Below are positions 1-64,000 of a DNA stretch of 64,000 bases, piece after piece (the first letter of the stretch is position 1; each line of letters starts with the position of its first letter). This DNA comes from Phoronis australis. Its lineage: Eukaryota; Animalia; Phoronida. Made by a program: the position numbers and the translations under genes. The notes under the pieces were generated by a model, which was not told the DNA's origin, made no database searches, and saw nothing but the letters and a program-made list of their open reading frames with translations. The DNA lies in the NCBI GenBank assembly GCA_002633005.1, contig NMRA01000165.1, positions 62,518-126,517 of the forward strand, written 5' to 3'.

Positions 1-197
1 ACCAGATCCCGTACAATTCCATAATGTTTCTTGCCAATGGAATGCAAGAACATTGCTGCCACTTGCTTCTTCGTGAAATCTGTTTCCCCATTCGCTTGTA
101 GAAACAGTTCAAATCTTTCCAAGTAGCATTCCCACTCCTCGCTACCATCATATTCACTGGAAAACGGGGGCAGGTAACTTTGTGAGCTCGCAGTCAT
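1..197 (-). mobile_element. gag: Gypsy (Mag-like) element 1: gag N-terminus, running off the window edge
   Basis: Manual translation from ATG at 197 gives MTASSQSYLPPFSSEYDGSEEWECYLERFELFLQANGETDFTKKQVAAMFLHSIGKKHYGIVRDL, a typical Mag-type gag start. It directly follows PBS TGGCGACGAG (198-207). Confidence 0.85.
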
Positions 198-208
198 CTC
201 GTCGCCAC

Positions 209-473
209 TGTTGTGTATCTTACTTTGTCAAATAAAGTAGACACTCCATTAACTATGCAGTGAAACGAACAGAATTGAACTGAACACTGAACTGATTTAC
301 TCTACATATCATCACAATATATATACACACAACTACATAACAACATATGATGCGTTACCTATGACACACTTCCTGTACTAGGAATCGCATGACATAATAC
401 CAATTAAACTACTAAACTCATAAACAATAACAACCTACAAACATCCTGTTATTGTGTGACTAAGTACACAACA
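209..473 (-). repeat. 5' LTR of Gypsy element 1 (265 bp)
   Basis: Perfect 9-bp terminal inverted repeat TGTTGTGTA (209-217) / TACACAACA (465-473) with TG...CA ends, one base from the PBS. Confidence 0.8.
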
Positions 474-2296
474 CAGACCAGCTCTCAAATCATCATGAAG
501 AATATCATTGGCCACTGATTCTTCTGACGAACTTTCTCTGCCACTGCGAATTCTGAAGACCTATACTCTGATTCAGTCATGTTTGAATATACCGATGACA
601 GTAGGTCGGAAGCCAGAAGTGAACTCTCGTGAGGGCATTCCACTGTAATCCAAGGTTCAGAATCGGAAGACACTGCCTGGGCATGGCATGCTCTAGAGTA
701 TAGTTCTAGTTATGTGACCTCTTGGGATGTCTGGGATGTCTGAAGAATCTGTCCCCATATTCTGACGAGTCAAAATTTGTGTACAAGCATTGAACTGCTC
801 CACCTCTTGGCATGGAATCTGTGTGTTCTGTGTTGGTGACATTCCGGACTCTTGGAATTTCTGAAGAATCTGAATTTCTTTCTTCATTGGCATTGGATTG
901 GCGTTACTTGATCTGTCAATATTTGGAAGTGGGATGTTGAATGTTCTGGCATTTATGATAGCATTCAGTGCTGAGTCTACCAACATATGCCCCCTCACTG
1001 CTCTATCCACATTTTTTTCCATTTAACATAAGGATCACACTGTTTGATGCATTCACCCTCTCAAGAACTTCTTGAAGCCCTGTGCCTGACATTATGTATC
1101 CAATACATCCCAGAAAGCTCATCTCAGTATGAAATCTTCCAAGCCTGGCTAAGAACAAGTGACTGCAGATCACTGTCATTTTGTTTGCTGGCACTAATTT
1201 CCTCTAAAATCAGTTACACATGTTCATAAACAGCATGCATATTAAACAAATTGTGAGTCCTAACTATTAAAATTTAATTAATAACTTTTTGTTGCACAAT
1301 CCTATTTGCTTTTCATAAAATTCAGGTGAAATCAGCAGCCAAATTCTCAATACATGCCAGTAGCAGACGAAATCGATGCTTGGGAACAACTAATAATATC
1401 TCCAATAGCAGAGAAAAAAGTCACTTCCTGCCCAAATTTATTAAGGGTTTGTGTAATTAATAAGCCAATAACTCCACCAGAATAACATACTTTTTAACAA
1501 ATATTATTTTTGATACCTCAAATGAATATATTTTACAGAAAAATAATTGAGTTTGTGATATTTATTATGAAAATTTAACTAAAGCTTTTTCTGAAAAACA
1601 CACCAACTTTTATGTTATATAACTTAAAATGTGATTAAAATTCCACATTTAGTGTCTAAATATTTAGAATAAATTACAGAAACAATCAACTCATTAACCC
1701 TGACTGTAGATTGTAAAATGTTTTTGTGTAAATGCGTATCAGGTTACAAACAAAGTTTGCAGAACGTAAACGCGGTAAATTGGAGTTTGTGAATGGGCAG
1801 CCATTTTGGCGGCCATTTTGTCAGCCATCTTGATTTTTTTCTTGCAAACCAGTGACCAATTGTAAGGTCCAGATATTTTAACTTGTCTAACTTACAAAAG
1901 AATAAAACTTGCCATTTTCTGGGCAAAATATAAAAAGAAATCTTGCAACATGTACCAAATTGCCGTTTCTGCCGCCATTTTGTCGGCCATATTGGTTTTA
2001 TTTTACGGAAAATTGGCATCTTTTGATTGGTATGCCTGTTATGAAAAGTAAATAATCAATGACAAACTGTTTTGTTTTATTTTAGCTGTTACATAAGAGT
2101 AACATGCCAGAAAACAGTAAACACCGGTTTTGTCGGCCATTTTTTCCGCCATCTTGAAAAACCAACTTCCGCCACTCCGACTACGGTAGATTTTTTTTCT
2201 GACACTAAGGGATGTTTGAAGATGCCATTTATGCAAAAAAAAATGTTACAATTTTTTCTAGGTTGGGCCCTCTGGATCCCTAGAATGACTGGACTA
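474..2296 (-). mobile_element. Academ-like DNA transposon remnant (terminus plus transposase fragments)
   Basis: Minus-strand terminus TAGTCCAGTCA at 2296 and many GCCATYTTG motifs subterminally. ORF fragments LARLGRFHTEMSFLGCIGYIMSGTGLQEVLE (1003-1194) and RAVRGHMLVDSAL (693-1022) match the LGxFH-type transposase I associate with Academ. Confidence 0.65.
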
Positions 2297-4935
2297 AAAT
2301 AAGCGTGTTAAGTTCAAGGTTTATCGGAAGCCCACTCACACGGAATACTATCTACCGTTGGATTCCAACCACACTTTGATACACGAACTGGGCGTGATTA
2401 GTGTTCCGTAGTTGTATGGCTTCTTGTTTAGTATTTTGTGTGTTTGAATAAACCTGCCAGATGGCGCTCAACAACAAAGCATGGTGGCAGCGGCGTGATA
2501 AAATTTGCGGCGAAAAATCTGCAAATTGTGTTTGTCAAACTGATAAACGGTGGGTGAAAACAAGTCACAGTGGCAAAAATTAGTCCCCCAGACGCTTTCC
2601 CCTTTGACAAACCCTCGCTGTGGCCTGAGTGGCGTAAACGTTTCATGCGATATCGACTCACATCCAAACTGAACAAAGACGACGGGGAAGTCCAAGTAGC
2701 AATACTTATTTACAGCATGGGCACCGATGTTGAAAATGTTTTCGAAACGTTTGGCCTGGGTGATCCCGATGCTAAGAAATTTGACATTGTCATAGAAATA
2801 TTTGATGCCACATTCATCCCAAAAAGAAACATTATACACGAACGAGCCATATTCAACCAGAGAGTCCAACATGCCGATGAAAATGTTGAGTAATTTTTAC
2901 GAGCGCTGTATGAACAGGCCGACCACTGCGACTTCCAAGACAGGGACGAGATGATACGCGACCGGCTTGTCATAGGTATACGCGATCGAGATCTGTCAAA
3001 AGAGTTACAACTGAAATCAGGGCTTACACTCGAACAAGCTATCTTGTCCGCTAGACAGGCCGAGCAGGTCAATTCCCAAATGCGGCAGTTGTCGCTTGCA
3101 ACTGGCCCAGATAAGGCCATATGTGCCGTCAGAGGTCGTAGACGAGGTCAGCATCACGTTCCTCGTGGTAGAGGGCAAAAGTACGCCTGTAAACGCGCGA
3201 CAGCGGCAAGCAACAGAATTGTGGTCAATGCGGTTACAGTAAACACAAACCCGGTGAAACATGCCCTGCGACTGACCAGCTATGCAACAGATGTTATCGA
3301 AAAGGGCATTTTAAATCGCAGTGCAGGTCAAAGACAGTGAAAAAAGTGAGTCAAATGTATACTTCCGTGGTAGTTGTACAGTTGTAGATGACAACGAGGA
3401 CACTTCTGACAATTGGATGAATCTGACAATCCACGGCAAGTCAGTCGAGTTCAAGATCGATACCGGAGCCGATATTTCGATCATGCCAGAGTCCGTCTAT
3501 GAGACACTCAAACCCCGACCCGCTTTAGAGCAGACAAAAACTGCCTTGTTCACTCCTAGCGGTAGACTTAAGACGTCAGGTTCTTTTCTCGCGTCAGTAA
3601 CAAATGATGAGAATAAATAGGGCCTACAAGTTCCGCGTCTTTGTTGTATCCGGAACAAAGAGTTTTCTGTTGAGCCGTAATGTTTCCACGAAACTTCGAC
3701 TTGTTCGACGCGTGGGTGGACTTAACGAGTCTGTCTGCTACAACAGGACTACTGAAGTGTGACCCGATCACGATACACTTGAAAGAAAATCAGTGCAGAA
3801 CCGTACAGTTTGAACGCTGCGAGGCGAATACCCATACCACTGTTGCCGAAAGTTAAGGCTGAAATCCAGCGAATGGTTGCAGGTGACATAATCGAACCAG
3901 TAACTCAGCCTACTCCGTGGTGTGCGCCGATCGTTCCTGTTGCTAAGAAGGATGGAAGTGTCCGTATATGCGCAGAAATTGAATCTTGCAGTGCAACGTG
4001 AACATTATGTTCTACCTATTTTGGATGATGTAATTCACAAGCTTTCGGGTGCCACTGTATTTACTACACTTGATGCTTCTAGTGGGTATAGGGCTGTTCC
4101 ACTGCATGAGGAGAGTCGTCTTCTCACTACGTTTATCACACCGATGCGGCGTTTTTCTTTTAAACGTTTACCGTTTGGAATTAGCTGTGCTAGCGAGATA
4201 TTCCAGAGAATTATGAATGAGTTACTTGAGGGTACTCAAGCAATCGTTTGGCAAGACGACATTTTGATATATGGCAAGACCGTGAGTGAGCGCGACGCAA
4301 TGCTAGAAACCGTCATGAAGTGAATTGAAGAGTCCGGACTGAAACTAAACCGAGCCAAGTGTTTGTTTCGTCAGAGTCAGTTGAGATACGTCGGGCATAA
4401 ATTTGATGCTTCAGGAATGAGTCCCGATGAGACAAAAGTACGTGCAATCATGGATCTTGGGCCGCCTACAAACGTGACGGAATTTTGCAGAGTTCTAGGC
4501 ATGATGAAGTATCTTGGAAGGTATTTGCCAAATCTCGCAACTGTAATGGCACCTATGAACGAAATGCTTTGTAAAGACATTGAGTTCCGTTGGGGAGTTG
4601 CCCAAGAAAAATCGTTCAAAGAAGATAAAGAACTCATTTGCAGTAGCCCAGTACTGGCATATTATGACGTAACCTTATCCACTGTTGTGAGTTGTGATGC
4701 TAGTAGCTATGGCATCGGCGATGTTATCATGCAACAGAGTGGAGACGAGTTACGGCCTATTGCTTTCTGTTGGAGAACATTAACGCCAGCTGAAAGAAAC
4801 TCTGCCCAAATCGAAAAAAGTGTTTGGCAGCCACATGGGTTTGCGAAAAATACCTTTGATATTTACAGGGACTGGAGTCATTCTGTCTAATAACCTACCA
4901 TAAACCGCTTGTCCCTCGTTGAATAAGCGTGACAT
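2297..4935 (+). mobile_element. Gypsy (Mag-like) element 2: partial LTR, PBS and degenerate gag-PR-RT-RNaseH, 3'-truncated
   Basis: LTR ends ...CA at 2481 (AATAAA at ~2447), followed by PBS TGGTGGCAGCGG. Gag WPEWRKRF / IRDRLVIGIRD (2570-3340), protease KIDTGADIS (3321-3620), RT LPFGIS...WQDD (3922-4323) and RNase H CDASSYGIG (4363-4890), with multiple stops and frameshifts. Confidence 0.92.
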
Positions 4936-4949
4936 TGATTGTGTATATG

Positions 4950-5916
4950 GGGTGCATCGTTCCCGCTTGTCCGAACTATGAAGCTGCGAAGAAAGCGGAT
5001 ATATCGTTTTTTTCGACTTCCTCGAGAGCCCAAAATGCTAAGGAAGTGGCTCGCGGTAGTGAAGAATGAAAGGTACGCTGTTAATAGCAAATATGAGGCC
5101 GTGAATCATCTCCGTGTCTGTGGACGGCATTTCTTAGACAGTGATTTATCTCACAAATTCCGGCTTACCAAAGAAATATCTATACGTTCCGTTGCCTGTG
5201 CATGTTCACAGCGCCTCTCTAGCATTTCTTGATCAGTGTATTCTGGTTCGAACTGATAGCCTGTGAAACGTAGCGATCCGACTCGTGAAGTCTTCGTCGG
5301 ATGAGCTCTTGACTAAGTCAGGGTGCCGGGCGAGTTGCCATGTAGACGTTTATTTTCTGCGTTCTGTTTCAAAATGAATTATTCTCATCCTAACCAATCA
5401 TGTTTATATAAAACTGAAACAAAGTCTGTCTTATTAGATACAACTTGTAATGCCTTTGCAGTATTCGTGAGTGCAAATGTTGAGAAGCCAGCAATGAATA
5501 AACCACTGCGTGACCGGCTTTTGATGCCGGCAATAGAGGTAATTGACCGGGCACCGAGACCGTGTGAGCGCATGCTAATTCAGTGTTTGATGACAGAAAG
5601 CTGTTGTGAAACAATTACTCGATTTTATATGCTGTGGTCACATGTTAGTGGAATCTTTATTTAGAAATACAAATAAATTATTCAAATCATTGTTACTGTA
5701 CAACTTTTGCCCTGACGGTCTGTGGAAGGGGAACTTGACTTCGTGGCCCCCGAAAAAAAAAGTACATTTTCATTTTCGTGGCTAATTCACATAAATAATT
5801 ACGCGCACATGATTTCTTTGGCTCACTATTACAGTCTTTTTGTGACTGGAGGTTTAGTTTCCAACTCAAGCAGGTTTATGTTCGTGCCACTCCCGGCGGC
5901 CACGGCGGGCCTGATC
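4950..5916 (+). mobile_element. Kolobok-type non-autonomous element, family A, left/internal part
   Basis: Aligns by eye with the complete copy at 58441-60033. THAP remnant RLPREPKMLRKW...RVCGRHF on +; convergent GYQFEPEY exon on -. Confidence 0.8.
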
Positions 5917-6762
5917 AATGTTTTGCTAATTCATCATTTCCTTTTACCCTTTCCACGACAGAGTCCCGTTTGACACTGTTAGTAATCCTGTGTAACTTAG
6001 TTTGAGGTTCACGTCCAAACAACAATCTATTTGGTGATACTCCAGTCGAGTTACGCGGCGTAGCACGATATTTTCTCAAAAATGTGTACAGTTCCTGCTT
6101 CCAGTTTTTACCTTCCGTAACTGCAGCTCTCAGACATTTCATCAGCGGTTTATTGAAGGATTCTGCTTGCGCGTTTGCTCTGGGCCAATGCGGTGTTATT
6201 TTACGATGTTTAAATCCACTGTACTCTGCAAACTGTCTGAATGCATACCAATTAAATGGATTTCCATTATCCGATTTTACAACTTTCGGATATCCAAACA
6301 CAGAGAACATCTTATCAAGCACTGGAATCACTGTATTAGCAGATGTAAATTTCACAATTTCCACGACTGGGTAACGTGAATGTTCATCAATTACCACAAA
6401 TAAATAATCTCCTGACGGCACTGGTCCACAAAAATCCACACTTAGATTTTCCCAGGGATTATCAGGCATAGAGCTCATAGACAGTGGCTCTAAAACTCGT
6501 TTTTCTGGGTTCACAACTTGACAAGCTTAACAGTTCCGTATTTTGTTTTCAATCATGTTATCCATACCAGGGAATCATATGGATGATCTTAAGAATGCCT
6601 TTGTTCTCTGCATTCCTTGATGACCTTCATGCGCAATTTCAGTAGTCGATTAACGCAATGATGAAGGCATAACTATTTGATTGCCTCTCATCCGTAGACC
6701 ATCATTTGCACTTGTTAATTCATCTTGTGTGTTCTTAAAATCTGTCAGTTCGTCCACATTAA

Positions 6763-8225
6763 AGGCGAAGGCAACATTTTTCCATGTCATTTTGAGCTAA
6801 AATAAGGTTGTTTGGTTATCCTAGACATATTTTCCACTTAATTACAGCTTTTCGTAATTTTATAGATTACTCGTCCGCTATTCCGGAAGTGACGTTTTAG
6901 GAGGCAAGCATTTCGCGCCAATTTCTTTTCATATAGTCTGACTGTGAGAGCTGCCTAGTCAGTCATTTTTCTACCTCGGTTGTGTTAAGTTCCGTCGTCG
7001 TTTGCTTTCATTTACTTGTCAGTCAACATGCCACACTGTTGCTGCGTACCAGGATGTACTAATTATCGGCTCACGCGCGCTTTGGGAGTACCTTTGCATC
7101 GCTTTCCGATGGATGACACACTTCGCCGTACTTGGCTCGTTTGTGTGAAGAAGGAAGCGTTACCCGTCCACGCAACGTACAAAGCATTGGAGAATTAACG
7201 TGTGTGTTGCAAGCACTTTCTGCCGTCCAATTACGAAAGGGATTTGTACGCTGAACTGATGAAGGTCCCTGCGAAACAACGTCTGAAGAAGGTTGCCATT
7301 CCGTCTGTGTTGATTCCCTGCAGTGCCCCGTCGCCACCCCCGAGAAGTGCGTATTTGAAGCGAGAAGACTCGCGAGCTGTGGCCAGTACAGTGACTGGAG
7401 CCAGTGGAGGCACTTCATCTACTGTCACCCGTGCCTCCGAACGTACCCCAGAGCGTGCAATTCCTGGAACCAGTAGTGATTCGCCCTGTGCTGTTTTCTC
7501 CAGCCCAGAGCCCTGAAGTGATATTGAGTAGTGGGGGTGATTACAGGCTCAGATCGACACCCAGTGAAGAGGACAGTTCGTCGTCCAGTGAACAGATCGG
7601 TGAGCCAAACTTTGATAAGTTTATTGTGGACTTGTCTAAAGTGTTGGAGCTATTTAGAAGGTGCCAGGTGTGTGGCGAGGGAGTCACACGACACGGTGTA
7701 AGCAGTTTGGGTGCTCAGGTCACCATCCAGTGGGAGTGTGTCGCGGGACACTCTGGCAAGTGGGACAGTTGTTCCTCTGTCCGTGGTATGCCGGAGATCC
7801 ACTTAACCATGTCCAGTTGTGGCTTGGCCTCGTCGAACTCTGAACAGCACAAGCATTCCATTGAGGTAGGCATAACAACGCACACAGTGCATTTGCACCA
7901 AGATGTGTCACCCCGTCTGTCCTCAGTAGCAGCCTCGTTTCTCTCAACAGCTGCCTGTGCCTGTGCGTACTCTGCCTCGTTATACTCGGGCTCAAACATG
8001 TACCCACCCACTGAATGTCCGTGAAAAAATTCCTCGTCACCTCTGCTGTGAACAAGGTCTCACTCACACTACTGTCAGTGTGATACGGGACACCGACTCC
8101 AGCCATTTTCAGCTTTACAACACACTAAACAATGAATCCCTAAATCCAACGTAGTTGAGTTCTCTACTAACCTATCTTGCCGCAGAATACTCGCCGATGG
8201 AAAGTGGTGGCGACAATTGTTGAAA
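6763..8225 (+). mobile_element. Kolobok transposon family B, internally deleted, right end missing
   Basis: Begins TTAA|AGGCGAAGGCAAC. THAP finger MPHCCCVPGC...HRFP...W...VCCKHF...AIPS (7028-7300) and transposase motif KFIVDLSKVLELFRRCQVC...WECVAGH...WDS. A convergent cysteine-rich ORF occupies 7715-8011. Confidence 0.85.
7805..8011 (-). pseudogene. KolX / P2X7-ballast-like zinc-binding protein N-terminus (truncated)
   Basis: GGYMFEPEY...RRGDTSWCKCTVCVVMPTSMECLCCSE matches the W-C-x-C-x2-C-x2-M-x4-E-C-x-C-C-x-E motif. It is cut at the central deletion of the Kolobok. Confidence 0.75.
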
Positions 8226-8964
8226 AACGCTCTTCGGCGTAATTGATTGGATGAACAGTTCTGGATCACTTGAGACAGAATCTCTTGATCCGCGTTTACA
8301 AAATTACAATTGGCAGCCAACTGTCTCAGTTCAGTAACAAATTCATCTAACGACTGTCCGGGTTGTTGTCTGTACGTCCGAAACTGATAGATGTCCATCT
8401 GAACATTTTTCTTGGGCTCAAAATGAGACAAAAGAACCCGTTTAGTGCCCTCATAGTCCTGCGTTGAGTCCCCCTTGTTGGCCTCATATATGTCGTACGT
8501 TTTGTCGCCAACGTAGTGCAACAGCAGCGCCCGTTTCCTGGCCCCGCTGTCCTCCGTGTCGGCGAGTCCCATGCCGACGAACAAGTTTTCTAACTTTCCA
8601 ATCCATCGTCCGGAACTTCGGGCCAGCGCTAGTGCTGTCCTCACAGTCAAACTGTGGAAAAACCGGCAAACCTCCTGCCTGCATTGTCCACGCTCAATGA
8701 GTGCAATACCTCGTCGCCAGTGTAATATTCTGATATTACGAAGTCAGAATATAAGACTTGCTTTGTCAAATACTTTTTTGAAACTAACTTAATTCACTAC
8801 AAGGTGGTTTATATAGAACAATGACTAAGCAGCATGCAATTCTTACAATCGAAGTGGTAATACCATATATAGAACTTCCTTTACTCAGAATCAATTAAAC
8901 TATAGTCTTGCACTAACTGGTATGCGTGAGTAATATATCTATAATTTTTTTCATCAAAACATTT

Positions 8965-9480
8965 CACCGGGCCACTGGCCGGGATAACAAGCGTTTTGTG
9001 TGTTTAGAAATCAAAAAAAAAAACAAGTCTAAACAACATTACACAGATCTAGGTTCTCCTGTCTGTATTTCACGGAAGAATAATTCGAATTTATCACCGA
9101 ACAGACCCAACCTCCTGCTACGGACCTTGGTAAACTGGCCTGCCGAATTTTGTAGGGTATGATGTGTCCAAATACCAATAAATAAGTAACAACGAAATAA
9201 AACAACACGTTTTTATAAGAGCTCGGTGTATTTTTAAGGGTTTTACATCGATGATTTATTGGTGTTAAACGGTGAATTCAAGCGATAAGCTGACACCAGT
9301 AACCCGTGTTGGGAACTGCTGAACAGTCTGCGTGTGAAACCAATGACGTCATTGGATAATTTCAAAACCTCCGTGTGCCGTCAGGCCTTGTCAGGTAACG
9401 CAACCGAAAGTGTCGTTATCGAGTAGAACTACTCGATCTAAATTGATACAAAATAGGTTGTTTTTGGGTGGCATTCTCCT
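8965..9480 (+). mobile_element. Kolobok family A right end (continuation of 4950-5916)
   Basis: Homologous to ~59540-60033 and ends GTGGCATTCTCCT|TTAA. Confidence 0.85.
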
Positions 9481-10837
9481 TTAATATTATATTAGAAATG
9501 CTATAATATTGTTGGTTTCCTGTGTAAATCACTACAGTGTGTAGTTGAAGTGACGTTAATGACAACATGTTGACTACGTTTTGAGAAAATCACAATATAG
9601 TATGTGTATTATAACTCTCAATGTTTTTAATGTCACATTTAACTCGAGATCATGAACTGATGATGCAGGTGAGCTTAGGACCAATACTACAAAACAGAAG
9701 AGTCAAACACAACGTACATTCAAGCCACACGGTGCCACAAGTCAATCTGTTCATCTCTGTATCGATGTTATCAGTAAAAATCAAGTAAAATCCCACCCGT
9801 TTTTATCAGCACACCAGTTTACACAATTTCTGGCCAATTTTTTTATCCCAGACGTTTATGAGTGAGAATCTTTGAATCATCTCGTGAAGTGTTGCCGCAC
9901 TCCCCTCTGTCACCATGGGCAAGCTCATCATCATTCTTTGACTACACTGGCTATTTGTTTTTTCCTTTTGCTGTCACAATTTTACAAGAAGATTCTACAC
10001 TCGCTTTCATCTCGGTGCTGCAACAATTTGTTTACCCCTGGCTGACAGGTCAAATGGAACAACTCCTGGGTGAGTCTTCAGTTTATAAACCCTTGTTCTC
10101 AGTGGTTTGTTCTAAAAGTTGATGCCTGGCCTGTATTTTTCAAAACCCTGGTCAGGTGTACCTTCACGTCGTGGGTAACATGTTCGTTGAAGCTCGCCAG
10201 TGAACTTGTTTCCTATAATGAGAATAAATTCGTTTGTGAGACTAAACTTGAATTATGCTTGATGTACATGTAGTGCTCATGGCAATTTAATTGAAATATG
10301 CTATGTTGTTGTTTAGTTTTGATACGAAAGTAACACAATAACCACACAAAATTGCACCACACTTATTTTGTAACCTTTTTCACGTTTTATAAGTAAAAAG
10401 TTCATTACTGTTCGACACACCACAATGCGTTCCCGATCGCATAAAGAAACACAAATTCGCATCTTTCAACAGAAAATCGTCGAAAAATCAGAGATCCTGA
10501 CAAGACTACAAAAAACAGGCGTTGCGTTATATTTTCACACCTCATTTCTTCATAACTCTATGGTCAATTTATTGATTTAGTGCCAAAAATAACGGCAATT
10601 TGCCAAAATGACATTCAAATCACCTTCGGCTTAAGCGATGCCTCGGTCAACGTAACTTTTTTTTCCTATAATTGGGAGAGACACTAGCCTAAACCTCTAC
10701 GTGCCCTTCCTAAATGTGTTACGCCAAGTCATGTCTCTGTTTTCACTTTGGAAGTAAAAAAAAACAAATTTACTCACCTTGCCTGGCTTCTCTTCTCGCG
10801 CCAAATTTCGTTCTCGATCGCCTTGGTTGGCGGGTTG

Positions 10838-11398
10838 AAATATCGTTTTTGTGGAAATTATGCGTCTTATTTTTCATAGCGTGTAAATGTCGCTGCAATG
10901 CCCTTTGCTGAACATGCCATTGTTGCGCGTGCTCCTTTAAGTATTCTACTTTCATGTTCGATGACGTCAGCCGCTGAGTGGTGTAGTGGTAAAGTCGGCA
11001 ACTCGAAACTCTTGAGGCCCTGGTTCGAATCCGGCCTCGGTTTCCCGCGAAATTGTTATCTCACTAGGTTATTACACGGTTGTATCTGCCATTCGAGACT
11101 AATATCGTGGTATAAAATAGTTTATACCACAATATTAGCGTCAAATGGCAGATAAAACCGTGTAATAACACATAACGTTATCTCACTAGTGAGATAACGA
11201 TTTGGCTGGAAACCGAGGACGGAGTCGAACCCGATCGCCGACTTTAACCACTACACCACGCACAGACTGACGTCATCAAGAGTGAAAATAGAATACTTAT
11301 ATGAGCACGCGCAATAATCGCACGTTCAACAAACCGCATTGTACTGTACTGTACGCTGCGAAAAATAAGACACATAATTTCCACAAAAAATTATATCT
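10838..11398. repeat. Long imperfect palindrome formed by two end-to-end copies of a non-autonomous element
   Basis: Arms ~10838-11115 and ~11121-11398 are reverse complements around GTGGTATAAAATAGTTTATACCAC. Each arm carries tRNA-like A/B boxes. Confidence 0.85.
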
Positions 11399-12127
11399 TA
11401 ATTCAGTGAAAATTTTCTCTCATGTCCTCTTACTTGTAAATTACCGATCTCCAGTTTGAATGCGGGTATCGTGTCGTCAGGATCATTGACTTGATAATTA
11501 TATTCAGTTACCAGTGGTAACCTACTTTAGCAGACGATAATTTCCCGGTCGAAGCTTAGCGTGTAAAAAACGTGTTCTAAGTTATAATAGTTGCTTAACC
11601 TTAATTTAGAGATTCACTTCATTTCTATTTTGTTTTAATTTCCAATTGGTTTTGAGTATAAGCATTCTTTGACAAAAATAGCTCGGCTTTTCTTAAAAGG
11701 TCACGACCTCCGACCCCGGACCTCTTGACGCCCCTCGGGCGATAATTCTCCAAAATCCACTCGGGCTCTAGATAACGGGGGATAACGACTTCGCCATGTA
11801 ATAATCTATATATATCTCCATTAAATAAAAGGCGAAAAGGTGTTTTTTCAGAAACGTAAAAAGCCTGTGATGTAAAATTTACATACGTTTTCTAAGACTT
11901 TTTAAAATCGGACGATGTGGGAAATATCGCAACATAGAAGAAGAGGTCGATGGATGTCAGGAAGCCAGTGCAAGCTTTTACGCACTTCGAGCAATTGTGA
12001 GTGACTGAATATTTTACATGTAAATCAGTAAGATCGCGCAATACTCGTGATGCGTTCCTATCAAGAAAGACTAACTCGGAAATGACAACGCAGTCTTCTG
12101 ATCATGCACCCACGACACTAACCATTC

Positions 12128-12819
12128 TTTATACCACATTATTAGCGTCAAATGGCAAATACAACCGTGTAATAACCCATAAAGTGAGATAACGATTTGG
12201 CGGGAAACCGAGGACGGGGTCGAACCCGGGACTCTGAAATTGCTGGCCGACATTACCTCTACACCACGCAGCGACTGACGTCATCAAGAGTGAAAATACA
12301 ATACTTAAATGACCACGCGCAATAATCCCATGTTCAACAAACGGCATTGTACTGTACTTATACGCTATGAAAAATAAGATACATAATTTCCATAAAAATG
12401 ATATCTTAATTCAGTGAAATTTTTCTCTCATGTCCTCTTACTTGTAAATCACTGATCTCTAGTTTGAATGCGGGTATCGTGTCGTCAGGATCTTTGACTT
12501 GAGAATTATATTTAGTTACCAGTGGTAAACTACTTTAGCAGACGATAATTTCCCGGTCGAAGCTTAGCGTGAAAAAACGTGTTTTAAGTTATAATAGTTG
12601 GTAAACCTTAATTTATAAATTCAATTTATTTCTATAATATTTAAGTTTTCAATTGGTTTTGAGTAAAAGCATTATTTGACAAAAATAGCCGGGCTTTTCT
12701 CAAAAGGTCACGACCTCCGACCCCCGGCCTCTGACATAGAAAGTAGTTACAAAGCCGTGGAGAGTCAGAAAAGGTAAATCGATTCATTGCAATGTTTCTC
12801 GTTTAGTATGTGGTATAAA
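12128..12819. mobile_element. Non-autonomous Crypton-like element with 12-bp TIR; direct repeat of 11121-11727
   Basis: TTTATACCACAT...ATGTGGTATAAA termini. About 600 bp are near-identical to 11121-11727. Confidence 0.6.
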
Positions 12820-12960
12820 TAGAGTATTACATGTTATCAGCCGTTATCCCCCGTTATCTAGAGCCCGAGTGGATTTTGGAGAATTATCGCCCGAGGGGCG
12901 TTAGCCCTGAGGGTGATAATTCTCCAAAATCCACGACTTCGCTATGTAATAATCTATATT
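12819..12960. mobile_element. Short palindromic CryptonV-like element (partial second copy at ~11727-11812)
   Basis: ATAGAGTATTACAT...ATGTAATAATCTAT ends and a central hairpin GGAGAATTATCGCCCGAGGGGCGTTAGCCCTGAGGGTGATAATTCTCC. Confidence 0.55.
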
Positions 12961-14749
12961 TCTTTACTAGTTTATTACTTGCTGTCGCTTTAAAATGATA
13001 TGAAATTAGATTAAAAACTTAGGTAATTAGAGAATATTGTGTGAAATTTGTTGTTTACGACTGTGAATACTTTGAATTTTCAAGAACCGTAATTTTATGA
13101 GTTTTCTTGTCAAAATGTGTAGATGATAGGACCAAATTTTTAAGCCACAAAACAAAGAGCTCGAAAGCAGTGTAGGCAGCACTTCTAATATCAAGTTTTA
13201 AATAAGCACAGATTGCAGATATATTTTATTTGATGAAATAGAAAATTACCTGACTTTGAAATAAATATTTAGAAATGAGTTCAGTCTATTTCTAAATAAA
13301 TTTTCTAGTTGTGAAAATCAACTAAAGGCGCAAGGCTATTTCTAAAGCGAAAATAACGACTGAGGCCTTGCTCATAGAACTGCAGTTTGGTAAGCAAATG
13401 CAAAAGCGCGTAGATTTTTGTCAATTATAGACAGGATCACAAAAGAACACTAGGTAAGTCACAGTGACAGCTAATAGCGATGCAATGATGGCGTTGAATA
13501 TCACATTTATGTGAACCTTAGTATGTACAATTAAACTCACAGACTCATCGATGGATAACAACATACTGGTCAATTAACACAAATATATACATCCACCTCA
13601 TAAATCCACCTCATAAACCCAATACCTGTCAGACTTTTGCTTCCAAGTCCCAAAATCACAAACTAAAGACTAGAATCAATCGAGTTCGCAGATGTGAATT
13701 TTTTTCGTTTAAGTAGGAACGCAAACTTGCCATATTAAAACTCAAAAAATGAACCAAAGCAATAGTTTGCAAATTGGACCTGCATGGGTATTTAAACTGA
13801 AAGCACAGGAATATTGGGCCGCACGACACTTAAATTCAATAGAATCTTATTATTACCTACCATGTTTAAATATCACAAATAAACGTTCAAGTTCCGGTTT
13901 TACCTTAATGTACATGTATGTATGTCTCCCTGGTTATAATGAACTATCAATATAGCATACACAGTCCAAAAGACCCAAAGCACACTAATATTGGTGCGTA
14001 CAACAATCAAGTACATGTACAACTTTACTTTATTAAAATGTACCATGTTTAGAATGTTAACTACAAAATAAAATGCAAACTTTCAACTTCCAAATTTTCC
14101 TAATATAAGTCTACCCTGGTTACAAGAAACTATCGGGTAAGATAGTAATTTCAGAGATGTACTTATTAACGAGGTTCCAGTGTAGAATAGAATAAACTTG
14201 ATGATGATTCGCCAGGCCTCAGGCCCACAACCACATTTCAACAGTATATATACAAAGTCAACAGGTACACAGTGAATTTATGCACTCATTATTTCATCTC
14301 TGACTGACATAGTTTTTGATATGAAGTTTGCAAAACTTTTCAAAATCCGAACAAAGCTGGTTTTGAAGTGTTTCTCAAACTCCGAATCATTTCGCTGCAG
14401 ATAACATTTCCTCAAATCCTACAAGACTGGACACTTGAATCAAAAAATGAATCTCCGTCTCTATCTCATTTGTATTACACATGGAACATATCCTTTGTTC
14501 ACGTGGTACATTTTTCTTCTCCCTATTTCAATTCCAAGAGGGTGTGCTGAGCATCTAATGTTAGCAATGGAAATATTTCCTTTAAAGACAAATTGCAACA
14601 TAAGTATTCTTCGCATAATAAACTGATTTGAAGTTTCTAAAAAAAAATATCCGGCTGACATCGTTGGTAAGTAGCCCTGCACGTCTTTCCTTTCATTTCT
14701 TTCATTTCGTGCGTCCCTGAGGATGGGCATGAGCTGTTTTACAACACTT

Positions 14750-15479
14750 CTTGTGGCGCTTTTTATTGCCCATCTTACTAGAGATTAACATTTTATGTTA
14801 TTTACCTGTATTCATTATATTCTAATCGTATTAGTCATAATAAATTAACTTACATCGCCTACCTCGGTCTCCTTTTCATCTCTGGTAACGAGCTTGCGAC
14901 GCACTTATCATTTATCTATTATTCGGGACATATGTCGATCATAAATGGTATTTCATTCGTTAAATATATTTATGTGAGCATATGGACCCGCCTTACTCCT
15001 TTTCCCCCTCATCTCGGTCTATTCCATTATTCCCTTGTGTAGGACTACACGTCGTTTTTCCAGCCTTCGCATTGGTCTGCTGTTATCACGTGCTTCGAGT
15101 TTGGTTAGCTCTTGGCTCTTATAGGCTGATGATTGTCACGTGTCTTCAGGGGCGTTTTTCTTTGTTATTGTAACCTCGCTTTCAGTTCACTTTGTTCCGG
15201 CCACATTGTTGTACGTCAAAAACTCATTCAATTTTCCCACCCTCTTCCTCCCAGTTTTCGTCATTCTCTCGTACTTCCACGTGGCCGGCGCTTTTTATTT
15301 CCCATCTTACCAGCGATTACCTATTATACGTTATTTACCTGTATTCATTTTATTGTAACTGTACTAGTCATAATAAATGACCTTATATCGCCTACCTCGG
15401 TCTCCTTTTCATCTCTGGTAACGAGCTTGCGACGCACGTATAATTTATCTATTATTCGGGACATATGTCGATCATAAAT
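14750..15479. repeat. ~195-bp direct repeat (14750-14945 and 15280-15479)
   Basis: Shared text ...TCGCCTACCTCGGTCTCCTTTTCATCTCTGGTAACGAGCTTGCGACGCAC...GGGACATATGTCGATCATAAAT. Confidence 0.85.
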
Positions 15480-16039
15480 AGTTATAAACAGTTAGGCAGT
15501 TGCTTGTGTATGGTAATGGTTCCCAGTTGTAGAATAGGTAGTACGGGTTCCAGTTCGTTGTGAATTGTGATGTAGTATTTTGTTAGGCCTGTAATATAGT
15601 CATTGTCGCGGGTCTTTCTAACGCTCTGATATATAGTGTCTGTTAATTAATTGCCGATTACTCGGACTGTGCTTTTTATTTCTTGTAGATAACCACTTGT
15701 TTGGTTTCACTTCTTCAACGCTTGTTCGGTTTCACTTTTTAACCCTTCTTCAGTATCTCTTTTTAACGCATGTTTCGGACATTTTTTCCATCGCCTGTAA
15801 CTCTATCGTTTCCCAATTCTGCACCGAATAAAGTGTGCTGTACAATCGGCCTCTCCAGTTATATTTTTCAACTCATCCCTGTAGCCAGACGCTGCTACAC
15901 TTTTAAAATAATGTGAGCGGAGTCTGCACTTAGTGACTGACGTGTGTATGCGTATCATATCTAATAAAATACCTCAACACTATCGTTAATACGATTCAGA
16001 TAGTCTTTCGAAAAACGTAAATATGACACCTCCAGTATC

Positions 16040-18768
16040 CCTGTAGAACATAGTAATAATGTGACATTTAATGAAGAAATTTTATGTTTAATTGATTCAT
16101 TATTGTTATCCTATGAACATCAGAACCAACTTGACATTGTGTATCAGTCATTTGCTGACCTATTAATTAAGGAAATGGAATATTTGCTGGACTACAAGGA
16201 TTATTATCCGAGTCGTAAACTAAGAAAGCACTTTAAAAGGAAGCAGCCTTACTGGAATTCGGAACTTAATGATTTGTGGAAAAAATCGAAAGACATTGAG
16301 AAACAACTTTCAAGAAGTCAAAGAGGACGCGGGAACTGGTCACATTATAAACAACTATTTCTGTCTGCTCAATATACATTTGACAAGAAACTAAAATGCG
16401 CGAAACGCTCATACCAGTTAAAGGTTCAGAAGAATCTGAATACTGAAAATCCTAAGCAATTCTGGGCATATATTAAGAAACTGGGACCAAAACAGTTTAG
16501 CGAAATTCCCCTGGAAGTCCTGGATTCAAATAATGAAATTAACTCTGACAAAAATTTCGTTCTAAATAGATGGAAAACTGATTACGAACAATTATTTAAA
16601 TGCACTTCTGAAAATACACTATTTGATGAAGAATTTTATTTGAAAACCTTGAATTTGCGCAAGCAGCTAGAAAATGATTGTTCTAATACTGCTGATCATG
16701 ACTTAAATTGTGAAATCTGTATTGATGAGGTTAGAAATGCAGTTATGAAAACAAAGAATAACAAAGCCGTCGGCTATGACTGTATATCTTATGAGGTGTT
16801 AAAATTCGACACTATTGTTGTTTTTCCAACCCAATTGTTCAATGAATCTTTTAAACGTGGACTAATGCCTTCTGACTGGTATAAGGCACTTATAATCCCA
16901 ATACCTAAGAATTCTACAGACGACCCTAGGTTACCTTTGAACTACCGTGGGATTAGTCTTTTTTCCAATATTTATAAAATCTTCAGTGCTGTGTTGAATA
17001 ATAGAATTTTGGGTTTCTGTAGACAGAACAATATTTTACTTTACGAGCAAAATGATTTTCGAAGCCAACGGTCTTGCATTGATCACTTATATGTCCTGTC
17101 ATCAATTATTCAAACAAGAAAGTCGACTAACCTTTCCACATTTGTGAAATTTGTGGACACGAAAAAAGCCTTTGACTGGACAAACCATGAACTTCTGTTT
17201 TATAAATTACTGCAAAATAATATTAATGGTAGAATGTATGATGCAATTTGTATGATTTACAGAAGTCCGTTGAACTGTATACGATTAAATGGCACTCTGT
17301 ATAGTGGTTGGTTCACTCCTGAAAATGGTGTCCTTCAGGGGGACGTTTTATCACCGACACTCTTTGCATTATATATAAATGACTTAGCTCTGGATATTAA
17401 AAAACTGGGTAAAGGTGTCCAATGTGGCCCGAACAATATTTCAGTGCTTCTTCACGCCGATGATATTGCACTTTTGTCTGAGAATGAAAACGACATGCAA
17501 GATATGTTGAAGGTTTTAAACAACTGGTGAAAAAAGTGGAGAATGGTTGTGAACATGGCAAAAATTAATGTTGTCCATTTTCGAGCTAAGTCTATGCCTA
17601 GAAGCAATTTTGAATTTAGTTTGAACAGTGTCATCAGTTATAAATCCTCATCCAAATATTTATGCTGTATTCTAAGTCAACTCATTGAGTCAGACTTCAA
17701 AGAAAGTTTGAATACGTTATCTGAAGCTTCTGGTAGAGCGTTAGGGAAGATATGCTCAACGTTCCGTGATAACAAGAATCGAGGATTCGAAACGTTTAAA
17801 ACATTATTTAATTCGTGTGTGGCACCAATTGTGGATTACGGGTCATCTGTTTGGGGTTACAAACATTTTTGTAATGTTGAAAATATCCGAAACAGAACGA
17901 TGCGTTTTTATTTAGGGGTCAACCGATTTACAGTCAACCATGCTGTTAGTGGCGATATGGGGTGGGACTCCACCGGAAATAGATTTAAATTGAATATGCT
18001 GCGTCTTTGGAACAAACTGGTAACCACAGGTGGTGATAGGTTATTGAAGAAGGTATTTCTATGGGACTACTCTGTTGGTAGAAAGGGTTGGATAGACGGA
18101 ATCAAAAATTTGCTTAACATAACTGACATGCAATCCTGTTTTCAAAATTTGACTACTTCTAACATAATAGATGCTAGAAACAAACTATTTGAATACGCGA
18201 AACATGCTTGGGCTGAATCTGTTGTAACTAAACCGAAGTTAAGAACCTACATTTTATTTAAGCACGAGTTTTTAACTGAGCCGAATGTAAAGATTAATTG
18301 ATATCGTTCTGAGCGGTCTCTTTTGGCTCAGCTTAGAGCAGGAAATCTCCCGTTGCACTTGGATTCTGGTCGTCATGTAAACACTCCTGTAAGTGAAAGA
18401 CTTTGCTTGTGTTGTGACTCTGGCTTTGTGGAGGATGAGCTCAGTACACTTTGTGTTTGATTGTTCTCTTTATAACTCACGGAGGTCTATTCTGTTTAAT
18501 AATGTTTCACTTCAAGTCCCGAACTTTGTAGATTTCACCAGATTAGGTACGTTAAAACTGCTATTTCAGTATTTCCCTAGGCAATTTGCCAAATATATGA
18601 AATCTGCTTTTGAACTAAGAAACCGACGCATTTATGGTAGGCCTACATCTGAGTTGTGTGGTTAAAGTGACTAATAAGCCCAAATGGGTTGTGTACTTAC
18701 GAATGCTATACCTATAACTGTTTGATATAATTGTACTTGTCACTATAATAAATAAATACTATTACTAC
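16040..18768 (+). mobile_element. 5'-truncated LINE (RTEX-like) ORF2, degenerate
   Basis: RT motifs NYRGISL, FVDTKKAFD, GVLQGDVLSPTLF and LLHADD. C-terminal KPKLRTY...ERLCLCC...HFVFDC region; AATAAA followed by a TAC/TAT tail at ~18750-18768; in-frame stops. Confidence 0.85.
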
Positions 18769-19424
18769 ACGCTTAACAGCGGTGTATCACAAAAGGCCCA
18801 CCATCGTGTACTGCTTGTGCGGTGTACTTAGTTGTTGTGGCCTAAAATTGATAAAAGTTTCCTCTTGTAAAAACATCATTGCTTGCAAAGCATTCCAATA
18901 CGGAAACCAAGGTTTTCTTCCAACGTTAACAATAAATTATATTGGTATACATGCAGCAACGCGCTGGTCCATGGGGGAATATGGAAATTTAAAAAGTCCA
19001 TGAGTTTAGATGGAGAAAGATGGCACGAAATTATCGGATTGAAAATTTGTCTCAGGCTTCCAAAATTGAATAGAGGGGACTTAATTTTCAATCAAAGTAG
19101 CGGAGGTTCCAGTCTTTGGAGCTGTGTTTAACTGGTTCTTTTCAACTTTTTTATGGTAGGTCTATGATCTTGGAATTAAACTAACAACAGCAAAGTCTAA
19201 ATAACCAGCAATAAAAAGGTTATAAGTCCAATTTTTTGGATTCAACAATATTTTTCAAAGCCGGCACATGAATAAGGGCTGGGTTGCATTAAACTTTAAA
19301 ATGCTGGATAAGTTTATCAATGGATTTTACATGACGTAAAATAACTTGTTTGACAACGTGACGCGTGATGATGTCATTGCCGGTTTTTACCAGTGTATCA
19401 CCTTGATACAACGGGTCTTGATGG

Positions 19425-20807
19425 TACGGAGCTCCCCTTTACATGAGTAAATTTGATTTTCTCCGTTGGCATTTTGATCATGAAGATTAGCTAAGAAGAC
19501 ATGTTGTTCACATTGTCCTGTATTAGCTTAATAAATTCTGAAAACTAAAAACAATATTCAATGTCGCACGCCTACACACGGGCGTACAAACACCACACAA
19601 ACAGAGCCTCATTACCTATTTTACTTTGTTTCGGGATAAAAAACGACTTTGAAAGTGTTCTTGATTTCTCAAACAACCTACAAAGTCGATTAAAATAGTG
19701 CATGCGATACAACATTCGTTTCATTATATACTGGGTAAAATATACCTGAATAATAGTTAAAAACAGAACTCAATCAACGAAATATCTATGACATTTCTGT
19801 TGAATTCGCCGTTGTCCTTCAGTTCATAAAAAATGTTCATCCAAAATTGGGCACAATGTTTACGCAAGATACTCCAACAGAACTCAATCTGTTTTGTTCT
19901 GATTGTTTCCAAGATGGAATTTTTTTTGCCAGCAACTGCATTAGGGCAATTCCGTCGCATAAACGTGCATTTGTTGCACGACCACGTTCTCGGTACCGAA
20001 ATCTGCCCTCACCACTCTTGGGCACACACTACTGTCGCGCATTGCGTGCATGTAATAACCAACATTTGGATCGCTGCTTATTGTGTTCGCTTCCAACCAC
20101 AATATCTTTCAGTGGAAAACCTTTCTATGCAGCCATTGATACACATTCCAAAATACTAATCAGTTTATCTCAATAGTCAATATGCCACATAAAATTAGGG
20201 CTTCTTACTCGACCCGCGCGTCTCTGCAGCCTCTTCCTTGCCCTCCATCGTACTCCATCGGGATCTAAGATACCTAACAAATGGTGGGAGGTTTCCCTGT
20301 CAATATCCAGCCCATTTTGCATCCACCGATAACCATCCTGATGCCTGTTCTTCACCAAAGCAAGCAACGTCTACAATACTTGTGTACTTCTTGCGCCGAA
20401 ACAACCCTATGTTTGCCGCTGAAGAGTTCGCCTGCTTATAAACATGATTTACTGATAACGACACAAAAATCTCGTCATAGATAATGCCCAAATGAAAATA
20501 TACACGGATAATCTCCCTCATTCTCTCTGACAACTATGAAGCACAACCGATTGTGTATAAAGCCTAACTTCAACGGAATTTCGTTAAAATAGATGTATTA
20601 GGCTAACCAGATAGTCCCAGCAGAGCCTTAATAGAATAAGAACACGCAAGTTCAATCAAGCAAATGTGAGCCCTTCAAATGAAAAGTGAAGCTGCCTTTT
20701 CGTGTCATGTTGCGTCACTGCGAGATCAGTAATCTGTAGTAACAGAATGGCAATCCCTATAAACAGAACCAATTTTTATTTTTTCGTGACACAAATGGGC
20801 CTTCGTA
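19425..20807 (-). mobile_element. IS3EU-like DDE transposon remnant
   Basis: Frameshifted fragments GYRWM...LDPDGV...PNFMWHID.DKL, CINGCI, CPRVVRADFGTEN and IEFCWSILRK. TACG...CGTA termini; the left boundary is uncertain and no TSD was found. Confidence 0.7.
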
Positions 20808-21324
20808 GTAAAGTGTTATTGCCGACACAAATTTCATACACCAGTTGACCCGAGGTATGCAAACAGGACAAGTCGGTGAATTTTTTGAGATAACGTCAGC
20901 ATAGCATGACAACTCCTTTTTATTTATTATTAATATGATTATTTTCCTTACATTCGGATATATTTAGCACATACATGTAAAAGCATATTCTCTATTCAGT
21001 TTTCCTTCTTCGAGCATAATTGTTCAACTCTTCTTTATTCAATATTACTTATTTATTGACAAATGATCTGTTAAGTAAACTAGTATGTTATTGCAGTAAA
21101 AATCTGAAACCATACTTTGTTGTCTTTCCAGCTGAATACCACCATAATGTTGACTTTTAACAATAAATAGCATTTAAAAAATTAGCATTTAGAAAATGCG
21201 CCAGTATGTACAGGCACAGATGTTTACTACAGTTTATGGGCTGGAAATTACATTTAACGGGGTCTTGCTCGCACTGGACAATGCGGCCACTCACCACTGA
21301 TGAAAGCCGCTCACATTGTTGAAC

Positions 21325-21760
21325 TGCTGTACGTGAACTTGAATCCTGCTTAATCTCAAGATTAAGCGGAAGTGAGAGTTGCGTGAACTTGGAATACGCG
21401 AGGCAACTTGACAAGTTCACTCAAATAATCACGTTCATGTTCATAAAAGTTTGCACTGCACTATATCAAGTTACATTTGAATAAAATAATGTCAAGTTTA
21501 ACCAATCTTTTCAACTACGGGCGATCAGTTTTCGATCAAATACAATAATCGATTTAGCCGTTCACATATTCCTCCGGTTCATGGACACAACGAAGTTACG
21601 GTAAAGTAGAAAATGGTTGATCGTGAGGCCAATAAGTACAAAAATTCTTTTCAATGAACAAAAATTTCACCTTTTTGCCTTAAACTGAGAATATTGAATT
21701 CTGAGTTCACGCATATGCGATCTTGAGATTAAGCAGGATTCCAAGTTCACGCACAGCACC
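21325..21760. mobile_element. MITE with ~38-bp TIRs, absent from unit 2
   Basis: TGCTGTACGTGAACTTGAATCCTGCTTAATCTCAAGAT / ATCTTGAGATTAAGCAGGATTCCAAGTTCACGCACAGCA. Confidence 0.8.
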
Positions 21761-21877
21761 AGTTGAAGACTTGCGATTGTGGTCATTACTTCCGACTCGG
21801 CATTTGTCCTTTAAACCCTGTGGTCACCAGTGATCATGTCGAGTGAACGAGCAGCTTATCTTTGTTATGTTCTCTAT

Positions 21878-24800
21878 GTAGTAGTAGTAGTAAATATAGA
21901 TTATTTAAAAGTCGGTGAGATTTAACAATGAAACGTTAGCACAAGTGCTATTATCTGACAAATTTAAAATCTACGAAAGGAAAATACAGAACTAAAATAC
22001 TATCTAATTCTACAGTACGGAGAATATACAGAAATATAAATACAAAAGTACACATACATGTTACGGAGCGTGTAGACACCCGTATCAGTTTTCACAAGAG
22101 CAGATCTCAGAGAAAAAATCATAAGCAAGAGTGGCAAATTCATTTAAGGCAGTACATTGTCACATTACTGATGGCAATGAGTTCCACAACAAAGTACCTT
22201 TATGGGAGATTGAGTTACACCCTCAAGTCATCGTATTAAAGCGTTTCACATAGAGAAAGTTTTCACCTCTGAGATCGTATCCAGACTCTCTAAATTCAAG
22301 CTTTCCTGACAAAGGAGAGGGTCCAATAATATGAACATTTTTAATGCTTCAATAGATAAATTTCATCCGCCAACTAGTTAGAGAGCAGCTCCTAGCCTTA
22401 TCTAAGAGTTGTGAGTAGCTTGATTCGCTGTCATTGAACACAAATTTTAAAGCACGGTGTTGTATCTTTTCCATTTTCCTACTTTTCTGTATTCCACATA
22501 AGTGCCAAACGAGGGGGCAGTGATTAAAATAGGATCTTATAAATGCTTAATATAACTTAAGCTTACTGTTAATGCCTCAAACATTACGAAGACGGAACAA
22601 GGCATTCATTTGTCGAGAAGCTTTTTTGCAAATAACATCAACGTGCTCATGGAATTTTAACTGGCTGTCAAGTTGGACACCTAGCAGCTTAACGGACTCT
22701 TCACACTCAATCATAGTATCACCAGACATGAGATACCTATCATTATTATGTACACGATTCCTAGAAAAGATGATTGACTTCAATTTACCAGGGTTTACAG
22801 CCATTCCATTAGAGGAGAACCAATCCATTGCCATCTACCCAGCTACCTTGAGGCTGAGGCGAACTGCAGATAAAGAGGAGTTTGCTTGCAAGAGGGTATT
22901 GTCATCAGCGGAATTATATAACTTACAGTGACCACTTATAGCGTAAAATATATCATTGATAAAAATGCTGAATAACATGGGGCCTAAGACAAACCCTTGA
23001 GGAACGCCCTTGGGGACATTTAACCAGTCACTGACATTGGAGCCAATTTTCACTCTCATCCTTCTATAACTGAGATAGGACATTATGAGGTTACAAGTAT
23101 TCAATGAGCAGCCATAGGCTTTTAGTTTGGCAACAAGGAGCTCATGGGGGAGGCAATCAAAAGCCTTAGACAGATCAATTAGTATGCACCCAGCAAATAA
23201 ATTATTATCCTGAGCTAACCTTACATCTTCAGTTGGATGCAACAAGACATCCTGACAAAAACCTTTACGGAAAGCACATAAATTTTCATTTAAAATTTCA
23301 TCAAAATGTGGCTTCAATTGGTCTAGAATAAGTCGTTTAAAAACTTGGTTGACAGCAGTTAGCACACTAACTGGTCTATAACAGGATTTATCCATTCGAA
23401 CCCCTTTCTTAAATACTGGGCTAATCTGACTTTTTTCAACATAGAGGGATACTCATTGGAGGCTATACACTTGTTGAATATGGGTGTTAGGGACTTGCAT
23501 ATTGTATGTCATGAGCGCTATACTTGAGGAATCTCGGATGTAATTGAGTCATAACCCATGGATTTATTGCATATAATGCCCTTAAGCTTATATAGGACGT
23601 CGTTTTCAGTGACAGAGAATCTGAGGACCCGTTGAATCGATCGTTCTTCACTTTTGGAGAGAATCGAGGTGACACTCGGATGAGAAGTATAATCATTGTA
23701 ATAATTTACATTTGGAAACTGGGAACTGATTGATTCCACCGATTCAAAAAAGTAACTATTAAAGATTTCAGCTACCTTATCAGCATCCGTGACAACTTGA
23801 CCATTTTCATACAACGTTATCCCGTTTCTGTCTGTTCCTTCACATACAATAGGTTTAACACTGTCCCAGAAGAGCTTTGAATTGCACGAGTTATTGATGT
23901 CACTGTTTGTTTGGAAATACCTCGCACATGGATTTTCTTTTCAATTTAGTGACTAGATTTCGCTGGGATCTATAATTCTCCCAGTTTTCAGCATTTCTGT
24001 ATTTAAAGTAGCGACGTCTGAGCATTCCCTTGACATTTATGGCTCTTCTAAGTTCGCCATTCATATAAGGGATAGGAAGCTTCCTTAGGACCTTGGTCTT
24101 CATTGGAGCATGAAAGTCAATTACCCCCCTCAGGAGCTCATTATGAAACCATAAAGCATCATCAGTATAATCAAAAATGTTGGCTACATGAAAGGGTGCT
24201 ACCTCAAGGTCCCTATTGTAGTCATTTATAGATAACGATTTTATGGAGCGGTAAAAATTTTTTCTGAGTTGATATTGCGAAATTTGGACTTTGGCAATAC
24301 CACCAACAACATGATGAAAATCACTTACACCCGAATGATAATTCAAGATTCGAACTAGTCTTCTAGGTGTGTTAGTTAGGATAACATCTAGTAGAGAGGG
24401 TGGGCCCTTGAAACACGTGGGCTCCTTGACAACACTTTTTAGACCATAGACATCCCTGAAATCGTTTAATGCATTATTACAAAGCATGTTCACATTCATA
24501 TCTCCTATGAGAAAGATCGTGTCATTCTCTAGTTGGACTCTACTCAAGACAGTATCAATACATGTCAACAGATCTACATTTTTCACTTGCGGTAGTTTAT
24601 ATATACATATGAAGAACCACTTATCTCTCTTAATGACAACTTCCAGGACAAGACACTCGGTCTTGCCTTCGCTTATGTCCCAAATCACCTCTGACATAAG
24701 ACAAAATACCACCACCATGTCTACTTCTATCATTTCTATGTAGTAGATTGTTAGGGACATAAAATTGTGCTGAGGCAACGGACTCGTCAAGCTTTGTTTC

Positions 24801-25787
24801 AGAGAAAAAACTTAAATCTACATGAGAGATGAGAGATTCTGCAACTTCATCAATTTGAGGAAAATGAATTGATATTAAGGTGAGTGGAGATAACGTTCTG
24901 TTCGTAATTCTTTCTCAACGCCGTAGCATTTGTGTGTGTTGCATTATCTCTACTCAGGGTCCCTGAAGAGTTTAAGGGGCGGTTTGTTATTGAGTTGACT
25001 GCATTCAGTTGTGGATCATAATCCTTTTTATCGCGTAGTCCGGGTACAGTCCAGGGATCAGTGACCGGGTGAGAACGGTCTTTGACTCATGGCCGAGGAT
25101 TAAGTTTACCTGCAGACGGTGTTTGGCCTTGTGGCCAGACTTATATCTTGTGACAATTAATCAGACGGCCGTGGCTGCACTGGAACTTAGTATGTCCGGT
25201 CTCAGAACAAAAGTAACACCGAACTTCCCTCCTGCAGTTGGACTGTCTTTCCTCATTGTGGTGAGATTTATCTCTCGGCTCACTCTTGTTGGCTTTTGCA
25301 ATGTTTCTCACCAGCTTTGTTGTACCACGACTGGTTGGATGGACATTGTCATAAAGCAGAGTCATCAACTGTGTTGTCCAAGTGCTTAAAGGTTGTATCA
25401 TTGTCCACGAAAACGACATTGAAATCTTGGCACAGTTTGAGCAACATACCATTGGCAGCGTTAACCTCGTCATTTAATCAGTCCATCCCCCTTGGTAGAA
25501 TACTGGATACATAGGTCTCTGAGGACTTGTGCAAACTGGTAAGTAGTGCTTTGAATGAGGTTTCCAAAGCGTCCACAGAGTCATGACAAATGTCATTTGT
25601 GCCCACATGTAAGGTGATGGAGTCAAGTTTGTCAATTGTTTCCAAATGTTCTTTTACATGCATAGCCTTTGCCCCGCTCAAAGTTTTCACCATTGTGCCC
25701 GACATCGTTTTAGGGTCAACCTTCTTGAGGGTCGAGTCACCAATAATCAGGTTCATCTTACTCACATTTCTGACCACAGTCTGCCGG
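21878..25787 (-). mobile_element. CR1/L2-group LINE with SGNH-esterase ORF1 and APE-RT ORF2, absent from unit 2
   Basis: ORF1: GDS/SGA/GTND/DNVHP plus a CCHC knuckle (25141-25777). APE: GDMN, LLDVIL, SDFH (23900-24790). RT: IDLSKAFD, GVPQG, SADD (22835-23395). (CTA)n tail at ~21878-21891. The empty site is visible at ~44655. Confidence 0.9.
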
Positions 25788-26189
25788 TTCTAGCTATGTT
25801 CACTGAATTGGCAACATGCTTGACACTGTTGGAGTGGACATAATAGGCTTATTGTCTTCATAATGCTTTAGCGATTGAAGCGAAACCTTGTGCACGAGAA
25901 TCTACGTAGTTGCGCTGATTTTTAAAATGTCGTCGAACCCGTACTTTCGACATTCCAGGCTGCAACTCTGTGCAAAAATCAGAAAAAACAATTATTTCGG
26001 TGTAACAACAACTACCACTGTTGAGAAAGTTAGTGCTAGCGATTACCAGTCCACTTCATTAGCTTGAGTACAAAGGGTGAGCTAAATAGATGCACATGTA
26101 AGTTGTCTGAGGGCAAAGGGAATCAGCGGTGACCAGTTCAACAAGTCAGCGACCTGCCCGTTGACACGGCTCCTGTTGTTCGGTTCTGA

Positions 26190-26223
26190 TATATAACGTT
26201 CAAGATTACCGTCGCATTCAGTT
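26190..26223 (+). promoter_or_regulatory. Candidate TATA box plus initiator of AKR copy 1
   Basis: TATATAA at 26190-26196 and TCAGTT at 26218-26223 (A at 26220, 30 nt after the first T), ~93 nt before the ATG. Confidence 0.55.
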
Positions 26224-26312
26224 ATTTATGGCACAGTAGGCCTGCTTGTTACCCACACCTCTGGGTTGACCTGCAATAGACCACTTGAATTTCCCGAGAG
26301 TCGTCCAGTTCA

Positions 26313-27272
26313 ATGGCGTGCCCCTCAGTTCGCCTTCATAGCGGTTACAGCATCCCAGCTGTAGGACTCGGAACGTCCCGTAATACGTCCGAGGAGATTC
26401 AGAGAGCTGTGTACCTCGCACTTCAGCTTGGATACAGACACTTGGACACGGCGCACGTTTATCAAAATGGCGTTACTGTGGGCGCCGGGTTACGGACCGC
26501 TATTAGAGATGGCATTGTACGGAGAGACGAAGTGTTCATTACAGGCAAATTGTGGAATACTTTTCACAGATATAATGATGTAAAGGTTGGACTGCAGAAG
26601 GATCTTGATGAGATCGGAGTGGATTACTTCGATCTCTATCTCATACATTTCCCTATTGCGTTTGAGCGACTCGAGTCAGACGTGGGGAGCCCCGTGGATT
26701 CTCATGGCAATGTACTGACCACAGACGTTGAGTTCACTGAGACCTGGGCGGCCCTGGAACAATGTGTCCGCGAGGGCTTGGTACGATCCATAGGTCTATC
26801 TAACTTCAGTATTAGCCAGATTCAGCAAGTTTTAGACATGTGTACAATTCAGCCAGCTGTGTTGCAGTGCGAGGCGCATCCGTTTCTGCAGCAGACAGAA
26901 CTTGTCAATTTTTGCAAGACACGCAAAATTGTCTTCACCGCCTACGCTCCCCTAGTCTCACCAGAGCGCATTAAGACACACGGCGTAGTCGGCCCGAGTG
27001 TATTTGACGACCCTGTACTGGCTGAATTGTCTCACAAGTACAAGAAGACAGTGGCACAGTTTGTACTCAAGTGGCTCATTCAACGTGGAATCACCGTCAT
27101 ACCGAAAAGTGTCACTCCGAGTAGAATTGAAGAAAATTTTAATCTGTTTGATTTTGAAATATCGAACGAAGATATGGAGCGGGTAACTCAACTTGATGCC
27201 GGATTTCGAGCTGTCAATTTTCGTAATTTTCCGTCAGTTGCAAAGCATAAATTCAACCCGTTTAATGAATGA
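26313..27272 (+). CDS. Aldo-keto reductase (AKR1-like), intronless, copy 1, 319 aa
   Basis: IPAVGLGT, GYRHLDTAHVY, KLWNT, DLYLIHFP, RSIGLSNF and VIPKSVTPSRIEEN motifs. The Asp-Tyr-Lys-His tetrad is intact and the ORF is uninterrupted. Confidence 0.96.
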   Translation: MACPSVRLHSGYSIPAVGLGTSRNTSEEIQRAVYLALQLGYRHLDTAHVYQNGVTVGAGLRTAIRDGIVRRDEVFITGKLWNTFHRYNDVKVGLQKDLDEIGVDYFDLYLIHFPIAFERLESDVGSPVDSHGNVLTTDVEFTETWAALEQCVREGLVRSIGLSNFSISQIQQVLDMCTIQPAVLQCEAHPFLQQTELVNFCKTRKIVFTAYAPLVSPERIKTHGVVGPSVFDDPVLAELSHKYKKTVAQFVLKWLIQRGITVIPKSVTPSRIEENFNLFDFEISNEDMERVTQLDAGFRAVNFRNFPSVAKHKFNPFNE

Positions 27273-28134
27273 CTTGGTAAAAGTCAAAACTTTCGGAGCG
27301 TTCACTAGGAGAAAATGTTGCCGGCCGTTTAGCACACATACGTGTGCAACTCGCCCTGTTTAGCCTGCTAAAAACAACGAGCCTTACTCTCTTAAAATTG
27401 ATCTCGCAAGCCTCAACACTGGAATGAATGAATCACGATGACTTGGTATCGGTATATGGGTGCTAGAGTGCAACGATCTTACATAGTGAGCGTTATCACG
27501 GCATTGTGGCATGAACCTCGCACTTGGGCTTACGCTTTGCATTCAATGACGCATTTTTATGCATGTCTCAAGGAAAAGCTAAGAAGTTTTGAACTGTAAA
27601 CACTGGTCCATGCAGCCTTGGCAATATTTTCATTGGCTCATAAGTATGGTTTGTGAAACATTTTAACTCATGAAATTCCGGAGTATAACACGAAAATACA
27701 TGATTATGACTCATTGGTGTACCAACTGAGAAATTAAATAATGGAATAACGTGTCAAGTAGTCCGAAGACATGTAGCTTTAATTTGTTGACGACTACAAG
27801 AAGAACTCAGTGAACTATCTGGATGATTGTACTTGTGATTGCAATGTGCCTGAGAAATTGCTTCTAATGATTTCTATTAGCATTATGTGCAGTCTTGTCG
27901 AATGGGTTATGTTTGAAGTTCTTATTATGTAATCACTGTTTTTGAAGGTGTTGCTATACCTTTATAGTAGTTAGGCTGTATAATCATAAGAATAGAATTG
28001 TTACTATACTTGATTGCCTTTTAGGTCGTATCTCAAGTTTCATGCACTCGTTATACATCTGAATATATTGTGGAATTGTCGATTACTAGCTCCATGATGA
28101 GGCTGTTCCATTACTACTACATATGTTTATGTTA

Positions 28135-28140
28135 AATAAA
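28135..28140 (+). terminator. Candidate polyadenylation signal of AKR copy 1
   Basis: AATAAA followed by a T-rich tract, conserved in copy 2 (~46899). Confidence 0.4.
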
Positions 28141-29748
28141 TATTTTTTCTCTTAGGTCTACTTGTCGCAGGTTAGTGACCTGTCGCTGCGCACTGAATCA
28201 AATCACTTGCACCATGCTCGTCTTAATAAGTTTACACTACTTTAGTAAACAGAACTTTTTTCATGGAGTAAATTGGATTTTAGGAACTAGATGGCCACCA
28301 TTTCCAAAAGAGTCCTTTGGTAGAGAACCACATGTAGTTGAGCCAGTTGGGCTCGGCGTTCTAGGTTAAGGTTATGTTGGACCCGAGATAAGTGTTGAAC
28401 TTGGTTACTTCATATATCAGATATAGTTGTTTGCATTCATAACAAACTTTCATATAATACTACATGCTTTACACACGTTTCTGCCCAAAACGCTCATCCA
28501 CTTTTGCAAAGGGGCTATGAATGTAAGATGAATTTTATGATTTTTTCTGAAAAACCAAAGGTTACACAATATAAAAAGAAATAATTTAGAATACTGTGAC
28601 AGCGCGTACGAGATTTCATCTAGAAAATTGAGTTAAAGTGAATTTTGGTCAGCATCTCATTGTTTTACAAGAATGCACTTTTGTCTTTTCTCTTTTTTGC
28701 TAATTTTGAATATGATCCAATCAATGACAGATTGGCATAAAGTAATATACAGACTTTTTACTTCCAGAAAATAATATTCTTTTACTGAGTTGTGTTCGCA
28801 CATGTAGCATATAGTTTTGTACATGTTCGGCTGAAAACACAGACTTGTATAGAAGGTCTTACAAAACTTTTCCTAGGAAGAATTAGGAGTTCTAAACTAG
28901 GAGCAGGGTTAGCCAGGGCCTCAACTAAAACTGGGAGGCCCTACCTATACTCCAATACCACGACCAGTGCTGGGTACGAAACTTTCTTTTCAATGCTGTA
29001 GTCCGAAGCGTAACGTCATAATTTGGTGGACTCCTGATTACGGTAGAGTCGTATCCCCAATAAGAAAGAACGAGACTTAACACCAGTGGTCAAAAAGGGG
29101 GGCGATATGGGCCCTCGCCCGCAGTCGATAAAAACCTTGCGGGGGTCTGTGACATTTCAGGGGGTGGATGTCACTCAGAAATGGAAAGCACAAGCATTGA
29201 ACCGGACCTGTAAGAGGAACATATTGATGTGTGCTGACCTGGGGGTGAAATCGCTGCTTGGTGTCAAGTCTTGTCGACTTCTGGACCATTGTGAATACCG
29301 TGACTTTCCACTGCAGTCCAGCCATTTCTGCAGGTGTTTCCCTACGTGGTGATGTGGGAGTCACTCGATCAATATTTCATCGAAACTAACTAAACATGGA
29401 GGAGCGTGGTGACTCCAGACTGAAAACCGGCAAATCCTCAGGCAAATAACTATGCCATCTATAGTGGCCATTAGGGGCATCCTTCTCACTGACTTATGCT
29501 TGAATTAAAGTTGTATGTGAAGCAGACATTATTATTCTTACTGCAACTGAAACCAGGGGTCGACAGCAGACAAAAAAAGATCATTAAGGGGTCTACAGTC
29601 AGAAAGTTTGCCTCCACTACACTATAAATCAAAAGGGATACCCATTGCTTTCAACTACAAAAAACAACCAGGCATAAATTATATGTGGTTTTCCCTCAAA
29701 TCCATAAGTGAGGTATTTTTTTTCAGCAAAAATAATCTACTGTACATT

Positions 29749-30557
29749 TGTGGTATATCAATGCGTGTTGTGGCCAACAGATGGCGCGCTCGTGGTAATA
29801 AATAAAAGAATATGCGAATACCTTAACAATAGAATACGTCTATTAATTTGCAACGTTGTGATTTACAAACAATAGATTACATCGAGTTAAGAAACTGACG
29901 ACTGTTCGAATGAAACGATATATCGTTACAGGTGAAAGTATTAATCTACAGTGCCACCAGTTACCCGTAGCTGGGAGTAATATATTGATCCTAGCCCGTA
30001 GCTGCCGCACACGTTAATGAAATACAAGTCGCAACATAAACTGACCCTCTAAAGCAATCACTAGACTGGTTCAAATTGACTAACAGGCTGAGACCAACGC
30101 CTGTATTAAGTGTTTATACCTTGACTCTTCTATTCGACTTCACTAAACTGGTTTTCCTCGCCTTTGCTGTTGGCTCCTCCTAGACATCAGGCCTGGGTCT
30201 GATTCACGGTTTTCGTCTCGGTCTAGCTCTGGTCTGGGTCTTGTTTTCGGTCTGGGTTTTGGTCTGTCTCGGTCTTGGTCTAATTCTCCTTGATAGCCAA
30301 TGTCTTAAATACTGTTCTAGCCGGCAACATATGATGGGCCCATCTCGTGACGGTTAAAGTCCCTGGTCAGAGTATGCACGTGACACTTGCATAACAATTA
30401 ATTAATTTGAATGGAACTTACCCAACAAAATCAAATCAGCTGACTATTGAAACAATTCTTGCATAACACCTGTGACAATCTCTGCTACAGTCAAAGATAT
30501 GATTGCAATGCACTTTTAATTTTCGGAAAGCAGAGGTCCTAGCCTCATTATAGTACA
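29749..30557 (-). repeat. 3' LTR of provirus copy 1 (809 bp)
   Basis: TG...CA ends, adjacent polypurine tract AAAAGGGGGGAG on -, and four homologous LTR copies in the window. Confidence 0.95.
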
Positions 30558-30969
30558 CTCCCCCCTTTTGTTAAGCCGAAAATTTACCAAATAAAAATTT
30601 GGGGAGCTATACCAAGCCTAAACAATGTAAAGGTTTCCTTCAGACGGTCGTTATACAATTGTATATCGAAACAAGTGAATAATAACACAATGGGAGTCGC
30701 CAGTCTCCGGATAATCATTAAAACACGTTAGCAAACGAAATCTCACAACCACTCTAAATTAGTCCGATTAAACGAATATATTGAAATCACACACATATAC
30801 ATTACTAAATCATACCCCGTACCAATCTAACATCATGTTACTATACTTCACGTTAACTAAATATGCCATTCTTCAACTCAGTTAAATCAACTCAAAGTAT
30901 AATTATGCGACACTTTACCTCAAACCAAACTAACTAAGAATATGTAGCACATTACACCTACATAATTAT

Positions 30970-31362
30970 TCATAACTGCAGCGGATGAGTCTGCGGCGTT
31001 TGGAAAAAGTCTGACGCCAACAGACTCTCCGGTACGTCCACCACCACTACAGGCATATGCCTGGTTCTCCCTTGTATTTCTATTTCAAGCGAGAAAATGT
31101 CAACCACGTCTGCCACACACTCCCTTCGGTCATAACGGACTTGGGCATATTGGGCGTCGCTCTACTTTGTTCAACCCCACGACTGTCTGTCGCACGACAG
31201 TCCCTTTAGAGTCTGCTTACCCCCGTATTGCACGCTCGCAAAATCTGCTAGCGACAACACAGTGGCGTCCGCCGTAGGGTCGACGCGGAAGACGATCCAT
31301 TGCCCTTCCACTGTTGCATCTAAACGGACAGCTGGTAACGTTTTGTACATCGGTTCGGGCAT
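30970..31362 (-). pseudogene. Fourth ORF: retropepsin-like protein downstream of env (two in-frame stops)
   Basis: One frame reads MPEP...TVEGQWIVFRVDPTADATVLS...WG*TK*SDAQ...FSLEIEIQGRTRHMPVVVVDVPESLLASDFF, preceded by TTTTGCAG|AAAAAAAATG. Confidence 0.6.
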
Positions 31363-31628
31363 TTTTTTTCTGCAAAAGCTTCCTAAGTTCCTTTAGATAT
31401 CGAAATAATTGTCAATGTTAATAACCACCACCTTTCAGCCAACCACCCAGTATACTGTAGTCTCTAGTGCGAGGGTTGGTAGAATTACCAGTAATTGTCC
31501 GAAGTCACACGGAGGTTTCTTCCAGGCCGTCTTCGGTTGCCAGATCCAAGTCAGGCTACATGCGTCGGATCAGTCGCTTCATCTCGATTGGCTTGCCATT
31601 CAGCTGAGCCGCTTTGGCGATGTGGTCG

Positions 31629-33496
31629 TCAGCACTGGGTTTCTCCCCAGCCAGTGACGTCTGTCGCCGGGGCATCGTTCGGCGCGAGCGCGTGTGCAAA
31701 CGCCGGCGGTGCACCGGCAACTGGGCGCCTATCACTGGTTAACACAGGCTGATACTGTTTGAGCATGGCACGTGCAATTTGTTTACGTCTTAAGAAAACA
31801 ATTAACCCCAAAGTCAAGACCAATGCTGCTATTCCTAGAGCGATATATAACCAAAATTCATTATCAGGGGTCCATGGTTTCGGGATATCTAAGTCACGTA
31901 AATCAGTGACTAGATTGTCTAACGGAATATCAGGTAAATGAGCGAGGCGTGGCGGTATTTTCACCCTCACGTGTTTAGGAAAAGCGACTATATAAGGAGA
32001 CCACATTATGAAGGATTCCTTCCGGATTCTCAAAACTCGAGCACTGAAACTATCTGGATGCTCGAATCTAGACTCTCTGTGAAAAGTTCCCAGGATAGTC
32101 ATAGTTGGGTGCGTGGCCTGGCACCCGTAATCAAAGTGTATCAAGTTTACCCCCAGTGTCCACCGTAATCGACTTGGTGTTAGTGCGGCTGTGGTTGCAC
32201 AGAAGGGAAAATCTTGTATTCTCGGTACTTACTAAAACGTACCAGCCAGATTTCAGGTATATGGCCATTGGTAAAGCCGTGTTCGTTCTAATGAAAACGC
32301 GGCAGAACATTTTGATAGCATCGTCAAACTTCATAAACAGCTCCACCACACAATCTTTGTTCGAATTGGCCGGGCGTAACGGTTGTGACGAGCACGTCTC
32401 CATATTGGCGTAATCCAATAAAGCGTAGGACGTTCGTTCTGGGTTTATGGTTAACGCCTTCGCTTCCAATGAATACTTGGCTAAAATGTGAGAAAGGTTG
32501 GAATAAGGGAAGAGAGCCGGCAGATTATGAATTTGAAATAATTCCATCCGTGCGTAAGATTCATTCAACGATATTCGAAAAGTGACCAAAATTAGTCCAT
32601 TTTCCCACGCAGTATGACAAGGGAGAGATTTATAGTATTGGAACAACTCTGTGTCCGGATCAAAAGGGAATTTTAAGTGGCGTGAAATGTTAGTTCGTAT
32701 ATCATTAAATATTTTGCGTAATGCTTCCGGCTGAACCACCGCTGGAGTGACTTGCCCCAGGGACACTATTCCTATTTGACTTTCGATGTGAGCTAAATAG
32801 CCCAAGGCTTTTTGTGCTGCCAATTCCAAGTGGTTTCAAGACAGATAAATTCTGTATTTCGTCGTGCAGCATATCAGTCACGTTATTAAGACGCTGCTCT
32901 ATTTCATGAGTTGAAAGGATTAAGTTCTTCAGGGTTTCCCGGTTTCTGTTTACTTCGGTTCTACTGGCTTTCATTACAGTTACCCATTTCAAGGCGTTAC
33001 TAACGATTCATTTTTGAATCCTTACTATCATATCGATTGTTTCCCTAATAGCGTTGATATCTTCGTCAGTGGCTGTACCGAAACTGAAAAGCCAATGACT
33101 GATTTTTCCTATAAACGATAAAACGTTCCGTTTGCTTCTGTCACCGCGAGATTGGGCTAAAGCGTTATAGCCATCTAACAACTGGTCTATAGCTTCTTTC
33201 GTAAATCTGATATCGTCAAGTTGTTTTTTCAGTCGGGTGCAATACCCCATGAAATTAGGATCTTTGGGATCAGCGTACATTTTCCTCACTTGAGTGTGCG
33301 CATAGTAAGCACGTTCAATGTCCTGTGAGAACTGAGACATGAAGTTAGAAAATTCGCTGAGGTCAATGAAACTCGTCACCCACCAGTGTCCCCATGAACT
33401 ATAGAATAAATTAATTTTCTCGAAAACTACCCCATATTTTACAACGACGCATTGCACGATACCAGCCAATAATAGTACACCCGTCAAACGTTGCAT
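31629..33496 (-). pseudogene. env: F-type (errantivirus / baculovirus-F-like) envelope, copy 1, frameshifted
   Basis: Signal peptide MQRLTGVLLLAGIVQC, furin site RSKR, fusion peptide with FGTATDED, cysteine-rich ectodomain and TM FWLYIALGIAALVLTLGLIVFL-RRK. Split over four ORF pieces. Confidence 0.9.
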
Positions 33497-33742
33497 TTTA
33501 TCTGAAACAGCAATAAATCACTGAGTTAACATTAACTCGCTACTTATACTACTTAAGCAACTCGCTACTTGTACTACTTAAATTGACGAGAACTGACTCG
33601 GATACCCTTAGATCAGATACGTTACATATGAGTACCCATGGCTAAATCTCGTTTGAGTTACCAATCCCGTCCTTACTATTCAAATATAAGTGTGCTAAAT
33701 TATCTCAGTGGTTCTACTGAAATACTACTAAAGAGTTAGGTC

Positions 33743-36700
33743 CTATCGACCATCCTTAAATGTTTCTAACATCATGCGGCATAAATTTAGGTAGTCCGCT
33801 GAGGGAGTTTTGGTCGTTTTTCTGCACTTTCGGCCTATCCTTCGGTCCAAGCGCGAGACGACGTTCACGTCCATGGCGTCGTCATCCTGGAGTGGTTCCA
33901 CCGCGACGTCTGCATCCATCTCCTCTGACGGCATAGAGTGTTTGTCGTTTGGTTCTGAGAGGTCCGTCATCGGATCCGACTCAGCCGAGGCTTCGGATAC
34001 GTCGTCTTCTGACGATGGGATCACCTCATCATTCATCTGAGGTGCTGGCTTCGTCTGAGCCAACGTCTTCACTTGCCCCCTCTGTTGGAGCCTTTTTCAG
34101 AGTTCCGCTAAGGGTACATCAGAGTCATCGGAAGATGAGTCCCTCTTCATTTGGCGGAAATGGTCCTGTAGACCTTCGTGTGGAGCGGCTTCTGCTTCGT
34201 CGTCAGACATGTCACTGTCTTCGCTTGAACTGGGTGGAACGGCGTAGCGTGCCCTCCTCATCTGGGGGTAGTCGTCGTCCTTCATCTTCCAATGATCGAC
34301 TTGTGCACGTCTCAGGTTGTCTATGTGCGACTGTCTAGTATGTGTCAGTGACTTGGTAACCGTTCCGTCCAACTGGTTCCTGATGACGTACGTCTTGTCG
34401 GACAGTCGTTCCAAGATGCGCCAATAACCGGTCCATCTGGGGTCTAGTTTGCTGGTTTTAGAATTATTTTTGAGGTAAACAGGATCTCCAACTTCTAATT
34501 CAACTAAAACTATACCCTTTTTCTCCACTGCTAATCTTTTGTTCTGATGGTGCTTTATCATCCGATAAACTGTCCTAAAAACTCTACATGTATGTTGGTT
34601 TTGTAAGATAATCTTATGTTCGTCCTCGCCCACGTATTTAGCAAGTGGCCGCATTATGTTATGCACAGGAAGTTTAGGGTTTCTACCAAACATAAGAAAA
34701 TAACTGCTACACCCAGTATACTTGGTATGAAAATTCAAACATGACTCTGCTTGACTGAGATAAACATCCAATTGTTCCGGATTTTCACGGCATAATTTGC
34801 TCACAACGTCACCAAATACTTTTTGTGCTCGTTCAACTCGGCCATTTGCTTTTGAATTGTAAAAGCTGGTTGTAACATGCCGAATGTTAAATGATTCCAT
34901 TACGTCTTTCATGGTTTTGTTTATAAATTCGGAGCCAGTTGTCTGAGATCAAAATGTTCATTATACCAAATCTACAAAAGGTATCAGTGGTTAGGATTCG
35001 TGCGATTGTGGCGGCACTCTTATCCGGCATCGGATACAACAACGTATAATTTGAAAACCAATCAGTCAGAGTCAAAATATGTCGATTACCACTGGGTGAT
35101 GGTTTTATAGGGCCAACACAATCTATCGCTACCTGTTGCCAAGGGCCGTTCACAACATTGGACGCCCCTAGCGGAGATTTAACTGCTCTCAGATTTCGTT
35201 CCTGGCATGTAACGCATTCTGAACCATACTTCTCAATGTCTTTAAACATTCTAGGCCAGAAATAACTATTTCTAGACGATTGATAGGTTCTATCTATCCC
35301 TGCATGTTCTAGGTGATCATGATATTGTTTGATGACTAGCGACTGTAAATGTTCGGGAACATACAGACGAGTCTTAACGTCGCCATAATCATCGAAAACA
35401 TAATATAAGACATTTTCTTTCAGTGAAGACTTATTTCCAATTCTTTTCCTAGGCTTGGGAGACGATAGTTCATCGATTATTGTTCTGCACTCTTGATCCT
35501 TGTTTTGTTCCTCTTCCATATTTAATTTCAACTTAGGCATTTGTCATTCAGAGGTAAGATCAGGTATAGGAGGATCGACTCTCCATTTCGTGCGATTTAG
35601 GATCTACTCTGCTGTCATCTACTACGTTAATCTGTGCTACTGGAGCCTGAACCTCGAAAGTCCTATCGTCTATATCTAACGTTTCCTCGTCAACTGCATT
35701 ATCATCGTTAGAAGGCGCTCTGCTCAGCAAGTCAGCCATCGTATTGTCCTTCCCAGGGATATGTTTGATTTCAACGTCATAAGCCGAAATGAGTACCGAC
35801 CATTGCGCCACTTTCTTATTTTGAATATCGCTTTTGAGCAAATAGATGAAGGGTATGTGATCCGTGAAAAGTGTGATTTTGGAAATGTAAATGTAATGTT
35901 CGAATTTCTTAAGAGCCATCAACACTGCGAAACATTCCTTTTCAATGGTTGCCCCGCATTTCTGTGTGTCAGTCAGTTTTAGCGACATAAAATAGATGGG
36001 TTTTTCAACAGCTTCGTCTGGACACTTTTGTACCAAACAAGCTCCAATTCCAAAATCACTCGCGTCTGTGTATACATGTATAGTGTAACTCAATTTGGGA
36101 TCGGGATAATTTAGCATTGGAACTACGGAAAGATGTTCCTTGATAAATTGGAAAGCTTGTTCGCATTCAGGGGTCCATTTAAATCTGGCATATTTCTTTG
36201 TGAGTTCAGTCAATGGGGTCATAATGGCCGCTAAATTAGGAATAAACCTTCGATAGTATGACAGGATTCCTTGCAGTACCCTTACTTCTTTTACCGTGGC
36301 TGGTCGTTTCATTGATCTTATAGCCGAAATTTTGGCTTGGTCCGGGCGGATCCCTTCTTTATCCTGATCTACTATGAAGCCCAGATAGCTCGTTTCAGGC
36401 TTGAGAAACTGACATTTGGACAATTTTAACTCAAACTGTGTTCTCTGAGGCGTTGGAAAACAATTTTCAAGTGCTCAAGGTGTTCGGTAACACTTTTGCT
36501 GTAAATAATACAGTCATCGATATAGGCTCGAGGAAAAGGGAGTCCCTCTAAAACAATTGACATGAGTTCCTGGAAGAAACTGGGACTGTTACAAAGTCCG
36601 AATGGCATCATCTGAAATTGGTAAAGATTGTGACCCGTTGAAAACCCTGGGCAAAAGGCTGTCTTTTCCTTGTCATTAGGGTGCATTTGAATCTACCAAA

Positions 36701-37568
36701 AACCACTACATAAATCTAATGAGCTGTAAGTGCAAGAGCTTCTGAGATCGTTCAGTATGTCATCAATTTTAGGTAGGAAGAATGAATAACCTTTAGTTAC
36801 ACTGTTCAATTTTCTATAATCTACACAAAACCTTACGCTATCATCTTTCTTGGTTACTAATACTATAGGTAAGCAAAAGTTGGATCTAGAAGGTTCTATA
36901 TTTTTTGCCAAAAGCATTTCATCCACCGCTTCTTTGGCTATTTGCTGTTTCGCTATCGGAAGCCGATAAGGCCTCTGCTTGACAATCGTGCCGTCCGGCA
37001 CGTCTATGCGCATTTGTACCGTGTTCGTTTTCCCTAGGTCGAGGTCTCTTGCCGCGAAAACATCGCTATTCTGTTTTAATAATTCCTTCACTTAGTTACC
37101 ATACTCATCAGGTGTATCAATTTCAGATAGGTCTAACATTTGTTTACTAATCGACTGGGCTGATGCTGGTTTATCTAATACATTCACAATGTTTGCGTTA
37201 CGTACATGTAACTCTTCAACCTGGCCTACTGCAACTCCTCGTTTTATCTTGACATACCGGCCAGAATTGTTGATCATCTCTACTGGAAATTTACCAGCTT
37301 TGCCTGGCTTTATTATTGCATTGGAAATGGACAAGCCAGGTTTAGAATTTAGGGATTCCGGTCGTCAAAGGTGAAACTTGGAATATTTGCCGTTTGTGGC
37401 TACCTCTGGCTGTGCAAAATCTGGCACGACATACCATTTTGGAATTGACAACAATTTCGTTGATTACTCTAACATAAGATTTGACCAGTTAGTCTTGAAT
37501 TAGGAGTGTGTAATTTTTTTTATCCGCAACGTCATCCTGACCCGCGGAAGCTCTCGAGTCAATGCTTA
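33743..37568 (-). pseudogene. pol: pol copy 1 (RT, RNase H, integrase; protease deleted)
   Basis: YIDD, TDASDFGIG, H-H-CC integrase finger, IDCVGP / SDN / GRVER core and an acidic tail, with stops and frameshifts. Confidence 0.93.
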
Positions 37569-38491
37569 TTAGTTTCCCCTGGGGGTTAGCGTCATTTGGT
37601 GTGGTATCAGCAGGGCTTGGGTAGTTAACCGGATTTTGGTTCGTTTGGGTGGCCAAAAATCTTTTAAAACTGAAACAATCTCGTTTCATGTGACCAGGTT
37701 TTTTACAAAAGAAGCATCTGATTGAATTGACTATGGCGTTAACAGTTCTGGGCGCCCGATAGTCTCTCGTTCTATGACCCGTCCTGTTGCAAATTCTGCA
37801 TCTTTGAGGAGGGGATATTTTGTCCTTACGACTGATTTCCCTGTTATCTCCCGGTTTTAAATTCATTCGCGCCCAAAGGTGTATTTCTTGGACAATGACT
37901 TTAAGGGCGTCCTGAGGGTTGTTTCGCCCGTAAGACGTGCTCTCTTATTCTTGCGTCCCGGAGCCCATCCACAAAAAACCCAATTAATTGTTCTTGTAGA
38001 ACATCCAGTGCCGCTTGATCGTCAAATGCTTCGCGTGCCGCAGACAACAGTCGTTCGCCATACATTTGCACGCTTTCGTTTGGTCGTTGCTTAATTGATT
38101 TCAATCGACCGAACGCCAGACTTTTGTTTGTGATAGGGGCAAAACGTAACTTAAGTTCTGCTTTAAACTGCTCATATGTGCATTGTGGGTGGTCTGTCAT
38201 ATAACGTTTAATGAATGCCGAAACTTCACCCCCTCCCCCCCCCCCCGATCTTTGATATGCAATCAAGATCTGCTTTCTGGGGTCCATATTGGGGAAAATG
38301 ACGGCCATCTTTTCTATCTCGCTCACCCACGCTCGAAACCTATGAACATCTCTTGAGAAAACGGGGATATTTCACGCCAGTGACGTCTCACTCATGGAAT
38401 TCATGGCATTGGTAACATCTCTGGTGAAATTACCAGCAAGTCCCGTTAAAAATTCAGCTAAATCTACAGTTTCTTCTTGCTGATGTGCCAT
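37569..38491 (-). pseudogene. gag: gag copy 1
   Basis: QRPNESVQMYGERL, FFVDGLRD and two zinc knuckles (CRICNRTGH, CFFCKKPGHMKRDC); frameshifted. Confidence 0.9.
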
Positions 38492-38699
38492 ACTGCTCAG
38501 TGTTCAGACTATGCTAACTACTACACTACTTAGATATTTCGTCTCGCTCGCGAAAAGTTAAGGTCAGTCTCAAAACTTTAACACCGGGTAGAATCCGGGC
38601 CACGGTACCAAAAAGGACTCGTGTGGTATATCAGTCCGTGTTGCGGCCAACAGATGGGGCGCTCGTGGTAATAAATAAAAGAACATTCGAATACCTTAA

Positions 38700-41526
38700 A
38701 GGAGCATGCCACACAAAAAACAACCTAATTTGTATCAATTTAGATCGAGTAGTTCTACTCCATAACGACACGTACGGTTGCGTTACCTGACACCTGATGG
38801 CAGTCGGAGGTGTTGAAATAGGCCTTTTGCGAGTTTATAACAATAACGCGAGATTATGTGAGACTTAACTGTGACGTCACGGGAAGTGGGGCAAAAGCTT
38901 GTCGTTTGGTCATTTGCCCAATACGGTAGCAGAGTGTATTCTGTTATTGTCTTCGAGTTTTTAGCCGTTTAGTTCGAAAAATGTCCAAAAGCATTGCTGT
39001 TATGGCAAATGAACTTCAGATTCGCACTACAATACGTTCTATCGCGTTCTGTACTAATTTCGTCCCGTGTATTTTAAACGGGCGGTAGGCGAAATCCGCT
39101 CACTGATAAAGTTTTCACCTCGTCGAAAATACATTCTACACCTAAAATTAGCACCTAAAAGGCTCTTACTTTCTTCAGTGACTCTTTCTGCTTCTAAACA
39201 TATCTTCGATGAAGCATATATACGGGAATTCAGGTGACTTAGGCGAAGAATTCCAACTCCACTTTGTGGTTACTGTTAACTTTGTCCGCGCGCGCGATTA
39301 CCACAATCAAGTATTTCAGCTGAGTCAGGTGAGTATGAGGCAAAGGCTAGCGCGAGACTGAGCGAAGCGCGAGATCTGGCGCGTGACCTGGCGCGTGACA
39401 CTTGCAAAATAGCATGAGAAAATATCAAGTGAAATTTGTAAGATTTGTGTCCCTTGGACTTTTTGTTCGTCAACAGGCGTGATTTCACGTAACTTCCTCA
39501 AAATGGCGGCTCTTTAGTGAGAGAAACTCGAGAGAACCGCGAGGTTTTCATGAATATGCTCAAGTTATTTGTAGACTAAATTGTGTCCAGAGTCAGGGTA
39601 TGTGTTAATTATAACTTCATGTGCACATATGCATGTTTCATTTGATTTTATTTGCTGTATTTTGAAGTGAATATCTTTTTATGGGGATACACTATCGCCC
39701 CTGTATGCCTGCGCCATTCAGGCCTAGAGCGGGTTAAGTTCCAATTTCAGTCCGTTCACAGCTTCGCACAACATAACAAGGTCACATTTTCTTCGTCTAT
39801 TCACAGTTATTCCACGACCCATCTACCATATCTTATGTTGTTTTAACGTTTTAAGCGTAAAATTCACCATAAGAACTCCAGTAAGTTTTAGCGTGTGTAG
39901 CAAAGACTCGGGGCAAAACAAGAGCAATATGGCGGGTTTTGCCCCCTTTCAGGTGACGTCACAGTGACTAGCGAGAAACTCGCAAGTGAGCTATTATCCA
40001 ATGACGTCATCGGTTTCACATGCAGTCTGTTCAGCAGTTCACAACACGGGTTACTGGTGTCAGCTTATCGCTTGAAGTCATCGTTTAACACCAATAAATC
40101 ATCAAACTTCGATGTAAAACCCTTGAAAATACACCGAGTTCTTATAAAAACGTGTTGTTTAATTTCGCTCTTACAGATTTATTGGTATTTGGACACACCG
40201 TAACCTACAAAATTCGGCACGCCAATCGAGTCCGTAGCAGGAGTTTGGGGTCTGTTCGGAGATAATTTCGAAGTATTTTCCGTGAGATAAAGACAGGAGA
40301 ACCTAGATCTGTGTTGTTTAGACTTGTGATTTTTTGAGTTCTAAACACAAAACGCTTGAATATTATCCTGGCCAGTGGGTCGGAGCCCGATCAGGTCCGT
40401 CGCGGAAGGCCGGAGTTGACTCCGCCGTTATCCCGGCCAGTGGCTCGGAAACTGATCAGACATCACGAACATAAACCAGCCAAAGTTCAGTGGAAACTAA
40501 ACTTCCAGTCAAGAAAATACTATACTAGTGAGCCAAAGTAATGTGCACGTGATTATGTTGGTGAATTAGTCACGAAACTGCAAATCTACTTACTCGTCGG
40601 GGGCCGCGAATTCAGGCTCCGCTTTGGCTACAGCACCGCCAGGGCAGAAGTTGTACATTGACAATCATTATTTGAGTAACTTAAATGTAAATAAGGATTT
40701 CCTAACACCTGGCCGGGGGATGGAAATCAAGTTGTTTCACAAAAATTAGCATGAGCTGACACGGCCTCGGTGTCCCGTCAATTAGTTTTGTTGCACCTAA
40801 CGCCGGTAACGTGGTGATTTATTCATTGCTGGCTTCTCAAGTCATTTGCACTCACAAACACTCCAAAGGCATTACAAATTACATCTAATGAGACAGACTT
40901 TGTTTCAGTTTTATATTGGTTAGCGTGAGAATAGTTCATTTTGAAACAGAACGCTCAGTAATAAAGGCTAACACCGCAACTCGCAATACCTACTTAGGAC
41001 GAGCTAGAGGTCATCAGTCCCGACTTCGCAGGTGGATCGTTAAGTTTTACAGGCTATCAGTTCGGACAGGAATACAGTGATGAAGAAATGCTAGAAAGGC
41101 GCCGTGAACAAGCTCAGACAACGGGACGTATGGAGTTATTTGGTAAGCCAGCATTCGTCAGGCACTGTCGATGTCTGCAGGCCACAGACACGGAGATGTT
41201 TCACGGCCTCATACTTGCTATTTACAGCGTACATTTCATTCCTTACTACCATGAGCCACTTCCTAAGCATTTCGGACTCTCGAGGAAGTAAAAAAACGAT
41301 ACACCCGCTTTCTTCGCAGCTGCGTAGTTCGGACAAGCGGGAACGATGCACCGCAACATAGCGGCATTCACTCTGCATGTGAATCACTGACGTCGCTTGC
41401 GTTGTTTCTCACCTGCTTCACGCGACACCTCTTGGCAAGGTACTAGGTCGACCGTGTGCGAGGCGATGTGGATATAGACCGATTAAGAAGGCAAAAAAGA
41501 CTAATTAAATCGGGTGGCATTCTCCT
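38700..41526 (-). mobile_element. Kolobok family A element inserted in the 5' LTR of copy 1
   Basis: TTAA|AGGAGCATGCCAC...GTGGCATTCTCCT|GTAA. The empty site TACCTTAACAA is present in the other three LTRs. Confidence 0.92.
38820..39992 (+). mobile_element. ISL2EU/PIF-like non-autonomous element nested in the Kolobok
   Basis: AT target duplication, imperfect TIRs AGGCCTTTTGCGAGTTT / AAACTCGCAAGTGAGCT and a THAP-like start KHCCYGK.TSDS at ~38980-39030. It is absent from the 58441-60033 copy. Confidence 0.7.
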
Positions 41527-42233
41527 GTAACAAAAGAATACGTCTATTAATTTGCAGCGTTGTGATTTACAAACTATAGATTACATCGAGTTGTGAGACT
41601 AGCGACTGTTCGAATGAAACGATATATCGTTTCAGGTGAAAGTATTAATCTACAGTGCCACCAGTTACCCGTAGCTACCGCACACGTTAATGCAATACAA
41701 GTCGCCACTTGAACTGACCCTCTAAAACAATCACTAGACTGGTTCAAATTGACTAACAGGCTGAGACCAACTCCTGTATTAAGTGTTTATACCTTGACTC
41801 CTCTATTCGACTTCACTTAACTGGTTTTCCTCGCCTTTGCTGTTGGCTCCTCCTAGAGGTCAAGTCTGGGTCTGATTCACGGTTTTCGTCTCGGTCTAGG
41901 TCTGGTCTGGGTCTTGTTCTCGGTCTGGGTTTTGGTCTGTCTCGGTCTTTGTCTAATTCTCCTTGATAGCCAATGTCTTAAATACTGTTCTAGCCGGCAT
42001 CATATGAAGGGGCCCATCTCGTGACGGTTAAAGTCCCTGGTCAGAGTTTGCACGTGACACTTGCATAACGATTAATTAACTTGAATGGAACTTACCCAAC
42101 AAAATCAAATCAGCTGACTATTGAAACAATTCTTGCATAACACCTGTGATAATCTCTGCTACAGTCAAAGATATGATTGCAATGCACTTTTAATTTTCGG
42201 AAACCTTAATTAAATGCAGATGTCCTAGCCTTA

Positions 42234-44350
42234 TACTAGAACGCAAGTGCTACAAGTGTGCTGAAAATCGTTGACTTCCGGTCAAAGATGGCGGAAATAT
42301 TGGAAGTGGCGCATGCGCACCCCGAAATATGGCCACAAAACTTTTCCACTGTAGAGGGCGCATTTGCGAACCAATCACTTTCAAACTGGTCACAAGTTTG
42401 TTGAGTTTAATAAGCTTATTGAACCGGAAGTCACTTTCAAGATGGCGGCTGTGGCACACGTTCACACGGTTTCAATCGTTCTGCTATCGCGTTTTTAACG
42501 GGAAGAGCAAGTGACGTGAATTTTTGCATGTGGATTCCTTAAGTATGGCCTTTCAAAAAGACTCTAAGGGCGTATTTGTCAGACTTACCGTTTTCGAGTT
42601 ATTTGACTTTGAATTTCAAAAAAATCCGGCAAGTTTTCAATTTTTTGGAAAAGTTTTTCGATTTTTGCCAAACTATCACTTTAGATAGAGTTTTGAACGG
42701 GCTTCCAGAAACCATTTTCCATTTTGCGCTACACTGTCTACTTTTTGAATTATTCGAGATTTTCGGATACCGTTGTTCTTTCGGTCACCTATGCAAGCAC
42801 GCAGCTGGCTGGCTTTTTTCATTTTGTTTTGGTTAGGCTTAGTTGACCCCAACTGACCCAGCCAGCACTGTTCTAATGTAGACTGGAATTCCACGCCAAA
42901 TATTGTAAACGTAACATTGCTCTGCAGACTGTCACATAGCGCCACCTATTTTGGAATGTGGGAACAAAGCATGGCTTGTCCGTCATGTTGCGCCATCTAT
43001 TGTTCTTTATTGTAGTTGATTGTATTCTCTCTATTTGATTTCTTCGCTAGTCACATGAATGTTATCGTGTTATTCATAATTGCCGCCTTGATCGTCATGA
43101 TTGTCGTCGTCCTCCCCATCGTCGTCTTTTCGATTAATTCCGCCAAGTGTTGCTCCTCCGAGCGCTCTCGTTTTGTTTGTTCGCTCTCTACAGGTCGCAA
43201 TTTTCGTCCGATTTTCACGAAATTTGCACACGACGTGTAGATGGGGAAGTCCTGGAACGATCTTGTTTTTGGTCATGATCGGATACAAAATTGCGGACGT
43301 GGCGGCCATTTTGTATCCGATTTCACAGTCAATGTTCGTAGAGGCCGTTTTTTCCGACGTACAGAGCTGAAAATCGGTACGGTTCTACAAAAACGCATGT
43401 GCTACAAATGTGCAGAAAATTGTTGACTTCCGGTCAAATATGCCGGAAATATTGGAAGTGGCGCATGCGCACCCCGAAATATGGCCAAAACGTTTTCTCC
43501 TGTAGAAGGCGCATTTGCAAACCAATCACTTTCAAACTGGTCACGTGTTTGTTAAGTTTAGTAAGTTTTTATAAAAATTTATTGAACCGGAAGTCATATT
43601 CAAGATGGCGGCTCTGGTGCATGTTCACACGGTTTCAATCGTTCTGCTGTCGCATTTTAACGGGAAGAGCAAATGGCGTCAATTTTTGCATGTGGATTCC
43701 TTGAAGTATGCTCTTTCAAAAGTTTTGCAATAACGGTTTTCTCAGACTTATCGTTTTCGAGTTATTTGACTTTGAATTTCAAAAAAACAGCAAATTTTCA
43801 ATTTTTTCAAATTTTTTTTTTTTGGATTTTTGCCAAACTATCATTTTAAATAGAGTTTTGAACGGGCTTCCGGAAGATATTTTTCATTTTGCGCTACGAC
43901 GTCAACTTTTTGAATTATTTGAGATTTTCGGATACCGTTGTTCCTTCGGTCACCTACATGTATGCAAGCGCGCAGCTGGCTGGCTTTCAGTTCACTTTGT
44001 TTTGGTTATGCCTAGTTGACCCCAACTGATCCAGCCAGCACTGTCCTACTGTAGGCTGTAGAATTCCAGGCCAAATACTTATTGTAAACATAACTTTGCT
44101 CTGCAGACTGTCACATAGCGCCACCTATTTTGGAATGTGGGAACAAAGCATGGCTCGTCCGTCTTGTTGCGCTATCTATTGTTCTTTATTGTAGTTGACT
44201 GTATGCTCTCTATTTGATTTCTTCGCTAGTCACATGAATGTTATCGTGTTATTCATAATTGCCGCCTTGATCGGCATGATTCTCGTCGTCCACCCCATCG
44301 TCGTCTTTTCGATTAATTCCGCCAAGTGTCGCTCCTCCAAGCGCTCTCGT
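42234..44350. repeat. Tandem ~1.15-kb repeat (1.8 copies), Helentron/HINE-like
   Basis: 42240-43171 is homologous to 43390-44350 and both end GCGCTCTCGT. Contains CCGATTTTCACGAAATTTG and GGCGGCCATTTTG motifs. Confidence 0.6.
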
Positions 44351-45191
44351 ATTCAATATTACTTATTTATTGACAATAAATAATCTATTATGTTATTGCA
44401 CTAAAAATCGGAAACCATGCTATGTTGTCTTTCCAGCTGAGTACCGCCATAATGTTTACTTTTAACAAAAATCAACATTTAAAAATTAGCATTTAGAAAA
44501 TTCGACCACATGTATCAGGCACAGGTGTTTCACAGTTTATGGGCTGGAAATTACATTTAATCGGGTCTTGCTCGCACTGGACAATGCATAGCCATCATCA
44601 CTGATGAAAGCCGCTCACATTTTTGAACGAGCACCTTATCTCTGTTGTATGTTTTCTAGCTATATATGTCTACTGAATTGGCAACAATGTTGACAGTGTT
44701 GAGTGTACATTGGTTTATTGTCTTCATAATGCTTTAACGAGAACACGAGAATCTAGGTAGTTCAGTGCGCTGGTTTTTAAAATGTCATCAAACCCGTACT
44801 TTCGACAATCCAGGCTGCAACTCTGTTCATATGTCAGACTAAACAACCACCGCTGTTGAGAATGCAGTCCACTTCATTAGCTTGAGTACAAAGGGAGTGC
44901 TGAATAGGCTTATGTAAGTTGTCTGAGGGCAAAGGGAATCGGCGGTTATCAGTGTCATAGTGTTGCCCGTTGACACGACTTCCGTCTTTGGTTCTGTTAC
45001 CGAATGTTGAAGATTACCGTCGCATTATTTCTAGCACAGTCAGTATTTGTTACACACACCTCTGGGTAGTCTCCTACACAGACCCACGAGATTGGTTATC
45101 CGTGACGTCATCTTGTGAGGCCCGGGAACCAGGTTAACCTCTGGGTTAACCTGCAATAGACCATTTGAACTACCGAGAGTCGTGTAGTTCA

Positions 45192-46151
45192 ATGGCGTGC
45201 CCTTCAGTTCGTCTTCATAGCGGGTACAACATCCCAGCTGTAGGACTCGGAACGTCCCGTAATACGACCGAAGAGATTCAGAAAGCTGTTTACCTCGCAC
45301 TTCAGCTTGGATACAGACATTTGGATACGGCACACGTTTATCAAAATGGCGGTACTTTGGGCGCCGGGTTACGGACCGCTATAAGAGATGGCATTGTACA
45401 GAGAGACGAAGTGTTCATTACTGGCAAATTGTGGAATACTTTTCACAGATATAATGATGTAAAGGTTGGACTGCGGAAGGATCTTGATGAGATCGGAGTG
45501 GATTACTTCGATCTCTATCTCATACATTTCCCTATTGCGTTTGAGCGACTCGAGTCAGAAGTGGCGAGCCCCGTGGATTCTCATGGCAATGTACTGACCA
45601 CAGACGTTGAGTTCACTGAGACCTGGGCGGCCCTGGAACAATGTGTCCGCGAGGGCTTGGTACGATCCATAGGTCTATCTAACTTCAGTATTAGCCAGAT
45701 TCAGCAAGTTTTAGACATGTGTACAATTCAGCCAGCTGTGTTGCAGTGCGAGGCGCATCCGTTTCTGCAGCAGACAGAACTTGTCAATTTTTGCAAGACA
45801 CGCAAAATTGTCTTCACCGCCTACGCTCCCCTAGTCTCACCAGAGCGCATTAAGACACACGGCGTAGTCGGCCCGAGTGTATTTGACGACCCTGTACTGG
45901 CTGAATTGTCTCACAAGTACAAGAAGACAGTGGCACAGTTTGTACTCAAGTGGCTCATTCAACGTGGAATCACCGTCATACCGAAAAGTGTCACTCCGAG
46001 TAGAATTGAAGAAAATTTTAATCTGTTTGATTTTGAAATATCGAACGAAGATATGGAGCGGGTAACTCAACTTGATGCCGGATTTCGAGCTGTCAATTTT
46101 CGTAATTTTCCGTCAGTTGCAAAGCATAAATTCAACCCGTTTAATGAATGA
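45192..46151 (+). CDS. Aldo-keto reductase (AKR1-like), intronless, copy 2, 319 aa
   Basis: Same motifs as copy 1, with an ATG homologous to 26313. The 9 amino-acid differences all fall in the first ~125 codons. Confidence 0.96.
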   Translation: MACPSVRLHSGYNIPAVGLGTSRNTTEEIQKAVYLALQLGYRHLDTAHVYQNGGTLGAGLRTAIRDGIVQRDEVFITGKLWNTFHRYNDVKVGLRKDLDEIGVDYFDLYLIHFPIAFERLESEVASPVDSHGNVLTTDVEFTETWAALEQCVREGLVRSIGLSNFSISQIQQVLDMCTIQPAVLQCEAHPFLQQTELVNFCKTRKIVFTAYAPLVSPERIKTHGVVGPSVFDDPVLAELSHKYKKTVAQFVLKWLIQRGITVIPKSVTPSRIEENFNLFDFEISNEDMERVTQLDAGFRAVNFRNFPSVAKHKFNPFNE

Positions 46152-49100
46152 CTTGGTAAAAGTCAAAACTTTCGGAGCGTTCACTAGGAGAAAATGTTGC
46201 CGGCCGTTTAGCACACATACGTGTGCAACTCGCCCTGTTTAGCCTGCTAAAAACAACGAGCCTTACTCTCTTAAAATTGATCTCGCAAGCCTCAACACTG
46301 GAATGAATGAGTCGCGATGACTTGGTATCGGTATATGGGTGCTAGAGTGCAACGATCTTACATAGTGAGCGTTATCACGGCATTGTGGCATGAACCTCGC
46401 ACTTGGGCTTACGCTTTGCATTCAATGACGCATTTTTATGCACATCTCAAGGAAAAGCTAAGAAGTTTTGAGCTGTAAACGCTGGTCCATGCACCCTTGG
46501 CAATATTTTCATTGGCTCATAGTAGTCTGAAGACATGTAGCTTTAATTTATTGTCGACTACAAGAAGAACTCAGTGAACTATCTGGATGATTGTACTTGT
46601 GATTGCAATGTGCCTGAGAAATTGCTTCTACTGATTTCTATTAGCATTATGTGCAGTCTTGTCGAATGGGTTATGGTTGAAGTTGTTATTATGTAATCAC
46701 TGTTTTTGAAGGTGTTGCTATACCTTTATAGTAGTTAGGTTGTATAACCATGAGAATAGAATTGTTATTATACTTGATTGCCTTTTAGGTCGTATCTCAA
46801 GTTTCATGCACTCGTTATACATCTGAATATACTGTGGAATTGTCGATTACTAGCTCCATGATGAGGCTGATCCATTACTACAACATATGTCTATGTTAAA
46901 TAAATATTTTCTCTCTTAGGTCTACTTGTCGCAGGTTAGTGACCTGTCGCTGCGCACTGAATCAAATCACTTGCACCATGCTCGTCTTAATTAATAAGTT
47001 TACACTACTTTAGTAAACAGAACTTTTTTCATGGAGTAAATTAGATTTTAGGAACTAGATGGCCACCATTTCCAAAACAGTCCTTTGGTAGAGAACCACA
47101 TGTAGTTGAGGTAGTTGGTCTCGGCGTTCTAGGTTAAGGTTATGTTGGACCCGAGAGAAGTGTTGAACTTGGTTACTTCATATATCAGATATAGTTGTTT
47201 GCATTCATAACAAACTTTCTTATAATACTACATGCTTTACACACGTTTCCGCCCAAAACGCTCATCCACTTTTGCAAAGGGGCTATCAATGTAAGATGAA
47301 TTTTATGATTTTTTCTGAAAAACCAAAGGTTACACAATATAAAAAGAAATAATTTAGAACATTGTGACAGCGCGTACGAGATTTCATCTAGAAAATTGAG
47401 TTAAAGTGAATTTTGGTCAGCATCTCATTTTTTTACAAGAATGCACTTTTGTCTTTTCTTTTTTTTTTGCTAATTTTGAATATGATCCAATCAATGACAG
47501 ATTGGCATAAAGTAATATACAGGCTTTTTACTTCCAGAAAATATATCCTTATACTAAGTTGTGTTCGTAGCATATAGTTTTGTACATGTTCGGCTGAAAA
47601 CACAGACTTGTATAAAAGGTCTTACAAAACTTTTCCTAGGAAGAATTTGAAGTTTTAAACTAGGTGCAGGGTTAGCTAGGGCCTCAACTAAAACTGGGAG
47701 GCCCTATCTATACTCCAATATCACGACCAGTGCTGGGTACGAAACTTTCTTTTCAATGCTGTAGTCCCGAGCAAAACGTCATAATTTGGTAGCCTCCTGA
47801 TTACGGTAGAGTCGTAGCCCCGATACGGGAAGAACGAGACTTTACAGCAGTGGTCAAAAAGGGGGTCGATATGGACCGTCCTCACGCAGTCGATAAAAAC
47901 CTTGCGGGGGTCGGTGACATTTCAGGGGGTCAATGTCAAACAGAAATGGAAAGCACAAGCATTGAACCGGACCTGTAAGAGGAACATATTGATGTTTGCC
48001 GCTTGGAGTCAAGTCTTGTCGACTTCTGGACCAATTTGAATACCGCAATTTGAGTCCAGCCATTTCTGCTGGTGTTTCCCTACGTGGTGATGTGGGAGTC
48101 ACTCGATCAATATTTCATCGAAACTAACTAAACATGGAGGAGCGTGGTGACTCCAGACTGAAAACCGGCTAATCCTCAGGCAAATAACTATGCCATCTAT
48201 AGTGGCCATTAGGGGCATCCTTCTCATTGACTTATGCTTGAATTAAAGTTGTATGTGAAGTAAAATTTATTGTTCATACCGTAACTGAAACCAGGGGGTC
48301 GACAGCAGACAAAAAAAGATCATTTAGGGTTCTACAGTCAGAAAGTTTACCTACACTACACTATAAATCAAAAGGGATGCCCCAATGCTTACTACAAAAA
48401 AATCACCAGGCATAAATTATATATGGTTTTCCCTCAAATCCAAAAGTGAGGTATTTTTTTCAGCAAAAAATAATCTACTGTACATTTGTGGTATATCAAT
48501 GCGTGTTGTGGCCAACAGATGGCGCGCTCGTGGTAATAAATAAAAGAACACACGAATACCTTAACAATACAATACGTCTATTAATTTGCAGCGTTGTGAT
48601 TTACAAACAATAGATTACATCGAATTGTGAGACTGACGACTGTTCAAATGAAACGATATATCGTTACAGGTGAAAGTATTAATCTACAGTGCCACCAGTT
48701 ACCCGTAGCTGGGAGTAATATATTGGTCATAGCCCGTAGCTACCGCACACGTTAATGAAATATAAGTCGGAACATGAACTGACCCTCTAAAACAATCACT
48801 AGACTGGTTCAAATTGACTAACAGGCTGAGACCACCGCCTGTATTAAGTGTTTATACCTTGACTCTTCTATTCGACTTCACTAAACTGTTTTTCCTCGCC
48901 TTTGCTGTTGGCTCCTCCTAGACATCAGGTCTGGGTCTCATTCACGGTTTTCGTCTCGGTCTAGGTCTGGTCTGGGTCTTGTTCTCGGTCTGGGTTTTGG
49001 TCTGTCTCGGTCTTGGTCTAATTCTCCTTGATAGCCAATGTCTTAAATACTGTTCTAGCCGGCATCATATGATGGGCCCATCTCGTGACGGTTAAAGTCC

Positions 49101-49339
49101 CTGGTCAGAGTTTGCACGTGACACTTGCATAACAATTAATTAACTTGAATGGAACTTACCCAACAAAATCAAATCAGCTGACTATTGAAACAATTCTTGC
49201 ATAACACCTGTGATAATCTCTGCTACAGTCAAAGACATGATTGCAATGCACTTTTAATTTTCGGAAACCGTAATTAAATGCAGGGGTCCTAGCCTCATTA
49301 TATTACACTCCCCCCTTTTGTACGTCCGCCACCACTACA

Positions 49340-50199
49340 CAGTGGCAGATCTAGGATATCACAAGGGGGGCCCAACATTTTGTCCGGCTGTAAGCATTTA
49401 CGCAAACCACGATTGTTGATGCGCGTAGCACCCAATGGGGGGAGGTCGGGAGGGGGGCAAACCTCCCGCCCAGGAAATTTTTCTGTTTTTTCCTCTAAAA
49501 ATCAAGTATTTTCCTTTATTTCTGATGTATTATCCAAGAAAAAAGGCAAAAAAAAAAAACACGGAGAACGTGTCACACACGAAAAACTGTGAGTTCCACA
49601 GACTCGAACTCACAACCTGGCTATACCACTACACCACCACGATTTCACTAATAACTTCAAACTAAGAGACCTACTTGTTTATGATCCACAGCGTTTGCGC
49701 GCGAAACCTACTTCTTTTTGTAATGTTTATTACACGTTTTATATTTTGTGCAATCGGTTCTTAACAAATTTGTTGTATTTGAAATAGTCTTCAAATGCCC
49801 AAAAGACCAAATCCGTTTTTCGTGTTGGCAATAATGACTTGATTGCTTTGGAAATCGTCTTAAGTGACGGTTTGACAAAGAGAGAATTAATGAGTTTCTG
49901 AGTGATTCACTAAGGCTTCGATTAAAATTCACATCTTACCAGCAGCTTCTGTTTTTTCATCGTCACTCAGGTTCCATTTTCTTTAAAAAATGAAGTAAAT
50001 TTTCTTCATTGCACAGTGGAGCAGACGAGGGAAACGGAGTCGTAGTGCGCAGCGCCACTGCCGGTCGCCTGGGATATAGCGGGAGAGCCTACACTTAGCC
50101 ATAGTTCCGTTACGAATGCGCCGTGTTTTTTTTTTTGCGGCAGCCAAGGGGGGGAGGGGGGCCGGGCCCACTGCCCCTCCCCCCCTAAATCCACCTATG
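49340..50199. mobile_element. MITE with 5-bp TSD inserted into the fourth ORF of copy 2
   Basis: CTACA duplicated (49335-49339, 50200-50204) and imperfect TIRs CAGTGGCAGATCTAGG / CCTAAATCCACCTATG. The empty site is at ~31047 in copy 1. Confidence 0.85.
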
Positions 50200-50515
50200 C
50201 TACAGGCATATGCCTGGTTCTCCCTTGTATTTCTATTTCAAGCGAGAAAATGTCAACCACGTCTGCCACACATTCCCTTCGGTCATAACGGACTTGGGCA
50301 TATTGGGCGTCGCTCTACTTTGTTCAACCCCACGACTGTCTGTCGCACGACAGTCCCTTTAGAGTCTGGTTACCCCCGTATTGCACGCTCGCAAAATCTG
50401 CTAGCGACAACACAGTGGCGTCCGCCGTAGGGTCGACGCGGAAGACGATCCATTGCCCTTCCACTGTTGCATCTAACCGGACAGCTGGTAACGTTTTGTA
50501 CATCGGTTCGGGCAT
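50200..50515 (-). pseudogene. Fourth (retropepsin-like) ORF, copy 2, further disrupted
   Basis: Same VDPTADATVLS motif, acceptor and two stops as copy 1. The C-terminus is lost to the MITE and a ~460-bp deletion. Confidence 0.55.
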
Positions 50516-50781
50516 TTTTTTTCTGCAAAAGCTTCCTAAGTTCCTTTAGATATCGAAATAATTGTCAATGTTAATAACCACCACCTTTCAGCCAACCACC
50601 CAGTATACTGTAGTCTCTAGTGCGAGGGTTGGTAGAATTACCAGTAATTGTCCGAAGTCACACGGAGGTTTCTTCCAGGCCGTCTTCGGTTGCCAGATCC
50701 AAGTCAGGCTACATGCGTCGGATCAGTCGCTTCATCTCGATTGGCTTGCCATTCAGCTGAGCCGCTTTGGCGATGTGGTCG

Positions 50782-52593
50782 TCAGCACTGGGTTTCTCCC
50801 CAGCCAGTGACGTCTGTCGCCGGGGCATCGTTCGGCGCGAGCGCGTGTGCAAACGCCGGCGGTGCACCGGCAACTGGGCGCCTATCACTGGTTAACACAG
50901 GCTGATACTGTTTGAGCATGGCACGTGCAATTTTTTTACGTCTTAAGAAAACAATTAACCCCAAAGTCAAGACCAATGCTGCTATTCCTAGAGCGATATA
51001 TACCCAAAATTCATTATCAGGGGTCCATGGTTTCGGGATTTCTAAGTCACGTAAATCAGTGACTAGATAGTCTAATGGAATTAAGGGTAAATGAGCGAGG
51101 CGTGGCGGTATTTTTATCCTCACGTGTTTAGGAAAAGCGGCTATATAAGGAGACCACATTATGAAGGATTCCTTCCGGATTCTCAAAACTCGAGCAAAAC
51201 TATCTGGATGCTCGTATCTAGACTCTCTGTGAAAAGTTCCCAGGAGAGTCATAGTCGGGTGTGTGGCCTGGCACCCGTAATCAAAGTGTATCAAATTTAC
51301 CCCAGTGTGCACTGTAATCGACTTGGTGCGGCTGTGGTTGCACAAAAGGGAAAATCTTGTAATTTCAGGTATATGGTCGTTGGTAAAGCCGTGTTCGTTC
51401 TAATGAAAACGCGGCAGAACCTTTTGATAGCATCGTCAAACTTCATAAACAGAGCCACCACACAATCTTTGCTCAACTTGACCGGGCGGAACGGTTGTCG
51501 GGTCTCACAAAAACTAAGTGACGAGCATGCCTCCATATTGGCGTAATCTATTAAAGCGTAGGACATTCGTTCTGGGTTTATGGCTAACGCCTTCGCTTCC
51601 AATGAATACTTGGCTAAAATGTGAGAACGGTTGGAATAAGGGAAGGGAGCCGGCAGATTATGAATTTGAAATAATTCCATCCGTGCGTAAGTGTCAATCA
51701 ACGATATTCGAAAAGTGACCAAAATTCGTCCATTTCCCCACGCAGTATGACAAGGGAGAGATTTATAGTATTGGAACAACTCTGTGTCCGGATCAAAATG
51801 TAATTTTAAGTGGCGTGGAATATTAGTTCGTATATCCTTTAATATTCTGCGCTGGAGTGACTTGCCCCAGGGACACTATTCCTATTTGACTTTCGATGTG
51901 AGCTAAATAGCCCAAGGCTTTTTGTGCTGCCAATTCCAAGTGGTTTAAAGACAGATAAATCCTGTATTTCGTCGTTCAGCATATCAGTCACGTTATTAAG
52001 ACGCTGCTCTATTTCATGTGTTGAAAGGATTAAGTCATTCAGGGTTTCACGGTTTCTGTTTACTTCGCTTCTACTGGCTTTCATTACAGTTACCCATTTC
52101 AAGGCGTTAGTAACGATTCTTTTTTGATTCCTTACTATCATATCGATGGTTTCCCTAATACCGCTGACGTCTTCGTCAGTGGCTGTACCGAATAGCCAAT
52201 GACTGATTTTTCCTATAGATGGTAAAACACTCCGTTTGCTTCTGTCATCGCGAGATTGGGCTAAAGTGTTATAGCCATCTAACAACTGGTCTATAGCTTC
52301 TTTCGTAAATCTGATATCGTCAATTTGTTTTCTCAGTCGGGTGTAATACCCCATGAAATTAGCAAGCGAAGTTTTTCCTCACTTGAGTGTGCGCATTGTA
52401 AGCACGGGCCTTCAATGTCCTGTGAGAACTGGAGCATGAAGTTAGAAAATTCGCTGAGGTCGATGAAACTCGTCACCCACCAGTGTCCCCATGAACTATA
52501 AAATAAATTAATTTTCTCAAAAACTACCCCATTTTTGACAACAACGCATTGCACGATACCAGTCAATAATAGTACACCCGTCAAACGTTGCAT
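50782..52593 (-). pseudogene. env: F-type envelope, copy 2, frameshifted
   Basis: RSKR|SVLPSIGKISHWLFGTATDED, plus signal peptide and TM segment. Confidence 0.9.
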
Positions 52594-52841
52594 TTTCTCT
52601 GAAACAGCAATAAATCACTGAGTTAACATTAACTCGCTACTTATACAAATTAAGCAACTCGCTACTTGTACTACTTAAATTGCCGTGAACTGACTGGGAT
52701 ACCCTTAGATCATATACGTTACATATGAGTACCCATGGCTAAATTTCGTTTGGGTTACCAATCCCGTCCTTAATATTCAAATATAAGTGTGCTAAAATAT
52801 CTCAGTGGTTCTACTGAAAATACTCCTAAAGTGTTAGGTTC

Positions 52842-55800
52842 CTATCGACCATCCTTAAATGTTTCTAACATCATGCGGCATAACTTTAGGTACTCCGATG
52901 AGAGAGTTTGGGTCGTTTTTCTGCACTTCCGGCCTCTCCTTCGGTCCAAGCGCGTGACGACGTTCACGTCAATGGCGTCGTCATCCTGGACTGGTTCCAC
53001 CGCGACGTCTGCATCCATCTCCTCTGACGGCATAGAGTGTTCGTCGTTTGGTTCTGAGAGGTCCGTCATCGGATCCGATTCGGCCGAGGCTTCGGGTCCG
53101 TCGTCTTCTGATGATGAGATCACCTTATCATTCATCTGAGGTGCTGGCTTCGTCTGAGCCAACGTCTTCACTAGCCCCCTCTGTTGGAGCCTTTTTCGGA
53201 GTTCCGCTAAGGGTACATCAGAGTCATCGGAAGATGAATCCCTCTTCATTTGGCGGAAATGGTCCTGTAGACCTTGGTTTTGAGCAGCTTCTGTTTCGTC
53301 GTCAGACATGTCTCTGTCTTCGCTTGAACTAGGTGGAACGGCGTAGCGTGCCCTCCTTATCTGAGGGTAGTCGTCGTCCTTCATCTTCCAGTCATCGACT
53401 TGTGACGTCTCAGGTTGTCTATGTGTGACTTGGTAACCGTCCCGTCCAACTGGTTCCTGATGACGTACTTCTTGTCGGACTGTCGTTCCAATTTAAGATG
53501 CCCCAGTAACCGGTCCATCTGGGGTCTAGTTTGCTGGTTTTGGAATTATTTTTGAGTTAAACAAGATCTCCAACTTCTAATTCAACTAAAACTCTGCCCT
53601 TATTCTCGACTGCTAGTCTTTTGTTCTGATGGTGCTTTATCACCCGATAAACTGTCCTAAAAACTCTATGTTGGTTTTGTAGGATAATCTTATGTTCTTC
53701 CTCGCCCACGTATTTAGCATGTGGCCGCATTATATTATGCACAGGAAGTTTATGGTCTCTACCGAACATAAGAAAATAACTGCTATACCTAGTATAATTG
53801 GTATGAAAATTCAAACATGACTCTACTTGACTGAGATAAACATCCCATTGTCCGGATTATGACGGCATAATTTGCTCAAAACGTCACCAAGGACTTTGTG
53901 TGCTCGTTCAACTCGGCCATTTGATTTTGGATTGTAAAAGCTGGTTGTAACATGCCGAATGTTAAATGATTCCAATACGTCTTTCATTGTTTTGTTTATA
54001 AATTCGGAGCCAGTTGTCTGAGACCAAAATGTTCATTATACCAAATCTACAAAAGGTATCAGTGGTTAGGATTCGTGCGATTGTGGCGGCATTCTTATCC
54101 CGCATCGGATACAACAACGTGTAATTTGAAAACCAATCAGTCAGAGTCAAAATATATCGATTACCACTGGGTAATGGTTTCATAGCGCCAACACAATCTA
54201 TCGATACCTGTTGCCAAGGGCCGTTCACAACATTGGACGCCCCTAGCGGAGATTTAACTGCTCTCAGATTTCGGTCCTGGCATGTAACGCATTCTGAAAC
54301 ATACTTCTCAATGTCTTTAAACATTCTAGGCCAGAAATAACTATTTCTAGACGATTGATAGGTTCTATCTATCCCTGCATGTCCTAGGTGATCATGATAT
54401 TGTTTGATGACTAGCGACTGTAAATGTTTGGGAACATACAGACGAATCTTAACGTCGCCATGTTCATCAACTTAGGCATTTGTCATTCAGAGGTAAGATC
54501 AGGTATAGGAGGACTCTCCATTTCGTGCGATTTAAGATCTACTCTGCTGTCATCTACTACGTTAATCTGTGCTACTGGAGCCTGAACCTCGAAAGTCCTA
54601 TCGTCTATATCTAACGTTTCCTCGTCAACTGCATTATCATCGTTAGAAGGCGCTCTGCTCAGCAAGTCAGCCATCGTATTGTCCTTCCCAGGGATATGTT
54701 TGATTTCAACGTCATAAGCCGAAATGAGTACCGACCATTGCGCCACTTTCTTATTTTGAATATCGCTTTTGAGCAAATAGATGAGGGGCATGTGATCCGT
54801 GAAAAGTGTGATTTTGGAATTGTAAATGTAATGTTCGAATTTCTTAAGAGCCATCAACACCGCGAAACATTCCTTTTCAATGGTTGCCCCGCATTTCTGT
54901 GTGTCAGTCAGTTTTTGCGACATAAAATAGGTGGGTTTTTCGACGTCTTCGTCTGTACACTTTTGTACCAAACAAGCTCCAATTCCAAAATCACTCGCGT
55001 CTGTGTATATAGTGTAACTCAATTTGGGATCGGGATAATTTAGCATTGGAACTGCGGAAAGATGTTCTTTGATTAATTTGAAAGCGTGTTCGCATTCAGG
55101 GGTCCATTTAAATCTGGCATATTTCTTTGTGAGTTCAGTCAATGGGGTCATATTGCCCGCTAAATTAGGAATAGACCTTCGATAGTATGACAGGATTCCT
55201 TGCAGTGCCCTTACTTCTTTTACCTTGGCTGGTCGTTTCATTGCTCTTATAGCCGAAATTTTGGCTGGGTCCGGGCGGATCCCTTCTTTATCTACTATGA
55301 AGCCCAGATAGCTCGTTTGAGGCTTGAGAAACTGACATTTGGACAATTTTAACTTCAAATTGTGTTCTCTGAGGCGTTGGAAAACAATTTTCAAGTGCTC
55401 AAGGTGTTCGGTAACACTTTTGCTGTAAATAATACAGTCATCGATATAGGCTCTAGGAAAAGGGAGTCCCTCTAAAACAATTGACATGAGTTCCTGGAAG
55501 AAACTGGGACTGTTACAAAGTCCGAATGGCATCACCTGAAATTGGTAAAGATTGTGACCCGTTGAAAACCCTGGGCAAAAGGCTGTCTTTTCCTTGTCAT
55601 TAGGGTGCATTTGAATCTGCCAAAAACCACTACATAAATCTAATGAGCTGTAAGTGCAAGAGCTTCTGAGATCGTTCAGTATGTCATCAATTTTCGGTAG
55701 GAAGAATGAATAACCTTTAGTTACACTGTTCAATTTTCTATAATCTACACGAAACCTTACGCTACCATCTTTCTTGGTTACTAATACTATAGGTGAGCAA

Positions 55801-56836
55801 TAGTTGGATCTAGAAGGTTCTATAACTTTTGCCGAAAGCATTTTATCCACCGCTTCTTTGGCTATTTGCTGTTTCGCTATCGGAAGCTGATAAGGCCTTT
55901 GCTTGACAATCGTGCCGTCCGGCACGTCTATGCGCATTTGTACCGTTTTCGTTTTCCCTAGATCGAGGTCTGTTGCCGCGAAAACATCGCTATCCTGTTT
56001 TAATAATTCCTTCACTAAGTTACCATACTCATCAGGTGTATCAATTTCAGATAGGTCTAACTTTTGTTTACTAATCGACTGGGCTGATGCTGGTTTATCT
56101 AATACATTCACAATGTTTGCGTTACGCAACTCTTCAACCTGGCCTACTGCAACTCCTCGTTTTATCTTGATATACCGGCCAGAATTGTTGATTATCTCTA
56201 ATGGAAATTTACCAGCTTTGCCTGGCTTTATTATTGCATTGGAAATGTACAAGCCAGATTCATAATTTAGGAATCCGGTCGTCAAAGGTGAAACTTGGAA
56301 TACTTGCCGTTTGTGGCTACCTCTGGCTGTGCAAATTCTGGCGCGACATACCATTTTGGAATTGACAACAATTTCGTTGATTACTCTAGCATAAGATTTG
56401 ACCAATGAGTCTTGAATTAGGGGTGTGTAAAATTCTTTTATCCGCAACATTCTAAGATCAAAGTATACACGACAATTATTCTTATGGAGAAAGTCTTTCC
56501 CGATTAGCATTCTTCGGTTCACATCACGAATTACAACAAAATCATGTTTGAGAATATTGTTTCCAATTTTTCAATTCAACATGACGCAAGCGAGGACATT
56601 TAACCGTTAATTATTTGCTGTCTGCACTACAGGTTTTCGATTGACCATTTCTACTAGGCCTTTTCGTTTAAGTTCCTCAAACGTAACTTCCGATATAACC
56701 GAAATTGCAGCACCCGATTCTATTAATGCCCTGACTCGCGTCTGTCCCACTTGTACTTGAATACTATCCTCGCTTCCCAAAAAACATAAAGTTACTACGT
56801 CATCCTGACCCGCGGAAGCTCTCTAGTCAGTGCTTA
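52842..56836 (-). pseudogene. pol: pol copy 2 (PR, dUTPase-like insert, RT, RNase H, IN)
   Basis: 679-aa open stretch 54483-56522 with RT and RNase H. Protease RALIESGAAISVI (~56690-56740, D>E); integrase in pieces. Confidence 0.94.
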
Positions 56837-57754
56837 TTAGTTTCCCTGGGGTTTAGCGTCATTTGGTGTGGTATCAGCAGGGCTTGGGTTGTCAGAGTAG
56901 TTAACCGGATTTTGGTTCGTTTGGGTGGCCAAAAATCATTTAAAACGGAAAATATCTCGTTTCATGTGACCAGGTTTTTTACAAAAGAAGCATCTGATTG
57001 AATTCTCTAGGGCGTTAACAGTTCTGGGCGCCCGACAGTCTCTCGTTCTATGACCCGTCCTGTTGCAAATTCTGCATCTTTGATTTGTCAATGTCCATAG
57101 GAGTGACTTCCCTGTTATCTCCCAGTTTTAAATTCATTCGCGCCCAAAGGTGTATTTCTTGGACAGCGACTTTAAGGTTGTCCCTGAGAGTTATTGGAAC
57201 TGAACGTAAGACGTGCTCTCTTATTCTTGCGTCCCGGAGACCATCCACAAAAAAACCAATTAATTGTTCTTGTAGAACATCCAGTGCCGCTTGATCGTCA
57301 AATGCTTTGCGTGCCGCAGACAACAGTCGTTCGCCATACATTTGCACGCTTTCGTTTGGTCGTTGCCTAATTGATTTCAATCGACCGAACGCCAGACTTT
57401 TGTCTGTGATAGGGGCAAAACGTAACTTAAGTTCTGCTTTAAACTGCTCATATTTGCATTGTGGGTGGTCTGTCATATAACGTTTAATGAATGCCGAAAC
57501 TTCACCCCCCGATCTTTGATATGCAATCAAAATCTGCTTTCTGGGGTCCATATTGGGGAAATGACGGCCATCTTTTCTATCTCCGCTCACCCACGCTCGA
57601 AACCCATGAACATCTCCTGAGAAAACGAGGATATTTGACGCCAGTGACGTCTCACTCATGGAATTCATGGCATTGGTAACATCTCTGGTGATATACCAGC
57701 AAGTCCCGTTAAAACTTCAGCTAAATCTACAGTTGGTTGTTGCTGATGTGCCAT
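56837..57754 (-). pseudogene. gag: gag copy 2
   Basis: Homologous to copy 1, with a PMDID motif and zinc knuckles. Ends GGGAAAC-TAA. Confidence 0.9.
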
Positions 57755-58440
57755 ACTGCTTAGTGTTCAGACTATGCTAACTACTACACTACTTAGATAT
57801 ATCGTCTCGCTCGCAAGAAATTAAAAAGAGTCTCAAAACTTTAACACCGGGTTTAAACCGGGCCACGGCACCAAAAAGAACTCGTGTGGTATATCAATGC
57901 GTGTTGTGGCCAACAGATGGCGCGCTCGTGGTAATAACTAAAAGAACACACGAATACCTTAACAATAGAATACGTCAATTAATATGCAGCGTTGTGATTT
58001 ACAAACAATAGATTACATCGAGTTGTGAGACTGACGACTGTTCGAATGAAGCGATATATCGTTACAGGTGAAAGTATTAATCTACAGTGCCACCAGTTAC
58101 CCGCAGCTGGGAGTAATATATTGGTCATAGCCCGTAGCTACCACACACGTTAGTGAAGTACAAGTCGCAACATGAACTGACCCTGTAAAACAATCACTAG
58201 ACTGGTTCAAACTGACTAACAGGCTGAGACCAACACCTGTATTAATTAGTTTTTATTCCTTGACTCTTCTATTCCACTTTTGATCACTAATCTGGTTTTC
58301 CTCGTCTTTGCTGTTGGCTCCTCCTAGAGATCAGGTCTGGGTCTGATTCACGGTTTTCGTCTCGGTCTAGGTCTGGTCTGGGTCTTGTTCTCGGTCTGCC
58401 TCGGTCTTGGTCTAACTCTCCTTGATAGCCAATGCCTTAA

Positions 58441-60033
58441 AGGAGAATGCCACTCGATTTAATTAGTCTTTTTCGCCGTCTTAATCAGTATATATCCACA
58501 TCGCCTCGCATACGGTCGACCTTACCTTGCCAAGAGGTGTCGCGTTAACCTGTGAGGAAGGTGAGAAACGACGCTAGCGACGTCAATGGTTCATATGCAA
58601 AGTGAATGCCGCTATGTTGCGGTGCTTCGTTCCCGCTTGTCTGCGAACAAAGCAGCTGCGAGGAAAGGGGGTATATCGTTTTCTTTACTTCCTCGAGAGC
58701 CCGAAATGCTTAGGAAGTGGCTCATGGTAGTGAAGAATGAAGTGTACGCTGTAAATAGCAAGTATGAAGCCGTGAAACATCTCCGTGCCTGTGGCCTGCC
58801 GACGTCGACAGTGCCTGACGAATGCCGACTTACCAAATAACTCCATACGTTCCGTTGTCTGAGCTTGTTCACGGCGCCTCTCTAGTATTTCTTCATCACT
58901 GTATTCCTGTTCGAATTAATAGATCCACCTGCGAAGTCGGGACTGATGAGCTCTAGCTCGTCCTAAGTCGGGATCTTGCGAGTTGCCATGTTGGCGTTTA
59001 TTACCGTAGAGCGTTCTGTTTCAAAATGAATTATTCTCCCCCTAACCAATACTTATATAAAACTTAAACAAAGTCTGTCTCATTAGGTGCAATTTGTAAT
59101 GCCTGTGGAGTGTTCGTGAGTTCAAATGATTTGAGAAGCCAGCCATAAATAAATCACTGCGTTACCGGCTTTAGGTGCCGGCGGCAATAAAACTAATTGA
59201 CGGGACACCGAGGGCGTGTGAGCTCATGCTAGTTTAGTGTTTGCCGGCAGAAACTGTTGTGAAACAACTCGATTTCCATCCCACGACCAGGTGTTAGGGT
59301 AATCTTTATTTACATTGATGATTGTCAATGTACAACTTCTGCCCTGACGGTGCTGTGGCCAAAGCGGAACCTGAATTCGCGGCCCCCGACGAGTAAGTAG
59401 ATTTGCAGTTTCGTGGCTAATTCACCAACGTAATCACGTGCACATTACTTTGGCTCACTACTATAGTATTTTCTTAACTGGAAGTTTACTTTCCACTGAT
59501 CTTTGGCTGGTTGATGTTCGTGATGTCTGATCAGTTTCCAAGCCACTGGCCGAATAACAAACGTTTTGTGTTTAGAACTCAAAAAATCACAAGTCTAAAC
59601 AACACAGATCTTGGTTCTTCTGTCTGTATCTCATGGAAAATACTTCGAAATTATCTCCGAACAGACCCCAAACTCCTGCTACGTACCTTATTGGCCTGCC
59701 AACTTTGTAGGCTACGGTGTGTCCAAATACCAACAAATCCGTAAGAGCGAAATAAAACAACACGTTTTTATAAGAACTCGGTGTATTTTTAAGGGTTTTA
59801 CATCGAAGTTTGATGGTCTATTGGTGTTGAACGATTACTTCAAGCAATAAGCTGACACCAGTAGCCCATTTTGTGAACTGCTGAACAGACTGCGTGTGAA
59901 CCCGATGACGTCATTGGATAATTTCAACACCTCCGTCTGCCGTCAGGTAACGCAACCGTACGTGTCCTAATGGAGTAGAACTATTCGATCTAAATTGATA
60001 CAAATTAGGTTGTTTTTTGGGTGGCATGCTCCT
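58441..60033 (+). mobile_element. Complete Kolobok family A non-autonomous element (1593 bp) in the 5' LTR of copy 2
   Basis: TTAA TSD on both sides, 13-bp TIR AGGAGAATGCCAC / GTGGCATGCTCCT, and a THAP remnant at ~58606-58800. Confidence 0.95.
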
Positions 60034-61923
60034 TTAAATACTGTTCTAGCCGGCATCGTATGATGGGCCCATCTCGTGACGGTTAAAGTCCCTGGTCAGA
60101 GTTTGCACGTGACACTTGCATAACAATTAATTAACTTGAATGGAACTTACCCAACAAAATCAAATCAGCTGACTATTGAAACAATTCTTGCATAACACCT
60201 GTGATAATCTGTGCTACAGCCAAAGATACGATTGCAATGCACTTTTAATTTTCGGAAACCTTAATTAAATGCAAAGGTCCTAGCCTCATTATATTACACA
60301 TTGAAAAGTGTTGAAATGAAATGCTTTTACCACTTACAAATCCATATCGGAGGAGCAATGCCAGGACGAGATTAAACTATATTTAAAGACAGTGTGGTCC
60401 TTAAAATTTATCACTTCAGTAAAAACTGCAGAGGAGATCCTACCCTGATAGCGAATGTAGGAAAACATGCCCCCTATCCCCTGCATCCCCCTGAACAAGG
60501 TATACTCCTGTACCTTCTTGGCAACATGAAGTATTTTTTACTAAAAAATAAAACAAGTCAAAAGTATAACGCATAATTCTGTTTATTCTTGATAACAACA
60601 CGACATAAAGCTGGCCGCAACAATCCACAGGCCATCAGCCAAGAACATGGTGACCAGATGTCTTCTTTAAATATTGGAACACCATAGTAACAGGTTATCG
60701 CAATGCAACACAGTGCGGAACTAACAGCTGATGTAGTTAAACAAACATAGTATATTTTTACTGTTCATTGGTTTCATATAAAATATGTAAAGAAATATGG
60801 AATGGATCATTGAAGGAAGTCGGAATGAAAGTAACCCTTTAGTGCCACCTGTTGTTGGTCTAGGAAATGTTCATGGCATCACTGAACTTGGAATGCAGAG
60901 TTATGTATTCGCATCAACAAATAGTAAAAAAATATGATAAAAATAACCCCTCAGTTTCACAGAATCAATAAAATGATATATTTCCAGAATATAAATCAAA
61001 TTTACCATCAGTCTAAATCTAAAAATTGCTTCAGATCACATATGTTGATAGATATAGCACAGTAAAAATATTCAAATTCACAGTAAAGCATCGAAAACCC
61101 CTAATAAATTACTTATCGAAATCACAGTTTCATCGTAATTCTGATATTAAATGCATCATTCCTCCTGAACTGGAAGAATTACCTTTTCCCTTACACATCA
61201 TTAGGAATGCAGTCAGTAAAAAGACAACATGTTAGACAGTAGACGATACCAGACAATGTGAGTTTAAACTAAGAAAGCTCAGAGAGAAGCCATATTTGAG
61301 TGCACAAGGTTCAACAAAACTGCACTCTGAACAAACAAGCGGAATAAGGGCCGACAAGGAAAAAGACTAGTGCAGACGCATAAGCAAGCATGACCAAACA
61401 TTGAACACAAGTGAACATCTTTGTGACAACATAAAAATGTTTGTAGGAAAACAACAGACTGCACTAAACTCTGACCGACATTAATCAATGAGACCAAACT
61501 TCCTCTGAAGATACTTGGACGACATTCTGTTCATTCTCTCCTTCATGTACTTAGCGCCACCATTGCGGTCCCACTCTCGTAGGAACTCGTCAGGTAGTAT
61601 CTCAGCTCCACGTTTATTAGTCAGACCAGTCTCGGCTAGGCTCAACTCACACATCTGCATATCATCACAGCCTAGACAATCAATAAAAAAATTCAAAATA
61701 CATTTAGTAAACAGCTGCATCATATCTTGCTCACTGCAAGACTGATGACCACAAGGCCGTGTCTGTGCCTGGATCATTCCACTTAGCCCAGTTATGGGGG
61801 GTGCACCTGTGGAGATTTCAAACACCTACATCCTCCGGAACAAATGAATAGTCCCATGGGCTCATCATGGAATTAGATTTTCACTAGAATTCACTGGTTC
61901 AAGGTTTTTCCATAAAGTACTTA

Positions 61924-61946
61924 NNNNNNNNNNNNNNNNNNNNNNN
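61924..61946. other. Assembly gap (23 N)
   Basis: Run of N. Confidence 1.
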
Positions 61947-62144
61947 GACTCGGCAGCTCTCACAGTCAGACTATGTGAAAAGAAATTGGCGGGAAGCGCT
62001 TGCCTCCTAAAACGTCACTTCCGGAAAAGCGGACGAATAATTAATAAAATTACGAAAAGCTGTAATTAAGTGAGAAATATGTCTAGGATAACCAACCAAC
62101 CTTATTTTAGCTCAAAATGACACGGAAAAAGGTTGCCTTCGCCT
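61947..62144 (-). mobile_element. Kolobok family B left end, inverted
   Basis: Reverse complement of 6763-6960; ends GTTGCCTTCGCCT|TTAA. Confidence 0.88.
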
Positions 62145-64000
62145 TTAAGTTTGAATTTTCCCTCAGTGACGTCTGCAAAATGTCCCGTGGGTTCTTTAAC
62201 TAATGTGAGTCACAAATTACTTGTTTTTTTTCGGTAAGGTTTGCACTCATACTGCAGCTTAATTTTGTCGGTCTACAAAAATTGGAAGCGACCTGAAGAA
62301 CACGAAATCCCTGACATCACCATAATGACGTAGTATGTTCTGAGGGAAACAAAAAGCATCTACGACCGAATGTTGCCGCTGTCGGCCGACTGCTACATGA
62401 AGGGGAGATATAGAGCATGCAGCTAAAAACTGTACAATAATACTCTTAAGATTATGGAGGATCCTAGAAAAATGTCCAAATTTGGCTAGCTTCGGAACAT
62501 TATATCTCAGAAATGACATCGGATTTGTATGATATTTTCAGATACTATGCTTTATGCACCGTTATTAAACACTGGAAGCTTTTAGGAATGGTTTTTAAAG
62601 TGATCAATTTTTCAATAACAAGCTATCAAAAACTATGCTTTTATTATTTCATAAAAACATGAAGTTGTACAAAACGAAATGAAATGATATTTTAGAAAAC
62701 TGAGATCTCACCTTGAACATTTTTATATGAAAATTGAAATATGACTTGATCGTGTTCTTGATAAAGTCGTTTCGCTATCAGTGCACCTTGACTTTTTGCT
62801 CGATTTTACTAAAATGCATGGTCACGTGACGGAAACAATGTGGTATAAAGTCAAAAATCAAACTCTACAGGCTTTCTACTGTCAGAAATTAAGTAGTTTC
62901 ATCGAGTTAAAATTTAAAGTTTTGCAGATATTCGGCATTAACAAACGTTGGCTTACCACGATCTGTGCCGACTCAGTTCAGCGGGAATGCCTTTAGGGGA
63001 CCATATGCATTTTCCGACTTTATCGCAAGGTAAACAGCATCTGTACTGTATTCACCCATTGCCCGCGCAGTTTCTTGCTTTCCTTATCTTCCGCTTTTCT
63101 TATCTTATCTTTAGCGAGTAACCGACGAGGGTTGTTCAAATCTATCATCTTTATATAAATATCATTTCGCATCGTCCCAGTGCCCTGTTTCCCTATTGCT
63201 CACGCCTTTTCTTGTGCGGTGGTACTCCTTAACCCAGTATTTGCAATAGAGGATTTTGCCACACTGACCTCATTTGCATATGAAAATGCGACTCATACCT
63301 TTGATGTAATTATTGTAAAACACTGCACCTGTTGAGACCACCGATTTTTCATTTGAATTCGTCTGCAGTTGCTTAAATTATCGTGGCTATTCGAATATAA
63401 CAAACAACCACTTTTTCTTATGTTTTCCTTTTTCTGCCTATTTTTATTTTCTATCGTTATTTCTCGTGGGTTCTTCACATTGAATTAGCGAACAGGGAAC
63501 ACAGTTTCCGACTGATTATCATAAATTCTTCCGAGGAAGGCCACAAAGAAGTGATTTATTGATGAAAGCATTTATTGACTTTCGAAAGACGATGCAGAGA
63601 ACAAATACGATCGTTCAAATGTAACAGTTAAATATTTGTTTTTACAAAGGAATACTACTCTTACCATCTCCGAATTTGACGCAATCATGTATTATAAGTG
63701 AAACTGCCATCTAGGACCAAGTTCAGTACTCTCGAGGGTCGAGATAATCACGAAAGCGACCACCAACAAAATTCAGTCTGCGTGCCCGAATATTTACCGT
63801 GAAATCCAGGGTAGTGTAAAAACGCGAGATTACGCTAGATATTGTGGTGTGATACTATTTTAAATGAGAACACGCGAGTTTGGCTAGATTTTTTTCTAGC
63901 CGCGAGACAGCTACTAAATCTACCCAGGTACATACGAAATACACGAGATCTCACGCCATAAGTGGAGACCTGAAGCTATCAAAGAACTCCTATGACATGC

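What the first reader, a model, noticed from the sequence alone, without database searches (positions are those of the whole stretch)
30970..31375. A fourth, protease-like gene hidden behind env with its own splice acceptor
Seen: the ~1-kb region between env and the 3' LTR holds a ~130-codon frame that the ORF track shows only as a 63-aa stub. It reads TVEGQWIVFRVDPTADATVLS and, past two stops in the same frame, FSLEIEIQGRTRHMPVVVVDVPESLLASDFF. The ATG is preceded by TTTTGCAG|AAAAAAA, mirroring the TTTCAG|ATAAA ATG in front of env. Established: retropepsins have a hydrophobic-D[TS]GA motif and a downstream LLGxD motif, and Gypsy elements normally carry one protease inside pol. Inference: this element has a second, separately spliced protease-fold protein. 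DTG is changed to DPT and LLGxD to LLASD in what survives, so it may be a pseudo-protease accessory factor, for example a dimer-poisoning regulator of particle maturation. I do not know this gag-pol-env-PR' layout from described elements. The stops are shared by both copies, so they predate the duplication.
Basis: partly seen in the sequence, partly recalled or inferred. Interest (0 to 1): 0.85.

Follow-up and report, generated by a model that had tools for sequence, protein, structure and literature searches.

The report
Fourth gene behind a Gypsy envelope
An envelope-carrying Gypsy retrotransposon of an invertebrate has, behind its envelope gene, a broken copy of a small extra gene whose frame related copies have kept under selection; its protein possibly has the fold of a retroviral protease with a dead active site and would likely help particle assembly, but fold, splicing and function are not shown.

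Summary
The frame is real: 130 codons (31362-30970, minus strand) between an F-type env and the polypurine tract of a Ty3/gypsy element. Its two stops are not ancestral. Both window copies are one insertion duplicated with its flank, copy 2 loses the last 25 codons, and none of 26 RNA reads from related copies carries the first stop. Of 25 listed read differences, 16 are synonymous (7.2 expected; 2 of 10,000 permutations), so it is a selected fourth gene. The protease fold is only weakly supported: the sole Pfam match is gag-asp_proteas (E 0.26), EIAV protease scores E 0.55, and protease profiles beat all but 8-13 of 5,000 shuffles through the C-terminal half alone. Folding was uninformative (the true pol protease failed too). 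No homologue was found. The acceptor-like motif is present, but no junction was seen at depth 2-4, and most reads may be antisense. 'Dimer poison' is disfavoured: the dimer-grip threonine and the C-terminal strands are missing. The scan had not noted this sequence on other DNA; eight paper searches found no such layout. Verdict: real orphan accessory gene; pseudo-protease about even odds.

The parts
30970..31362 (-). Fourth frame (ORF4), 130 codons, broken by stops at codons 64 and 67; no hydrophobic segment long enough for a membrane anchor (max KD19 1.02)
31267..31281 (-). D-P-T-A-D block at the place of the retropepsin D-T/S-G-A motif (codons 28-32); inferred correspondence
31003..31108 (-). 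Predicted beta hairpin (codons 85-109) and LLASDF block (114-119); the half that carries the protease-profile signal; copy 1 only for the last block
31363..31417 (-). 55-base A+T-rich spacer with acceptor-like TTTTGCAG ending at 31370; splicing not shown
31418..33496 (-). env, F type, broken by stops and frameshifts; furin-like site, fusion peptide and membrane anchor recognisable; acceptor-like TTTCAG ending at 33502
33743..37560 (-). pol (RT, RNase H, integrase), broken; copy 1 lacks about 349 bases holding most of the protease
37560..38491 (-). gag (capsid, two zinc knuckles), broken; short N-terminus before the capsid domain
30568..30579 (-). Polypurine tract
29749..30567 (-). 3' LTR (TGT...ACA), followed by AATG, which also precedes the 5' LTR of copy 2 (likely 4-base target duplication)
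38622..42231 (-). 5' LTR of copy 1, split by a later insertion (about 38700-41523)
50200..50515 (-). ORF4 of copy 2, codons 1-105, same two stops, cut by about 880 unrelated bases that replace the rest up to the PPT
56427..56774 (-). Canonical pol protease of copy 2 (decayed), showing that ORF4 is additional to it

Best explanation
The frame is a decayed copy of a selected fourth gene of an env-carrying Ty3/gypsy family, likely read from its own spliced RNA, whose 130-residue soluble product possibly has a retropepsin-derived fold without protease activity and would likely act as a peptide-binding helper in particle assembly. Shown: position inside the element, purifying selection on this frame among related copies, absence of the first stop in those copies, a separate normal protease in pol. 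Inferred: a 5' leader spliced to the acceptor at 31370, as for env; a protease ancestry that is old or foreign (no detectable likeness to the element's own protease); loss of catalysis and of the usual dimer contacts, so that it binds (Env tail, Gag or Gag-Pol linkers) rather than cuts or poisons the pol protease.
For: Selection: 16 synonymous of 25 listed differences, pN/pS 0.17-0.24, binomial p 2e-5 to 5e-4; 2 of 10,000 context-matched permutations reach 16; the other frames give 1, 5, 4, 5 and 14 (the exact antisense frame, which has its own stops). The first stop is absent from 15 of 15, 10 of 10 and 1 of 1 covering reads. Seven of 9 replacements fall in codons 44-52, between the two motif blocks; codons 13-42 and 69-108 hold 13 synonymous and 1 replacement; codon 29 (Pro) shows only a silent difference. 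Fold: only Pfam family matched, of 24,736, is gag-asp_proteas, residues 15-45, E 0.26; EIAV protease is 1 of 4 PDB sequences at E<=10, two colinear blocks, E 0.55; a profile of 44 related pol proteases scores 4.0 bits, 8 of 5000 shuffles; a mixed profile 13 of 5000; a two-block matrix places its blocks at D28 and A116 unprompted. 64 of 64 reference proteases keep D-[ST]-G (by selection of the set), and Thr/Ser and Gly are described as needed or highly conserved (PMC7072860 passages).
Against: Every fold signal is weak: hhalign 14 of 200 shuffles; two-block matrix 79 of 2000 shuffles, 164 of 1962 window tiles and 7 of 134 real non-protease tiles score as well, spacing 88 against 68-76; the viral-heavy profile 77 of 5000; residues 1-45 get no support from my profiles (331 and 1759 of 3000); the two unbroken halves and copy 2 match no Pfam family; no likeness to the element's own protease (699 of 2000 shuffles). 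The single best database hit is an IPT/TIG repeat protein. No junction or pile-up of read ends at 31370, and reads run across it. In X1 and X2 the first mate lies mostly on the minus strand, which in most libraries means antisense RNA. Only 40 of 101 difference rows were shown, 25 used. The binding role rests on inference alone.
Confidence: 0.4

Rival explanations
1. A real accessory gene, but of an unrelated beta-rich fold; the protease motifs are a coincidence.
For: All protease scores are sub-significant; N-terminal half unsupported by two profiles; motif spacing 12 or more residues too long; the only library hit is an IPT/TIG protein, E 3.4e-08 summed over 7 stretches.
Against: The IPT match is confined to residues 34-67 (flanks 1152 and 1124 of 3000 shuffles), overlaps the most variable codons, and TIG is not hit in Pfam. 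Three different libraries point to retropepsins, in the right order.
Confidence: 0.33
2. An active but atypical aspartic protease that trims the Env tail or a host protein (as retroviral proteases trim some Env tails; recalled).
For: The Asp at codon 28 is present and no difference is listed there at depth 7-12; at least one active retropepsin lacks the motif Gly (feline foamy virus, PMC7072860 passage).
Against: Pro at the Thr/Ser grip position, Thr for Gly, Ala-Ser for Gly-Arg, and only 11 residues with two prolines after the helix block, where the six lineage proteases printed have further hydrophobic strands.
Confidence: 0.1
3. A dimer-poisoning inhibitor of the pol protease.
For: Retropepsins work as homodimers; inactive monomers can inhibit in trans (recalled; search listed no paper on it).
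Against: The grip residue and C-terminal strands needed to pair are missing; no sequence likeness to the element's own protease.
Confidence: 0.09
4. Not a gene of this family: a neutral relic, or selection acting on the antisense frame or on RNA.
For: Frame length is marginal (55 of 1000); no homologue in five searches; the exact antisense frame gets 14 of 25 synonymous and most reads may be antisense.
Against: Synonymous excess p about 2e-4 after matching base and CpG context; the antisense frame has two stops of its own, one at depth about 17 with no difference listed, and no long ATG-led stretch; read indels across the frame mostly keep it.
Confidence: 0.08

Closest known systems
'Ancient errantiviruses': gag-pol-env Ty3/gypsy elements with F-type Env across invertebrates (PMC13524379; abstract, sections 5 part 1, 14, 22 and passages read; supplements not read)
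   Same: LTR, gag, pol (PR-RT-RH-IN), F-type env; named pol relatives are molluscan Ty3/gypsy proteins at 42-44%
   Different: A fourth selected frame after env. The paper's search looked for three ORFs and states that other arrangements were not pursued; no ORF after env appears in the passages read.
Cer1 CERV of C. elegans (PMC10309623, abstract)
   Same: Extra protein of an LTR retrotransposon, encoded by a spliced mRNA
   Different: CERV is nuclear and exports genomic RNA; no likeness to ORF4 was tested or suggested; splicing of ORF4 is not shown
sORF1 and sORF2 of Drosophila MDG1-group elements (PMC11952523, passages)
   Same: Small accessory ORFs first recognised by low dN/dS
   Different: Those elements lack env, the sORFs mostly lie upstream of gag, and sORF2 has a membrane segment; ORF4 has none
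Non-env ORF3s of bdelloid and plant LTR elements (PMC5408684, PMC7264820, passages)
   Same: Family-specific cargo between pol and 3' LTR
   Different: They replace env rather than follow it; GDSL, DEDDy or unknown domains; the plant review has no occurrence of 'protease'
Retropepsins, clan AA (Pfam PF13975, EIAV protease; Ddi1-type)
   Same: Order and character of two blocks: hydrophobic strand-Asp-x-x-A-D and hairpin-LLxxDF
   Different: D-P-T for D-T/S-G, A-S-D for G-R-D, longer middle, short C-terminus, own ATG

Membership tests
Ty3/gypsy element with F-type env (errantivirus-like) | LTRs, PPT, gag, pol in the order PR-RT-RH-IN | tested here: met
Ty3/gypsy element with F-type env (errantivirus-like) | env of class F after pol | tested here: met
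   57% identical relative P0004 matches Baculo_F at E 1.8e-15
Ty3/gypsy element with F-type env (errantivirus-like) | Place in the errantivirus pol tree | not tested
   no reference sequences of the published clades were at hand
Retropepsin (clan AA) enzyme | D-T/S-G-A active-site motif | tested here: not met
   D-P-T-A at the best placement; Pro codon shows only a silent difference in reads
Retropepsin (clan AA) enzyme | G-R-N/D helix motif | tested here: not met
   L-L-A-S-D-F
Retropepsin (clan AA) fold | Profile match at the curated cut-off | tested here: not met
   12.3 bits against 28.2; the decayed pol protease reaches 32.2
Retropepsin (clan AA) fold | Structural match | tested here: inconclusive
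   pLDDT 34.8, no Foldseek or VIA match; the true pol protease gave pLDDT 36.1 and no retropepsin among 20 matches
Retropepsin (clan AA) enzyme | Homodimer and proteolysis | not testable with these tools
   needs protein
Spliced subgenomic gene | Junction reads at the acceptor | tested here: inconclusive
   none listed at depth 2-4 per run, threshold 3 reads; about a fifth of each run read
IPT/TIG domain | Match over the whole 85-residue domain | tested here: not met
   only residues 34-67 match; Pfam TIG not hit

The most novel reading that the evidence does not exclude
A lineage of enveloped invertebrate retroelements carries a separately expressed pseudo-protease: a retropepsin fold that gave up catalysis and was kept as a fourth, accessory gene behind env, a gag-pol-env-PR' layout not found in the literature searched.
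Probability: 0.4. Interest if true: 0.75.

Novelty: new variant of a known kind. Interest (0 to 1): 0.55.

Why it matters
Env-carrying Ty3/gypsy elements are treated as three-gene elements, and the large survey of them screened for exactly three ORFs. A selected fourth gene behind env makes this family 'complex' in the retroviral sense and suggests that the env-to-LTR interval of the 1,512 catalogued elements deserves a screen. If the fold is a dead retropepsin, it would be a case of a retroelement reusing its maturation enzyme as a non-catalytic part, and a direct candidate for how such particles link capsid and envelope or time their maturation.

Tried and rejected
Homologue searches for ORF4 found nothing usable: 0 of 32 candidates, 1 hit among 1.84 billion representatives, an IPT/TIG repeat protein rejected as a summed-repeat match, 0 of 6 and 0 of 226 pattern hits, no tblastn hit in 31 loci, no NCBIfam family, one PHROG of unknown function at E 0.38. 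Loci with a related env: none; pol scans gave 31 loci without env. The contigs of env relative P0004 could not be read, so whether it has an ORF4 is open. No whole genome is held. No RNA holder was listed; runs came by species label. Single-sequence AlphaFold with Foldseek and VIA: no verdict, the control failed too. No language-model look-alike search was obtained, which leaves the fold open. Read-through or frameshift from env rejected: different frame, stop 11 codons upstream of the ATG, env's tail frame ends by 31418. Recent duplication of the element's own protease rejected. Loose read ends at 31436 (7 reads, 1 contig) look by eye like a diverged subfamily, not an exon. Paper searches listed no gag-pol-env element with a protease-like ORF after env; one search returned 0 papers; subscription journals and Repbase are not covered.

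Full report
Observation. On the minus strand an ATG at 31362 opens a frame of 130 codons that ends at 30970 and is broken by stops at codons 64 and 67. The ATG follows TTTTGCAG and seven A; the env ATG at 33496 follows TTTCAG and ATAAA.

Setting. The frame lies in an LTR retrotransposon: 5' LTR (split by a later insertion), gag with capsid and zinc knuckles, pol with RT, RNase H and integrase, env, this frame, about 390 bases of A+T-rich sequence, a polypurine tract and an 819-base 3' LTR. env is of the F type: its only relative found, P0004, is 57% identical and matches Baculo_F at E 1.8e-15. Named pol relatives are molluscan Ty3/gypsy proteins, so the host is likely a marine invertebrate (inference). 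Copy 2 keeps a normal, decayed pol protease (four aspartic-protease families at E<0.001), which copy 1 lost by a deletion of about 349 bases. ORF4 is therefore additional to the pol protease. It is not an extension of env: it is in another frame, has a stop 11 codons upstream, and env's tail frame, which aligns by eye with the tail of P0004, ends by 31418.

The two copies. They share the 3' flank and the neighbouring aldo-keto reductase gene, so they are one insertion duplicated, with 3 differences in 654 bases here. Copy 2 is cut after codon 105. The shared stops thus belong to this one insertion.

Is it a gene? RNA reads of three runs with the same species label, mostly 85-95% alike to the window, cover the frame at depth up to 19; they sample related copies. 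None of 26 reads over the first stop carries it (15, 10, 1). All 25 reads of X1 and X2 over the second stop differ there too, many through a pair of one-base indels that keeps the frame; the cut table does not let me confirm that each is open. One in-frame three-base insertion falls at the predicted hairpin turn; a two-base deletion in 3 of 5 reads of X2 marks another decayed copy. The call showed 40 of 101 difference rows; 28 lie in the frame, and I dropped the 3 in or between the break codons. Of the 25 left, 16 are synonymous and 18 are at third positions; pN/pS is 0.17-0.24. Permutations matched for base and CpG context expect 7.2 and reach 16 in 2 of 10,000. The exact antisense frame scores 14 of 25 because it shares third positions, but it has two stops of its own and no long ATG-led stretch. 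Frame length alone is weak evidence (55 of 1000 shuffles). Conclusion: selection has kept this frame in the family.

If it is a retropepsin, it is probably neither an enzyme nor a dimer poison. Passages of PMC7072860 give D-T/S-G-A as the active-site motif, the Thr/Ser as essential for the dimer grip, and terminal strands as the dimer platform. ORF4 has Pro there, with only a silent difference listed in relatives, and 11 residues after the helix block where the six lineage proteases printed continue with hydrophobic strands. It shows no likeness to the element's own protease. The likeliest use is binding: it is soluble, small and placed with env, and this Gag has only a short stretch before the capsid domain, so a linker between capsid and Env tail, or a guard of cleavage sites, is the reading I commit to. 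This step is inference.

Expression. The acceptor is plausible but common (3.84 such motifs per kb). No joint, start pile-up or loose end is listed at 31370, where depth is 2-4 per run and about a fifth of each run was read. A 40-base stretch just upstream (31397-31436) is kept with 2 differences in a contig that is otherwise unlike the window, which fits a conserved signal or env's last codons. First mates lie mostly on the minus strand in X1 and X2 and on the plus strand over the frame in X3; by the tool's note the former usually means antisense RNA, and I had no strand control. An ORF4 mRNA is not shown. Internal promoters for 3' genes exist in Tor elements (PMC4402516 passages) and are an alternative.

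Known systems. Gag-pol-env Ty3/gypsy elements with F-type Env are widespread (PMC13524379: abstract, sections 5 part 1, 14, 22, passages; supplements not read, and they may list such ORFs). Accessory genes are known in Cer1 (abstract), MDG1-group elements (passages), bdelloid and plant elements (passages). Eight searches listed no element with a protease-like ORF behind env. The scan's notes hold no look-alike sequence and several extra ORFs in place of env.

Verdict. A real, selected, orphan fourth gene of an enveloped Gypsy family: new variant of a known kind, interest 0.55. The pseudo-protease reading stays open at about 0.4 and would merit 0.75.

Noticed in passing
window 26289-27272 and 45150-46151 (+): Intronless aldo-keto reductase frame (Pfam E 4e-48), duplicated together with the element; lies about 2.5 kb beyond the 3' LTR.
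   Followed up: partly
window 38700-41523 and 58437-60037: Both 5' LTRs are split by later insertions that share sequence in opposite orientation and recur at 4948-5886 and 8971-9484.
   Followed up: no
window 49321-50199: About 880 bases with no other match in the window replace the end of ORF4 and the 3' untranslated part in copy 2.
   Followed up: partly
window 29830-30530: Parts of the LTR draw RNA depth up to about 300 on one strand; a 3,172-base contig holds two short LTR pieces, so a host transcript probably contains an LTR fragment.
   Followed up: no
window 38595-38612 (-): Primer-binding-site-like sequence about 11 bases inside the 5' LTR end, resembling the 3' end of tRNA-His (recalled, not tested).
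   Followed up: no
window 3300-8700: Remains of another LTR element with its own DTGAD protease at about 3450 (+).
   Followed up: partly
window 16004-18301 (+): Long frames with a reverse transcriptase domain (Pfam E 1e-24), probably a non-LTR element.
   Followed up: no
window 33743-34340 (-): Long acidic, low-complexity tail after the integrase core.
   Followed up: no
L021 and L030: Each of these viral records holds two separate retropepsin-like domains with intact DTG motifs; they look like plant pararetroviruses.
   Followed up: no
L001; proteins P0030, P0045, P0122: Ty3/gypsy pol sequences filed under bacterial symbiont genomes, likely host contamination.
   Followed up: no
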